Source: a virus. From it: DNA of 38,070 nucleotides. The position numbers and the translations under genes were made by a program. Positions 1 through 38,070 of this stretch are shown here, one piece after another (positions within the stretch are counted from its first letter, which is position 1; each line of letters starts with the position of its first letter). Location of the stretch: the IMG/VR virus record IMGVR_UViG_3300025270_000006, one strand, 5' to 3'. Under the pieces are notes generated by a model, which saw only the letters and a list, made by a program, of their open reading frames with translations, ran no database searches and had not been told where the DNA came from.

Positions 1-127
1 GCCCGAAAATTCTGCACCATTTATCTTTTCAATATCGTCATCATCCTTACCGTTTATCTTTTCGATATCGGCAAGAGCAATATTATTTAATTTTTCAACT
101 TCATTAGCCATTATGCGTGTTCAATTA
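1..127. repeat. Terminal direct repeat. Bases 1-127 are identical to 37944-38070, consistent with the overlap of a circular or circularly permuted assembly.
   Basis: Read base by base, both copies run gcccgaaaattctgcacc...cattatgcgtgttcaatta. Positions 1-110 duplicate the 5' end of the CDS 37299..38054. Confidence 0.95.
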
Positions 128-3100
128 TATCTAGACTTGGATTAATGAACGCACTACGCGCACCAATTGCTACTCCGATAACTTGGATAAGGTCACCATC
201 ATCACTAGGTATAGTAGTAGTGAGAGTACCTGGAGTTTCGGGAGCATACAGGTCAACTCCAACAGTCATATTACCTCCGAACCCACCATCATCCCTATAG
301 ACACCATGAGTAAGTACACGAACTGAACTTCCCGCAGAACCCTGCGCTTCAATAGCTATCCCTATTACTGGCATCTTGGCAGCATCATTAGCGTCTGCCC
401 TTCCAACTCTGCCTGTCGTTGTACTGACATATACAGCATCAAACTGGGTAATGGCTTCGACTGCAAGAAATTCTATAACAATTCCTTGAACAGTATTATC
501 AGTGGTCGGAGTTCCAGCTGCTGATTCAAACTCAACAAACTTACTGTCAGCAACTGCTACATCACCAGCAAACGAACTAGCACCAAACGCATTAGCCGCA
601 GCAGTAGATGTAATCCCTGCCGCTGAGGTAATACCACCACCATCGGCTATAGTAATGGCATCATCACCATCGGTATAGCTGATCTTGGTGGTCATCACTT
701 CCCCAGGAACCTTCACACCAAGAGCACCGTCTAGTATCCTAAAGCCCTCGTCATCATTGTTATCGGTGAATATAAGGTCTTTTGCATTGGTAACCAGTTT
801 TATGGTCACGTCTCCTGAGTTGCCCTCAGTAAAGCGTAACACTTCTGTGCCACCATCCTCAAAGGTGAGGATTCCGCTCGCTGAATCAAGCTCTATTTGC
901 GCACCAGAATCAACAATGATAGGGTTGGCGGCTATAGTTAATCCAGTAGTGCCATCGTGTGTTAGAGTGGCATCGCTGCCAGCCCCCATGTTGAACACTG
1001 CACTATCAGTCAGTAGGAAAACGTCATCTCCAAACACCGCATCTTTAACTACAGATAATCCACCGTCTGTTTGCAGAGATCCGTCTGTTGTAGACGTTGC
1101 TTCAGTTGCGTCATCCGTCTTAACAATGCCGGATGCAACAATGGTACTGGTTGTTAGGGCTGCCGTTGCTACTGTACCGCCTGCTGCCGTTAGTGTGTTC
1201 GCTGAGTGGGTGAGTGTCATGTCTCCATTATTGAAGTTGATGACACCGCCACTAGCTACAAACAGATCAGACCACATCAGGGACGTAGTGCCTAGTGCAA
1301 CCCCGTCACTAGTTACTGGCGATAGAGCATTTTCTACTAACTCCACCTCGTTAGCATTATTAACTCTAAGAATAATCTTGTTATCAGTAGTGGCAAAGTC
1401 AATTAAATTCTGACTATCTCTACCCATCTTCAAGCTAGTGTTGTATATAGATGAGATAGCAGTTATGTCACCTGATGCACCTAGCGAGTCAGCATAAGCC
1501 TTAACAGATTGCTGTGTTGGAACCAGAGTAGCTGAGTCTGTACTCATATCATCTTCATCAACAAACGCTGTTATAGTTATTGAACCATCTGACAAACTAC
1601 CGAATGTAAGAGTATCAGCGGCTGTTATTCCTCCTGCTGATATATCTGCTAAGTCATATCCTGTACCACCCACGTTTACAGTAGTACCAGGCTCTGCCTC
1701 TACAGCATCAAAGAATGTCCAAGGGTCACCAGTAACACTTTGATCTCTAAAGATACCTGCCCATTTAGCTGTGCCACTTTCTCCGTATTGACCATAGATA
1801 CCAAAGTCTACTGCGTCTGCACTCGTTCCTTGGTCTTTAGCGACCTTCAGTAAGGAGTCTGCTACAGCTACTGTTGTTGAAGTTATAGTTGTTGTTGTAC
1901 CTGATACAGTGAAATCTCCAGTAACCGTGAGGTTGTCTCCGACTATAGTCTCCGATACTCCATGTCCTATCGTAATCGCCGTACCTGAGATACCAGTACC
2001 TATAGACACTGACTCACTACTATTAGCGGTATCAACAATCAAGTAGGCATCAGACCCCTGCTTGATTGTCAGAGCTGTCGCTGAATTATCGCTAACAGCT
2101 ATGTTGATATCTGTGCCATCAGCACTAATACTATCGAGGGCTATATCATTCACATTGGTAATACTGGCATCTCCAAATGAGGTAGCACCAAAGCTGTTAG
2201 CTGCTGCGGTAGAAGTTATGCCTGCTGCTGCGGTGATACCGCCACCATCAGCAATGGTGATAGCGTCATCTCCATCTGTATACTCTATAAGAGGGGTTTG
2301 TATTGCAGTAGCAAATGAACTAGTGCCTGTTGATGTAATTGCACCAGATCCTATAGTACCTATAGTTGCAATATTCTTGCTTCCATCTAACACCACAGCT
2401 TTACTTGCTGCTGCTGTTCCAGCAGTAATACCATCTATCATTTCCAGTTCTGCTTCAGCTATAGAAGCACTACCTATAATGAATGATCCACCTGATGTAA
2501 CATTCCCAGAAGATGTAATCGCCCCAGAACCTATCGTGCCTAACCCACTAACATTGCCACTAGTATCAAATGTATAGTTGCCGTCTGATAGTGTGCCGGA
2601 CAAAGTGATGTTCGTAATGCCTGTTAAGGCCCCATCAAAAGCTACGGCTCCATTGATATCTACCGTAGTATCTGAGGTTATCGTTAGAACTCCGTCAGAG
2701 GACTGATGAATGAATGTGCCTGTATCTCCGAATAGGATTTTCTCTGTGCTATTCATAAGGATCTCATCAGAGAACTTGAAGTAGTCCTCGTCTTCCATCC
2801 ATGTGATAACACCATCATACGTGGTGGCATCAAAGGTGAGAGAGATGTCTGTATTAGCACCTGACCCTATAGTAAGAGCATCTACGTTCATGTCGAATGA
2901 CATAGCACCAGCGTCACTTGATGCAATAGTCCACACCTTGGTCAAAGTGCCTGACTTTCTTACATCGAATTCTATCTGAGCATCCTCATTACCATCTGTC
3001 ACATCTGTTGCCACCGCCGTCATACGAGCAAACTCTTCAATGTCCCCTGCGGAATTAGCTAACTTGAAGGACAAATAAATTTCATCATTGTCAGCCCTGG

Positions 3101-3437
3101 TTGCGTTAGCTCCGCTAAACACAGCTACTTGGTTAGAAACATTATCCTCAAGGTTAGTAAACGTGGCAGCAGGAGTATTCTCGTCAGTATCATTACGGAC
3201 ATCTATTTCCCTGAGAGATATCTGGTCGTTCCACTGAATGTAGCGTATTGAGCTACCTCGTGTAATCTTTATATCGTACCTATCTTGGTCGGACTCGTTA
3301 AAATACCATAGGCCGGCGGCACTGGTAGTCGTTGATGCCTCCTCTGCACCATCCGATTCTTGTAGGAGCTGTACCGTAGCCCCCTGGATAGCACTGCCTG
3401 AGTCATCGAATAAATATCCTCTAAAGTTAATAGCCAT
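111..3437 (-). CDS. Tail fibre / tail-spike-like protein (1108 aa)
   Basis: It is the largest ORF of the distal virion module. The N-terminus looks like a prealbumin/CarboxypepD_reg-type beta-sandwich (FRGYLFDDSGSAIQGATVQLL). The body is G/T/S/A-rich and fibrous, with an internally duplicated 40-aa module. An SD (GGGGGA) lies upstream. Its stop overlaps the next start as TAATG. Confidence 0.7.
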   Translation of the reverse strand: MAINFRGYLFDDSGSAIQGATVQLLQESDGAEEASTTTSAAGLWYFNESDQDRYDIKITRGSSIRYIQWNDQISLREIDVRNDTDENTPAATFTNLEDNVSNQVAVFSGANATRADNDEIYLSFKLANSAGDIEEFARMTAVATDVTDGNEDAQIEFDVRKSGTLTKVWTIASSDAGAMSFDMNVDALTIGSGANTDISLTFDATTYDGVITWMEDEDYFKFSDEILMNSTEKILFGDTGTFIHQSSDGVLTITSDTTVDINGAVAFDGALTGITNITLSGTLSDGNYTFDTSGNVSGLGTIGSGAITSSGNVTSGGSFIIGSASIAEAELEMIDGITAGTAAASKAVVLDGSKNIATIGTIGSGAITSTGTSSFATAIQTPLIEYTDGDDAITIADGGGITAAAGITSTAAANSFGATSFGDASITNVNDIALDSISADGTDINIAVSDNSATALTIKQGSDAYLIVDTANSSESVSIGTGISGTAITIGHGVSETIVGDNLTVTGDFTVSGTTTTITSTTVAVADSLLKVAKDQGTSADAVDFGIYGQYGESGTAKWAGIFRDQSVTGDPWTFFDAVEAEPGTTVNVGGTGYDLADISAGGITAADTLTFGSLSDGSITITAFVDEDDMSTDSATLVPTQQSVKAYADSLGASGDITAISSIYNTSLKMGRDSQNLIDFATTDNKIILRVNNANEVELVENALSPVTSDGVALGTTSLMWSDLFVASGGVINFNNGDMTLTHSANTLTAAGGTVATAALTTSTIVASGIVKTDDATEATSTTDGSLQTDGGLSVVKDAVFGDDVFLLTDSAVFNMGAGSDATLTHDGTTGLTIAANPIIVDSGAQIELDSASGILTFEDGGTEVLRFTEGNSGDVTIKLVTNAKDLIFTDNNDDEGFRILDGALGVKVPGEVMTTKISYTDGDDAITIADGGGITSAAGITSTAAANAFGASSFAGDVAVADSKFVEFESAAGTPTTDNTVQGIVIEFLAVEAITQFDAVYVSTTTGRVGRADANDAAKMPVIGIAIEAQGSAGSSVRVLTHGVYRDDGGFGGNMTVGVDLYAPETPGTLTTTIPSDDGDLIQVIGVAIGARSAFINPSLDIIEHA

Positions 3438-3438
3438 G

Positions 3439-3834
3439 TTATCCCCCTGTCATGCGAGAATGATCTCTATATCGTAATGCTTCTCTGCAATAATACTCCG
3501 GGTCCCGTAATAAATCGTCCTCATCTATGAAAATTAACGTAAGTCCCCGGCTTACGGCTCCTTCACGAGCTATTATATCTCGTCCTTTTGTTTCTACTCC
3601 AAACTCATAGTGATAGTATACACCCTGCACGTTGACCGCAAGGTCGGGCGGATCATTGAATAGAAAATCCAATACCAGCCCACCCTTCTCTATCCGCCCC
3701 CCTAAGAGGGGGGACTGATAAATAAAATCCTGCCCAGGGCGCAACCCTATAGACTCAAAGGTTGTGTACGCTACGTATTCTGGTAGCGATCCTTGCCATC
3801 CGGCAGGTACTGCTGTGATTTGTTGCGTAGTCAT
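3439..3834 (-). CDS. Hypothetical protein in the tail module (131 aa from the ATG at 3834), with a weak resemblance to the DUF559/Vsr-like PD-(D/E)xK fold
   Basis: The ATG at 3834 overlaps the upstream stop as TAATG. The ORF-track start at 3861 lies inside the upstream gene. The pattern PEY...Q..DF...V.G.YYH...D..R......G..L.FI.E.DL resembles DUF559/Vsr layouts from memory. Confidence 0.55.
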   Translation of the reverse strand: MTTQQITAVPAGWQGSLPEYVAYTTFESIGLRPGQDFIYQSPLLGGRIEKGGLVLDFLFNDPPDLAVNVQGVYYHYEFGVETKGRDIIAREGAVSRGLTLIFIDEDDLLRDPEYYCREALRYRDHSRMTGG

Positions 3835-4127
3835 TAGCCTTCCAATATCATACTCCAGCAAACCTTATCGCTGTTCGTTGCCGCATCTGCATAAAACACA
3901 TTTGCTGGTACAGATCCTCCAAAGTCTCCAAAGTTTAATTCCAGTTCGTTGCCTGCACTCAGCTCATATCCCGTAGTAGAGGCCACGTCCGAGACCCCTA
4001 CATAGGCCAAGCCAGAGTTGCCAGCCAATGCTTTTGCTTTAACAAACTTCACCCTGTTGGTGACATTATTTAATTGCACCCTTGTGCCCGCACTACTAAT
4101 CGTTGTAACGCCGGTAACAAATCTCAT
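3834..4127 (-). CDS. Small virion-module protein (97 aa), function unknown
   Basis: An AGGAGA SD lies upstream, the composition is beta-rich, and the gene is tightly packed in the tail gene block. Confidence 0.6.
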   Translation of the reverse strand: MRFVTGVTTISSAGTRVQLNNVTNRVKFVKAKALAGNSGLAYVGVSDVASTTGYELSAGNELELNFGDFGGSVPANVFYADAATNSDKVCWSMILEG

Positions 4128-4136
4128 TCTTTTCTC

Positions 4137-6080
4137 CTATGGTTCCACCACGCTAATCATCGTAGAGCCCCGTTCATCGTGACCGGTGTACTCTAGTCCT
4201 TGCGCTGATGTAACATCTACATAATAATTCCTAGTCCCTCCACTATCATCCCGGAAAGTAAACTCTACAAGCGTTGTGCTTTCGATTGCAGAAATTAAAT
4301 TAGACCGCAGGTCTTTAGGGTTATTCCCTTTATATGCGTTGTTGAGGTCCACCTCAACCGTATGCCCCCACTTTGCGGCAAGTTTCTTCCTCCACTCTAG
4401 GGTTAGACTTACCACGTCCGGGCTGTTAAATTTCTCCAACCCAGTCGTGGTTGCCGTAGACCTGGATAACGTAAGCTTAAACTTAATGGATCTAAATGTA
4501 GTGCCCGCACTAGAACCAAACGTGTAGGTGTAGGTTCCTGCGGCGGCTCCCATTGTTGTTGTGTTTAAAGTTACTGCCGTTGTATAGCTTTCCGAATAAT
4601 CTGTGGCGTATTGCACTAAGACTGTCTCGTCAGCCGACAGATCCTGACATTCAATCCGCAGATTCAGTGCCAGCTTATCAACCTCGCTCTGTCCTGCATT
4701 GAACCAGGGAGTCTCATGCACCCCTGATGTTGCATAAGCAAAGTCATCTACCTCGCTAGGATTAATAATGTCCTTTGGAAGGTCCATGAAGTACACTACA
4801 CCATTAGCTCCCCACCATACCCGATAGGTATTATATGCGGTGCTAACATGCATATCATCAAAGGTCGTACCAGTATCACCTGCTATCCACTTTGTTTCCC
4901 ACCCTAGCTCGTTATATCCCAGGATAGTGCTAGATCCTGTATCATCAGCCATAACAGCACTACCTACATGGCTTTGCCATTGTCTCGGTATAGCGTCGGT
5001 GGCAACAGCGGCAGCACTCACTTGTGCATCTATACCTATTAACAATTCATTGTGACTACCTGCCATTGTCCGGATAGATCCTCGTTTATCAGACGGCAGT
5101 CCATCGTCTCTATCTGGTCCCATTATAGTTACAACGGCGGCGTTGCTACCGTTAATGTACTTATACATACCATTACCGCTAGGGATATAGACTGAGTCTC
5201 TCCACCGAATAGACCCCTTGCCGTTATCCGGGTGTACTGGAAGCTCTAACTGTGTCGCGTCCCACCTGGCATTGTCGGCATCATGGGCAAAGAGACCGTG
5301 TGTGGTCATCGCATATATGATTGGCACTCCTGCTGCATTACGTGCGACAAATAAAGAGGTTACACTACCATCAGGCAGTGGCAGCATTGCATCAGCATAC
5401 TCAGTTCCTACTGATGCTGCACTCCATAGCTGTCCTGCATTAGATATTCCCCAAAGCCTGTCATCCCACTCGGTTACAAACCGCGCGCCATATGTAGTAT
5501 CTGTAGTCCATGACGTACCGTTAGAGGAATAAGAATACCCAGATCCACCAGAATCGTAATGAGCCAACACCAGGTAGGAAGTTCCACCAGCATCTGTAAA
5601 TACTATGCTGTCTGTAACTGCATCCGTTATACCCGATGTTGTTAGTGCCGATCCCCAGCTATCTCCACCATTGGCATACTTAAATAGCTTAGGCGTAGCA
5701 CCTCCTCCGCCATTCCATGCGGCATATACTTCACTGCTAAATGTAGCAATAGCCCCAATAGTAGCTTGTCCTAAACTGTGTGACGGTGTGTCAGTGGCTA
5801 TTGCCAGGTTCGCTAAAACCAAATGATTCTTATATCGGAGCTGACAGGTGCTGAACCATGCTCGGTTAACATCTCTGGCTCCTTCCATTCTATTAACACC
5901 AATACCCCCACGCCAATCGCTCCAGGCCACGATGGATGATCGTAGCTGGTCGTCTTTGGAAGTATCTCCAATAACTATCTTGGCAGGGTATATAGATGCT
6001 AATGTAGAACGTACCGGTCTGGTAACAGGATAGTACGTGCCATTAAGATACACCTCATTTGTGTCAACTACTACGGGCAT
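4137..6080 (-). CDS. Tail / nozzle-type structural protein with BNR (Asp-box)-like beta-propeller repeats (647 aa)
   Basis: Asp-box-like SxxGxxW elements are present (SSNGTSWTT, NGGDSWGSA), with repeated W/G-rich blades. Position between the head-completion genes and the fibre supports the call. Its ATG overlaps the upstream stop as TAATG at 6080. Confidence 0.55.
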   Translation of the reverse strand: MPVVVDTNEVYLNGTYYPVTRPVRSTLASIYPAKIVIGDTSKDDQLRSSIVAWSDWRGGIGVNRMEGARDVNRAWFSTCQLRYKNHLVLANLAIATDTPSHSLGQATIGAIATFSSEVYAAWNGGGGATPKLFKYANGGDSWGSALTTSGITDAVTDSIVFTDAGGTSYLVLAHYDSGGSGYSYSSNGTSWTTDTTYGARFVTEWDDRLWGISNAGQLWSAASVGTEYADAMLPLPDGSVTSLFVARNAAGVPIIYAMTTHGLFAHDADNARWDATQLELPVHPDNGKGSIRWRDSVYIPSGNGMYKYINGSNAAVVTIMGPDRDDGLPSDKRGSIRTMAGSHNELLIGIDAQVSAAAVATDAIPRQWQSHVGSAVMADDTGSSTILGYNELGWETKWIAGDTGTTFDDMHVSTAYNTYRVWWGANGVVYFMDLPKDIINPSEVDDFAYATSGVHETPWFNAGQSEVDKLALNLRIECQDLSADETVLVQYATDYSESYTTAVTLNTTTMGAAAGTYTYTFGSSAGTTFRSIKFKLTLSRSTATTTGLEKFNSPDVVSLTLEWRKKLAAKWGHTVEVDLNNAYKGNNPKDLRSNLISAIESTTLVEFTFRDDSGGTRNYYVDVTSAQGLEYTGHDERGSTMISVVEP

Positions 6081-7345
6081 TAGTCAACCGTCCTTACATT
6101 GGTTAACATTGGGAACGCAGCCTTGGCTCTGTTAATTTCTCCATCCCAATAAGCAACGAGCTGTCGTTTATTATCCGGATCTGTCGTTGGCCCACCAGAA
6201 GTGGACAACAAAGCCCTGGCTGTAGCAAAGGATATAATGTACCGCTCTGGTATTTCGGTGGTGTCTGTTTCAGATGATAGCAATGCCGGCTTGTCTCCAC
6301 CTGTCAGTTTAATCAATGAATACCCAATAGCATCTTGCCCGTCCCGGCCAAGGATAAGGTCTCTAGCCTCTTTATCTATCTTCCATAGACGCCTGTCTAA
6401 TGTGTTCCATTCAGCAGTGTCATTAGCGACGGCTGATATATCATCGATCCACACAGTACAAGCACCGAGGTCTGAGTCATACTCCAGGCCCACAGATATA
6501 ATAGCTGTGTCTGTCTCAGGATTAGCCATTGCCATTCTGACAAATGTCCATGTGTTAGCGGATAGAGCTGGTATACTGAGTGTCTCCAGGGGGCTACCAC
6601 ATGACGCTGTATCATCTAGTAAAAGCTTTAAGTTACCGGCACTAGTGGCCACTGTACTCTTCACCCACATCTCTATGTAGTCATACTTACTAATGTCTTT
6701 ACTAGTAATACTGTCAGTAACAAAATCACCTGCTGATGCCCCGGCTGCAATAACCATCTTGAGGGCCTGGGAGCCTTGCTTCTTGTCTTTGGTGTCTAAC
6801 GACTGGGTAAAATCCCCATCAGTCTTTTCATCAAAGGTTGTACCACAGTCATGAATACGAGCTGAACTAATCCTGGATCTATATGCAACTTTGGATATCT
6901 GTGAAATGCCGGATGGTATATCAAAGCGTGTCTGATGCCCATCGCCATGTAGTGCCACGTTTTCTATGGGGTCATACACAGCCCCTGTCGAATCTACAAT
7001 CGCCTGGTTAATAAACTCATGTATGGCGTCAGGAGTATAGGGCTCATCCCATAGTTCATATGTATCACCGGCAACAGTAGAAAAAGATAAAGCCTGTCCT
7101 AGCGTTAGCCTATAAGCGGATGCTGTATAGTCCGTAACAAGTCTGGTTTCGGCACTATCAGAATTACTGGTATCAAAAACGACAAGCCACTTACCATTAT
7201 GGTTGTCATCTCCACCGGTAAGTGTTAGTGATATTAATGTAGTTGTCGATCCTGCATCATAAGCAGTACCAGTGTGAATAGCCCCAAGGTTATAGCCAAT
7301 GGACTGCCTTAATTGTTTACGCGTTCTCCCTTGTATAGCTGGCAT
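6080..7345 (-). CDS. Virion structural protein (421 aa), a putative adaptor or tail protein with a central CBM/jelly-roll-like insertion
   Basis: A GAGGAA SD lies upstream. The central segment (KMVIAAGASAGDFV...WTFVRMAM...VWIDDISAV) resembles carbohydrate-binding beta-sandwich modules. The structural role is inferred from position. Confidence 0.5.
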   Translation of the reverse strand: MPAIQGRTRKQLRQSIGYNLGAIHTGTAYDAGSTTTLISLTLTGGDDNHNGKWLVVFDTSNSDSAETRLVTDYTASAYRLTLGQALSFSTVAGDTYELWDEPYTPDAIHEFINQAIVDSTGAVYDPIENVALHGDGHQTRFDIPSGISQISKVAYRSRISSARIHDCGTTFDEKTDGDFTQSLDTKDKKQGSQALKMVIAAGASAGDFVTDSITSKDISKYDYIEMWVKSTVATSAGNLKLLLDDTASCGSPLETLSIPALSANTWTFVRMAMANPETDTAIISVGLEYDSDLGACTVWIDDISAVANDTAEWNTLDRRLWKIDKEARDLILGRDGQDAIGYSLIKLTGGDKPALLSSETDTTEIPERYIISFATARALLSTSGGPTTDPDNKRQLVAYWDGEINRAKAAFPMLTNVRTVD

Positions 7346-7366
7346 TGTAGTTCCTCGTGTCCGCCA

Positions 7367-7495
7367 TCACACACGCCTCGAGCGTTGTGATCGCCTTGTT
7401 AAAGGTTTAGTTGCCTTTAGGGCCATAATATATTTAGGGTCCCTCAAGCGATTCTTCTGTTCTGCTGTTAGTTTCTTTGGTGTTCTACCAGCCAT
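7367..7495 (-). CDS. Possible micro-ORF (42 aa, highly basic): MAGRTPKKLTAEQKNRLRDPKYIMALKATKPLTRRSQRSRRV
   Basis: I translated this by hand; it is below the ORF-track cut-off. Its ATG lies 1 nt after the previous stop (TAGTATG) and it fills an otherwise empty gap in the late operon. Confidence 0.3.
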   Translation of the reverse strand: MAGRTPKKLTAEQKNRLRDPKYIMALKATKPLTRRSQRSRRV

Positions 7496-7496
7496 A

Positions 7497-7613
7497 CTAG
7501 TATCCACCCTTCTTCTTTTTAGTTACCTTTTGCCCGGTCTTTCTTGCATATGACTTGGCAGCAGCCTGTCCTTTTTTACTGTAAGAAAAATGTCTCTTGC
7601 CTACCTTGGGCAT
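7497..7613 (-). CDS. Possible micro-ORF (38 aa, highly basic): MPKVGKRHFSYSKKGQAAAKSYARKTGQKVTKKKKGGY
   Basis: I translated this by hand. A strong SD (GAAGGAGGG) ends about 5 nt upstream of the ATG at 7613. The start sits directly after the stop of 7615..7842. Confidence 0.4.
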   Translation of the reverse strand: MPKVGKRHFSYSKKGQAAAKSYARKTGQKVTKKKKGGY

Positions 7614-7614
7614 A

Positions 7615-7842
7615 TCAGCCCTCCTTCTTACCTTTATTATCTTTCGCTAAAGCTTGCTCTAGCTCTGCCTTTGTAGATCCTAACTCGCCCATTGCGGTCT
7701 CTAGTCTCGTTGTAAGTTCAAGAACCGTTCTATTAAGAGCTGCGTTCTGCACCTGTAGTGCAAACTTAGCATCCCGGTTCAGTACTGTACGAATATCATC
7801 CATCGCTATTGGTACTTCAACACCACTATTTTCCTGTGTCAT
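7615..7842 (-). CDS. Small coiled-coil protein (75 aa), function unknown
   Basis: An SD (AGAGGAA) lies upstream and the sequence has heptad-like helical character (LELTTRLETAMGELGSTKAELEQAL). Confidence 0.6.
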   Translation of the reverse strand: MTQENSGVEVPIAMDDIRTVLNRDAKFALQVQNAALNRTVLELTTRLETAMGELGSTKAELEQALAKDNKGKKEG

Positions 7843-7855
7843 ATTCCTCTATTCC

Positions 7856-8215
7856 TTAAAAGTATATTTTTCCTGTTGTACTCTCCCTACGCTTCCGTAT
7901 ATGTGTACGGATATCATTGAGAGTCCGTCCTATTTCCTTGTTCTCTGCAGCCGTGGGTCGGCGTTTGCTATGCTTCTCACGCACCTGGTCTTTAAACGTC
8001 TCTGCCGCTTTGCCCATCATGTCTTCTATGTGAGCATTACTTGTATCAGGATCTGCTAACACTATGATGCGCGTCTTGTGCGTAACGCCAAAATCATCTT
8101 TGGCACTTACCAATAAGGTGTGCCTTACTATGGTCTTCCCGGTTTCTGCATTGTACCCTACGGGGGCCATGCCTAATGGCACAGTCCCCCGAGGTGTCCA
8201 TAAGTCTCGTTCCAT
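7856..8215 (-). CDS. Hypothetical head/tail-completion protein (119 aa)
   Basis: An SD (GGAAGAGGA) lies upstream and the gene sits between the capsid and tail genes. No motif was recognised. Confidence 0.55.
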   Translation of the reverse strand: MERDLWTPRGTVPLGMAPVGYNAETGKTIVRHTLLVSAKDDFGVTHKTRIIVLADPDTSNAHIEDMMGKAAETFKDQVREKHSKRRPTAAENKEIGRTLNDIRTHIRKRRESTTGKIYF

Positions 8216-8224
8216 ATCCTCTTC

Positions 8225-8992
8225 CTAGTTGCGAATATTCAACATCACGACTTGGTTATCCGTATCTACGGATGGGATTGCCATTGCTGTACCAATAGGC
8301 GCAGTGTCCTCCTCTGAGGAAGCATCCCACAAGTCAAATGCTCCCGACTCGCCCGACGCTTGGCTCACGCCTATAGCGTCACCAACAACAGCTACTGCAG
8401 CCCCTGACAGAACAGAGGCAATTCCTGCTGTTTGTATCCAGCAGTAGTAACTAGCTGTTACAGGTATGGTTGTTACACCAAGAGGCCCTGTGGTCATCGT
8501 TCCATCACCATCAATGATCTTGATGTTGGTGTATGGGTTATATATAAGCCCAAAGAGCGACGATGTTGTTAACGCTGTCCTTATGCCATCTGGCTCATCA
8601 AGGGTGATGATAACCGTGTTGTCAGCAGACGCATCGTGGGCAGGATGAGACTTGATCCTGTATACCTCTCCCTGACCAGGGCCGTCGTTGCATATCAGAT
8701 ATCCGTCGGCATACTGGTTCTTTGTAAGGTCGGTGGTGGGCACTTCAATGCTGATTGTCGTGTCCCCTGCCGAGTGTGCTGCAGTGGCGGCAACGTCCAT
8801 ATCGTGTGCAGCTACCGCGGCAATGCCATCCACAATCTTGCCTGCGGGCGTAATCGCCGTCGAGCTGTTCTTAGCATAGTAAAATACTCTACCATCAGGG
8901 GTCACTGCCCTTGTGCCAAGCTTCTGCTTTTGCTCGGAAGTCTCAACCTTCTCTTGTCCATAACTCAAATAAATCGTTGTTGGGAATGCCAT
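8225..8992 (-). CDS. Virion structural protein (255 aa), possibly a capsid decoration/cement or head-proximal protein
   Basis: An AGGAGA SD lies upstream. The composition is beta-rich and the gene is two genes downstream of the major capsid protein. The functional call is positional only. Confidence 0.45.
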   Translation of the reverse strand: MAFPTTIYLSYGQEKVETSEQKQKLGTRAVTPDGRVFYYAKNSSTAITPAGKIVDGIAAVAAHDMDVAATAAHSAGDTTISIEVPTTDLTKNQYADGYLICNDGPGQGEVYRIKSHPAHDASADNTVIITLDEPDGIRTALTTSSLFGLIYNPYTNIKIIDGDGTMTTGPLGVTTIPVTASYYCWIQTAGIASVLSGAAVAVVGDAIGVSQASGESGAFDLWDASSEEDTAPIGTAMAIPSVDTDNQVVMLNIRN

Positions 8993-9063
8993 AGCAATTC
9001 TCCTAACAGGCTCTATGTCCTGCGATTGCCGTTATAAATTTTCTTTGCCAGGCACGGCAATCT

Positions 9064-9402
9064 TTACACCTGACTGTTAAAGTGAGGCCCCATTGTCCTC
9101 TTGCCTGTTCCTTTTGGTTCTGTTCCAGACTTACGTTCCGAGCACCATCGGCAAGTACATGAGTCAGATGGTGGCCATGCGAGTAGGCCTTGTCTTGCCT
9201 TGTCTCGCACGTAGGACGGCTGACCTGGTAACCCAGATACAGCCGTACCCACCTCGCTCACCACTTCACCCTGTGGGTTTCGCTGGGCCTTGTGTCGATA
9301 TAGCGTAATCTTAGGAGGTGCTTCATCAACATAGTCCGTACTATAGCCCTGGCTTTCTAACTCAGCACGAATAACTAGTCTGTCTTTTGTTGTCATCGCC
9401 AT
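9064..9402 (-). CDS. Hypothetical protein (112 aa)
   Basis: An AGAGGT SD lies 5 nt upstream of the ATG, immediately downstream of the capsid gene. It contains a C-x-C...C cluster (SCTCRWC). Confidence 0.55.
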   Translation of the reverse strand: MAMTTKDRLVIRAELESQGYSTDYVDEAPPKITLYRHKAQRNPQGEVVSEVGTAVSGLPGQPSYVRDKARQGLLAWPPSDSCTCRWCSERKSGTEPKGTGKRTMGPHFNSQV

Positions 9403-9415
9403 ATTATACCTCTAA

Positions 9416-10276
9416 TTATGCAGTTGCTGGTGTACCTGCATCGAGTGTCAACGCAACACCTTTGCTGTCATCGAGCTCGAATACACCGTAGTCAGCCGTG
9501 ATCACTACCTCGGTAGCTCTCATGGATATGTCCCTCTCCTGCTCTTTGTTCATGTCAATAGACTTGAGCACAGCTAGAGCAGACCTGTCGGCGCACACGC
9601 CAACAGCATCGTCACTACCGTCAATGGTTATGTTCCCATCTTCAAATATAGGAACTCCGTTTATAGGTCGTAGCCCACTGAAGAAGTTACCTAACAAATC
9701 AGCAGACCAACCTACTGGCACTGGGTATGTAGTAGAAGCTGTGACCGCTGTATTAGCAATGTCCCATACAGCAAATGGATGCTGAACGATATATACGTTA
9801 GGACCAAACTTATTACCCTTGGCATATGCCACGGTTGCGGATACATTAGCCAGGCTCATGCTACGCCCGGCTGCACCTATGTCAGTGCTAAAGCCGGAGT
9901 ACAGAGCTGTTACGTCTGTGTCCTTCTTCCTAGCCATACCATCACCAAGCTGACGTCCGATCATGCTAAACACATTCTCTGTACTCTGGCGCACCAGTTT
10001 GTCAGTCAGGATGATTTTTGCCCCTACCTCATTAGCTGTGAGGTCAACAGTGGTCATGCCAATGTCTTCCTCGTCTATGATGTCTTGCCCGTCTACTAAG
10101 TCGGACATGGACATCTGGCCTACCTTGGGAACAGTTACCTGTTTGGCTCCTTTCGGTAGAGTGAATTGCTCTATCAAGTTCATAGCTGGTGCGTTATGCT
10201 CCTCAGTATAACGAGCAGCGGCTATGATGATATTCTGAGCCTTTTCGAGATTGCCTGTCGTTGCTGTCTGTGCCAT
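9416..10276 (-). CDS. Major capsid protein, HK97-fold type (286 aa)
   Basis: It has a very strong SD (AAGGAGGG) and follows a coiled-coil scaffold gene. The sequence layout is typical of small HK97-like coat proteins (N-arm, then KVGQMSMSDLVDGQDI...VDLTANEVGAKIILTDKL...GRQLGDGMARKKDTD). Confidence 0.8.
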   Translation of the reverse strand: MAQTATTGNLEKAQNIIIAAARYTEEHNAPAMNLIEQFTLPKGAKQVTVPKVGQMSMSDLVDGQDIIDEEDIGMTTVDLTANEVGAKIILTDKLVRQSTENVFSMIGRQLGDGMARKKDTDVTALYSGFSTDIGAAGRSMSLANVSATVAYAKGNKFGPNVYIVQHPFAVWDIANTAVTASTTYPVPVGWSADLLGNFFSGLRPINGVPIFEDGNITIDGSDDAVGVCADRSALAVLKSIDMNKEQERDISMRATEVVITADYGVFELDDSKGVALTLDAGTPATA

Positions 10277-10295
10277 AATATATGACCCTCCTTAT

Positions 10296-11045
10296 TTAAC
10301 TTCCCATGCCCGCAGCTCGACGTGCTGCTGCTATATGGGCTTCGGTTTTGTATCCCCCAATATATTCCCTCAACAGTCGCTCCTGGTTGCTTGTTGCTTC
10401 CGCCGCGCCCTGACTATTGTCGAAAGTCTGCGGTGCAACCTGCCCCTGTTTTAGCCGAGATATCTCGGCTGCTTGTTGACGGAGCTGCGCGATCCGCTTT
10501 GCCTCGCGCTCCATGTCTTGTGGGTTCGTAAATCCAGTTAATGACTTATAGTCCTCTAGCATTTGTTTATTGGCTAGTCCGTACTTATCAAGCATATGAA
10601 GGGTGGCTGCCTGCCTGCCTTCTATGTTGCGTATTAAGTCAAGGTCTTTGCTCTGTTGATCACGTAGTTGCTTCTGGCCTGCTACATGTTGCCTGGCTAT
10701 TTGTCTGGCACTCTGTGGATCTGTGCCCTGTTCCTGTGCCCTGCGCTCAATAGCCTGGGCCTGGCGATATACTTGCTGTTCCCATTCTTTCTGGGCGTTG
10801 ACCTGCCGCATAGTATGCAGCTCCTCAAGTTCAGCGCGCATATCCGGTGCGGGCGACGTGGGCGGCGCAGATGGATCAGGCTGTTGCTGTATCGGAGGCT
10901 GTATAGCCTCTACGGGTACAGGGGGCGCACCCTCTGTACCAACCACCGGCTCATCGCTTGGCGGGCTATCATCTCCCGGCTCAACGGGTGGAGCCTCCGG
11001 TGTTTCCGGTTCTATAGGTTCTTCTGCGTCTACTGACATTACCAT
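10296..11045 (-). CDS. Scaffolding protein (249 aa from the ATG at 11045)
   Basis: The N-terminus is acidic and proline-rich, followed by long Q/R/E-rich predicted coiled coils. It lies directly upstream of the capsid gene. A GAGAGGAG SD sits 7 nt before the ATG at 11045; the ORF track starts at a TTG at 11051. Confidence 0.7.
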   Translation of the reverse strand: MVMSVDAEEPIEPETPEAPPVEPGDDSPPSDEPVVGTEGAPPVPVEAIQPPIQQQPDPSAPPTSPAPDMRAELEELHTMRQVNAQKEWEQQVYRQAQAIERRAQEQGTDPQSARQIARQHVAGQKQLRDQQSKDLDLIRNIEGRQAATLHMLDKYGLANKQMLEDYKSLTGFTNPQDMEREAKRIAQLRQQAAEISRLKQGQVAPQTFDNSQGAAEATSNQERLLREYIGGYKTEAHIAAARRAAGMGS

Positions 11046-11088
11046 TTCCAAACTCCTCTCTTATTTCTACATATTTCCTGAATGTTTG

Positions 11089-14000
11089 TCAAGGCTGATG
11101 ATATTTATATAGCGTCTCTTGTGTGACATCTTCAGATAGTATGTCTCCGAAAAATGACAGAATGGTGGACGTATCCATCGGGTTTCTTTCTATCTGTTGT
11201 AAAACCCCTTGCGTTGTTTGGCCTAACCTAGTTAAAGGGTCAGAGTCCCAACCTGTAGTTACCTGGAGCATAGCATCTACCTTCGGGTTTGCAGCCTGGA
11301 ACTCTATCTTCGCCTCGCGTGCGTTCTTAAGCAAGACTCTGAATAAGTCATTCTTGTGTTCTGTTTTCTTTCTGTCTTTCGAGCTTTGATGTTTCCATTG
11401 GTTATATAGCTCCATTGTTTCTTGGGCGCGTCTGGGATATTGCCTGTTTAGCCTCTCGACAAGATAATTCTTTTCTACTTCATAGTAACCAGACTGTGCA
11501 ATACGCTCAGATATTTCCAGCATAGCACTGGCAACGGGAGGGGCTTCTCGTTTGGCTGACTGTTGTACCCTTAATAGATAGGACGCAATGTCAGAATCCG
11601 CTAGAGTCTTAAACCTCTTCTTCATATCGACCGCCCACTCCTCGAGCTTGCGGTCTCGCTTATCCCAGTCCGGTTCACCCGTGGCTGGGATAATGATGTT
11701 ATCTTCTCCATATAGCTTGTCATAGTAAGACGCCTGGGCAAAGTCATATACATCAACATCAGCGTTAGATAATATACCCAAAGAAGATTCCCGTCCAAAA
11801 GTAAACAGCTCGTCTACACCCCTAAAAGCTCCCTGTGGCCCGGTAAGGGCACGTCTTTTATCTGAAGCCTCTTTACGTATCTCTCGTACATCTGCGTAAT
11901 ATGTTGTTATGTTTTGCATTCCATTAGCTATAAATGCGTCTTCAGCTACCTGTAAAAAATTCTGCTCCTCTACTAAAAGGCGGTCTCGTTCAGCTTTGTA
12001 TCTAGTGTACTCGCTAGCACTATTCCGAACCCTCTCGTCAATCTTAGCCTTTGCCTTCTCCCAATCCTCTGGAGATAGAATATCTGCAAAGCGACCTTCT
12101 TCTGTCATTCTTTTAATGTTCTTGCGATAATCGCCGGCAACCTCAGAGAAGCTTGGCGTCTGGTTGCCCGACAACAATCTCCTGATGCTGAGACTAACAT
12201 CAAAGCCACGCCCATCATTCCATCCACCCTTACCAATGTCCCTTAGATACTCTGCCAGTTCGCCTTCAGTCATACTGAAAGCTTCCTGTAAATCTACATT
12301 GGTCGGGCCTAGTTCCAGAACCGATGCATACACCTCATCCAATGTTTCATTAAGGGATTCATAGCTACTCTTTATGCCAAACAATTGGCCGAGTCCCTGG
12401 CCTGCTGCTGTCGCAATGTCTGCTCCACCACCCAATACATCGCCTTGTCTTATCTGTTGCACCCCTCCATATGTCCTCTGTATTAAGGATTCCTTACCCG
12501 GATCTGCACGGAACAGTTCGTCCCAGGCAAAGGGAATCAGGTGTTCCGCCAAAGTCCCTATTGTTTGTCCGCTCATTAGGCTATCAAAATTACTTACATG
12601 TACTATCTCGCCATCGACTAACTGCTTGCCGACAATAGGACGTGTAGTCTGGCCAATAGCATCCGTGCCCGTAGCAAGATCCATAGCTAGACTTGCAGCA
12701 GGTCCGCTAACTAATCCCCGGAAAGCCTTGAAGCTCTCGTCTATTCCGCCCCCCTCTCCTATGCCATTTGCCACAGCAAAGAATGGCGTTGATGCTATTC
12801 GGAACATTGTATCCCAGGGGCCGAATAAACTAATATCTAAATCCCCTACATGGATACGCATAAAGTTTGGGTTGAAGTGCCACTTACCGGTTGCCTCGTC
12901 TCGTAGCCAGGGACTGATATCTGTTTCTTCTCCCATCGCTTCATTGATAGCAAAGGTAAGGAATGTTGCCGTGCCCATCATTTTACTCATGTATTGTTTG
13001 GCAATGCGTTCCTGTAATGTAGCCCTATCTCCTTTAGCGGCTCCCTTAATAGCATGGCCTGCGAAACTCATTCTGGCGGCAAAGAAGCGTGGTGCAAATA
13101 AGAGGAACTGGCCTATACTGCCACCATACCCACGCTTACCCACACCGGTCATTACGTTTACTATAGAAGATATCTGTGCTGCATCCCCACTATCTATGAG
13201 TTGCTTGGTAGTCATCCCTGTATCCACCATTCGTAATTGCATTTCAGCATCAAAGAGCTGATATCGTAGTACGTTGCCGTAGTGCGTAAATGCTCTGTCA
13301 AAGTTTTTCAAACCAGGAAATTGAGCCATGCGCCTATTAAGGAACATATCCGGGGCATTGCCTAGTATGGCCAACCCAGAACTGGCAGCTTCTAGTGGTG
13401 TTGCCCTACCTGTTTGTTTAGCCAACACATCTTGTAGCTGGAAGAACTCTCCAACAACCTCGGGTCCTGCATGAACAAAAGCTTCCCAGGAATCACGAAT
13501 GGCAGTGATGCCATCACCCCGTCGGTCAGCTACAAGTAAATGCTGACCCCTGCCTGTACCTTTGCGCAACGGGTCTTCTACGACACGACGTAGTGCATCG
13601 TTCATAACCGTAGACCACCCTTGAATACCCATAGCACTCATGTCCCCAGTTGCACCATAGGTTCTCATCAGATTGTTAAGAGCCATATACGCTTTGGCAA
13701 AACCTGATGGATCTGTAGTACGCTTTATAAACTCTTGGCTCTCTATGATGGCGTCTCTAAATAATACCGGGAAATAATGTCCCTCAAGTCCAATGCCGGA
13801 TAACTGGCCCATACGGCCCGTGACCTCTTTTTTCATCTGTTCCATATCACGGGTAGCCTTCTTGAATAATTTTGTAAGTCTCTCTTTCTCGGCCTTGTTC
13901 CAGCCCTTGTTGGTCATCAGGCTATCTATTTCTTTTCTCCACTTAACAAGGCTTGCCTCGAGGCGATCCGTTTCCGCCCGTGCTATCACAGATATATCAA

Positions 14001-17000
14001 TGTCTCCCAAATCGCTAGTGACATTAGGGGTGATTTTACCGGCTGCTTCCATCTCGGCAATAATAACCTCAGCTCTCGATAGGAGACGTGCCTGCCTGCC
14101 ACGGCCCGTCCATTCTCTTCTGGCAACATTCTTTAATAGCCGTTTGATCTCGACCAAGTTAATGTTGTATTTTTTATAAACCTTTTCGCCAACAAGCTGT
14201 GCGACTGTGCCATATCTACCCTTCATGTTTTCATTGGCAATCCGATTAACATACTGGCCCAGCTTTCTGTTCTGCACTATGTTGCCTGCGTATTCCACAA
14301 ACTCACCGTTAGATACAGCAGGACTGGCATACACATGACGAAAGAACATGCCTAGAGCCTGCGAGGGCATCTCTCGTTCTTTCACGGATTTCACTCCCCA
14401 TCTCTTTGGTATATCACCCTGGTCTGATAATTCTAATTCACTCAACCCCCGTGACAACACACCATCATCTTGTACCGATTCTCCCATGACATTACTGGGC
14501 TGATATCCGGCACCTTCATTGTATAAAACGTGGCGAGCTTTGCCAGCTCCGCCAACTCCCTCTTGGATTAATTGCGCCTCATACCTTTTGGGTATCGCGG
14601 CAAGTTCAGACATAATGTCATACGCTGACACCTTGTCTCCTTCTTTGAATCCAAACAACGAACCCCCACGTTTATTAACTCTCCCTATTAGATCCTTGTC
14701 TAGCGTAACAACGGCAGACTTTAATGCAGCTACATATAAAGGTAGTCGCTCCACTACATCACGATATCCCGGCTGTAGAGTCAGGCTTATGTCTTCCCCC
14801 CTCATATTTTTTTTCACATCGCCAGGAGCAATATTCTTATACCTCTGGCCTGCGGGAGTACTGAGGTCAACTATAGAGTTACCCAATACAGTTTGATCTA
14901 TATTGTTGTCTATAAAATATTCATCTGTAAAAGCAAAGTTAATCTGATTGCCCTGTTTCTCTGATAACAATAAGTTCTCTAAGAGTTCCCCCTGGGCGGT
15001 AACAATATTATTGTCCGCATCAAAAGATTGTGCTATGCGCCTTTCAATCGGACCACCCATGTTGGACTTTAATAGTTTAGGAAACAATGCCTGTATTGTG
15101 GCAATCCCAATCCCCGTCTTTTCCCTAACAACGGTCGCATGTCCTTCAACCCGGTTAGCCGTACCGTCAGACCAACTTTTAATCTTGTCAGCAGCTTCCC
15201 TTCCAATCCCCCGTTCATATAATTCTTCTGCGGTCTCAGGTTTTGTCCTTCGTTGAAAAAGATCCGGTATTATTGTGGATTTGCGTCGCAACATGTTGTT
15301 GGCCGTAGCCATTAGATTATTTGTTGCATTAACCGCTGTTTTATCTGCTATGGCCGACTTTACATTTTGATATGTCTGTAGCATTTTGCTACCAAACCCG
15401 GTCCTTGGTGACACCATCTCAATATCCGGTACACCAAAGGTGTTGTCATTGGCAGACGCTTGCTGTGCGGCAAAATCGTTTGCTGCGTTTGGCCTGATGT
15501 CCGGGGTATCAACTAGGCGTTTGGCTTGATGAATATCCACGATAGGCTGTATAAAGTCCCTGGTCACCGCCCCATGTATGCCATTACCAAGTACTGTCTT
15601 GGCAAGTTGATTGCCTGTGTAATCCTTCCCATATTTACCTGGGGGCGGTATAACGAAATCATCAGGAAGGCCCATGTACCTTTTCCACATATCAGGGGTT
15701 GCCCTTATCACTTTCGTCGCTTCATCATCAATCCCTGTTGGCCCTGGCAGAATAATACGTGGCACTTGCCCCTTGGACGCTACAAGTGTTCCCCCTGCCT
15801 GTGGCCCAGCGTACTCCCTAGTATGAAGGTTTCTCCCGGAGTTTCTCGCGTTGGCCTCTTCAAAGACACCTGATCCCCCTGTGGTTAAAATAGGCCGGTT
15901 AGAATCTAGCTTTCCTTCTGCAATCATAGTACGTATTCGGTCTACCTCCCAATGGGTCTCACGGGTGATAGGCCTAAACGCCTGGGCGAGTGACATTGCA
16001 TTACCAGCATCCTCTTCTGCTTTAATTAAATCCTCCAGGTTGTCATACCAGTCTGTCGGACCTGTTTTCTCAGGAAGAGCTGGAAGCTCACCAACATCAT
16101 TGCGAACAGCCCTAAGAAGCATTCTAGGTCTGTGCTGCGACCCACCGTAGTCAGCAGCATTTACTAGTTGTACATCCCATTTATACCCAATAGAATCTGC
16201 ATCTATTGCATCTGTGATTTGCTTAAACAGCAACGTGTTTTGATACTGCGGAACATTTTCTATGGTAATAGTCTTGGGGCTGGTCATGCGTATGTTTCTT
16301 GCCACGGATGTTGCGATGGCATAATCATTCTCGTCAACTATCCGGTTGGGATTTATTAATGAAAATTTCTTACAAACTGGAGAGGCGTGGTAATGCTCGG
16401 CATTAGAAGCGATCAGTGACTGCAAGGAAGCATCATCAGCAATGCTCCTCGCGGTGAAGTTCGTTCCATGTGCGATATTGAACGCCTGGATAATCTCTGG
16501 ATCATATTCATCAACGTGTACATTAACGTAAGAACCTGGTTTTAGGCCTCCAGCAAGTGTGCCAGTACCAGCCATAGACTCCGCTAGGCGTACTACCGTG
16601 GTAACTGGTGCGGTAACTGTGCCTTCCACTTCTTGTCGAGGCAAAACCCAAGTCGGATTGTCGAGCTGTTCTTCAAACATTTCATCGTAGAAGACATAAT
16701 CAAAAGGTACGCCTTCAATATGTCCGCTGTTCACGGCATCATCAACTGCTTGCTTTGCAGTTGCGTTAACCTGATCCATGGGCAGGCCCTCTTCCTGTGC
16801 CTTCCTGCGGAACTTATTAACCATAGTTTCAAGTCCCCTAAATGTTAGCCTGGTACCGGCAATGCCACCTCGGACGCCAGTAAAGGCTGCTTTAAAAGGT
16901 GCTGTTATTATGCGCCCTGCAAGATCATCAATACGTTTAGGAATTAATAATGCTTGTCTGGTTGCTTCTGTGGTAGCCCTTACCGTATTACGTGCAGCTT

Positions 17001-17685
17001 GTTGAGCCAGGGTATCAGCTCCCATCTGAGCTGCTTTCCTAGCACCTAGCCTTGCAACAGTCTTTGCGGCAAATGCCGTGCCCCCGGTTAATACCGTCTC
17101 TCCAATACCGGCTGCCACTTCCGTTGGCAGTTCAACAAGCATCCTGTTAGAAAACTCTACCGGCCCAACCTTATGGCGTTCTGTTAGCCAGGGCATTGCT
17201 ACATCCTGGACTTGCGCCATGATATCGTATTCTTCTGTCATCGTGGGATTACGGCCTTCACGATCACGAAAGGCCTGTTTGTCTGCCTCGACTTGTGCCC
17301 CAAGCTCTACATTACGAGAAGGATCTAGCCTCTCCCCCCAGCTCTCTGGCATTCCACCAGGCTTTAATCCAAACCCAGACGAAACATCCGCCCCGATATC
17401 TAAAATATCGCTTCCATACTCTCTTGCTCCATGCCATAACATACCGCCTATTCCGCCCTGCTCGTAGGCCTCTTTCAATTCTCCGATTCTCTGAATCTCC
17501 TCAACCGCAGCACGGCGAGGATATTCCATAGCAGCCTGTGCCGGCTTGCTCTGGAGAATAGGCGCAAGATATTTGCCCGCCAAATTCATTCCCGTCTGGG
17601 GAATAGGCCGGGCTTGTCGTTCTTCCCTCTGCCGCCGTTGTTCTGCCATCTGGCGTAGTTTTTCTCTTTGTTCTTCGCTAGGCAT
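11089..17685 (-). CDS. Giant virion-module protein (2198 aa), polyvalent/internal-virion-type, with an embedded C5 DNA methyltransferase domain
   Basis: This is a single uninterrupted ORF between the portal-proximal genes and the scaffold gene. Its ATG overlaps the upstream stop as TAATG. Residues about 365-715 carry the full C5-MTase motif set (see the domain feature). I recognised no motif in the remainder. Confidence 0.85.
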   Translation of the reverse strand: MPSEEQREKLRQMAEQRRQREERQARPIPQTGMNLAGKYLAPILQSKPAQAAMEYPRRAAVEEIQRIGELKEAYEQGGIGGMLWHGAREYGSDILDIGADVSSGFGLKPGGMPESWGERLDPSRNVELGAQVEADKQAFRDREGRNPTMTEEYDIMAQVQDVAMPWLTERHKVGPVEFSNRMLVELPTEVAAGIGETVLTGGTAFAAKTVARLGARKAAQMGADTLAQQAARNTVRATTEATRQALLIPKRIDDLAGRIITAPFKAAFTGVRGGIAGTRLTFRGLETMVNKFRRKAQEEGLPMDQVNATAKQAVDDAVNSGHIEGVPFDYVFYDEMFEEQLDNPTWVLPRQEVEGTVTAPVTTVVRLAESMAGTGTLAGGLKPGSYVNVHVDEYDPEIIQAFNIAHGTNFTARSIADDASLQSLIASNAEHYHASPVCKKFSLINPNRIVDENDYAIATSVARNIRMTSPKTITIENVPQYQNTLLFKQITDAIDADSIGYKWDVQLVNAADYGGSQHRPRMLLRAVRNDVGELPALPEKTGPTDWYDNLEDLIKAEEDAGNAMSLAQAFRPITRETHWEVDRIRTMIAEGKLDSNRPILTTGGSGVFEEANARNSGRNLHTREYAGPQAGGTLVASKGQVPRIILPGPTGIDDEATKVIRATPDMWKRYMGLPDDFVIPPPGKYGKDYTGNQLAKTVLGNGIHGAVTRDFIQPIVDIHQAKRLVDTPDIRPNAANDFAAQQASANDNTFGVPDIEMVSPRTGFGSKMLQTYQNVKSAIADKTAVNATNNLMATANNMLRRKSTIIPDLFQRRTKPETAEELYERGIGREAADKIKSWSDGTANRVEGHATVVREKTGIGIATIQALFPKLLKSNMGGPIERRIAQSFDADNNIVTAQGELLENLLLSEKQGNQINFAFTDEYFIDNNIDQTVLGNSIVDLSTPAGQRYKNIAPGDVKKNMRGEDISLTLQPGYRDVVERLPLYVAALKSAVVTLDKDLIGRVNKRGGSLFGFKEGDKVSAYDIMSELAAIPKRYEAQLIQEGVGGAGKARHVLYNEGAGYQPSNVMGESVQDDGVLSRGLSELELSDQGDIPKRWGVKSVKEREMPSQALGMFFRHVYASPAVSNGEFVEYAGNIVQNRKLGQYVNRIANENMKGRYGTVAQLVGEKVYKKYNINLVEIKRLLKNVARREWTGRGRQARLLSRAEVIIAEMEAAGKITPNVTSDLGDIDISVIARAETDRLEASLVKWRKEIDSLMTNKGWNKAEKERLTKLFKKATRDMEQMKKEVTGRMGQLSGIGLEGHYFPVLFRDAIIESQEFIKRTTDPSGFAKAYMALNNLMRTYGATGDMSAMGIQGWSTVMNDALRRVVEDPLRKGTGRGQHLLVADRRGDGITAIRDSWEAFVHAGPEVVGEFFQLQDVLAKQTGRATPLEAASSGLAILGNAPDMFLNRRMAQFPGLKNFDRAFTHYGNVLRYQLFDAEMQLRMVDTGMTTKQLIDSGDAAQISSIVNVMTGVGKRGYGGSIGQFLLFAPRFFAARMSFAGHAIKGAAKGDRATLQERIAKQYMSKMMGTATFLTFAINEAMGEETDISPWLRDEATGKWHFNPNFMRIHVGDLDISLFGPWDTMFRIASTPFFAVANGIGEGGGIDESFKAFRGLVSGPAASLAMDLATGTDAIGQTTRPIVGKQLVDGEIVHVSNFDSLMSGQTIGTLAEHLIPFAWDELFRADPGKESLIQRTYGGVQQIRQGDVLGGGADIATAAGQGLGQLFGIKSSYESLNETLDEVYASVLELGPTNVDLQEAFSMTEGELAEYLRDIGKGGWNDGRGFDVSLSIRRLLSGNQTPSFSEVAGDYRKNIKRMTEEGRFADILSPEDWEKAKAKIDERVRNSASEYTRYKAERDRLLVEEQNFLQVAEDAFIANGMQNITTYYADVREIRKEASDKRRALTGPQGAFRGVDELFTFGRESSLGILSNADVDVYDFAQASYYDKLYGEDNIIIPATGEPDWDKRDRKLEEWAVDMKKRFKTLADSDIASYLLRVQQSAKREAPPVASAMLEISERIAQSGYYEVEKNYLVERLNRQYPRRAQETMELYNQWKHQSSKDRKKTEHKNDLFRVLLKNAREAKIEFQAANPKVDAMLQVTTGWDSDPLTRLGQTTQGVLQQIERNPMDTSTILSFFGDILSEDVTQETLYKYHQP
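15541..16593 (-). other. C5 cytosine-DNA-methyltransferase domain inside the giant protein (about aa 365-715)
   Basis: The motifs are in canonical order and in one frame: I (MAGTGTLAGG), II (VDEYDPEIIQAFNIAHG), IV (SPVCKKFS; cca gtt tgt aag aaa ttt checked at 16361-16380), VI (TIENVPQY), VIII (GGSQHRPRMLL), IX (IRATPDMWKRYMGLPDDF) and X (VLGNGIHGAV). Confidence 0.8.
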
Positions 17686-18050
17686 TAATAAAAGATGAAC
17701 CTCGTTCTTGGATTAGTAAACTGCTGTGTGACTCCCCTCTCGAATTGCGGTAGCTGACCATATCTCTTAGTCCACGGATCTGTTTCCAGATAGTCCATGA
17801 ATGTAGCAGGGGGTTGACCCTGGCGGAATGATCTGCCAATTTCACCAAGATAATCACCATAAACATCCTGATATGCCCTTTGCATATAGCGACTGCGACG
17901 TGGGCTTTGGCTTCCAAAGGCTTCTCCGGCAGGCGAACTAAAGTATGCCGCCTGTGGAAGCTGGGCTAAAACCATTTGCCCAACCGCCGGCGATAATGAT
18001 CCCCAGCCACCACCCGCTAGGTAGTCTGTAAATGCATCACCATTAGCCAT
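17685..18050 (-). CDS. Hypothetical internal-virion-module protein (121 aa)
   Basis: An AGGAG SD lies upstream and the gene is translationally coupled to the giant gene. No motif was recognised. Confidence 0.6.
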   Translation of the reverse strand: MANGDAFTDYLAGGGWGSLSPAVGQMVLAQLPQAAYFSSPAGEAFGSQSPRRSRYMQRAYQDVYGDYLGEIGRSFRQGQPPATFMDYLETDPWTKRYGQLPQFERGVTQQFTNPRTRFIFY

Positions 18051-18059
18051 GATTAACTC

Positions 18060-18779
18060 CTATCCATAAAGTTGAGACAGTGCAGTGCTTGCATCAGTTC
18101 CGCCACCTGTCTGTGTCAGGAAGTAATTCAAGAAATTACCCATTGGGTTCTGGCCCACATATGCATCATATAATTCATTCAAGACACCCCCCATAGCCTG
18201 TCCAACAACACCCCCATAAAGGCCACCGCCCGGTCGTTGTAATGCCAAGAGATTCGCTAGGCCAAGCCTGTTTTCCCTTGCGCCCTGCCCGCTTGCATAT
18301 AGTTCCCTAAACAGGGTAGCTTCTTCCGGGCTAATGGTTCTTGGTACCGCGGGCCCTGGAGATACACCAGCACCAGGCACGGGCTCACCAATGCCTGTTA
18401 GATACTCTAGAAAGCCACCAGGCCCTGTGCCCTCCGGCATTTGACTGATGCGACCAATCTCCCCCGCTAAAGAGCGTAAGTCTGTTGGAGTCGCGCCAGT
18501 ATATCCACCCATAAAATCAGCAAAGCTACCACCAAACCCGGTCTGTGTACCGAATCTTGGTGTGCCTCCACCAAAGCCACCCAGATAATATTGCTGTAGT
18601 AGAGGTGACTGCAAGCCATACAGTGCGTTACGCATCACAGACCCTGGCGCAGTCCTGCGTGTAGCAAATTGTCTAAACCGTTCTGCCGGAGTAAACGCTG
18701 TTTCCCCTAGCCAGTCTGTATCTATCCCCCCTATACCTGCAAATAAATCTTCCATCGATGCATCGTTGCCATTGGGCAT
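18060..18779 (-). CDS. Glycine-rich hypothetical virion-module protein (239 aa)
   Basis: An AGGAGG SD lies upstream. The sequence has G-rich low-complexity stretches (GGFGGGTPRFGTQTGFGGSF). Confidence 0.6.
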   Translation of the reverse strand: MPNGNDASMEDLFAGIGGIDTDWLGETAFTPAERFRQFATRRTAPGSVMRNALYGLQSPLLQQYYLGGFGGGTPRFGTQTGFGGSFADFMGGYTGATPTDLRSLAGEIGRISQMPEGTGPGGFLEYLTGIGEPVPGAGVSPGPAVPRTISPEEATLFRELYASGQGARENRLGLANLLALQRPGGGLYGGVVGQAMGGVLNELYDAYVGQNPMGNFLNYFLTQTGGGTDASTALSQLYG

Positions 18780-18789
18780 GTTGAACCTC

Positions 18790-20793
18790 CTAATATGGTC
18801 TTTCCTTCATAAAGGTAACTAAAAATTCCTCTCGTGTTTTACCTGCTGCTTCCCAGTTTTTAAGGTTGTCTGCCATCTGCTCCCGCATTCTTTGCTTTAA
18901 CCAGGGCTCTGCATCAGGCGGTAAGTTATAGTCTGCCACCAGTCTCGCTGTTCTTCTAGCCGAACCAGAGCTATCGGGATCCATAAACAGCATTCTTTGA
19001 TACTGAGTATTCGCATCCATTTCTTCACCCAAGATATCCTCATACGTTACGCCCATAAACTGGGACATGTTGTCTCGTAAGTTTTCTGCCGCATCAAAGA
19101 ACATCCCTCGTCTATTCCTTGGATTATCCATAAACTGATTAGCCCAGTTTGTAAAGTGGTCGTGTTCTTGTGTCAGGTCTTCATCTATATATTGTGGTAG
19201 TTTAACTCCTTCTACTATCTGGTAATTAACACCTTTTGCTGGGTTGTCTCCTGGCCGACCCTCTGTATCCCAGGGTTCGGTTAAGTAATACAGCATTTCC
19301 GCTTCTGCATATAATTCCGGAAGCTTCTGTCGATAATCATATCGGCCTGATCCTTCTCTCTGATTAAACGCATTCAAGAACCTAGTGTAATAATCAGGGT
19401 ATCCTGGACCGTAGGCCTCTTCTTTTGGCTTTGCCCAAATTTTGTCCCACATTGGGTCTAATCCTTCTTCCATTAACGCCTCTTCTTCTGTGGGCGTGAA
19501 TCTTCCTTTAGGCATAGTCCCGCTTGCTTGCATAAGATCACGGTCTACTGCCCTTAATCGGTCATATGGAGTGCTATCTAGTGGGTGACCCAGCATTTGT
19601 TCTTGCGGACTGAGTTCGTCTGGTTCCAACCCTTCTTCCATTAACGCCTCTGCATCCCAATCGCCAGCCGAACCCGGCATAAAGTATGGTTTGTATTTAT
19701 CCTGATCCGCGTCACCTAAATAAATATTGGACGGTATGTCTTGTTTCCATGACTCTACTGGCAAGGAAGTTGCCAGGCGGGGTGTGGGCTGCATAGTTGC
19801 AGTAACATCTTTGGATTCCTGATCCATAGAAAACTGTACAGCATCCACGGCATTTTGCCACGTCTGCATACTATTCCATTTATTGGGGTCAGCTGCACCA
19901 CCGCTTATTTTGTTGCGATAATCCTCGAGCCACTCGTTCACCATGCCCATGTCTAGCTCTCCGGTCTGATAGTTACGCTCGTCTCCTATATATGCCTTCA
20001 GCGCGGCTGGGCCTTCATCTTTCAGAATATCATCTAAGACCCGGAAGTATTCTCGAGTCATTGCCTTGTCTTCTAGTTCCATAAACTTATTATTGGTTTG
20101 CTCGCTTACTCCCTGGCCTAACGTATGCTCCCAGGCTGCTTTGTTCCCCAGTTGGTTTAACTGCCAATTATCCCCGGCAGTGGTAATGCTATCTGTTATG
20201 GCGTCACCGATACCTTCTCCGATTGCCATTGTCCCCTCGCCTTGTGCCACCACACCCTCACCCAGTGGAGAGAACACGTTTTCCCCAAGCCAGTCACCAA
20301 CGCCACTGAATATGTTTTTAATATCTGCTAGGAGGCCCCGGTCTTCAGCCTCGTCTTCAATCCTGTCAACAGCTCCGGTAAATGCCGGATGGTTAGAAAT
20401 AGCATTTGCTTCATCAAAGAGGCCTTCGTCGTTGGTATTGAAGCCCACCTCGACAGCAGGAAATTCCTCAAGGAGACTGGCAATGTCTGGGACATCAAGC
20501 CCTGGACCCCAGGGTGTTAACATCCCTGTTACTCCAGCAAGAGCTGCCGGGTCGGCAGATCCTGCCATTTCAATCTGATATGCGGCTTTCTCGACGGCAA
20601 ACTCATCATCTTCATAAGCGGACGCCATATCATAATCTTCCATATGGCCCAGCATAGTATTGCCGAAATCTTCCATTGATTCCTCAAATGTCTTATCACC
20701 GTAGTACATATCCCAGAAAACATTCGCTGGGCCTCCCGTCCATATACTCGCAGCCAACTCAGGAATTCTATTTAAATGACTACGCTGCTCCAT
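18790..20793 (-). CDS. Acidic hypothetical protein (667 aa), a candidate internal/ejection or head-morphogenesis protein
   Basis: An AAGGAGGG SD lies upstream and the gene immediately follows the portal gene. It contains an internal duplicated ALMEEGL(E/D)P module, seen as an exact 21-nt repeat at 19463-19483 and 19631-19651. Confidence 0.6.
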   Translation of the reverse strand: MEQRSHLNRIPELAASIWTGGPANVFWDMYYGDKTFEESMEDFGNTMLGHMEDYDMASAYEDDEFAVEKAAYQIEMAGSADPAALAGVTGMLTPWGPGLDVPDIASLLEEFPAVEVGFNTNDEGLFDEANAISNHPAFTGAVDRIEDEAEDRGLLADIKNIFSGVGDWLGENVFSPLGEGVVAQGEGTMAIGEGIGDAITDSITTAGDNWQLNQLGNKAAWEHTLGQGVSEQTNNKFMELEDKAMTREYFRVLDDILKDEGPAALKAYIGDERNYQTGELDMGMVNEWLEDYRNKISGGAADPNKWNSMQTWQNAVDAVQFSMDQESKDVTATMQPTPRLATSLPVESWKQDIPSNIYLGDADQDKYKPYFMPGSAGDWDAEALMEEGLEPDELSPQEQMLGHPLDSTPYDRLRAVDRDLMQASGTMPKGRFTPTEEEALMEEGLDPMWDKIWAKPKEEAYGPGYPDYYTRFLNAFNQREGSGRYDYRQKLPELYAEAEMLYYLTEPWDTEGRPGDNPAKGVNYQIVEGVKLPQYIDEDLTQEHDHFTNWANQFMDNPRNRRGMFFDAAENLRDNMSQFMGVTYEDILGEEMDANTQYQRMLFMDPDSSGSARRTARLVADYNLPPDAEPWLKQRMREQMADNLKNWEAAGKTREEFLVTFMKERPY

Positions 20794-22641
20794 TTATGGC
20801 CCTCCTTGTGCGCCAGGTCTCGGAGTGCCCGGCGGTACTAGTGGTCCTGCTTGTGGCGTAGGAGCTGGAGGGGGTACGCCCATCATGGCATTAGGCATTA
20901 CTTCTGGTCGGGTAGTCGGTGGTCCCCCGGGAGGTCCGGTCGGGGAAGGGGGTCCGCCCGGTCCGGGGGGTCCCCCCGGTCCTGGGGGTCCACCGGCCTG
21001 CATTGCCATTTGTTGCTGCATCATCTGTGCAGCCTGTCGCTTCTGCATGATCACGTTCATCAATTCTCCTGTATAAAAACTGACGAGATCCTCACGCCCT
21101 TGACGCTCGGATGCTCGGAGTAGCGTCCACAATGCTGCTTCCGGCAACATTCTTTCCGCCATTTGTTCCTTAATAGAGTCATCCATCTGGTCGGCGTCTT
21201 GTATAGCCAAGATTCTATCTCTGATTGCACGATCTGACAAGAGAGGCGTTGGGCCTTCCCTGGCAATCTGTGCCATTGAGTACCTGGTCATATCGTCCTG
21301 TGGCAATTGTCCGACCAGATTCACGACCGGAACGCCGGTAGCTTTCAGCATATCAGGTTCAATTGTCTCTGTGAAATACATTCTATGCCGATCCATTCCT
21401 GATAACTCTAGCGACTGGAACGATCCGGTTACATATTGATCTGATACTAAATTGAATATCATTTCGTAGGCTTTCTCTACGCCTCTCAGGTATTTACTTA
21501 CTACTGTTTCCACTCCCTGTCGGAGTGTATTAATAGCAAACCCTGAGAGCTGGAAGGGGACATCCCCATATACTGAGTAGGGGATAGCACCTCTTTGCAT
21601 TTCCCCGGATACGAGCTGCATAAACGCACCTGTTTCCTTGGCCACTTCCAGAAGTCCCAGGGGTTCCACGTTCTCGTTTTGTGAAAGCGCAATCTCAGAA
21701 CCCTCCAGGTATGGATCTTCATCTAAAGTTTTTGTTCCATCTCTGGATCTTACAATAAGCCCCTGCCTCCTGGATCTTGCTGTCATCTCCAGCATTGTAC
21801 TCATCATCATGTTATGTTTTTCGTACAAATCCCTAGTGGACGTGTACACTGCTTCGCCTACATCAGCGATAGTATTGTCCATATTCGTATGGGTCATAGC
21901 GATTATGTATGGATTAGATCCTATCGGTCCCAAAAATACAGGAACCTGGTTGGCTCCGTGCTTGGTTTGTTTCTTCACAACCCTGATTAAAGGCTGATTC
22001 TCAGAGCCTGCGTGGATAATAATCGTGTTCATTTCCTTATCATAGAAGTCATAGACATCTATGCCCTCGGCTGTATACTGGCTATCCCAATCGACGCGTA
22101 CATTATATTGCGCCAGTATCTGATCTCTGGTCTTAGGAACCTTGTAACACGCCCACTCTAATCCGTCTGATCCGACGCCCCAGTAAGTATGCATCGGGTC
22201 CCAGGGTGTGATATCCACGTATGTTGTGCCATCGTCCCGTTTTGCCAGCAAGGCTCTGCCGGAGTACCATCCACGGAGTGAAGAATACCATGCAAGTTGA
22301 TCTCGTACCGTGGGCAGCATCATACGGCAGAGCCTCTCATCCGCTGCTTTAATAATACCAATAAGGAATCTTTCCTTTAAATCATTGCGGTCGCGTAGTT
22401 CCGGGTCGGCCTGGTCGTGCGGAATACGCACAGTCATCTCAGCTCCTGCTATCCACCCGATTACTTTCTGTGCGTAATTGTGTGGTTCATTAGAAGTATA
22501 TGACTGATAGCCTTCCCCTGCGTCATAGGGGTCCAGCCTGTACAGAGAATGGTCATCCTGCATTCTCTGTCTGAGCGGTTCGGTCGCATTATAGTGGGCA
22601 TCCACTAACTTAACGATATCTTCTGGTTTTCTACGTGCCAT
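20794..22641 (-). CDS. Portal protein (615 aa) with a Pro/Gly-rich C-terminal tail
   Basis: It lies directly downstream of TerL (TAAATG junction) and has a size and N-terminal layout typical of podovirus-type portals. The C-terminus reads GGPPGPGGPPGPGGPPSPTGPPGGPP. Confidence 0.75.
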   Translation of the reverse strand: MARRKPEDIVKLVDAHYNATEPLRQRMQDDHSLYRLDPYDAGEGYQSYTSNEPHNYAQKVIGWIAGAEMTVRIPHDQADPELRDRNDLKERFLIGIIKAADERLCRMMLPTVRDQLAWYSSLRGWYSGRALLAKRDDGTTYVDITPWDPMHTYWGVGSDGLEWACYKVPKTRDQILAQYNVRVDWDSQYTAEGIDVYDFYDKEMNTIIIHAGSENQPLIRVVKKQTKHGANQVPVFLGPIGSNPYIIAMTHTNMDNTIADVGEAVYTSTRDLYEKHNMMMSTMLEMTARSRRQGLIVRSRDGTKTLDEDPYLEGSEIALSQNENVEPLGLLEVAKETGAFMQLVSGEMQRGAIPYSVYGDVPFQLSGFAINTLRQGVETVVSKYLRGVEKAYEMIFNLVSDQYVTGSFQSLELSGMDRHRMYFTETIEPDMLKATGVPVVNLVGQLPQDDMTRYSMAQIAREGPTPLLSDRAIRDRILAIQDADQMDDSIKEQMAERMLPEAALWTLLRASERQGREDLVSFYTGELMNVIMQKRQAAQMMQQQMAMQAGGPPGPGGPPGPGGPPSPTGPPGGPPTTRPEVMPNAMMGVPPPAPTPQAGPLVPPGTPRPGAQGGP

Positions 22642-24000
22642 TTATACCCACCTTTTTACGCGAATACTGTCACGGTTGTGTACATATCCGTAGCCAAACT
22701 TATCAATCAGTCCATAGATAAGGGCTTTGACGCCGTGATTGTTCTTATCTTCAGGTACTTCCCCCACTATATTACCTTCTCTATCTGTTTTCCACCTATA
22801 TGCTTTCGTTTGTCCGTCGAAAGGATTAGGCGATGCACCGAATTCTGACAGTAATCCCTGGCACTTTGCGTCTATTACTATCTTTGGTGCGTGTGTAGAG
22901 GGGTCAATTTTAAGCCAGCTCTTCAATCTTTCAGATCCTTCATTGATTTTTATCTTCTGACTAGCCATAAAGAGCCCTGCTTTATCCAGCCACAGCTCTG
23001 CGGGAGCTGCCATTGCCTGGTGCTGGGTACCGGCTATATCAATGACGCCGTACTTTACATCCCGCCACCACGGCCTGGCAGTAACAATATCTATAATATC
23101 CTCGGTTATTAAACCCTGTTCATATATTTCATCGATAACCCGTATCTGTTCCCCAACGAATTGTATCACCTCGACTGCATATGCTCCGGCGTACCCCGGG
23201 TCCATCCATATATGAACAGGGACATGGGGATCATACTCCACGTTGCCGACATGTGCATCAGGCCGGAACTCAGGGAAGACCAGACCCCTTGGAGGACTGG
23301 GCTTTCCTGCTATACGTTCCATAAAAAAGTCATCGCTGGCTAAATTCTTCAGCCTGATAATCTCTGGATCGTTCTCTCCGCCCGGATATAAATACTTATT
23401 AGTCCAGCTCGGTAGGGAATAGGCCCTGGCCTGCTTATCAGCTCCCGATGCCCACGCTGTAAACATCTGTGGATACCATCCGAGAGATCCCTCAAATGTA
23501 CCTGAGAGGAACAGCCATCCCTTTTTAGGGGCACATCTGCCCATAAGCCTGTGGAATGTATCTAAATCCAGTTGAGATGCCTCGCACCCAAGTATTCCGT
23601 TGGGGGCTCTCATTGCCAGTGTCCTGTGGTCTTTAGCGGATTTAGTCTCTATCCTCGTGCCGTCCACCAATTCCAGGAACCCGGGATCTACACGGAGAGA
23701 ATATTTCTTTAACATCTTCAATATCCCAAAATTATCCTTGAGATATTCAAATTCAGCCCTTGTTCTTTCGTAGTCCGCAGCTACCAGCCAATATAACGCA
23801 GGACCATGTTCTTCATTATGTAAGAAATACTGGTGCAGGAGATACTTGGAAGCAATCATGCTCTTACCAGCCTGCTCTCCCCCGGCCACGAGGTTAAACC
23901 GATACGGAGAATCTATAATAACCTTCTGCTCCTTGGTAGGAACAAAGCCCACTATATCAAATACCTGGTCTCTAACCGGCTTCCTAACGGCAGTAGTCAT
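22642..24000 (-). CDS. terL: Terminase large subunit (452 aa)
   Basis: A Walker A-like motif (AGGEQAGKS) lies near the N-terminus. The C-terminus has RNaseH-like nuclease acidic motifs (IWMDPGYAG..., DKNNHGVKALIYGL). The gene sits between the terS-like and portal genes. Confidence 0.9.
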   Translation of the reverse strand: MTTAVRKPVRDQVFDIVGFVPTKEQKVIIDSPYRFNLVAGGEQAGKSMIASKYLLHQYFLHNEEHGPALYWLVAADYERTRAEFEYLKDNFGILKMLKKYSLRVDPGFLELVDGTRIETKSAKDHRTLAMRAPNGILGCEASQLDLDTFHRLMGRCAPKKGWLFLSGTFEGSLGWYPQMFTAWASGADKQARAYSLPSWTNKYLYPGGENDPEIIRLKNLASDDFFMERIAGKPSPPRGLVFPEFRPDAHVGNVEYDPHVPVHIWMDPGYAGAYAVEVIQFVGEQIRVIDEIYEQGLITEDIIDIVTARPWWRDVKYGVIDIAGTQHQAMAAPAELWLDKAGLFMASQKIKINEGSERLKSWLKIDPSTHAPKIVIDAKCQGLLSEFGASPNPFDGQTKAYRWKTDREGNIVGEVPEDKNNHGVKALIYGLIDKFGYGYVHNRDSIRVKRWV

Positions 24001-24064
24001 CTTTTACCTCTTGCGTCCCACCTTATCATGCTTACGTGCCTTCTTACGGGCCTTCTTCATCTGC

Positions 24065-24556
24065 TTAATCGACTTGGGCTTCGCCATTGCCAGTCCTCTT
24101 TCTATCCAGAATACTATCCAGCGTCTCTTCAATATTCTCAGATAAAGGCTCCTGGCTAGTTAATTCCTGACGGGCAGCCTTGCGCCACTCCGTGATAAGC
24201 TCCCTCGCCGAGTCTTCCCCAACAACCATCTGCGGCTTAAAGATATGGCCCAGGAACGCATTCAATAAAGAAATAAGCAAAACATCAGATCCACGATTCT
24301 TGTCCGGGTTCTGAACCCTGTCAATCGCCACCGCTAACATCTTCTCCCCAAATGCTACCTTGGACTGCTCGAGATCGTCCGCAAAACCAGGGTCATCTTT
24401 TATCCATCTGAAATACGTAGCCCGGGAAATGCCGGCTACCTTGATTGCCTTGGAGTTACCACCCCATTCCTCTACGGCCTGGAGCAATAGCTTCTTGTTT
24501 AAGGCCATGCCTTCGGGCGTATTGTCGTAGTTTCCCTTTGTGCTACGCTTTGCCAT
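24065..24556 (-). CDS. terS: Terminase small subunit-like HTH protein (163 aa from the ATG at 24556)
   Basis: An HTH segment (AIKVAGISRATYFRWIKDDPGF) is present and this is the first gene of the late operon, directly upstream of terL. An AGGGAG SD abuts the first ATG (24562) and is correctly spaced for the second ATG (24556). Confidence 0.65.
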   Translation of the reverse strand: MAKRSTKGNYDNTPEGMALNKKLLLQAVEEWGGNSKAIKVAGISRATYFRWIKDDPGFADDLEQSKVAFGEKMLAVAIDRVQNPDKNRGSDVLLISLLNAFLGHIFKPQMVVGEDSARELITEWRKAARQELTSQEPLSENIEETLDSILDRKRTGNGEAQVD

Positions 24557-24570
24557 TAACATCTCCCTAT

Positions 24571-24762
24571 TTACATACTTACATAATTACATTTACGGGT
24601 CTTATAGAGACCCGAAATGTAATGTAATTTGTAACTTACATAATAATTACATGTAATTACATTGTAACTAGTCACGAATTACATGTAAGTTACAACCAGT
24701 TACATTGTAATTCCTAGATCCTTGTAACAATCCCATGTAATCCTATGTAATTACTAACATAG
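24571..24762. promoter_or_regulatory. Dense array of TTACAT/ATGTAA half-sites and palindromes upstream of terS, either operators or a pac/terminase recognition array
   Basis: TTACAT occurs at 24571, 24579 and 24587 with exact 8-bp phasing. A hairpin GGGTCT-tatag-AGACCC lies at 24597-24613. A perfect palindrome AATTACATGTAATT lies at 24645-24658. TTACATTGTAA occurs at 24657 and 24700, TTACATGTAA at 24679, and ATGTAA at 24735 and 24745. Confidence 0.6.
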
Positions 24763-25063
24763 GAAGACATATAAGTCAATCTACATTGCGTAATAATGAA
24801 TACATTGTGGACGTAGCGCGTTGCCGGGAGGCCTTTTAGCGGAAAATTTATTGTCAGGGGTATCCATGTACTATCCCAACTCCACCCAAGCCCTACCCCT
24901 CCCCCCTGATTGCTGACGATTATGTGTTCTAAAGTGCGATGTTGCTGCCCTAGGTGTATGAGACCGCCCATTGTTGTCGCTCCGCTCCGTTGCCCAGCCT
25001 CCTGTCCACCCCCGGATGATGCTACTGGTGATGTTCTCCCATGTGTTGTCTCTAGTGTCTGTA

Positions 25064-25107
25064 TTGCTTAATAGTGTCTTGCTTAATAGTGTCTTGATCA
25101 TAGTGTT
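25064..25107. repeat. Tandem repeat TTGCTTAATAGTGTC, two exact copies plus a degenerate third
   Basis: The two exact 15-mers are at 25064-25078 and 25079-25093, followed by ttgatcatagtgtt. Confidence 0.85.
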
Positions 25108-25156
25108 GTGGTGTGTTGTGTGAGGGTGCCGGGTTCATGCTCGGGCCCGGGCTCGG

Positions 25157-25201
25157 GGTTCCTAGGGTTCCTGGGATGCCTGGGATGCCTGGGATGACAG
25201 G
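25157..25201. repeat. Degenerate 9-bp tandem repeat, five units (GGTTCCTAG GGTTCCTGG GATGCCTGG GATGCCTGG GATGACAGG)
   Basis: Read directly in the intergenic control region. Confidence 0.85.
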
Positions 25202-25370
25202 ATAAAATCCCTTTTTATATGGAATTACACTGTATCTACTGTCTACGTCCACGCATGCGCCACGTTTCCAGGGATTGCGCCTGTCAAAGCCTAGGAATTC
25301 GGCCCAATTCCCAGACTTGTGACGGTGTTAGCATAGGATGATCTAGCTATAAATCTATTGACTATAGGTA

Positions 25371-25399
25371 TGGACATTCGGCTATCATGAGCGTATAAT
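25371..25399 (+). promoter_or_regulatory. Candidate sigma70-type early promoter (TGGACA, 17-bp spacer, TATAAT)
   Basis: The -35 TGGACA is at 25371-25376 and the -10 TATAAT at 25394-25399, 47 nt upstream of the first plus-strand gene. Confidence 0.5.
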
Positions 25400-25445
25400 C
25401 TAGAGGTAGGCCAAGCTTACAAATACAAAATTGTGGAGTGTGAAC

Positions 25446-26282
25446 ATGGTAACAAGAGCGGAATTGATAGAATTCGCCGAGGCGGCGATTAACAACCCGG
25501 ACGGCCTCGGCCATGGGGCCCCGGCCCATTGGGGCCCGAATTGGAAACGGGCCCACAGTAAATTCACGGAATTCACGGCCACAGGTCAACCACAATGGAA
25601 TATATTCGTCAAAGGCAATTCCAAGTTAAAGTTTTGGCAGTTTTCCACACTGCCAAAAATATCTTGCCCAGGGGCGGGTGACTGTCTAAATTGGTGTTAT
25701 AGTTTCAAGGCTTGGCGGTATCCTGATGCATACTTTAGACAATTACAGAATACTATTCTGATTATGAATAAATCCGAACATATCACGAATGCATTCTTAA
25801 ACTTACCAACAAATGAGACCATCCGTTTATATGTTGACGGCGATATAGACAGCCTGGACACTCTCGAATTTTGGTTTGATCTATTGGCCAAACGGCCCGA
25901 CTTGCAAGTATATGGATACTCCAAGTCATGGGCCGTGTTCCTAGCATATGACAAAACTGGCCAACCTTGGCCAACAAATTATATGCTTAATTTATCAGGT
26001 GGTAGTAAATACAACGGCCAATTACGGGCCCATATGGAACAATTGCCAATTGTCCGCGGGGAATTCGTCGCAGTTACGGCACCCTTTAAAATGCCTAACA
26101 AACTAGACACGCCGACACTATGGGCACAATGGGCAAAAGTAGTAAAAGAATCAGCGCGTAAACTTGGATATGCAAATTCGTTTGTATGTCCGGGCAAATG
26201 TTACGCATGCCTACCTAATCAAGAGCATGCTTGCGGATCTTGGAAGTTTAAAAATATTCCTGTAGTTATAGGCATACATTAA
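25446..26282 (+). CDS. GP88-family-like phage protein (278 aa from the ATG at 25446), function unknown
   Basis: FSTLPKISCPGAGDCLNWCYSFKAWRYPD and IRLYVDGDIDSLDTLEFWFDLLAKRPDLQVYGYSKSW match my memory of the GP88 family (tCPGA..C...CYA ... GDf.s..y ... YTKs). A GGAG SD lies 7 nt before the ATG at 25446; the ORF track starts at a TTG at 25431. Confidence 0.6.
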   Translation: MVTRAELIEFAEAAINNPDGLGHGAPAHWGPNWKRAHSKFTEFTATGQPQWNIFVKGNSKLKFWQFSTLPKISCPGAGDCLNWCYSFKAWRYPDAYFRQLQNTILIMNKSEHITNAFLNLPTNETIRLYVDGDIDSLDTLEFWFDLLAKRPDLQVYGYSKSWAVFLAYDKTGQPWPTNYMLNLSGGSKYNGQLRAHMEQLPIVRGEFVAVTAPFKMPNKLDTPTLWAQWAKVVKESARKLGYANSFVCPGKCYACLPNQEHACGSWKFKNIPVVIGIH

Positions 26283-26300
26283 AAATTGATCTGGTCCATT

Positions 26301-26327
26301 GGAATTCTGGAAATTTTCCAGAATTCC
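26301..26327. promoter_or_regulatory. Perfect 13+13 bp palindrome GGAATTCTGGAAA-T-TTTCCAGAATTCC
   Basis: I checked the pairing base by base. It lies 19 nt after the stop of the GP88-like gene and has no U-tract, so it is more likely an operator or RNA hairpin than an intrinsic terminator. Confidence 0.6.
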
Positions 26328-26468
26328 AGAGGAGCTTAGGCCAAATCCGAAAACGTGGCCATGAGCAATGAATACATTATGAAAGGGGGCGAAAATATTA
26401 GACCGAGACACATTGCGACTAGCAACCTGATCCGAGGAACAATTAATACAGAATAGAAAGAGGTAACA

Positions 26469-26600
26469 TTGAATTCTAAACAAGCTATCGACCAGGGATT
26501 TATCCCATACCCATACACATTCCCGGCCATTAAATTTGTAGTGGTCGAGGATATAAAAGCAGTGAATACAAAACAGAAAGAGGTGACGGCAACAGATTAA
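26469..26600 (+). CDS. Possible TTG-initiated micro-ORF (43 aa)
   Basis: I translated this by hand: (M)NSKQAIDQGFIPYPYTFPAIKFVVVEDIKAVNTKQKEVTATD. An AAAGAGG SD lies 6 nt upstream. The stop abuts the hammerhead motif. Confidence 0.3.
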   Translation: MNSKQAIDQGFIPYPYTFPAIKFVVVEDIKAVNTKQKEVTATD

Positions 26601-26658
26601 TCGCCCTGACGAGACCGAGTGGCTCCCGGTCGAAACACCCCCCGGGGGGTGTAGGCGA
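26601..26658 (+). ncRNA. Type I hammerhead self-cleaving ribozyme candidate
   Basis: The arrangement is TCGCC (stem I), CTGACGA (core C3-A9), GACCG.G/C.CGGTC hairpin (stem II, G10.1:C11.1), GAA (G12-A14), ACACCCC-ccgg-GGGGTGT hairpin (stem III, A15.1:U16.1 and C15.2:G16.2), A (H17, 26653), GGCGA (stem I partner). Every invariant core position is satisfied. Predicted cleavage is between 26653 and 26654. Confidence 0.8.
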
Positions 26659-26689
26659 GAGCCATAAATACAGTATAGGAGTAGAACAT

Positions 26690-27265
26690 ATGGGAAAGAT
26701 TAAGAGACTAGTAGAGGAGAATCCACACGGGATATGCGAGGCAATGGTTGACTCGCTCCAGACTACCATTAAGACATTACAGGAAAGAACTAATACGAAT
26801 TCTTATACAGTCAGAGTCTATTGCGATAGGCAAGGGGTCGAGGTTGAGGAAGTAGTTAACCTACCAGACCACATTGCAACAAGTTTGTCCATCATCGGGG
26901 TTGTTGCTAGGGTGATGACCATTGCTGAACAACAACATAGCGGACAGTGTGGAACTAAACATGATCCATGTATATCTGAAGGAATAGCCAATGCATCCTT
27001 TAGGCTAGACCCCAAACAGGAACAGAGTATGACTGAAGAAAAAACATTTATTCACTATGACACAAGAACACCTCTTGGATTAGAGATACTAGAAGAAGAA
27101 GTCTTTGACCTACAAGTTATATTGGAGAACTTTGGTACAGGTGAAGGAGATTTGAAGGTAGAGTATCCAGAATTTTACACATTCCTAATGACTGCAAACG
27201 TAGGTGATAGCAAGTCTGGTATGTATGGACAGGGAACGTATGACTGTTGGAAGCGAATATCTTAA
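26690..27265 (+). CDS. Hypothetical early protein (191 aa)
   Basis: An AGGAG SD lies upstream and this is the first ORF downstream of the ribozyme. No motif was recognised. Confidence 0.65.
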   Translation: MGKIKRLVEENPHGICEAMVDSLQTTIKTLQERTNTNSYTVRVYCDRQGVEVEEVVNLPDHIATSLSIIGVVARVMTIAEQQHSGQCGTKHDPCISEGIANASFRLDPKQEQSMTEEKTFIHYDTRTPLGLEILEEEVFDLQVILENFGTGEGDLKVEYPEFYTFLMTANVGDSKSGMYGQGTYDCWKRIS

Positions 27266-27282
27266 AGAGAGAGGAGAAAATA

Positions 27283-27522
27283 ATGGTTGATCCAATAAGT
27301 CGGGAAGAGAAAGTCTTGAGAGCTGTACGCAAGATGTTAAGCGATCACTATGACATCAGTGAATACAACCTGGAAATAAACATCAGTGGTGGTGCAACCC
27401 GGATCAATATAATCCTGATGCCCACCCAGGAGCAGTTTCCGGAACAGCACTGTAGCGTTCACGGCGTTCAATTAGGCCGAGGTTGGCACGGGCCGAAAGA
27501 CTGCGAAGGGGGTGAGAGTTAA
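27283..27522 (+). CDS. Hypothetical early protein (79 aa from the ATG at 27283)
   Basis: A GAGGAGAAAA SD lies directly upstream of the ATG at 27283. The ORF-track TTG start at 27247 overlaps the previous gene. Confidence 0.6.
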   Translation: MVDPISREEKVLRAVRKMLSDHYDISEYNLEINISGGATRINIILMPTQEQFPEQHCSVHGVQLGRGWHGPKDCEGGES

Positions 27523-27539
27523 AACAATTCAAGATCCGA

Positions 27540-27571
27540 GGGGTGGTCACTAAGGACCACCCCTTTTTTTT
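27540..27571 (+). terminator. Rho-independent terminator closing the first early transcription unit
   Basis: A 9-bp GC-rich stem (GGGGTGGTC / GACCACCCC) with a 6-nt loop is followed by eight T residues (27564-27571). Confidence 0.85.
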
Positions 27572-27638
27572 GGGCCGGGCAGGTGGTGCACTCTGCACCG
27601 TTTACCCGACCCAATGAATACAGAACAGGGGGTGAGCC

Positions 27639-27767
27639 TTGACGATAGTAATTTGTGGTGAGTGCTTACGATTAATACATTCTACAAGGTGGCACTGGCT
27701 TCTATGCTTCTTCCGCAAACACCAACTACCTCGCCGATGCCAGTGCCGTTGGTGTAAGAAAAGTTGA
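27639..27767 (+). CDS. Possible TTG-initiated Cys-rich micro-ORF (42 aa)
   Basis: I translated this by hand: (M)TIVICGECLRLIHSTRWHWLLCFFRKHQLPRRCQCRWCKKS, with a CxxC...CxCxxC pattern. It is preceded by the AATACA plus GGGGG element. Its 3' end overlaps the -35 box of the next promoter. This call is speculative. Confidence 0.2.
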   Translation: MTIVICGECLRLIHSTRWHWLLCFFRKHQLPRRCQCRWCKKS

Positions 27768-27792
27768 CTTTAGTACGCCCTAATTGTATAAT
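27764..27792 (+). promoter_or_regulatory. Near-consensus sigma70 promoter (TTGACT, 17-bp spacer, TATAAT) for the replication/modification operon
   Basis: The -35 is at 27764-27769, the spacer is 17 nt, and the -10 is at 27787-27792. It lies 38 nt upstream of a strong SD (AAGGAGG) and the ATG at 27830. Confidence 0.75.
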
Positions 27793-27829
27793 AGCTTATA
27801 GATCACAATATCTTTAGTAAGGAGGAAAC

Positions 27830-28081
27830 ATGATCAGAATCCATAACGGCTGTAGCTGTAGGAGTAATGCCTGTATCGTGGAATTGTACGAGCCCGTCGA
27901 GGCTCGTAACTACATAGGTGTATCAGCTTCTACGTTGAATACGTATAGGAATGAGGGATGGTTGCAAGGCATTCCATTTCAGCGTGGGTATGTGTACACC
28001 AAGGATCAGCTTGATGCTGCAATCAAGGTAAAAAATGCAGACAGAATTAATACAAACGTGAAGGAGATTTATGCCCGCTGA
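27830..28081 (+). CDS. Helix-turn-helix DNA-binding protein (83 aa), MerR/excisionase-like
   Basis: EARNYIGVSASTLNTYRNEGWLQG...YVYTKDQLD fits the Xis/AlpA/MerR-type HTH pattern. It has a strong SD. Confidence 0.6.
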   Translation: MIRIHNGCSCRSNACIVELYEPVEARNYIGVSASTLNTYRNEGWLQGIPFQRGYVYTKDQLDAAIKVKNADRINTNVKEIYAR

Positions 28082-28703
28082 CCCAATAGCGATTGCCGGT
28101 ATCGTTGAAAGATATTTTGAACCGGAAGAGACCCGGCCAGGTAGAATAATTTTGCGCCCGGATAACGCGGATGAAACGATAGACTTAAAGATTTGGTTAG
28201 CCCGGGAGACTAGAGAAAAACCAAAATACCTAGTGATCCTAGAGGCCCAGCTCGGAGACGTACATAGCTTGGAAGGCCAGCATATCATGGTATCAGCCAG
28301 ACCTTCCGGGGAATATGAGGGTAGGTCTCAGTACAACCTGGTTTCAGTAACAATAGCGAAACAGCCTGATGCTACGAGCGTTGAGCCCACCGCCACAGCT
28401 CCACCCCTAGCTCCAACCCCACAGGTGGTAGCACCTACCGGGTGGACACCATCCCAATCAGATCAGTGGAGAGCTGATGGACAAGAGACTGGCAACTCCA
28501 AGACCAATGCGACGGCTCTCATAGTAGCGTACTACGAGCGCACAGGAGAGTTCCCAGATCCCGAGTGGATAGAGATGGCAGCACTGGCAGTTAACAAGTT
28601 GGCTGCACATATACGTGCGAATACCATTGGGGTGGAAGATATCGTAGATGAAGAGGACGTTGTGGACAACACCCCTGATGACCAAGGGGTAATGAAGGTA
28701 TGA
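28071..28703 (+). CDS. Hypothetical protein (210 aa), possibly OB-fold/ssDNA-binding-like with an acidic C-terminal tail
   Basis: An AAGGAG SD lies upstream. The N-terminal 100 aa or so are beta-rich, followed by a P/T/A linker and an acidic tail (EDIVDEEDVVDNTPDD). The functional idea is inference only. Confidence 0.35.
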   Translation: MPADPIAIAGIVERYFEPEETRPGRIILRPDNADETIDLKIWLARETREKPKYLVILEAQLGDVHSLEGQHIMVSARPSGEYEGRSQYNLVSVTIAKQPDATSVEPTATAPPLAPTPQVVAPTGWTPSQSDQWRADGQETGNSKTNATALIVAYYERTGEFPDPEWIEMAALAVNKLAAHIRANTIGVEDIVDEEDVVDNTPDDQGVMKV

Positions 28704-29002
28704 ACCTACAGGACATCTACCCTACCCATAGATTGAACGATCCGTGGACTTCTACTCAGCCGGTGGCCAACAAGCCCCGGCTGAAAGAGGTAGTATTGAA
28801 TACAATAGAAGAGTACCCCGGCGCAACAGCCGGGGAGATAGGAGACAAGAACCCAACAATATCAGGACTATGGAAGAGACTCCCGGAACTTGAGCGTGAT
28901 GGCCTCATCTTTCGGGGAGAGCCTCGAGTGTATGGGGGGAGCGGTAAATACCAGGCAACCTGGTACATCAAAGAAAAACAATTACAGATGTGGAGTATAT
29001 AA
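28700..29002 (+). CDS. Winged-helix DNA-binding protein (100 aa)
   Basis: It has an ATGA overlap with the upstream gene. VLNTIEEYPGATAGEIGDK......LWKRLPELERDGLI resembles MarR/wHTH recognition regions. Confidence 0.5.
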   Translation: MNLQDIYPTHRLNDPWTSTQPVANKPRLKEVVLNTIEEYPGATAGEIGDKNPTISGLWKRLPELERDGLIFRGEPRVYGGSGKYQATWYIKEKQLQMWSI

Positions 29003-29003
29003 A

Positions 29004-29789
29004 ATGGCAAAAGAAATAAAAGAACCAATAACACAGGAACATACCCTAAAGTCTAAAACAAATGTAAACATTACCCGGATCACCAGAAAACACGGGGACA
29101 ATGAGGTGCATAAATACATGGTGACGTACCCGGGGGGAGAACCTAGTGCTGAACTATCGAGCGTGACCGCCTTGAATACGCATACCGCAGGAGATAACTT
29201 TGGTATAGCTGTTAGCTGGGCCACGAAATTAATCCGGAATAGTAAGCCGACTAACTTCAATGCAGCCAAAGAGGAAACTGCCAAGAGTATAGCTGAAGGC
29301 AATGCTCTACATGAATGTATCGAGAGGTACATAAAAAGTAACGGCAAAGAAATAGATGAAGAGAATGATATGTTTACAGCCTGGCTGAAAGATGTCGGAT
29401 CTAAACATAACTGGATTGCTTCAGAGGTGTTCCTCTACCACCCGGTACTAAACTATGGTGGCACAGCAGATGCTATATCATTTGATCCTAAAACTATGGA
29501 GCCTGTCTTATGGGACTGGAAAACCAAAAATCGCGACACTTATGAAACTTATGGGCCCGCATTATATTCTAAAGACCATGCCCAACTCGCAGCTTATGCT
29601 AATGCCCTGGATAACATGGGTAGTATCTACACCCCCACTAAGGCAAACATTGTATACATCATGAGAGACGGCTCTTATGCTGATGTTGTCCCGGTAGACC
29701 TGCGACTCAGCACAGAAATCTTTGGGCTGTCTGCCAGGATGGCTCACTTGGTAGGACAACTAACGGGATCTATCAAGGGGGCGAGATGA
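29004..29789 (+). CDS. PD-(D/E)xK nuclease, RecB/Cas4-like exonuclease family without a Cys cluster (261 aa)
   Basis: The core reads GGTADAISFD...PVLWDWKTK (D...D/ExK) and is followed by a QxxxY motif (HAQLAAYANAL). The ATG at 29004 has a GGAG SD 8 nt upstream. The ORF-track start at 28890 lies inside the previous gene. Confidence 0.7.
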   Translation: MAKEIKEPITQEHTLKSKTNVNITRITRKHGDNEVHKYMVTYPGGEPSAELSSVTALNTHTAGDNFGIAVSWATKLIRNSKPTNFNAAKEETAKSIAEGNALHECIERYIKSNGKEIDEENDMFTAWLKDVGSKHNWIASEVFLYHPVLNYGGTADAISFDPKTMEPVLWDWKTKNRDTYETYGPALYSKDHAQLAAYANALDNMGSIYTPTKANIVYIMRDGSYADVVPVDLRLSTEIFGLSARMAHLVGQLTGSIKGAR

Positions 29790-30046
29790 TCTGCACCCTT
29801 GATTATCCACACGCACCTATATGGTGCGATGCCTGTTACAACCAACAGCAACAGGCCCTGATACTAGCAGAGATGCGGCGGACCAACAACCTCAAGGAAA
29901 GAGAAATAGAATTAAGAACGCTAGGAGAATGGGTGAACACTGAACAGTCACCACGCCGTGTGTATTTACAGGCTACACCTCGTCCGGCAGAATCTCCTAA
30001 GACTACAGGGGGGACAAACATTGAACCCAGACGAATTGATGGATGA
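29786..30046 (+). CDS. Hypothetical protein (86 aa)
   Basis: An AAGGGGG SD lies upstream and the start overlaps the previous stop as ATGA. It contains a CxxC pair (WCDACY). Confidence 0.5.
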   Translation: MICTLDYPHAPIWCDACYNQQQQALILAEMRRTNNLKEREIELRTLGEWVNTEQSPRRVYLQATPRPAESPKTTGGTNIEPRRIDG

Positions 30047-31340
30047 TATTACCGACCCAAAGAAAAGAACAGATAACTTTGAACTTGGTGGTATACGAGG
30101 CACTGGCAACTACACCCTGACGTGGCCCGAATTAAATGTCCGGGCTACCGCTAAGTACTTTCGTACCAGCCATGACAAAGAAGTGAAAGCTGAGATTCAG
30201 TTCTCATCGGAACGCATCACTAGTCAGGGCCATCTACGTGGGGGGCGAGTCATATTGACTAGCCCCACTAGTAGAAACTCATTCGCTAAATTACTATTCG
30301 ATGCAGATCCAAGCGTTGAAAAAGCAGAGTGGGACATCATCATGGAGCAGCTCTGCGAATCAATATTAACTGACTATCGATCAGGCTCACCAGAGATGCT
30401 GCTAACCGGTGACGCCAAAGAGGAACAGGCCGAGTGGCTCATTTATCCACTAATACAAGTAGAAAACCCAACACTAATTTTTGGTATTGGATCTGCCGGC
30501 AAAAGTTTATTCGCTCAGTACCTAGCAGTGCTGGTCGATGCCGGCTATGAACATGGCGGCCTAAAGGTACAACGTAAGAACGTGCTGTACCTGGACTGGG
30601 AAACATCTTATCAAGAACTACATAGCCGTGTTACACAGATACGTAGTGTGTTGGGATTGCCAGGCAAGTCACACATATGGTACAAGTCGATGACCTCTGG
30701 TATAGCCGATGAGGTTGAAACCCTAAAGGATATAGTATCTGATAAAGAAATAGAATTTGTTGTTATAGATTCTATGGGAACAGCAGTAATGGGCGACGCA
30801 ACCGCACAAGACGTAGTGTTACGGGCATTCATGGCATTACGAGAACTAAAGATATCTTCTATGATTATTGATCATCCAAACAAACAGGAGACAGGGCTCA
30901 AGGCATTGCATGGTTCTGTCTATAAGGTTAATGCTTCTCGCCATGTGTTTGAGGTATTAAAGGATCAACAGGTAGGAGAGAACGTAACCAAGTTTGGTTT
31001 GTTCCACCGTAAAGCAAACAATACCGGGCTGATAAAAGAGATGGGGTGGCAGTTCAGCTTTGAGGATAATCGCTTGTCATCCATACAAAGGCTTAGTTCA
31101 AGCGATATATCTAAAACAGAGATGCGTACTGCCCAGACACAATATGACCAGGTTAAAAACTACCTGATGTCCGGGGCTAAAACAGCCCAGGAAATAGGGG
31201 ACTACATGGAGAGGAGTATGGCTCCTCGCCTGTCTGAATGGGTAAGAGATAACAAGTTAACCAAGGTGGGAGAAAAGTACGCCTTGCCTGCTACCTATGA
31301 TGAAGTACCATATGAGGGGGGAGCATGGACCAAAATATAG
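30039..31340 (+). CDS. RecA-fold replicative helicase-like ATPase (AAA_25/RepA/DnaB-C-like), 433 aa from the ATG at 30039
   Basis: Walker A (GIGSAGKS), Walker B (EFVVIDSMG) and the downstream IIDHPNK are typical of RepA/DnaB-type hexameric helicase cores. The start is uncertain. The ATG at 30039 overlaps the upstream stop as ATGGATGA, and the ORF is open from 29958. Confidence 0.65.
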   Translation: MDDITDPKKRTDNFELGGIRGTGNYTLTWPELNVRATAKYFRTSHDKEVKAEIQFSSERITSQGHLRGGRVILTSPTSRNSFAKLLFDADPSVEKAEWDIIMEQLCESILTDYRSGSPEMLLTGDAKEEQAEWLIYPLIQVENPTLIFGIGSAGKSLFAQYLAVLVDAGYEHGGLKVQRKNVLYLDWETSYQELHSRVTQIRSVLGLPGKSHIWYKSMTSGIADEVETLKDIVSDKEIEFVVIDSMGTAVMGDATAQDVVLRAFMALRELKISSMIIDHPNKQETGLKALHGSVYKVNASRHVFEVLKDQQVGENVTKFGLFHRKANNTGLIKEMGWQFSFEDNRLSSIQRLSSSDISKTEMRTAQTQYDQVKNYLMSGAKTAQEIGDYMERSMAPRLSEWVRDNKLTKVGEKYALPATYDEVPYEGGAWTKI

Positions 31341-31756
31341 TAGACCTTAGACAAATTGAAAAAGGCGTACAGCTCTATGAAACTGTACGCCTTAATGGCT
31401 TCACGATTATCCCGGATGGTGCGGACCTAGGGGTGAAACCCCCTGATACAATAGACCCAGGCCAACTCGAGATAATAATGAAGATGTTAAAGAATAACAA
31501 ACAGGATCTCGTTACCTTGACGGCAGACCTACCGGGTATTCGAGCAATGCTGACGGCCACACAAGAGAGGATGATCCATACACATGAATGGCTGATGGAT
31601 CATCTGGATTTATGGGATAGACTAGAGAAACTATACCGGGAGATAGCACCACAGGATACCGAGTGCATACATGCACCAGAAAATTTTTGCTCAGAGGCTG
31701 CGATAGTTAACTGCAAAGCCTGTGAGGGGAGACATTATGGGAAACAACTCACGTAA
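31325..31756 (+). CDS. Hypothetical protein (143 aa)
   Basis: A GAGGGGGGAG SD lies upstream. The C-terminus has a Cys cluster (C..H....C.......C..C). No family was recognised. Confidence 0.55.
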   Translation: MDQNIVDLRQIEKGVQLYETVRLNGFTIIPDGADLGVKPPDTIDPGQLEIIMKMLKNNKQDLVTLTADLPGIRAMLTATQERMIHTHEWLMDHLDLWDRLEKLYREIAPQDTECIHAPENFCSEAAIVNCKACEGRHYGKQLT

Positions 31757-32243
31757 GTTTTACTATGGGGATAAGGTGCAGTTCGTACCTCGAACCGCAA
31801 AATACAATAGGCACTGGAAACACCAGGGGTACATAACAGGAACCTCTATTCATATTAAAGACAACAATCGCTATGCCACCTACCAGGTGGAATGCTTTTG
31901 TGGTCAACGCCTGGTTCCAAAAGCTATAGAGCTAGTCCTCGTACAAGCACGAGGGATTGAAGAAGACCAGGAGCCTACGATGGATAAGAGAAGGCGTCAC
32001 TTTCTGGAACAGCTATCACTTGATCTAGATGGTACGCCAATGCAACTGGCACAGCAGGTTACCCTGGTGTTGCGTGTACTCCCGGATAAATACAAGGGCG
32101 TTGTGATGGATCGCTTTGGATTGAACCCGGACCATGAGTTTCGGTTAACACATGCAGAGATTGGTGAAGGATTAAATGTCACCAAGCAACGAGCCCAACA
32201 GATAGAACGCCGGGCATTCGAGATGATGAGGGGGCGTACATGA
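31737..32243 (+). CDS. Sigma-70 region-4-like transcription factor (168 aa from the ATG at 31737)
   Basis: The C-terminus LPDKYKGVVMDRFGL....LTHAEIGEGLNVTKQRAQQIERRAFEMMR matches the sigma-70 region 4 / LuxR-type HTH layout. A GAGGGGAG SD lies upstream of 31737. Confidence 0.6.
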   Translation: MGNNSRKFYYGDKVQFVPRTAKYNRHWKHQGYITGTSIHIKDNNRYATYQVECFCGQRLVPKAIELVLVQARGIEEDQEPTMDKRRRHFLEQLSLDLDGTPMQLAQQVTLVLRVLPDKYKGVVMDRFGLNPDHEFRLTHAEIGEGLNVTKQRAQQIERRAFEMMRGRT

Positions 32244-33442
32244 TTACTGAACTCAGTTTGTTTACCGGATATTCAGGCATTAGCCTGGGCGTGAAACTCG
32301 CTAATATTAACACAAGGACAATAGCTTATGTCGAATGGGAGAAGTATGCACAAGAAATTATCAAAGCAAGAATCAAAGACAAACTCTTATCGGACGCACC
32401 CATCTTCTCCGATATATCTTCCTTTAGGGGTGAACAGTTTAGAGGAATGGTTGACCTCGTTACAGCAGGATTCCCCTGCCAGCCGCACTCGTTTGCTGGA
32501 GCCAGGCGATCTTCTGAGGATTCCAGAAACAAATGGCCTGATACGCTCAGAGTTATTCGTGAAGTGGCTCCCAGATATATCCTCCTGGAAAATGTCTCAG
32601 GTCTCCTTTCTAGCTCAGTTGATGAACGAACCCCAGCATACGGGGGAGTTGTGGTTGGACAACTTACCGAAATCGGGTATGACTGCTTCTGGGAAGTTGT
32701 GGGAGCTGACGATGCCGAAGCACCACATAGAAGAAAACGATGGTTCTGCTTTGGGGTCTTGGCCGACTCCAAGGGTATCGGACACAGAGGGGGGCTTGGT
32801 TCAGAACGTGGAGATGGAGAACGGATCGTTCAGCAGGAAGAACAAGGACGGAGTGAGGTGGGGAGTGAAGCTGCGAGACGCAACAGAGACTTGGCCGACT
32901 CCACAAGCGAGAGACTACAAGGACACAATGAACAGCCGACCCAATCAACAGGAACATTTAATGGATACAATCAGGGAGAACTGGATGACTCCCAACACGA
33001 TGGATGTGCTAGATCCCAAGAGCCAAGAGGCACTGGATCACGAGCACACCCACAGACAGGGGAGATCCAACCCCAACAATCTACGGGATCAGGTGTCGGT
33101 GCAACAGGGTCAAACGAACTGGCCGACTCCAATGGCATCAGATATGAACTGGAGAAGACCAACAGAGACTTGGCAGGGCGAGAGCGATCTTCCCTCAGTA
33201 ACATATACGTGGGCTACCCAAGAGGCATCCCATCCTGGCCCCCAGGACCAAGCCAATCAGACGAGTGGGGAAGAATCCTTACAGAGCGACCAGACCTTGC
33301 CCCAGCACTTACAAAGAAGGCTGAATCCCAGTTTCGTGGAATGGTTGATGGGCGTACCCATAGGGTGGACGAGCTTAAAGCCCTTGGAAACGGAGTCGTA
33401 CCTGCGGTGGTGGCACTGTTTCTCAGGAGATTACTAGGATGA
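32240..33442 (+). CDS. C5 cytosine DNA methyltransferase, frame A (400 aa)
   Basis: Frame A carries motif I (LFTGYSG, 32258), IV (GFPCQPHS, 32468), VI (LLENVSG, 32588), VIII (PHRRKRWF, 32726) and X (LGNGVVP, 33383-33403). The stretch between VIII and X is G/S/R/E/Q-rich low complexity, followed by WPPGP...W..IL.ERPDLAPAL. A GAGGGGG SD lies upstream, and the stop overlaps the next gene as ATGA. Confidence 0.8.
   Translation: MITELSLFTGYSGISLGVKLANINTRTIAYVEWEKYAQEIIKARIKDKLLSDAPIFSDISSFRGEQFRGMVDLVTAGFPCQPHSFAGARRSSEDSRNKWPDTLRVIREVAPRYILLENVSGLLSSSVDERTPAYGGVVVGQLTEIGYDCFWEVVGADDAEAPHRRKRWFCFGVLADSKGIGHRGGLGSERGDGERIVQQEEQGRSEVGSEAARRNRDLADSTSERLQGHNEQPTQSTGTFNGYNQGELDDSQHDGCARSQEPRGTGSRAHPQTGEIQPQQSTGSGVGATGSNELADSNGIRYELEKTNRDLAGRERSSLSNIYVGYPRGIPSWPPGPSQSDEWGRILTERPDLAPALTKKAESQFRGMVDGRTHRVDELKALGNGVVPAVVALFLRRLLG
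32328..33437 (+). CDS. Nested +1-frame ORF B (369 codons) inside the C5-MTase gene, carrying TRD-like and motif-IX-like sequence
   Basis: Frame B has stops at 32241, 32292 and 32322, then an ATG at 32328 with AAGGA 9 nt upstream, then no stop until 33435. It encodes WPTPRVSD, WPTPQARDYKD, WMTPNTMD, WPTPMASD and RRLNPSFVEWLMGVPIGWT. Whether it is translated, alone or by frameshifting, is unknown. Confidence 0.4.
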   Translation: MSNGRSMHKKLSKQESKTNSYRTHPSSPIYLPLGVNSLEEWLTSLQQDSPASRTRLLEPGDLLRIPETNGLIRSELFVKWLPDISSWKMSQVSFLAQLMNEPQHTGELWLDNLPKSGMTASGKLWELTMPKHHIEENDGSALGSWPTPRVSDTEGGLVQNVEMENGSFSRKNKDGVRWGVKLRDATETWPTPQARDYKDTMNSRPNQQEHLMDTIRENWMTPNTMDVLDPKSQEALDHEHTHRQGRSNPNNLRDQVSVQQGQTNWPTPMASDMNWRRPTETWQGESDLPSVTYTWATQEASHPGPQDQANQTSGEESLQSDQTLPQHLQRRLNPSFVEWLMGVPIGWTSLKPLETESYLRWWHCFSGDY

Positions 33443-33813
33443 AGAGACTGACACCACAAGAACAACTAGCCCGGTCTATGTCTGAAGCGGATCTGCAACA
33501 GAACGTCATCTCTCTTGCCAGGGCACAAGGATGGCTCGTGGCACACTTCAGACCGGGCATGACCAAGCGAGGCAACTGGGTCACTGCCGTCCAGTACGAT
33601 GCAGCCGGGTTCCCGGATCTGGTATTAGTTAAGGATAGAGTAATATATGTTGAACTCAAAGCCGAACTCGGCAAACTAACTGATGTACAGGAAGTGTGGA
33701 TGTCGGCACTCAACCACGCCGGTGAGGATACATTTGTGTGGAGACCATCGCATTGGATGAATGGAACAATCGAGAGGGTGTTGGCCGCTATAGAAATAGA
33801 GGAGATAGGATAA
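33439..33813 (+). CDS. VRR-NUC domain nuclease (124 aa)
   Basis: EADLQQNVISLARAQGWLVAHF...DAAGFPDLVLVKDRVIYVELKAELGKLTDVQEVWMSAL matches the VRR-NUC pattern (GW...h, G.PDL, vElK, s..Q..W). An AGGAG SD lies upstream. Confidence 0.75.
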   Translation: MKRLTPQEQLARSMSEADLQQNVISLARAQGWLVAHFRPGMTKRGNWVTAVQYDAAGFPDLVLVKDRVIYVELKAELGKLTDVQEVWMSALNHAGEDTFVWRPSHWMNGTIERVLAAIEIEEIG

Positions 33814-34097
33814 TGCCTATAATAAAAGGCGATTCGGATTACACACACGCACTGGCAGTGCTGATGAACCGGGAGAAGTATAACGAACTGGACATGCTTA
33901 GAGCTGCATACTTAATCATCAATCGTATAACTTACCCAAAGACCGGGGAAAAGGAACGATCCATACTGCCGGTCTCCAACAGGACCCAACTGATGGCAGT
34001 AGTCGCTATACTGGACGAGTTCCTGGACTGGGTTAAACTAGGAGAAACGGCTTCCGACCTCAACCACGCAGCAATCCGCCAAAAGAATGCCAGGTAG
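33813..34097 (+). CDS. Hypothetical protein (94 aa from the ATG at 33813)
   Basis: It has a TAATG overlap with the VRR-NUC stop and is the last gene of the plus-strand operon. Confidence 0.55.
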   Translation: MPIIKGDSDYTHALAVLMNREKYNELDMLRAAYLIINRITYPKTGEKERSILPVSNRTQLMAVVAILDEFLDWVKLGETASDLNHAAIRQKNAR

Positions 34098-34268
34098 TGT
34101 ATACTGATAGCGAGAGGTGCGATGAAAAGTCTCTAGGGTGAGGACAATACTTCACATTGGTATTGCCTGATATCAGTGGCTGACCCGGCGTTTTGTAGTC
34201 GTGGTATAAATGTTAGAGACTTTCTAAATATACCAGAAACAGGCTACCTCTCTCCGACCCCTAGGCAT

Positions 34269-34292
34269 ATGCCCAGTCCGTAGACTGGGCAT
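34269..34292. other. Perfect 10-bp stem hairpin ATGCCCAGTC-cgta-GACTGGGCAT between the convergent operon ends
   Basis: Read directly. There is no flanking T- or A-tract, so terminator function is uncertain. Confidence 0.4.
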
Positions 34293-34492
34293 TGCCATGT
34301 TTGTGGGGGGATATGTATCGAGCCTCAACCCTGGTCCCGTTCAGAATCGACACTCTAACACCACCCCCACAGGGACACCACAATATTATCGTTGCCCTTG
34401 ATGGGAAACGCAATACAAAGAACCATGAGCCTTCTTGTTCGGACACCTTGAGGCGTCAGGTCTGCGAACAGCGCATCTCTTGGGATGTTTCT

Positions 34493-35176
34493 TCATACCG
34501 CTACTCGCTTTTGCGTCAGATGTATATGCTTGTCCAGTGGGCGGAGACTAGCAACAGAGTTATGGTAGTCACGAAACGACTCAACAAGAACCTCATCGAC
34601 CAATTCTGGGTTGGGCTGGAGATCGTATTTAGGAACAAACATATCATAAGTAGGATCTATGTCTTCTTCCTTGAGCCAATCACGCACTATTGCTTGGAAT
34701 GTTTTTGGGTAATGGTCGATATGGCAATTATCCCACCCTAACGACTCTCCTGACAGTGAGCATTTGACATCATTAAAACCTCCGATACCCATGCCAAAGA
34801 GTTTCTGTTTATATGAATGCATGTCTCGCTGAATGATCGCTCGTAATGTCTTTTCCAGTTCTTGCTGCACCCCCTTAGTCTTACCTACAATACATTTGTT
34901 AAAAGAAAAATCGTCAGCAGTACCATCAATGCGATCAAGATAAAAGCAATGAGTGCGATGTTTGGAACGACCTCGCCAAAATCCATACACACCAACGCCA
35001 ATCTTACGAGTAGCGTCAGGATGTCTGGCAAGTAAAGCCCTCAGGAACTTATCATCCTCACCAACAACAACGTCACCATCACTATACGAATACAATACAG
35101 ACCTACATTTATCCTCAAGGTCTTCATGAGTGCGGTATGTTACGCCCAATATAATAATTGGGGGTTTCTTAGGCAT
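34493..35176 (-). CDS. DCL/DUF3223-domain protein with a C-terminal His/Cys (HNH-like) region (227 aa)
   Basis: FLRALLARHPDATRKIGVGVYGFWRG......CFYLDRIDGTADDFSFNKCI matches the DUF3223/DCL signature (HP...KIG.G......F...R.DG...DFS..KC). The C-terminal CSLSGESLGWDNCHIDHYPKTF resembles a His-Me finger. A GGGAG SD lies upstream. Confidence 0.55.
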   Translation of the reverse strand: MPKKPPIIILGVTYRTHEDLEDKCRSVLYSYSDGDVVVGEDDKFLRALLARHPDATRKIGVGVYGFWRGRSKHRTHCFYLDRIDGTADDFSFNKCIVGKTKGVQQELEKTLRAIIQRDMHSYKQKLFGMGIGGFNDVKCSLSGESLGWDNCHIDHYPKTFQAIVRDWLKEEDIDPTYDMFVPKYDLQPNPELVDEVLVESFRDYHNSVASLRPLDKHIHLTQKRVAV

Positions 35177-35221
35177 AGCTTCTCCCTATCTAAATGGCTC
35201 ATATTTCAACGTACAGCGATG

Positions 35222-35350
35222 TTAAGGAGTCGGTGAGTCTTGTGGGTCAGGTGGACTCGGAACATAGTCCTCTGTCAACACGACATAAAGACCTATGCCG
35301 GCTAAAACAATGGCTGCACTACCGACAACAAACGCTATCGCTTTAAGCAT
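35222..35350 (-). CDS. Micro-ORF encoding a single-pass membrane peptide (42 aa)
   Basis: I translated this by hand: MLKAIAFVVGSAAIVLAGIGLYVVLTEDYVPSPPDPQDSPTP. Its ATG overlaps the upstream stop (ATGCTTAA). It has one clear transmembrane helix and a Pro-rich tail. Confidence 0.45.
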   Translation of the reverse strand: MLKAIAFVVGSAAIVLAGIGLYVVLTEDYVPSPPDPQDSPTP

Positions 35351-35600
35351 TGGGTTTTTTCGGAGATCTCTTTGAGTATGCGGCAACCTCGTCCGAGCTT
35401 GGACCCCGCAGTATTCCGAACTTGGAACCTATCTGCGCCCATTCCCCTGGGGTAACCTTACCATCGGCTAATGCAAGCCTGGCAAAGTTAAGAGCTTCAG
35501 ACCTTTCTTCTGGTGTATCGAGCTGAGAGACAACTCTTAGCCCAACAGCGATGAGGCTCTGATACTCCTTGGGTAACAATCCAACCAAAAACTTAAACAT
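35343..35600 (-). CDS. Hypothetical protein (85 aa) with an ADGKVT motif
   Basis: An AAGGAGAAGGA SD lies upstream. It shares the segment A-D-G-K-V-T-x-x-E with the 67-aa protein at 36781..36984. Confidence 0.55.
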   Translation of the reverse strand: MFKFLVGLLPKEYQSLIAVGLRVVSQLDTPEERSEALNFARLALADGKVTPGEWAQIGSKFGILRGPSSDEVAAYSKRSPKKPNA

Positions 35601-35628
35601 ATCCTTCTCCTTTTCCTATTCCTTTATT

Positions 35629-36609
35629 CTAACTAGGCGGACTTATCAGTACCTCAATATTCTGATCCGCTGTCAGGGTTTGATAAACTACACTTTGTGC
35701 AATAGTCCAATCTTTAAGAGCCAGCCCATCCCCATTTCCAAATTCTGAAAGGTTGATGGTGATGGTCCCGGCTTTGATCCGAGACAGTAAGCATGGGTTT
35801 TTAGCCCAGATATTAACCATGCGGATCTCATCAATGCGTCCATCAATATTTGATGTGGCACTAGAAATTACAACTTGGTCATAGGTGGAATTCGAGACGA
35901 CCATCTCGTTAGCCCGGACTCCTCCACTTATGCCCCTAGCCCTTGGCGTTCCGGCAGTCATCGCATGTGATATGCCGTCGGCTGCATTCTTGGTAAGTAT
36001 AAGGTGGTTAACTTCTATATGCTCCATAATAAGTTTAGAGCAACGCCACTTGTCTATGTATAAGTCTCCGACTTCCAGGTACGTCTCGGCAAAGACCGGA
36101 TCTGAAGTAGCTGGCAAACCCCCTAGTATGAGTGCATTGGTTTGATTAGTCGGGAGTGCAGATCCGGCGTATGTGTTTATGCTTATGGAGTCCAGCTCAA
36201 GCAACCCCACAGGTGTTGTTCCAAGGTCTACTCTAAGGGTCTGCATGGATTCATTCCACTCGATTGGATTATCGCTTGGAGCTGCATACACGCCACTATC
36301 CCCACGGCTGAAGCTAGGCGGTTCCATAACCTCTGCTACGATGGCTCCACCACCAACGGCCGTGCCTCCTATGATTAGCGATACGGCCATATTGGGAGAC
36401 ACCCCGGCCTTAGTTAGTGCCAGGTATGGCAGACGCAGCGTTGTAAAAACGGCCCTCCATTTCTGGCTCTCGCTCTGGAGCATCTCCACGGTGGCTAAGA
36501 ATTTGTCACGCCATAGCTTAACCTTGTTGTAGCTACGTAGCGGAGATGCACATAGATCCCACCAGGCAAAGACCAACGATGTAAGAATACCTAAACTAAA
36601 ATTATTCAT
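35629..36609 (-). CDS. Membrane-anchored protein (326 aa) with a beta-helix-like C-terminal region, function unknown
   Basis: A GCAGGAG SD lies upstream. Hydrophobic segments occur at the N-terminus (GILTSLVFAWW) and at AVSLIIGGTAVGGGAIVA. The C-terminal part has short beta-strand repeats. Confidence 0.6.
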   Translation of the reverse strand: MNNFSLGILTSLVFAWWDLCASPLRSYNKVKLWRDKFLATVEMLQSESQKWRAVFTTLRLPYLALTKAGVSPNMAVSLIIGGTAVGGGAIVAEVMEPPSFSRGDSGVYAAPSDNPIEWNESMQTLRVDLGTTPVGLLELDSISINTYAGSALPTNQTNALILGGLPATSDPVFAETYLEVGDLYIDKWRCSKLIMEHIEVNHLILTKNAADGISHAMTAGTPRARGISGGVRANEMVVSNSTYDQVVISSATSNIDGRIDEIRMVNIWAKNPCLLSRIKAGTITINLSEFGNGDGLALKDWTIAQSVVYQTLTADQNIEVLISPPS

Positions 36610-36613
36610 AACC

Positions 36614-36784
36614 TTACTCCTGCTCTAAAACCTTGAGCGAAACTCCTCCAAGAAACCCAAAGACGCTACCAATAACGGCTGTTACGACCTCAGTAGCACC
36701 CATCTCCATGCCAATCCACATACCTACAATGCCAAAGACAGTACCACATACTATACTCGCCATAATTTGTGGTCTAATTCTCAT
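36614..36784 (-). CDS. Holin-like small membrane protein (56 aa, two predicted transmembrane helices)
   Basis: I translated this by hand: MRIRPQIMASIVCGTVFGIVGMWIGMEMGATEVVTAVIGSVFGFLGGVSLKVLEQE. It has an ATGA overlap with the upstream gene, two hydrophobic helices and a charged C-terminus. Confidence 0.5.
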   Translation of the reverse strand: MRIRPQIMASIVCGTVFGIVGMWIGMEMGATEVVTAVIGSVFGFLGGVSLKVLEQE

Positions 36785-36984
36785 TTCCTAATCGCCTTTG
36801 CTGTATTGATAATATCCCAGAATTCGGTCATCAAAGCAGAGCGTTCCTTAGCAGTTACCTTTCCATCGGCGGTTGCCTTAACAGCACCCTTAACGCGATA
36901 TATATTTTGGGTCAGAGATATTTCCTGCTGCTGATATGTCTGTATTTTCTCTCTAATGATTTGCTCTATTTTTTCCCCGTTCAT
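36781..36984 (-). CDS. Hypothetical protein (67 aa) with an ADGKVT motif
   Basis: An AAGGA SD lies upstream. The sequence is helical and contains KATADGKVTAKERSAL. Confidence 0.55.
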   Translation of the reverse strand: MNGEKIEQIIREKIQTYQQQEISLTQNIYRVKGAVKATADGKVTAKERSALMTEFWDIINTAKAIRK

Positions 36985-36993
36985 GCTACATCC

Positions 36994-37269
36994 TTAACTC
37001 TCGTCTATCGCCCATGACACTGTATCATTGTCGGTTCCTGTTATGGCTATTGTTGCAGCAAGACCCCCACTTGCCTGAGTAAACGCCCACGTTGTATCTT
37101 GCCCCGCACTTAATGCAACATTAGTTGACCTGCCAACATCACTAATCCGAACATTGGTTGTACCTGCATTACCAGAAGCAGCCGTGAAAGCAATAGACTT
37201 TGCCCTGCCGTCTGCATTATATGTATCTATAATTGCTCCAACTGCCATTGTGCCTGTTCCTACTATCAT
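36994..37269 (-). CDS. Small beta-rich virion-module protein (91 aa from the ATG at 37269)
   Basis: An AGGAGC SD lies 5 nt upstream of the ATG at 37269. The ORF-track start at 37368 would overlap the upstream gene by 70 nt. Confidence 0.55.
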   Translation of the reverse strand: MIVGTGTMAVGAIIDTYNADGRAKSIAFTAASGNAGTTNVRISDVGRSTNVALSAGQDTTWAFTQASGGLAATIAITGTDNDTVSWAIDES

Positions 37270-37298
37270 GTCATGCTCCTGTAATTGACATTCATATT

Positions 37299-38054
37299 TT
37301 ATGAGTAAACGTCTGAAAACTGTCTTATCGCATTCTGTACAGATGTAGTACTGCCCGACCACGTCCACCCCATTGCCTGAGAAGAGCCAGTAGCAGTAAT
37401 GTAGTGTCCCCCTGAGTCTGAGGCTGGTGCTCCTCCAATATCTGATCCTTCAGCTTTAGATTCGCTCGTTGGACTACCTTCCCATACCATCCAGTCCATA
37501 ACGATTACGCCCGCCTGTGTATCTACAGTGTAACTTTGAGATGTACCAGCACCCCATTGTGCGGTGAATCCACCTCCAGGCGCAACTGGCTTACATCCAG
37601 ACAATGAAATACCCCTGAGTGACGTAGGGCTATCTGTAGTGCCAGTGAAACTTGCAACAATGTTATTAGTGCCAGTGCTTGGTGCAATGATATACCAAAC
37701 TGAATTACGCACTGTGGCTCTATAATTAGTCATCGCTCTAGTCATGGCTTGACCATCGTATGTGACACCAGAGGGATTATCAACTGGATCACCAAGGCTT
37801 GCTCCAGAGTCTTCTTGACATATACCTACAAGAAGTAACCGCCCAACACCTGTTCCAGCATCAAGTGCCAGGGTGTGTGAAGTTCCGCCAGTACCAGCCG
37901 TCAAAACACTAGTTGCAACCACAGCAGGCGGGCCGTATACTACGCCCGAAAATTCTGCACCATTTATCTTTTCAATATCGTCATCATCCTTACCGTTTAT
38001 CTTTTCGATATCGGCAAGAGCAATATTATTTAATTTTTCAACTTCATTAGCCAT
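37299..38054 (-). CDS. Fibre-associated / receptor-binding-module candidate (251 aa); the gene spans the circular junction
   Basis: Its ATG overlaps the stop of the 1108-aa fibre gene as TAATG (38054 is equivalent to position 111). The N-terminus has a duplicated DIEKING motif and the body is beta-rich. Confidence 0.6.
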   Translation of the reverse strand: MANEVEKLNNIALADIEKINGKDDDDIEKINGAEFSGVVYGPPAVVATSVLTAGTGGTSHTLALDAGTGVGRLLLVGICQEDSGASLGDPVDNPSGVTYDGQAMTRAMTNYRATVRNSVWYIIAPSTGTNNIVASFTGTTDSPTSLRGISLSGCKPVAPGGGFTAQWGAGTSQSYTVDTQAGVIVMDWMVWEGSPTSESKAEGSDIGGAPASDSGGHYITATGSSQAMGWTWSGSTTSVQNAIRQFSDVYS

Positions 38055-38070
38055 TATGCGTGTTCAATTA
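37944..38070. repeat. Second copy of the 127-bp terminal overlap (identical to 1-127)
   Basis: Exact identity read directly. Confidence 0.95.

Follow-up and report, generated by a model that had tools for sequence, protein, structure and literature searches.

Among the closest described counterparts of the protein analysed here are the polyvalent proteins, giant multidomain products of virion-associated genes that string together 2-15 interchangeable effector domains and are predicted to be delivered with the DNA (Iyer, Burroughs, Anand, de Souza & Aravind 2017, PMC5512222). DNA methyltransferases (MTases) of this class are N6-adenine enzymes, EcoKI/TaqI-like and fused to SF2 helicases, and no C5-cytosine MTase is described among them (PMC5512222). 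In the myovirus P1, DarB (2255 aa) forms part of the head and shields the injected DNA in cis (PMC5512222). Ejection proteins of podoviruses (T7 gp14/gp15/gp16; P22 gp7/gp20/gp16) typically diverge fast, are helical and swap their hydrolase domains, and homologs of gp14 and gp16 are said to retain membrane-spanning elements (PMC8954989); no DNA methyltransferase cargo was found reported in the literature for T7/P22-type ejection proteins.

We analysed a 38,070-nucleotide stretch of an uncultured marine phage (IMG/VR record IMGVR_UViG_3300025270_000006; hereafter the window) that encodes a giant protein of 2198 aa with an embedded C5-MTase. Like the polyvalent proteins, it is multidomain, virion-gene-associated, provided with interchangeable effectors across its family and predicted to be delivered with the DNA, and two of their hub domains (ART-PolyVal and DdrB-ParB) occur in members of its family. 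It differs in matching no Pfam LPD, MuF or other polyvalent-associated domain and in being built mostly of an unannotated conserved backbone that bears one cargo. The analogy with DarB drawn in the initial annotation holds as a functional likeness, with similar length and a DNA methyltransferase domain in both; it does not extend to the enzyme (N6-adenine MTase plus helicase in DarB, C5-MTase here), to cysteine content (9 Cys, 0.40%, in DarB and 1 in the giant protein), to gene position (darB lies outside the head module, beside ulx and lxc, whereas the giant gene lies inside it) or to sequence, for which no similarity was detected (best BLASTP E=0.57). We favour, with a probability of roughly 55%, the reading that the giant protein combines a carrier and a cargo in modular fashion: it would be an internal virion protein of polyvalent type, probably ejected, with an active MTase on board.

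Gene order in the head module

The giant protein is encoded in a single frame on the minus strand (nt 11089-17685, 2198 aa, ATG start); the ORF list and translation bear out the earlier call, and P0002 is a full-length homolog with 75% identity. Overlapping stop and start codons had been described on both sides of the gene: upstream, the giant ATG does overlap the stop codon of a 121-aa gene (TAATG at 17685), whereas downstream 43 nt, including a GAGGAG ribosome-binding site, separate it from the ATG of the next gene at 11045. The proposed location between portal-proximal and scaffold/capsid genes stands insofar as the large terminase subunit (TerL) and the major capsid protein (MCP) flank the region; the names portal and scaffold are given by position only.

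The genes listed next all lie on the minus strand. TerL (nt 22642-24000; PHROG 2, E=9.9e-21) is followed by a 615-aa putative portal (nt 20794-22641), named by position only, which is 57% identical to its L002 counterpart and gave no portal profile or PDB match. Next come three Cys-free proteins of 667 aa (nt 18790-20793), 239 aa (Gly/Pro-rich; nt 18060-18779) and 121 aa (nt 17685-18050), the last being an upstream partner of the giant gene that is conserved in related loci. Downstream of the giant gene are a putative scaffolding protein (nt 10296-11045; Cys-free), likewise labelled by position only and with no profile or PDB match, and MCP (nt 9416-10276; Pfam Phage_capsid_4, E=2.1e-7, and PHROG major head protein families). 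Between related phages, identity is 57-76% for MCP, TerL and the portal-position protein, in contrast to the hypervariability of the giant backbone and of the 667- and 239-aa products encoded upstream; the position taken by the 667-aa protein is filled in L002 by a protein of 800 aa, to which it showed no similarity.

The embedded methyltransferase domain

Residues 353-735 of the giant protein (nt 15481-16629, minus strand) form a C5-cytosine DNA MTase domain, identified by Pfam, AlphaFold2 (AF2) and Foldseek; it belongs to what we term the SPVC subfamily. The presence of such a domain had been claimed from motifs, and profile and structure searches now confirm it: PF00145 matches aa 368-695 (E=3.9e-22, 79.5 bits against a cutoff of 22), PHROG 116 and PHROG 363 match the same domain, AF2 pLDDT is 85-96 across aa ~361-728, and Foldseek with the model returns M.HhaI, M.HaeIII and Dnmt2 (E ~2e-11, probability 1.0, TM 0.65-0.68). 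Motifs I (MAGTGT), II (VDEYD), VI (ENV), VIII (QHRPR), IX and X (GNG) are present, as had been stated, and align to M.HhaI; motif IV is not canonical, having Val-Cys instead of Pro-Cys (ASPVCKKF, nt 16363-16386). The Cys of this motif, Cys438 (codon nt 16372-16374, minus strand), is the predicted catalytic nucleophile and aligns to M.HhaI Cys81. Conserved residues include this Cys, the Glu of ENV, the arginines of QxRxR, the glycines of motif I and the Asn of motif X, and between the window protein and L017 the MTase is the best-conserved segment (62% identity vs 29-49% in backbone segments). Because of the profile match, the confident model, the fold match, the retained catalytic residues and this strongest conservation, the domain appears to have a complete fold, to be catalytically equipped and to be active.

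The fold and catalytic motifs are those of orphan phage C5-MTases, among them free-standing SPVC enzymes that are 40-44% identical to the embedded domain and read HASPVCKNFS at motif IV. These relatives stand alone, at 370-630 aa, and have their genes beside the terminase, whereas the domain of the giant protein is embedded at residue 353 of 2198. Val-Cys is invariant at motif IV throughout this one subfamily in the alignment, by which measure SPVC marks out a subfamily of phage MTases. To our knowledge, the Pro of the motif IV Pro-Cys dipeptide is nearly universal in C5-MTases.

The Val substitution throughout the subfamily could mean that the domain installs a group other than methyl, as does the carboxymethyltransferase CmoX, or that it serves chiefly as a DNA-binding or covalent-trapping module by which the protein is anchored to DNA. 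We regard this as very improbable. A Foldseek match to Cx-SAM-dependent CmoX (8yf3, E=4.9e-10) and the altered motif I, FSG(S/G)RT, of some free-standing relatives agree with it; CmoX enzymes, however, are defined by an SPPC motif and by Arg in place of the motif X Asn (PMC12783734), while the window enzyme retains the motif X Asn (LGNGIHG) and intact motif I glycines, and the window proteins scanned (some small ORFs lay outside the scan) included no CmoA homolog.

Carrier backbone, variable slot and cysteine depletion

Around the MTase lies a backbone that belongs to a large protein family so far unannotated, with 581 representative clusters; the family has no entry in Pfam or PHROGs and no member among 50,697 deposited phage genomes, and no cultured relative of the window phage was found. 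The N-terminal backbone domain (aa 1-352; nt 16630-17685, minus strand) is mostly helical with a charged N-terminus, is conserved in P0002, P0003, P0005, P0006 and P0009-P0012, and is modelled by AF2 with low confidence except at aa 120-175. The middle region (aa 736-1290; nt 13816-15480, minus strand) is 30-72% conserved in close backbone relatives, has low pLDDT and gave no family match. The conserved core (aa ~1395-1690, ~290 aa; nt 12616-13503, minus strand), common to all 581 clusters at profile positions ~105-400, contains the motifs NFDRAFTHYGN, NVMTGVG, FAPRF, NEAxGEETD and NFMRxHxGxxDxSLFGxWD; its model has pLDDT <50, and it gave no match in Pfam or PHROGs and no significant one in PDB or BFVD. 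The C-terminal domain (aa ~1890-2198; nt 11092-12018, minus strand) is all-helical with pLDDT 70-89, and within it a module of ~100 aa (nt 11221-11538) is the sole backbone part common to P0004 (HMM match to residues 2023-2123, E=2e-6). Judged by its sequences, the family is one of giant, mostly alpha-helical, fast-evolving and essentially Cys-free proteins from a clade of uncultured, largely marine tailed phages.

The initial annotation had found no recognisable motif in the remaining ~1,800 residues, and Pfam and PHROGs likewise gave no further match in the giant protein. Its suggestion that other effectors are hidden there is unsupported, because neither these searches nor PDB sequence and fold searches found a domain and because these residues make up the backbone that a large family conserves.

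The MTase insert is clean, with 383 aa in the window protein and 5 aa at the same site in P0003; it follows the ~350-residue N-terminal domain, its presence is patchy across the backbone tree, and a syntenic phage carries the MTase cargo (50% identity) in a different backbone. Other family members carry SLT (E=5.4e-17), NlpC/P60 (E=1.5e-19; its catalytic Cys is the sole Cys of that protein), ART-PolyVal (E=3.5e-10) or DdrB-ParB (E=3.6e-11). The slot is a variable one that takes interchangeable enzymes, here the MTase. Peptidoglycan hydrolases such as SLT and NlpC/P60 are useful solely when brought to the cell wall. The head-module position of the members with SLT and NlpC/P60 is assumed from the family pattern.

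The giant protein contains one Cys in 2198 residues, the predicted catalytic Cys438, and the probability of at most one is 1.7e-4 given the 0.51% background of the other window proteins. The catalytic Cys is also the sole Cys in P0002, P0004 and L017, the MTase-less P0003 has none, and the family as a whole has 21 Cys in 214,306 residues. Ejection proteins show the same depletion (0 Cys in 2065 aa of T7 gp15 + gp16; 0 in 1309 aa of P22 gp7 + gp20 + gp16), whereas other T7 and P22 virion proteins have 0.2-2.6% Cys. They further resemble the giant family in being large, helical, rapidly diverging and mosaic, with peptidoglycan hydrolase domains and several such genes in a row. They differ in that ejection-protein genes follow tail genes, whereas those of the giant module are flanked by the portal-position gene and the scaffold gene, and in that simple hydropathy predicts no transmembrane helix in the giant protein or the three proteins upstream of it; no homology to the T7/P22 ejection proteins was detectable.

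Long, helical, poorly modelled and lacking transmembrane helices, the giant protein might instead serve as a ruler or plug in the virion structure, resembling a tape measure or forming an internal core or scaffold of the head, and not as an ejectosome component or effector carrier; its enzymes would be accessory, and it may still exit through the tail. Tape-measure proteins often bear SLT, NlpC/P60 or M23 domains, and the best BFVD matches are tape-measure and LPD-containing proteins. Those fold matches are non-significant, however (best E=0.019, TM <0.1), the gene precedes those for scaffold and capsid and lies outside the tail module, and a weak SU10-adaptor match in a 421-aa family is a hint of a short tail, which would make a tape measure unnecessary. 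We consider such a role improbable.

Since portal and scaffold are labels given by position only, the giant protein could be a large non-structural late protein that is encoded in the head operon by chance, with an MTase fusion that has no delivery function. This view is very improbable: in dozens of diverged viral contigs with enough flank, the family gene strictly keeps its place between the putative portal and the scaffold/MCP genes, the Cys-free signature is common to the neighbouring internal-protein candidates and known ejection proteins, and family members carry peptidoglycan hydrolases.

Proposed delivery with the genome, or action in the producing cell

Carriage of the MTase inside the virus particle is probable. 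The earlier proposal of a virion-delivered, polyvalent-type protein with an MTase effector is partly and indirectly supported, because the head-module position is conserved, the Cys-free signature is that of ejection proteins, and members bear SLT, NlpC/P60, ART-PolyVal or DdrB-ParB. The giant protein would be built into the procapsid along with the three small Cys-free proteins encoded upstream, would leave the capsid unfolded through the portal and tail channel at infection, and would then refold, so that the MTase enters the new host with the DNA. There it may use host SAM to methylate a specific cytosine motif, most plausibly in the incoming phage genome, with protection from restriction as the benefit. 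Against this stands the slowness of C5-MTases: with a few copies injected, protection of a genome may come too late.

This difficulty would disappear if the MTase acted in the producing cell, methylating progeny DNA before or during packaging: DNA methylated before release needs no slow enzyme at entry. The carrier would then sit at or near the packaging vertex or merely be expressed late, virion carriage of the enzyme would be incidental, and ejection and refolding would be unneeded. The giant gene belongs to a late head operon and is translationally coupled to its upstream gene, and the closest free-standing SPVC relatives (P0161 and P0165) are encoded in the packaging module, directly upstream of the large terminase, an arrangement that fits an enzyme working in the producing cell at the time of packaging just as well. 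Left unexplained are the purge of every Cys but the catalytic one and the filling of the slot elsewhere by cell-wall hydrolases, ART or ParB effectors. The window also already has another C5-MTase for intracellular methylation. We hold action in the producing cell to be a secondary possibility, rather unlikely in itself.

That other enzyme had been noted at 32240 and is borne out as a free-standing C5-MTase with a canonical GFPCQ motif (nt 32240-33442, plus strand; PF00145, E=3.4e-37), encoded in the early/replication module on the strand opposite to the giant gene, with no BLAST similarity to the embedded domain (E=0.53). Under delivery with the genome, this early enzyme would take over from the injected MTase upon gene expression.

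The embedded methyltransferase and its gene

The giant protein is encoded by a single ORF of 2198 codons at window 11089..17685 on the minus strand, with an ATG start, as the initial annotation had described. Overlapping stop and start codons had been claimed for both of its junctions; this held upstream (TAATG at 17685) and failed downstream, where a 43-nt spacer containing a GAGGAG ribosome-binding site precedes the next ATG at 11045. The flanking genes include one for a large terminase, TerL, which matches PHROG 2 (E=9.9e-21), and one for a major capsid protein, MCP, which matches Pfam Phage_capsid_4. The portal-position (615 aa) and scaffold (249 aa) proteins are labelled by position, with no profile or PDB match for either, diverged homologs included; searches of Pfam, PHROGs and PDB with five diverged homologs of the portal-position protein also returned no match.

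The C5-cytosine DNA methylase profile PF00145 matched aa 368-695 (E=3.9e-22; 79.5 bits, curated cutoff 22). It was the sole significant Pfam domain in the giant protein, and the only PHROGs matched were 116 and 363, both DNA methyltransferase families. Aligned to M.HhaI, the domain has its catalytic Cys, ENV glutamate and QxRxR arginines in register, and motifs I (MAGTGT), II (VDEYD), IX and X (GNG) were also found. AlphaFold2, run with a 19-sequence alignment, predicted aa ~361-728 at pLDDT 85-96, and Foldseek matched this model to M.HhaI, M.HaeIII, Dnmt2 and other C5-MTases (E about 2e-11, probability 1.0, TM 0.65-0.68); the predicted fold is that of a two-lobed methyltransferase, with motifs VIII and IX flanking a target-recognition domain. 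Because alignment, AlphaFold2 and Foldseek agree, the domain coordinates and motif list proposed initially are correct, save that motif IV is not canonical: it reads 'ASPVCKKF' (nt 16363-16386), with Val-Cys for Pro-Cys.

The motif I glycines and the motif X GN are kept, and the Pro-to-Val change (SPVC) is invariant throughout the subfamily. Since 'HASPVCKNFS' or a close variant is common to the embedded enzymes and their free-standing relatives, the change is probably a subfamily signature under selection and not decay. In six free-standing SPVC proteins (P0165, P0166, P0168-P0171), motif I reads FSG(S/G)RT for FxGxG, an Arg replacing the second glycine of the SAM-binding loop; the window enzyme has normal glycines, and part of the subfamily may bind the cofactor differently. 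A CmoX-type DNA cytosine C5-carboxymethyltransferase was also considered. Such enzymes are marked by an SPPC motif and an Arg in place of the motif X Asn, with a phage-encoded CmoA nearby as a further criterion (PMC12783734); this reading is disfavoured because the window enzyme retains the Asn (LGNGIHG) and has SPVC, and the window proteins scanned include no CmoA.

Cargo insertion and the backbone family

Comparison with homologs identifies the METHYLTRANSFERASE as a cargo domain inserted into the protein. A search of 5.8 billion sequences gave just four homologs of the whole giant protein. P0002 is 75% identical to it from end to end. P0003 (1957 aa) has the N-terminal 352 residues in common with the giant protein (46% identity) and matches it again from residue ~736 on (30-41% identity), with five residues standing where the giant protein has its 383-residue methyltransferase (aa 353-735). 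P0004 (2143 aa) carries a methyltransferase 50% identical to the giant's, its backbone similarity being confined to the last ~100 residues; hhalign comparison of the backbone alignment and of a 218-sequence family HMM with P0004 likewise detected only the methyltransferase and the last ~100 aa. The contig encoding P0004, from a Tara Oceans metagenome, is syntenic with the window gene for gene (identity 76% for MCP, 64% for TerL, 57% for the portal-position protein and 61% for two large tail proteins), and the same cargo therefore occurs in two different backbones at one genomic slot. In the related contig L017 the methyltransferase sits at the same point of a backbone collinear with giant aa 235-2195 (38% identity), and in the lineages with complete 5' ends that fall between the window and L017 in the backbone tree it is absent or 200-300 other residues stand there. 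The methyltransferase is the best-conserved segment of the window-L017 pair, at 62% identity versus 29-49% for the backbone parts. Embedded methyltransferases are 50-80% identical among themselves; with the 15 free-standing relatives (232-628 aa), identity does not exceed 44%.

The initial annotation suspected further effector domains in the remaining ~1,800 residues; this was not borne out, as Pfam, PHROGs, PDB profile and Foldseek (PDB and BFVD) searches gave no other significant enzyme domain. By sequence comparison this remainder is a conserved backbone. An exhaustive HMMER search with its C-terminal part (aa 1291-2198) matched 581 representative clusters (clustering at 50% identity) at E<=1e-3, 408 of them at E<=1e-10, and among the matches listed most are 1200-2600 aa long. 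The family core spans ~290 residues (window aa ~1395-1690) with the motifs NFDRAFTHYGN ... FAPRF ... NEAxGEETD ... SLFGxWD. The giant protein has this core, the near-absence of Cys and the gene position between the portal-position and scaffold/MCP genes by which we define the family. IMG/VR contains 132 family loci; among the contigs retrieved, those with enough flank have the order portal-position gene, one to three small genes, family gene, scaffold/MCP.

No PHROG corresponds to the backbone family, and none of 50,697 deposited phage genomes matched it. Searches of these genomes by tblastn with the whole protein, the portal-position protein and the capsid protein gave only distant methyltransferase matches or capsid matches of 30-34% identity, the latter in HTVC111P-type pelagiphages and DSL-LC06, which have no giant gene at the same position; a typical family member (P0026) as query gave nothing. 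We found no cultured relative of the window phage, and a pattern scan of GTDB species-representative genomes with the backbone alignment gave no confirmed relative. The sole taxonomic hint for the family's host is one member, P0159, from an NCBI metagenome-assembled genome labelled Flavobacteriales bacterium IPI95_15620.

A word-index search with a 27-member alignment returned only 7 proteins, which kept the alignment for structure prediction shallow. With eight sequences, AlphaFold2 modelled aa 1291-2198 at a mean pLDDT of 53; the family core, mostly helices with few hairpins, was below 50, and a C-terminal domain (aa ~1890-2198) was predicted with confidence as all-helical. Foldseek with this model gave a best E of 0.64 in PDB and 0.019 in BFVD (TM below 0.1). 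A match of the C-terminal backbone profile to the Agglutinin-1 A chain in PDB (E=0.0034, 18.8 bits) was rejected as chance. A virion RNA polymerase was dropped as a reading: neither motifs nor profiles pointed to a polymerase, and among the genes of the phage is one for a sigma-70 region 4 protein.

Sixty methyltransferase-less family members were scanned with Pfam. Most had no match; the others carry single cargo domains that differ between members, with ART-PolyVal (E=3.5e-10, plus one sub-threshold match) and, in one member each, an SLT lytic transglycosylase (E=5.4e-17), NlpC/P60 (P0058, E=1.5e-19), DdrB-ParB (E=3.6e-11), a GNAT acetyltransferase, a class I methyltransferase (Methyltransf_23) and a sigma-70 region 4 domain. 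Two of these domains, ART-PolyVal and DdrB-ParB, serve as hubs in polyvalent proteins (PMC5512222). The giant protein resembles polyvalent proteins in being large and encoded with packaging and virion genes, in the window and at dozens of loci; it differs in carrying PF00145 only, where polyvalent polypeptides combine 2-15 effector domains or LPD/MuF modules.

Cysteine content and proposed delivery with the genome

The giant protein contains one cysteine in 2198 residues, the catalytic Cys438. Other window proteins contain 0.51% Cys, and about 11 would therefore be expected (probability of at most 1, 1.7e-4). The catalytic Cys is likewise the only one in P0002, P0004 and the L017 protein, and the methyltransferase-less P0003 has none. 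Across 153 family proteins we counted 21 Cys in 214,306 residues, 140 of the proteins being Cys-free. A lone Cys in a family member can be catalytic: that of P0058 lies in 'GFDCSGF' of its NlpC/P60 domain. No Cys occurs in the scaffold (window 10296-11045) or in the upstream 121-, 239- and 667-aa proteins (17685-18050, 18060-18779 and 18790-20793), and the same genes of all related contigs examined (L001-L085) likewise encode Cys-free proteins. In these contigs the TerL, portal-position, 112-aa, 421-aa and 647-aa proteins always contain Cys.

In T7, gp15 and gp16 together (2065 residues) contain no Cys and gp14 contains a single one; Cys makes up 0.5-1.0% of the portal, capsid, tail and terminase proteins and 2.2% of gp13. 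P22 gp7, gp20 and gp16 have none in 1309 residues, and the other P22 virion proteins have 0.2-2.6%, save for a Cys-free scaffold and needle. The family's signature thus matches the one seen in podovirus ejection proteins. The scaffolds and ejection proteins of both phages have the same Cys-free pattern as the portal-to-scaffold interval here. Ejection proteins pass unfolded through the oxidising periplasm (PMC8954989), and an absence of Cys would fit such a passage.

On the best-supported reading, the giant protein sits in the virion interior and combines a carrier with cargo. Its carrier chain is fast-evolving, helical and cysteine-free and is probably ejected at infection; in the window lineage an intact C5-MTase occupies the variable slot of this carrier. 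Retention of a lone catalytic Cys in a Cys-purged backbone, together with conservation above that of the backbone, argues that catalysis is under selection. Most economically, the enzyme would be delivered with the genome: the Cys-free chain would thread unfolded through the tail and refold in the host, and the methyltransferase would then modify the genome during entry, ahead of phage gene expression, pre-empting restriction with an effect like that of P1 DarB. A peptidoglycan hydrolase in a head-module protein would make sense only if that protein reached the cell wall, as T7 gp16 does (PMC8954989). Extending this, the backbone family might be a general programmable delivery vehicle of a widespread uncultured clade of marine phages, its slot filled by cell-wall hydrolases, ADP-ribosyltransferases, ParB-type nucleases, acetyltransferases or, here, an entry-methylating C5-cytosine methyltransferase; we hold this joint reading tentatively, at about three chances in ten.

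Several points speak against a strict T7-type ejectosome. The family HMM gave no meaningful score against T7 gp14/gp15/gp16 or P22 gp7/gp20/gp16 (best, P22 gp20 at 6.6 bits). Whereas gp14-like and gp16-like ejectosome members have membrane-spanning helices, a crude test predicted none in the giant protein (maximum Kyte-Doolittle 19-residue score 1.33) or in the 667-, 239- and 121-aa proteins (below 1). The contexts of hydrolase-bearing members were not retrieved (the P0058 contig was not recovered in IMG/VR or JGI metagenomes), and a cultured relative is lacking.

Because its free-standing relatives adjoin the terminase, the enzyme may instead act at packaging, within the producing cell, and this is a serious rival to delivery. 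Free-standing SPVC enzymes lie directly upstream of the large terminase at L087 10001-11461, L086 10001-11317 and L088 1732-3192, and the two members with readable contigs do so in podovirus-like contigs. The spot just upstream of the large terminase is the usual small terminase position. The enzymes at these three loci have 100-210-aa N-terminal extensions without a Pfam match, and in most of them the catalytic Cys is the only one.

The proposal of a DarB-like, virion-delivered enzyme is partly supported, with the analogy restricted to function. The DarB family combines an N6A (EcoKI/TaqI-like) methyltransferase with an SF2 helicase and LPD36; the giant protein is of the C5 type, has no helicase and no sequence similarity to DarB, and P1 DarB contains 9 Cys. 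Iyer et al. 2017 describe N6-adenine methyltransferase-helicase dyads such as DarB and no C5-cytosine methyltransferase (PMC5512222), and a literature search linking internal virion proteins with cytosine methyltransferases gave nothing relevant. On this reading the giant protein would join the polyvalent or ejected virion proteins that carry effector cargo, and it brings with it a large backbone family that had no annotation and a simple, testable sequence signature. If the enzyme is delivered with the DNA, it would be a second, mechanistically different answer to the problem that DarB solves, protecting the genome in the seconds preceding its own gene expression; here the enzyme would be of the C5-cytosine type and the virion protein of a different kind. 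In the literature searched, such delivery would be the first of a C5-MTase by a tailed-phage ejection apparatus. Regardless of delivery, a 581-cluster family invisible to Pfam and PHROGs and absent from deposited phage genomes is a constant head-module part of an abundant uncultured phage clade. Its signature, near-total Cys absence with any surviving Cys catalytic, is common to T7 and P22 ejection proteins. In phage genomes from metagenomes it could serve to flag ejected proteins and to distinguish cargo domains that are active from those that are dead. The defined slot for cargo may also be of practical use in engineering enzyme-delivering phages.

Other genes of the window and the early methyltransferase

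The window 239-aa and 121-aa proteins are Gly-, Pro- and Gln-rich, look intrinsically disordered and have no hydrophobic helix. The 667-aa and 239-aa proteins (window 18060-20793) and their 800-aa and 200-aa counterparts in the related contig L002 (4393-7411) have no detectable similarity, nor do the two giant backbones, though the capsid proteins are 76% identical; this stretch is a localised hypervariable block within an otherwise conserved structural module. A 421-aa tail-module family (L044 18384-19616, homologous to window 6080-7345) matched the SU10 podovirus adaptor weakly and below threshold (E=7.2e-5; 23.7 bits, cutoff 27), which hints at a short-tailed virion.

The second C5-MTase noted at 32240 was confirmed (window 32240-33442, plus strand, E=3.4e-37, canonical GFPCQ). 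BLAST detected no similarity between it and the embedded enzyme (E=0.53), and the two are therefore not recent paralogs. Its start is overlapped by the gene for the sigma-70 region 4 protein (31722-32243, plus strand). The unrelated phage contig L087 has the same gene pair in reverse order, methyltransferase then sigma (1421-3654), and also carries a late SPVC enzyme; the pairing of an early canonical with a late SPVC methyltransferase thus recurs. Genes for a PD-(D/E)XK nuclease, an AAA_25/KaiC-like ATPase and a VRR-NUC nuclease lie in the plus-strand early module (28890-29789, 29958-31340 and 33439-33813); a DUF3223 protein lies on the minus strand at 34493-35176, and no DNA polymerase was seen among the window ORFs scanned. 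Most 4- and 6-base palindromes are under-represented in the whole window (CATG, GGATCC, CAGCTG, GCGC, CGCG). CCGG is the sole clearly over-represented one (159 observed, 125 expected, z=+3.0) and is a weak candidate for the target site of one of the two methyltransferases.

Follow-up and report, generated by a model that had tools for sequence, protein, structure and literature searches.

A predicted type I hammerhead ribozyme in the early operon of an uncultured deep-ocean phage, bordering a variable gene cassette

What would a complete-looking hammerhead ribozyme be doing between two early genes of a phage, and is it likely to cut the RNA in which it lies? The question is raised by positions 26601-26658 (plus strand) of a 38,070-nt viral DNA, here called the window, i.e., the whole stretch that was analyzed. 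This DNA belongs to an uncultured deep-ocean virus whose terminase is <30% identical to that of any cultured phage. Broadly speaking, we put the probability at about 80% that 26601-26658 is a catalytically competent type I hammerhead, stabilized by a pseudoknot and belonging to a subclass common in phages, which cuts the early polycistronic RNA. In addition, comparison with relatives suggests that the hammerhead and the leader behind it behave as a portable module, which also appears to form the edge of a swappable gene cassette.

From 5′ to 3′ on the plus strand, the element consists of the first strand of stem I (UCGCC, 26601-26605, hammerhead positions 2.5-2.1), the catalytic core from C3 to A9 (CUGACGA, 26606-26612, N7 being C), the stem II hairpin (26613-26631, five pairs between GACCG and CGGUC including G10.1:C11.1, then an A.C mismatch, with a 9-nt loop II), the core residues G12, A13 and A14 (GAA, 26632-26634), the stem III hairpin (26635-26652, seven pairs between ACACCCC and GGGGUGU around a CCGG loop), A17 of a GUA triplet (26653), and the second strand of stem I (GGCGA, 26654-26658, positions 1.1-1.5). 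This order, with stem I open and stems II and III capped by loops, identifies the topology as type I. Hammerhead numbering places the predicted scissile bond at 26653/26654, and GGCGA would form the 5′-OH end of the downstream RNA. A preliminary description of this locus, made from the sequence alone, had listed the hammerhead elements at these same plus-strand coordinates, and reading the sequence confirmed all of them; the first strand of stem I and the stem III hairpin were also recovered by a structural scanner and by folding, and the stem II hairpin by folding.

The details next to the core fit the consensus as well. CUGACGA matches C3 U4 G5 A6 N7 G8 A9 throughout, GAA is followed by A15.1:U16.1 (A26635:U26652) and then C15.2:G16.2, and nucleotide 17 is an H (A26653, not G). 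No mispair lies beside the core (G26654:C26605, G26613:C26631, A26635:U26652), the absence of mispairs at N1.1-N2.1, N10.1-N11.1 and 15.1-16.1 being the acceptance criterion of Perreault et al. (2011; PMC3088659). For the isolated 58-mer, the three-helix junction is both the minimum free energy and the centroid structure (−25 kcal/mol). With 84 nt of context, the nested minimum is a non-hammerhead fold built on the helix 26619-26625:26659-26665; this is the pseudoknot helix discussed below, which cannot coexist with stems I and II in a nested fold. When both strands of the window were scanned with structure taken into account, exactly one type I site was found, and the other CUGANGA...GAAA sites (2770 and 13920 on the minus strand, 32706 on the plus strand) were ruled out as they have no stem II hairpin. 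Overall, the window almost certainly holds a complete type I hammerhead, predicted to be a genuine self-cutting RNA.

Relatives of this phage are scarce. A search of GenBank phage DNA with positions 25400-27600 gave no match, and IMG/VR searches with the proteins encoded on either side (a GP88-like protein upstream, a 191-aa protein downstream) returned no relatives. The 191-aa protein search led to four deep-ocean metagenome contigs of ~37-38 kb (L001-L004, ~100% identical) which, being identical to the window, add nothing on covariation. Contigs identical to the window over the compared stretches (~4-6.6 kb) stem from both ENA and JGI samples, the 191-aa protein is indexed in 55 collection blocks, mostly in contigs of 20-50 kb, and the identical contigs suggest a complete genome of about 37-38 kb. 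Deep-ocean samples in which this contig occurs include JGI 3300025280 and 3300008216. The structural module of this ~38-kb genome contains a single 2198-aa open reading frame (11089-17685, minus strand). Lineage-specific DNA patterns had zero matches in the metagenome_contigs and genome_contigs collections, which do not hold the window lineage, since even the window's own JGI contigs went unmatched there; exact-pattern scans of IMG/VR and metagenome_contigs likewise did not return the window genome.

A diverged relative was found in L005, a 4.1-kb ENA contig with 76-94% DNA identity to the window in shared blocks. It carries two hammerheads (copy a at 2417-2474, copy b at 2759-2816), each 36 nt before an ATG, so that the reachable data hold three distinct copies of this exact lineage. 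These copies differ in ways that preserve the helices: in copy a, stem I changes from UCGCC:GGCGA to UCGUC:GACGA and stem II from GACCG:CGGUC to GAUUGG:CCAAUC, both compensatory, and in copy b the A.C mismatch of the window's stem II becomes a G:C pair. Every core position is unchanged in both copies. The two L005 hammerheads lie 342 nt apart and flank a single, unrelated 83-aa gene (L005:2417-2816). Six loci of more distant phages with a GP88-family gene yielded no hammerhead at E ≤ 1, and the element is thus dispensable for the clade, i.e., an accessory module.

To place the element in a wider class, a search pattern built from its conserved parts (CTGANGAG...CGAAACACCCC) was run on IMG/VR. 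It matched 71 loci, 58 of which hold complete type I hammerheads, often 2-5 per contig and including copies that do not themselves fit the pattern. A custom covariance model (R1), built from 40 phage hammerheads, none of them of the window's lineage, scores the window element at 55 bits with an E-value of 2e-14 to about 1e-14, a value that is inflated and partly circular because the search that supplied the training sequences used a pattern based on the window motif. The second-best R1 match in the window (11 bits) is the palindromic stem III read on the opposite strand, and the hammerhead is single-copy here. Across an alignment of 101 phage hammerheads, including the window's, CUGA.GA and GAA are invariant, 98.9% of cells are paired, 10 of the 12 pairs have changed on both sides, and the covariation score reaches 0.84, as compared with 0.20 when shuffled and at most 0.115 when partners are slid; the alignment was fitted to the model, which favors the structure, but the margin is large nonetheless. 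The relatives back the helices both within L005 and across the class. At position 17, C predominates in the sister set and the window has A.

No Rfam family matched the window at its gathering score (RF00163, RF00008, RF02276, RF03152 and others). The best Rfam match came from local searches with RF03152 (RAGATH-1-hammerhead; 24.3 bits, E 0.03, and 26.3 bits, E 0.004), i.e., well under its gathering score of 56.3. The hammerhead part of that model (positions 26-77) matches 26601-26658 over its full length and keeps stems I and III and the core in register, whereas for its 5′ hairpin (positions 1-25) no convincing equivalent is seen at 26581-26600, the pairs there being non-standard and the matches few. 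RF00163 (Hammerhead_1) shares the topology of the window element but scores it below the gathering score, and Hammerhead_3 gives a mis-registered match of 21 bits against a gathering score of 48.5. The covariance-model check proposed in the preliminary description therefore came out divided, negative at Rfam gathering scores and positive for the partly circular R1 model and for the local RF03152 matches. When the Rfam 15 gathering thresholds were applied to 13 sister loci (L005, L009, L017, L026, L029, L041, L043, L044, L053-L056 and L070), they found 1 of ~30 structurally perfect phage type I hammerheads, namely L044:1140-1199 with Hammerhead_1 (36.7 bits vs. 34). Failure at these thresholds is thus uninformative for the window element, as the same thresholds reject ~29 of 30 perfect sisters, and annotation pipelines will under-report this phage subclass for the same reason.

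The genomic setting is that of a compact early operon, all on the plus strand. It starts with a sigma-70-like promoter candidate (TGGACA-17-TATAAT, 25371-25399) which agrees with the consensus at 11 of 12 positions, a consensus match only, in a region whose total of promoter-like sites does not exceed that of shuffles. The first gene (25431-26282) belongs to the GP88 family (Pfam PF17338, E 9e-17), with gene callers placing its start at 25446 on identical contigs (278 aa). A 43-codon putative open reading frame (26469-26600) then occupies a variable cassette slot, and its TAA stop (26598-26600) directly abuts stem I, as the preliminary description had noted for a micro-ORF ending at 26600. Downstream, the leader runs for 36 nt from G26654 to A26689, up to the ATG at 26690, and is conserved in both L005 copies, where the spacing is identical; the remainder of this leader (26666-26689) contains an AAUACAG motif (26666-73) and a Shine-Dalgarno sequence (AGGAG, 26677-81) 8 nt before the ATG. 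Once released, the leader is predicted to be essentially unstructured. The first cistron after the cut encodes 191 aa (26690-27265, with no family and no solved relative) and the second 79 aa (27283-27522, or 91 aa if it starts at the TTG at 27247); searches for Pfam, PHROG or PDB relatives of these two downstream genes found none. The unit ends at a strong intrinsic terminator (27538-27575) with an 11-bp GC-rich stem (27538-27565), a 6-nt loop and a run of eight T. The promoter-to-terminator operon first sketched for this locus agrees with these consensus scans (25371-25399; 27538-27565 plus T run), which also list a second promoter-like site at 27764-92. Stem III was ruled out as a terminator, having no T run behind it and being absent from the terminator scan.

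Several other features of this region are worth recording in their own right. A palindrome with near-perfect 19-nt arms (TCCATTGGAATTCTGGAAA / TTTCCAGAATTCCAGAGGA, 26295-26333) lies 13 nt past the stop of the GP88-family gene with no T run after it, and rather than ending transcription it may stabilize the RNA or serve as a site for RNase III or for protein binding. A recurrent (A/T)(T/G)AATACA motif is found ~20-25 nt before early-gene start codons, with a Shine-Dalgarno sequence rich in purines behind it (repeat families D1, D4 and D6), with plus-strand copies between 25421 and 28066 at ~25421, 26370, 26444, 26564, 26666, 27616, 27671 and 28048; RAATACAD occurs 18 times vs. 9.3 expected, 15 of the 18 being on the plus strand. 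This motif might serve as a module for translation initiation, as a processing site or as a phage-specific promoter. Its copy at 26564 falls within the 43-codon open reading frame and is not followed by a start codon, which gives the impression of a cassette lost from this place. Between the packaging and early modules, the divergent intergenic region (24620-24770 and 25155-25190) is dense in direct and inverted repeats of the TTACATTGTAA / ATGTAATTAC type (D3, I1, I2, I8 and I9) and holds an 18-nt unit in three copies that overlap at an offset of 9 nt (GGGTTCCTA / GGGATGCCT-like), which may represent operator or origin-type sites. A partial duplication of the 191-aa gene within 26355-26600 (repeats D5 and D16) was considered and dropped, the best tblastx E-value being 0.06.

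The position of the hammerhead between genes is shared by its sisters. Among 74 unique phage hammerheads, 51 follow an open reading frame (≥40 codons) whose end lies −1 to 15 nt before stem I, and 66 have an open reading frame start within 120 nt after the cut (median 31.5 nt). With 0 nt to the upstream stop and 36 nt to the ATG, the window element looks like a typical intercistronic member of the class. The initial suggestion of a type I core lying between early-operon genes, 36 nt ahead of the ATG of the 191-aa gene, is thus borne out by the sequence, the covariation in L005 and the models.

Where the hammerhead sits relative to gene replacement is a further observation. Homology between L005 and the window extends up to 26468, at the start codon of the 43-codon open reading frame, and resumes at 26600, i.e., at the 5′ edge of the hammerhead. 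Between these blocks, 131 nt in the window are replaced in L005 by ~1.3 kb of wholly different sequence, which comprises genes of 154, 72 and 76 aa, hammerhead copy a and the unrelated 83-aa gene, so that only the hammerhead and leader are duplicated in L005, and not the gene behind them. It is from this duplication, and from the location of the hammerhead exactly at the border of a variable slot, that the module appears portable. Comparable patterns occur in other IMG/VR phages: in L023/L053 homology restarts twice at hammerhead edges, L055 differs from L009 by an extra 334-nt hammerhead-plus-gene unit (about 2740-3131) bordered by hammerhead copies, and in L044/L054 a gene has been replaced directly after the hammerhead and leader. 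Homology breakpoints thus fall at hammerhead edges in four phage pairs that are independent of one another and, as identity exceeds 90% on one side whereas the sequence on the other is unrelated, alignment places the recombination joints at or next to the hammerhead module. Separately, the 191-aa protein (26690-27265) and its 181-aa counterpart (L005:2848-3393) are 93% identical over their first 107 residues and unrelated in their C-terminal halves, which indicates that a domain was exchanged within the first gene after the ribozyme.

These observations lead to the alternative that survives best, in which the main role is played at the DNA level: the ~95-nt hammerhead-plus-leader repeat would serve as a homology patch through which accessory cassettes are swapped, gained or lost, and RNA cleavage would be secondary. 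The exact coincidence of the window/L005 breakpoint with the hammerhead 5′ edge at a 1.3-kb cassette difference, the duplication around the 83-aa gene, and the hammerhead-bounded indels and replacements of the other three pairs all fit this reading. However, breakpoints beside any conserved element are partly expected, as BLAST alignments start where conservation starts, and if the repeat were no more than a recombination patch, 13 catalytic nucleotides would not stay invariant as the stems covary. We therefore regard a primarily DNA-level role as possible but unlikely, and stress that the two roles are not mutually exclusive. The preferred reading, co-transcriptional cutting of the early polycistronic RNA, is most likely the principal role of the element.

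Pseudoknots are an established means of keeping stems I and II parallel, known from hammerheads of all three types (PMC3088659). The preliminary description had proposed that GGC (26588-90) extends stem I by pairing with GCC (26661-63) across an internal loop; with 3 bp, this pairing is not above chance and competes with a better-supported one, and we rejected it. In its place, loop II (GUGGCUC, 26619-26625, with UGGC at 26620-23 as its core) is complementary to GAGCCAU just 3′ of stem I (26659-26665, core GCCA at 26661-64), through the pairs G19.U65, U20-A64, G21-C63, G22-C62, C23-G61, U24-A60 and C25-G59 (positions 266xx), so that the loop of one stem pairs with sequence attached to the other. 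Both strands covary in L005 (UUGAC:GUCAA in copy a, UGGCU:AGCUA in copy b). In the subclass in which stem I has 5 bp and stem II spans 17-19 nt, loop II has its partner 1-3 nt past stem I, with wide covariation (e.g., UAGUU:AACUA, UGGAU:AUCCA, UUGAC:GUCAA, UGGU:ACCA, GCGG:CCGC). Over 29 distinct combinations, the longest complement between loop II and tail averages 4.48 nt vs. 3.64 ± 0.15 with tails permuted, a value reached in 0 of 2000 permutations, and 23 of the 29 have a complement of at least 4 bp vs. 14 ± 2.2 when permuted. On these comparisons, the predicted tertiary stabilizer is the pseudoknot between loop II and the 3′ tail.

The same 3′ strand also has complements upstream, which raises the idea of a conditional ribozyme. 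Here, GAGCCAU would pair either with loop II, giving the active form, or with an upstream segment (GGC 26588-90 in the window, UUGAC and GGCU in the two L005 copies), and cutting would then depend on translation of the upstream open reading frame or on another factor. All three lineage copies carry such a complement 7-10 nt before stem I in upstream sequence that is otherwise unrelated, a ribosome terminating at the stop that adjoins stem I would cover this segment, and regulated cleavage in phage hammerheads was raised as a possibility by Perreault et al. (PMC3088659). The complements are only 3, 5 and 4 bp long, though, and only the 5-bp one is improbable by chance (~5% by our own estimate). 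In the full set, complementarity between upstream sequence and loop II, to which this permutation was confined, does not exceed permuted controls (3.35 vs. 3.32), and no pairing of upstream sequence with the 3′ tail was seen by eye in three other subclass members (L041, L043 and L026). Such switching thus seems improbable, clearly more so than the DNA-level role.

On the preferred reading, the following sequence of events may be proposed. The early operon would be transcribed from the promoter-like site at 25371-25399 to the terminator at 27538-27575, with stems II and III folding as the RNA emerges and stem I closing once 26654-58 has been made. UGGC of loop II would then dock on GCCA (26661-64) and lock stems I and II side by side, and the RNA would cut itself between A26653 and G26654. 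The upstream piece, carrying the GP88-like gene and the small open reading frames, would end in the folded ribozyme with a 2′,3′-cyclic phosphate, and the downstream piece, with the 191-aa and 79-aa genes, would begin with a 5′-OH and a fixed, unstructured 36-nt leader containing the Shine-Dalgarno sequence. The stability and translation of the downstream accessory genes could in this way become independent of the upstream sequence. The motif, its fold, the covariation, the pseudoknot, the gene context and the homology breakpoints were read directly, and it is from these that we infer cleavage and an effect on expression. Such an effect agrees with the processing role proposed for prophage hammerheads, tandem copies of which cleave ~2-kb polycistronic transcripts in vitro, and with a mapped transcript end in haloviruses, described below (PMC3088659).

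Two further explanations can be set aside more quickly. The first is that paired cleavage and ligation yield RNA that is circular or spliced, as happens with retrozymes and viroid-like RNAs. RNA with 5′-OH and 2′,3′-cyclic phosphate ends is the substrate type of RtcB-like ligases, and the two L005 hammerheads would release an RNA of the 83-aa gene with just such ends, a monocistronic product that could in principle be ligated into a circle. Against this, the single hammerhead of the window excises no unit, and circular or spliced products of tandem prophage hammerheads were sought by Perreault et al. and none was found (PMC3088659), so that we give this explanation very little weight.

The second is that the element is a look-alike devoid of ribozyme function, in which GC-rich hairpins flank CUGANGA and GAA by accident. 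A loose hammerhead sequence pattern is not rare within the window, energy z-scores are weak (−0.83 for the 58-mer, −1.18 for 84 nt), the Rfam scan at gathering scores was negative, and 26 of 2000 dinucleotide-preserving shuffles of the window (1.3%) contain a type I hammerhead if stems of at least 3 bp are allowed; yet only 1 of these 2000 has all stems at 4 bp or longer, as compared with the observed 5, 5 and 7 bp, the gene context is shared with 74 other phage hammerheads, and the two L005 copies compensate in stems I and II and in the pseudoknot with 13 of 13 core positions fixed, a covariation which already makes an accidental origin very unlikely.

How does the element compare with known systems? 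The preliminary description had mentioned that hammerheads are known from phage and prophage genomes, and indeed intergenic type I hammerheads flanking phage and prophage genes, many of them with a stabilizing pseudoknot, were already described in 2011 (Perreault et al., PMC3088659). Like these, the window element has a consensus core, three stems of which stem I is open, and a pseudoknot, and it lies between same-strand genes, whose identity varies from case to case and for which processing of polycistronic RNA was proposed; unlike these, it occurs as one copy per genome rather than in clusters, and it has A17 (GUA). A second comparison is the HHphage hammerhead of haloviruses HF1 and HF2, found 13 nt before the first gene of an early polycistronic unit, where the mapped 5′ end of the early transcript falls within 3 nt of the cleavage site (PMC3088659). 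Both are early-region hammerheads just upstream of a gene, but the HHphage core carries an atypical insertion and the ribozyme requires high salt, whereas the window core is fully consensus. The window element is thus a further example of a hammerhead class common in phages, not a new type of element, and its importance is modest as the phenomenon was described in 2011. An engineered parallel may be drawn with RiboJ, the insulator that Lou et al. are said to have derived in 2012 from a satellite RNA ribozyme, and which reportedly cuts off variable upstream RNA to leave a constant 5′ leader. The likeness is a functional analogy only, both being hammerheads placed before a ribosome-binding site, and implies no membership.

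The main additions made here are the observation of the hammerhead at cassette borders and the finding that Rfam thresholds miss a subclass. Beyond these, the locus offers a clean example for the long-standing question of what hammerheads do in phages, with a consensus core, a single copy and a compact promoter-terminator unit, and L005, in which the module is duplicated around an inserted gene, provides the natural comparison. It is tempting to speculate, though tentatively and at the risk of being wrong, that the hammerhead and its fixed 36-nt leader constitute a mobile regulatory cassette, which travels with or recruits accessory genes, insulates each newcomer with a standard 5′ end and, as repeated DNA, serves as a cassette-exchange junction between marine phages. 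The coincidence of homology breakpoints with hammerhead edges makes the idea of ribozyme modules as cassette junctions testable on large viral datasets. Promoter/stem-loop cassettes reportedly drive modular shuffling in T4-type phages, and a mobile hammerhead cassette would, if real, be their RNA-processing counterpart.
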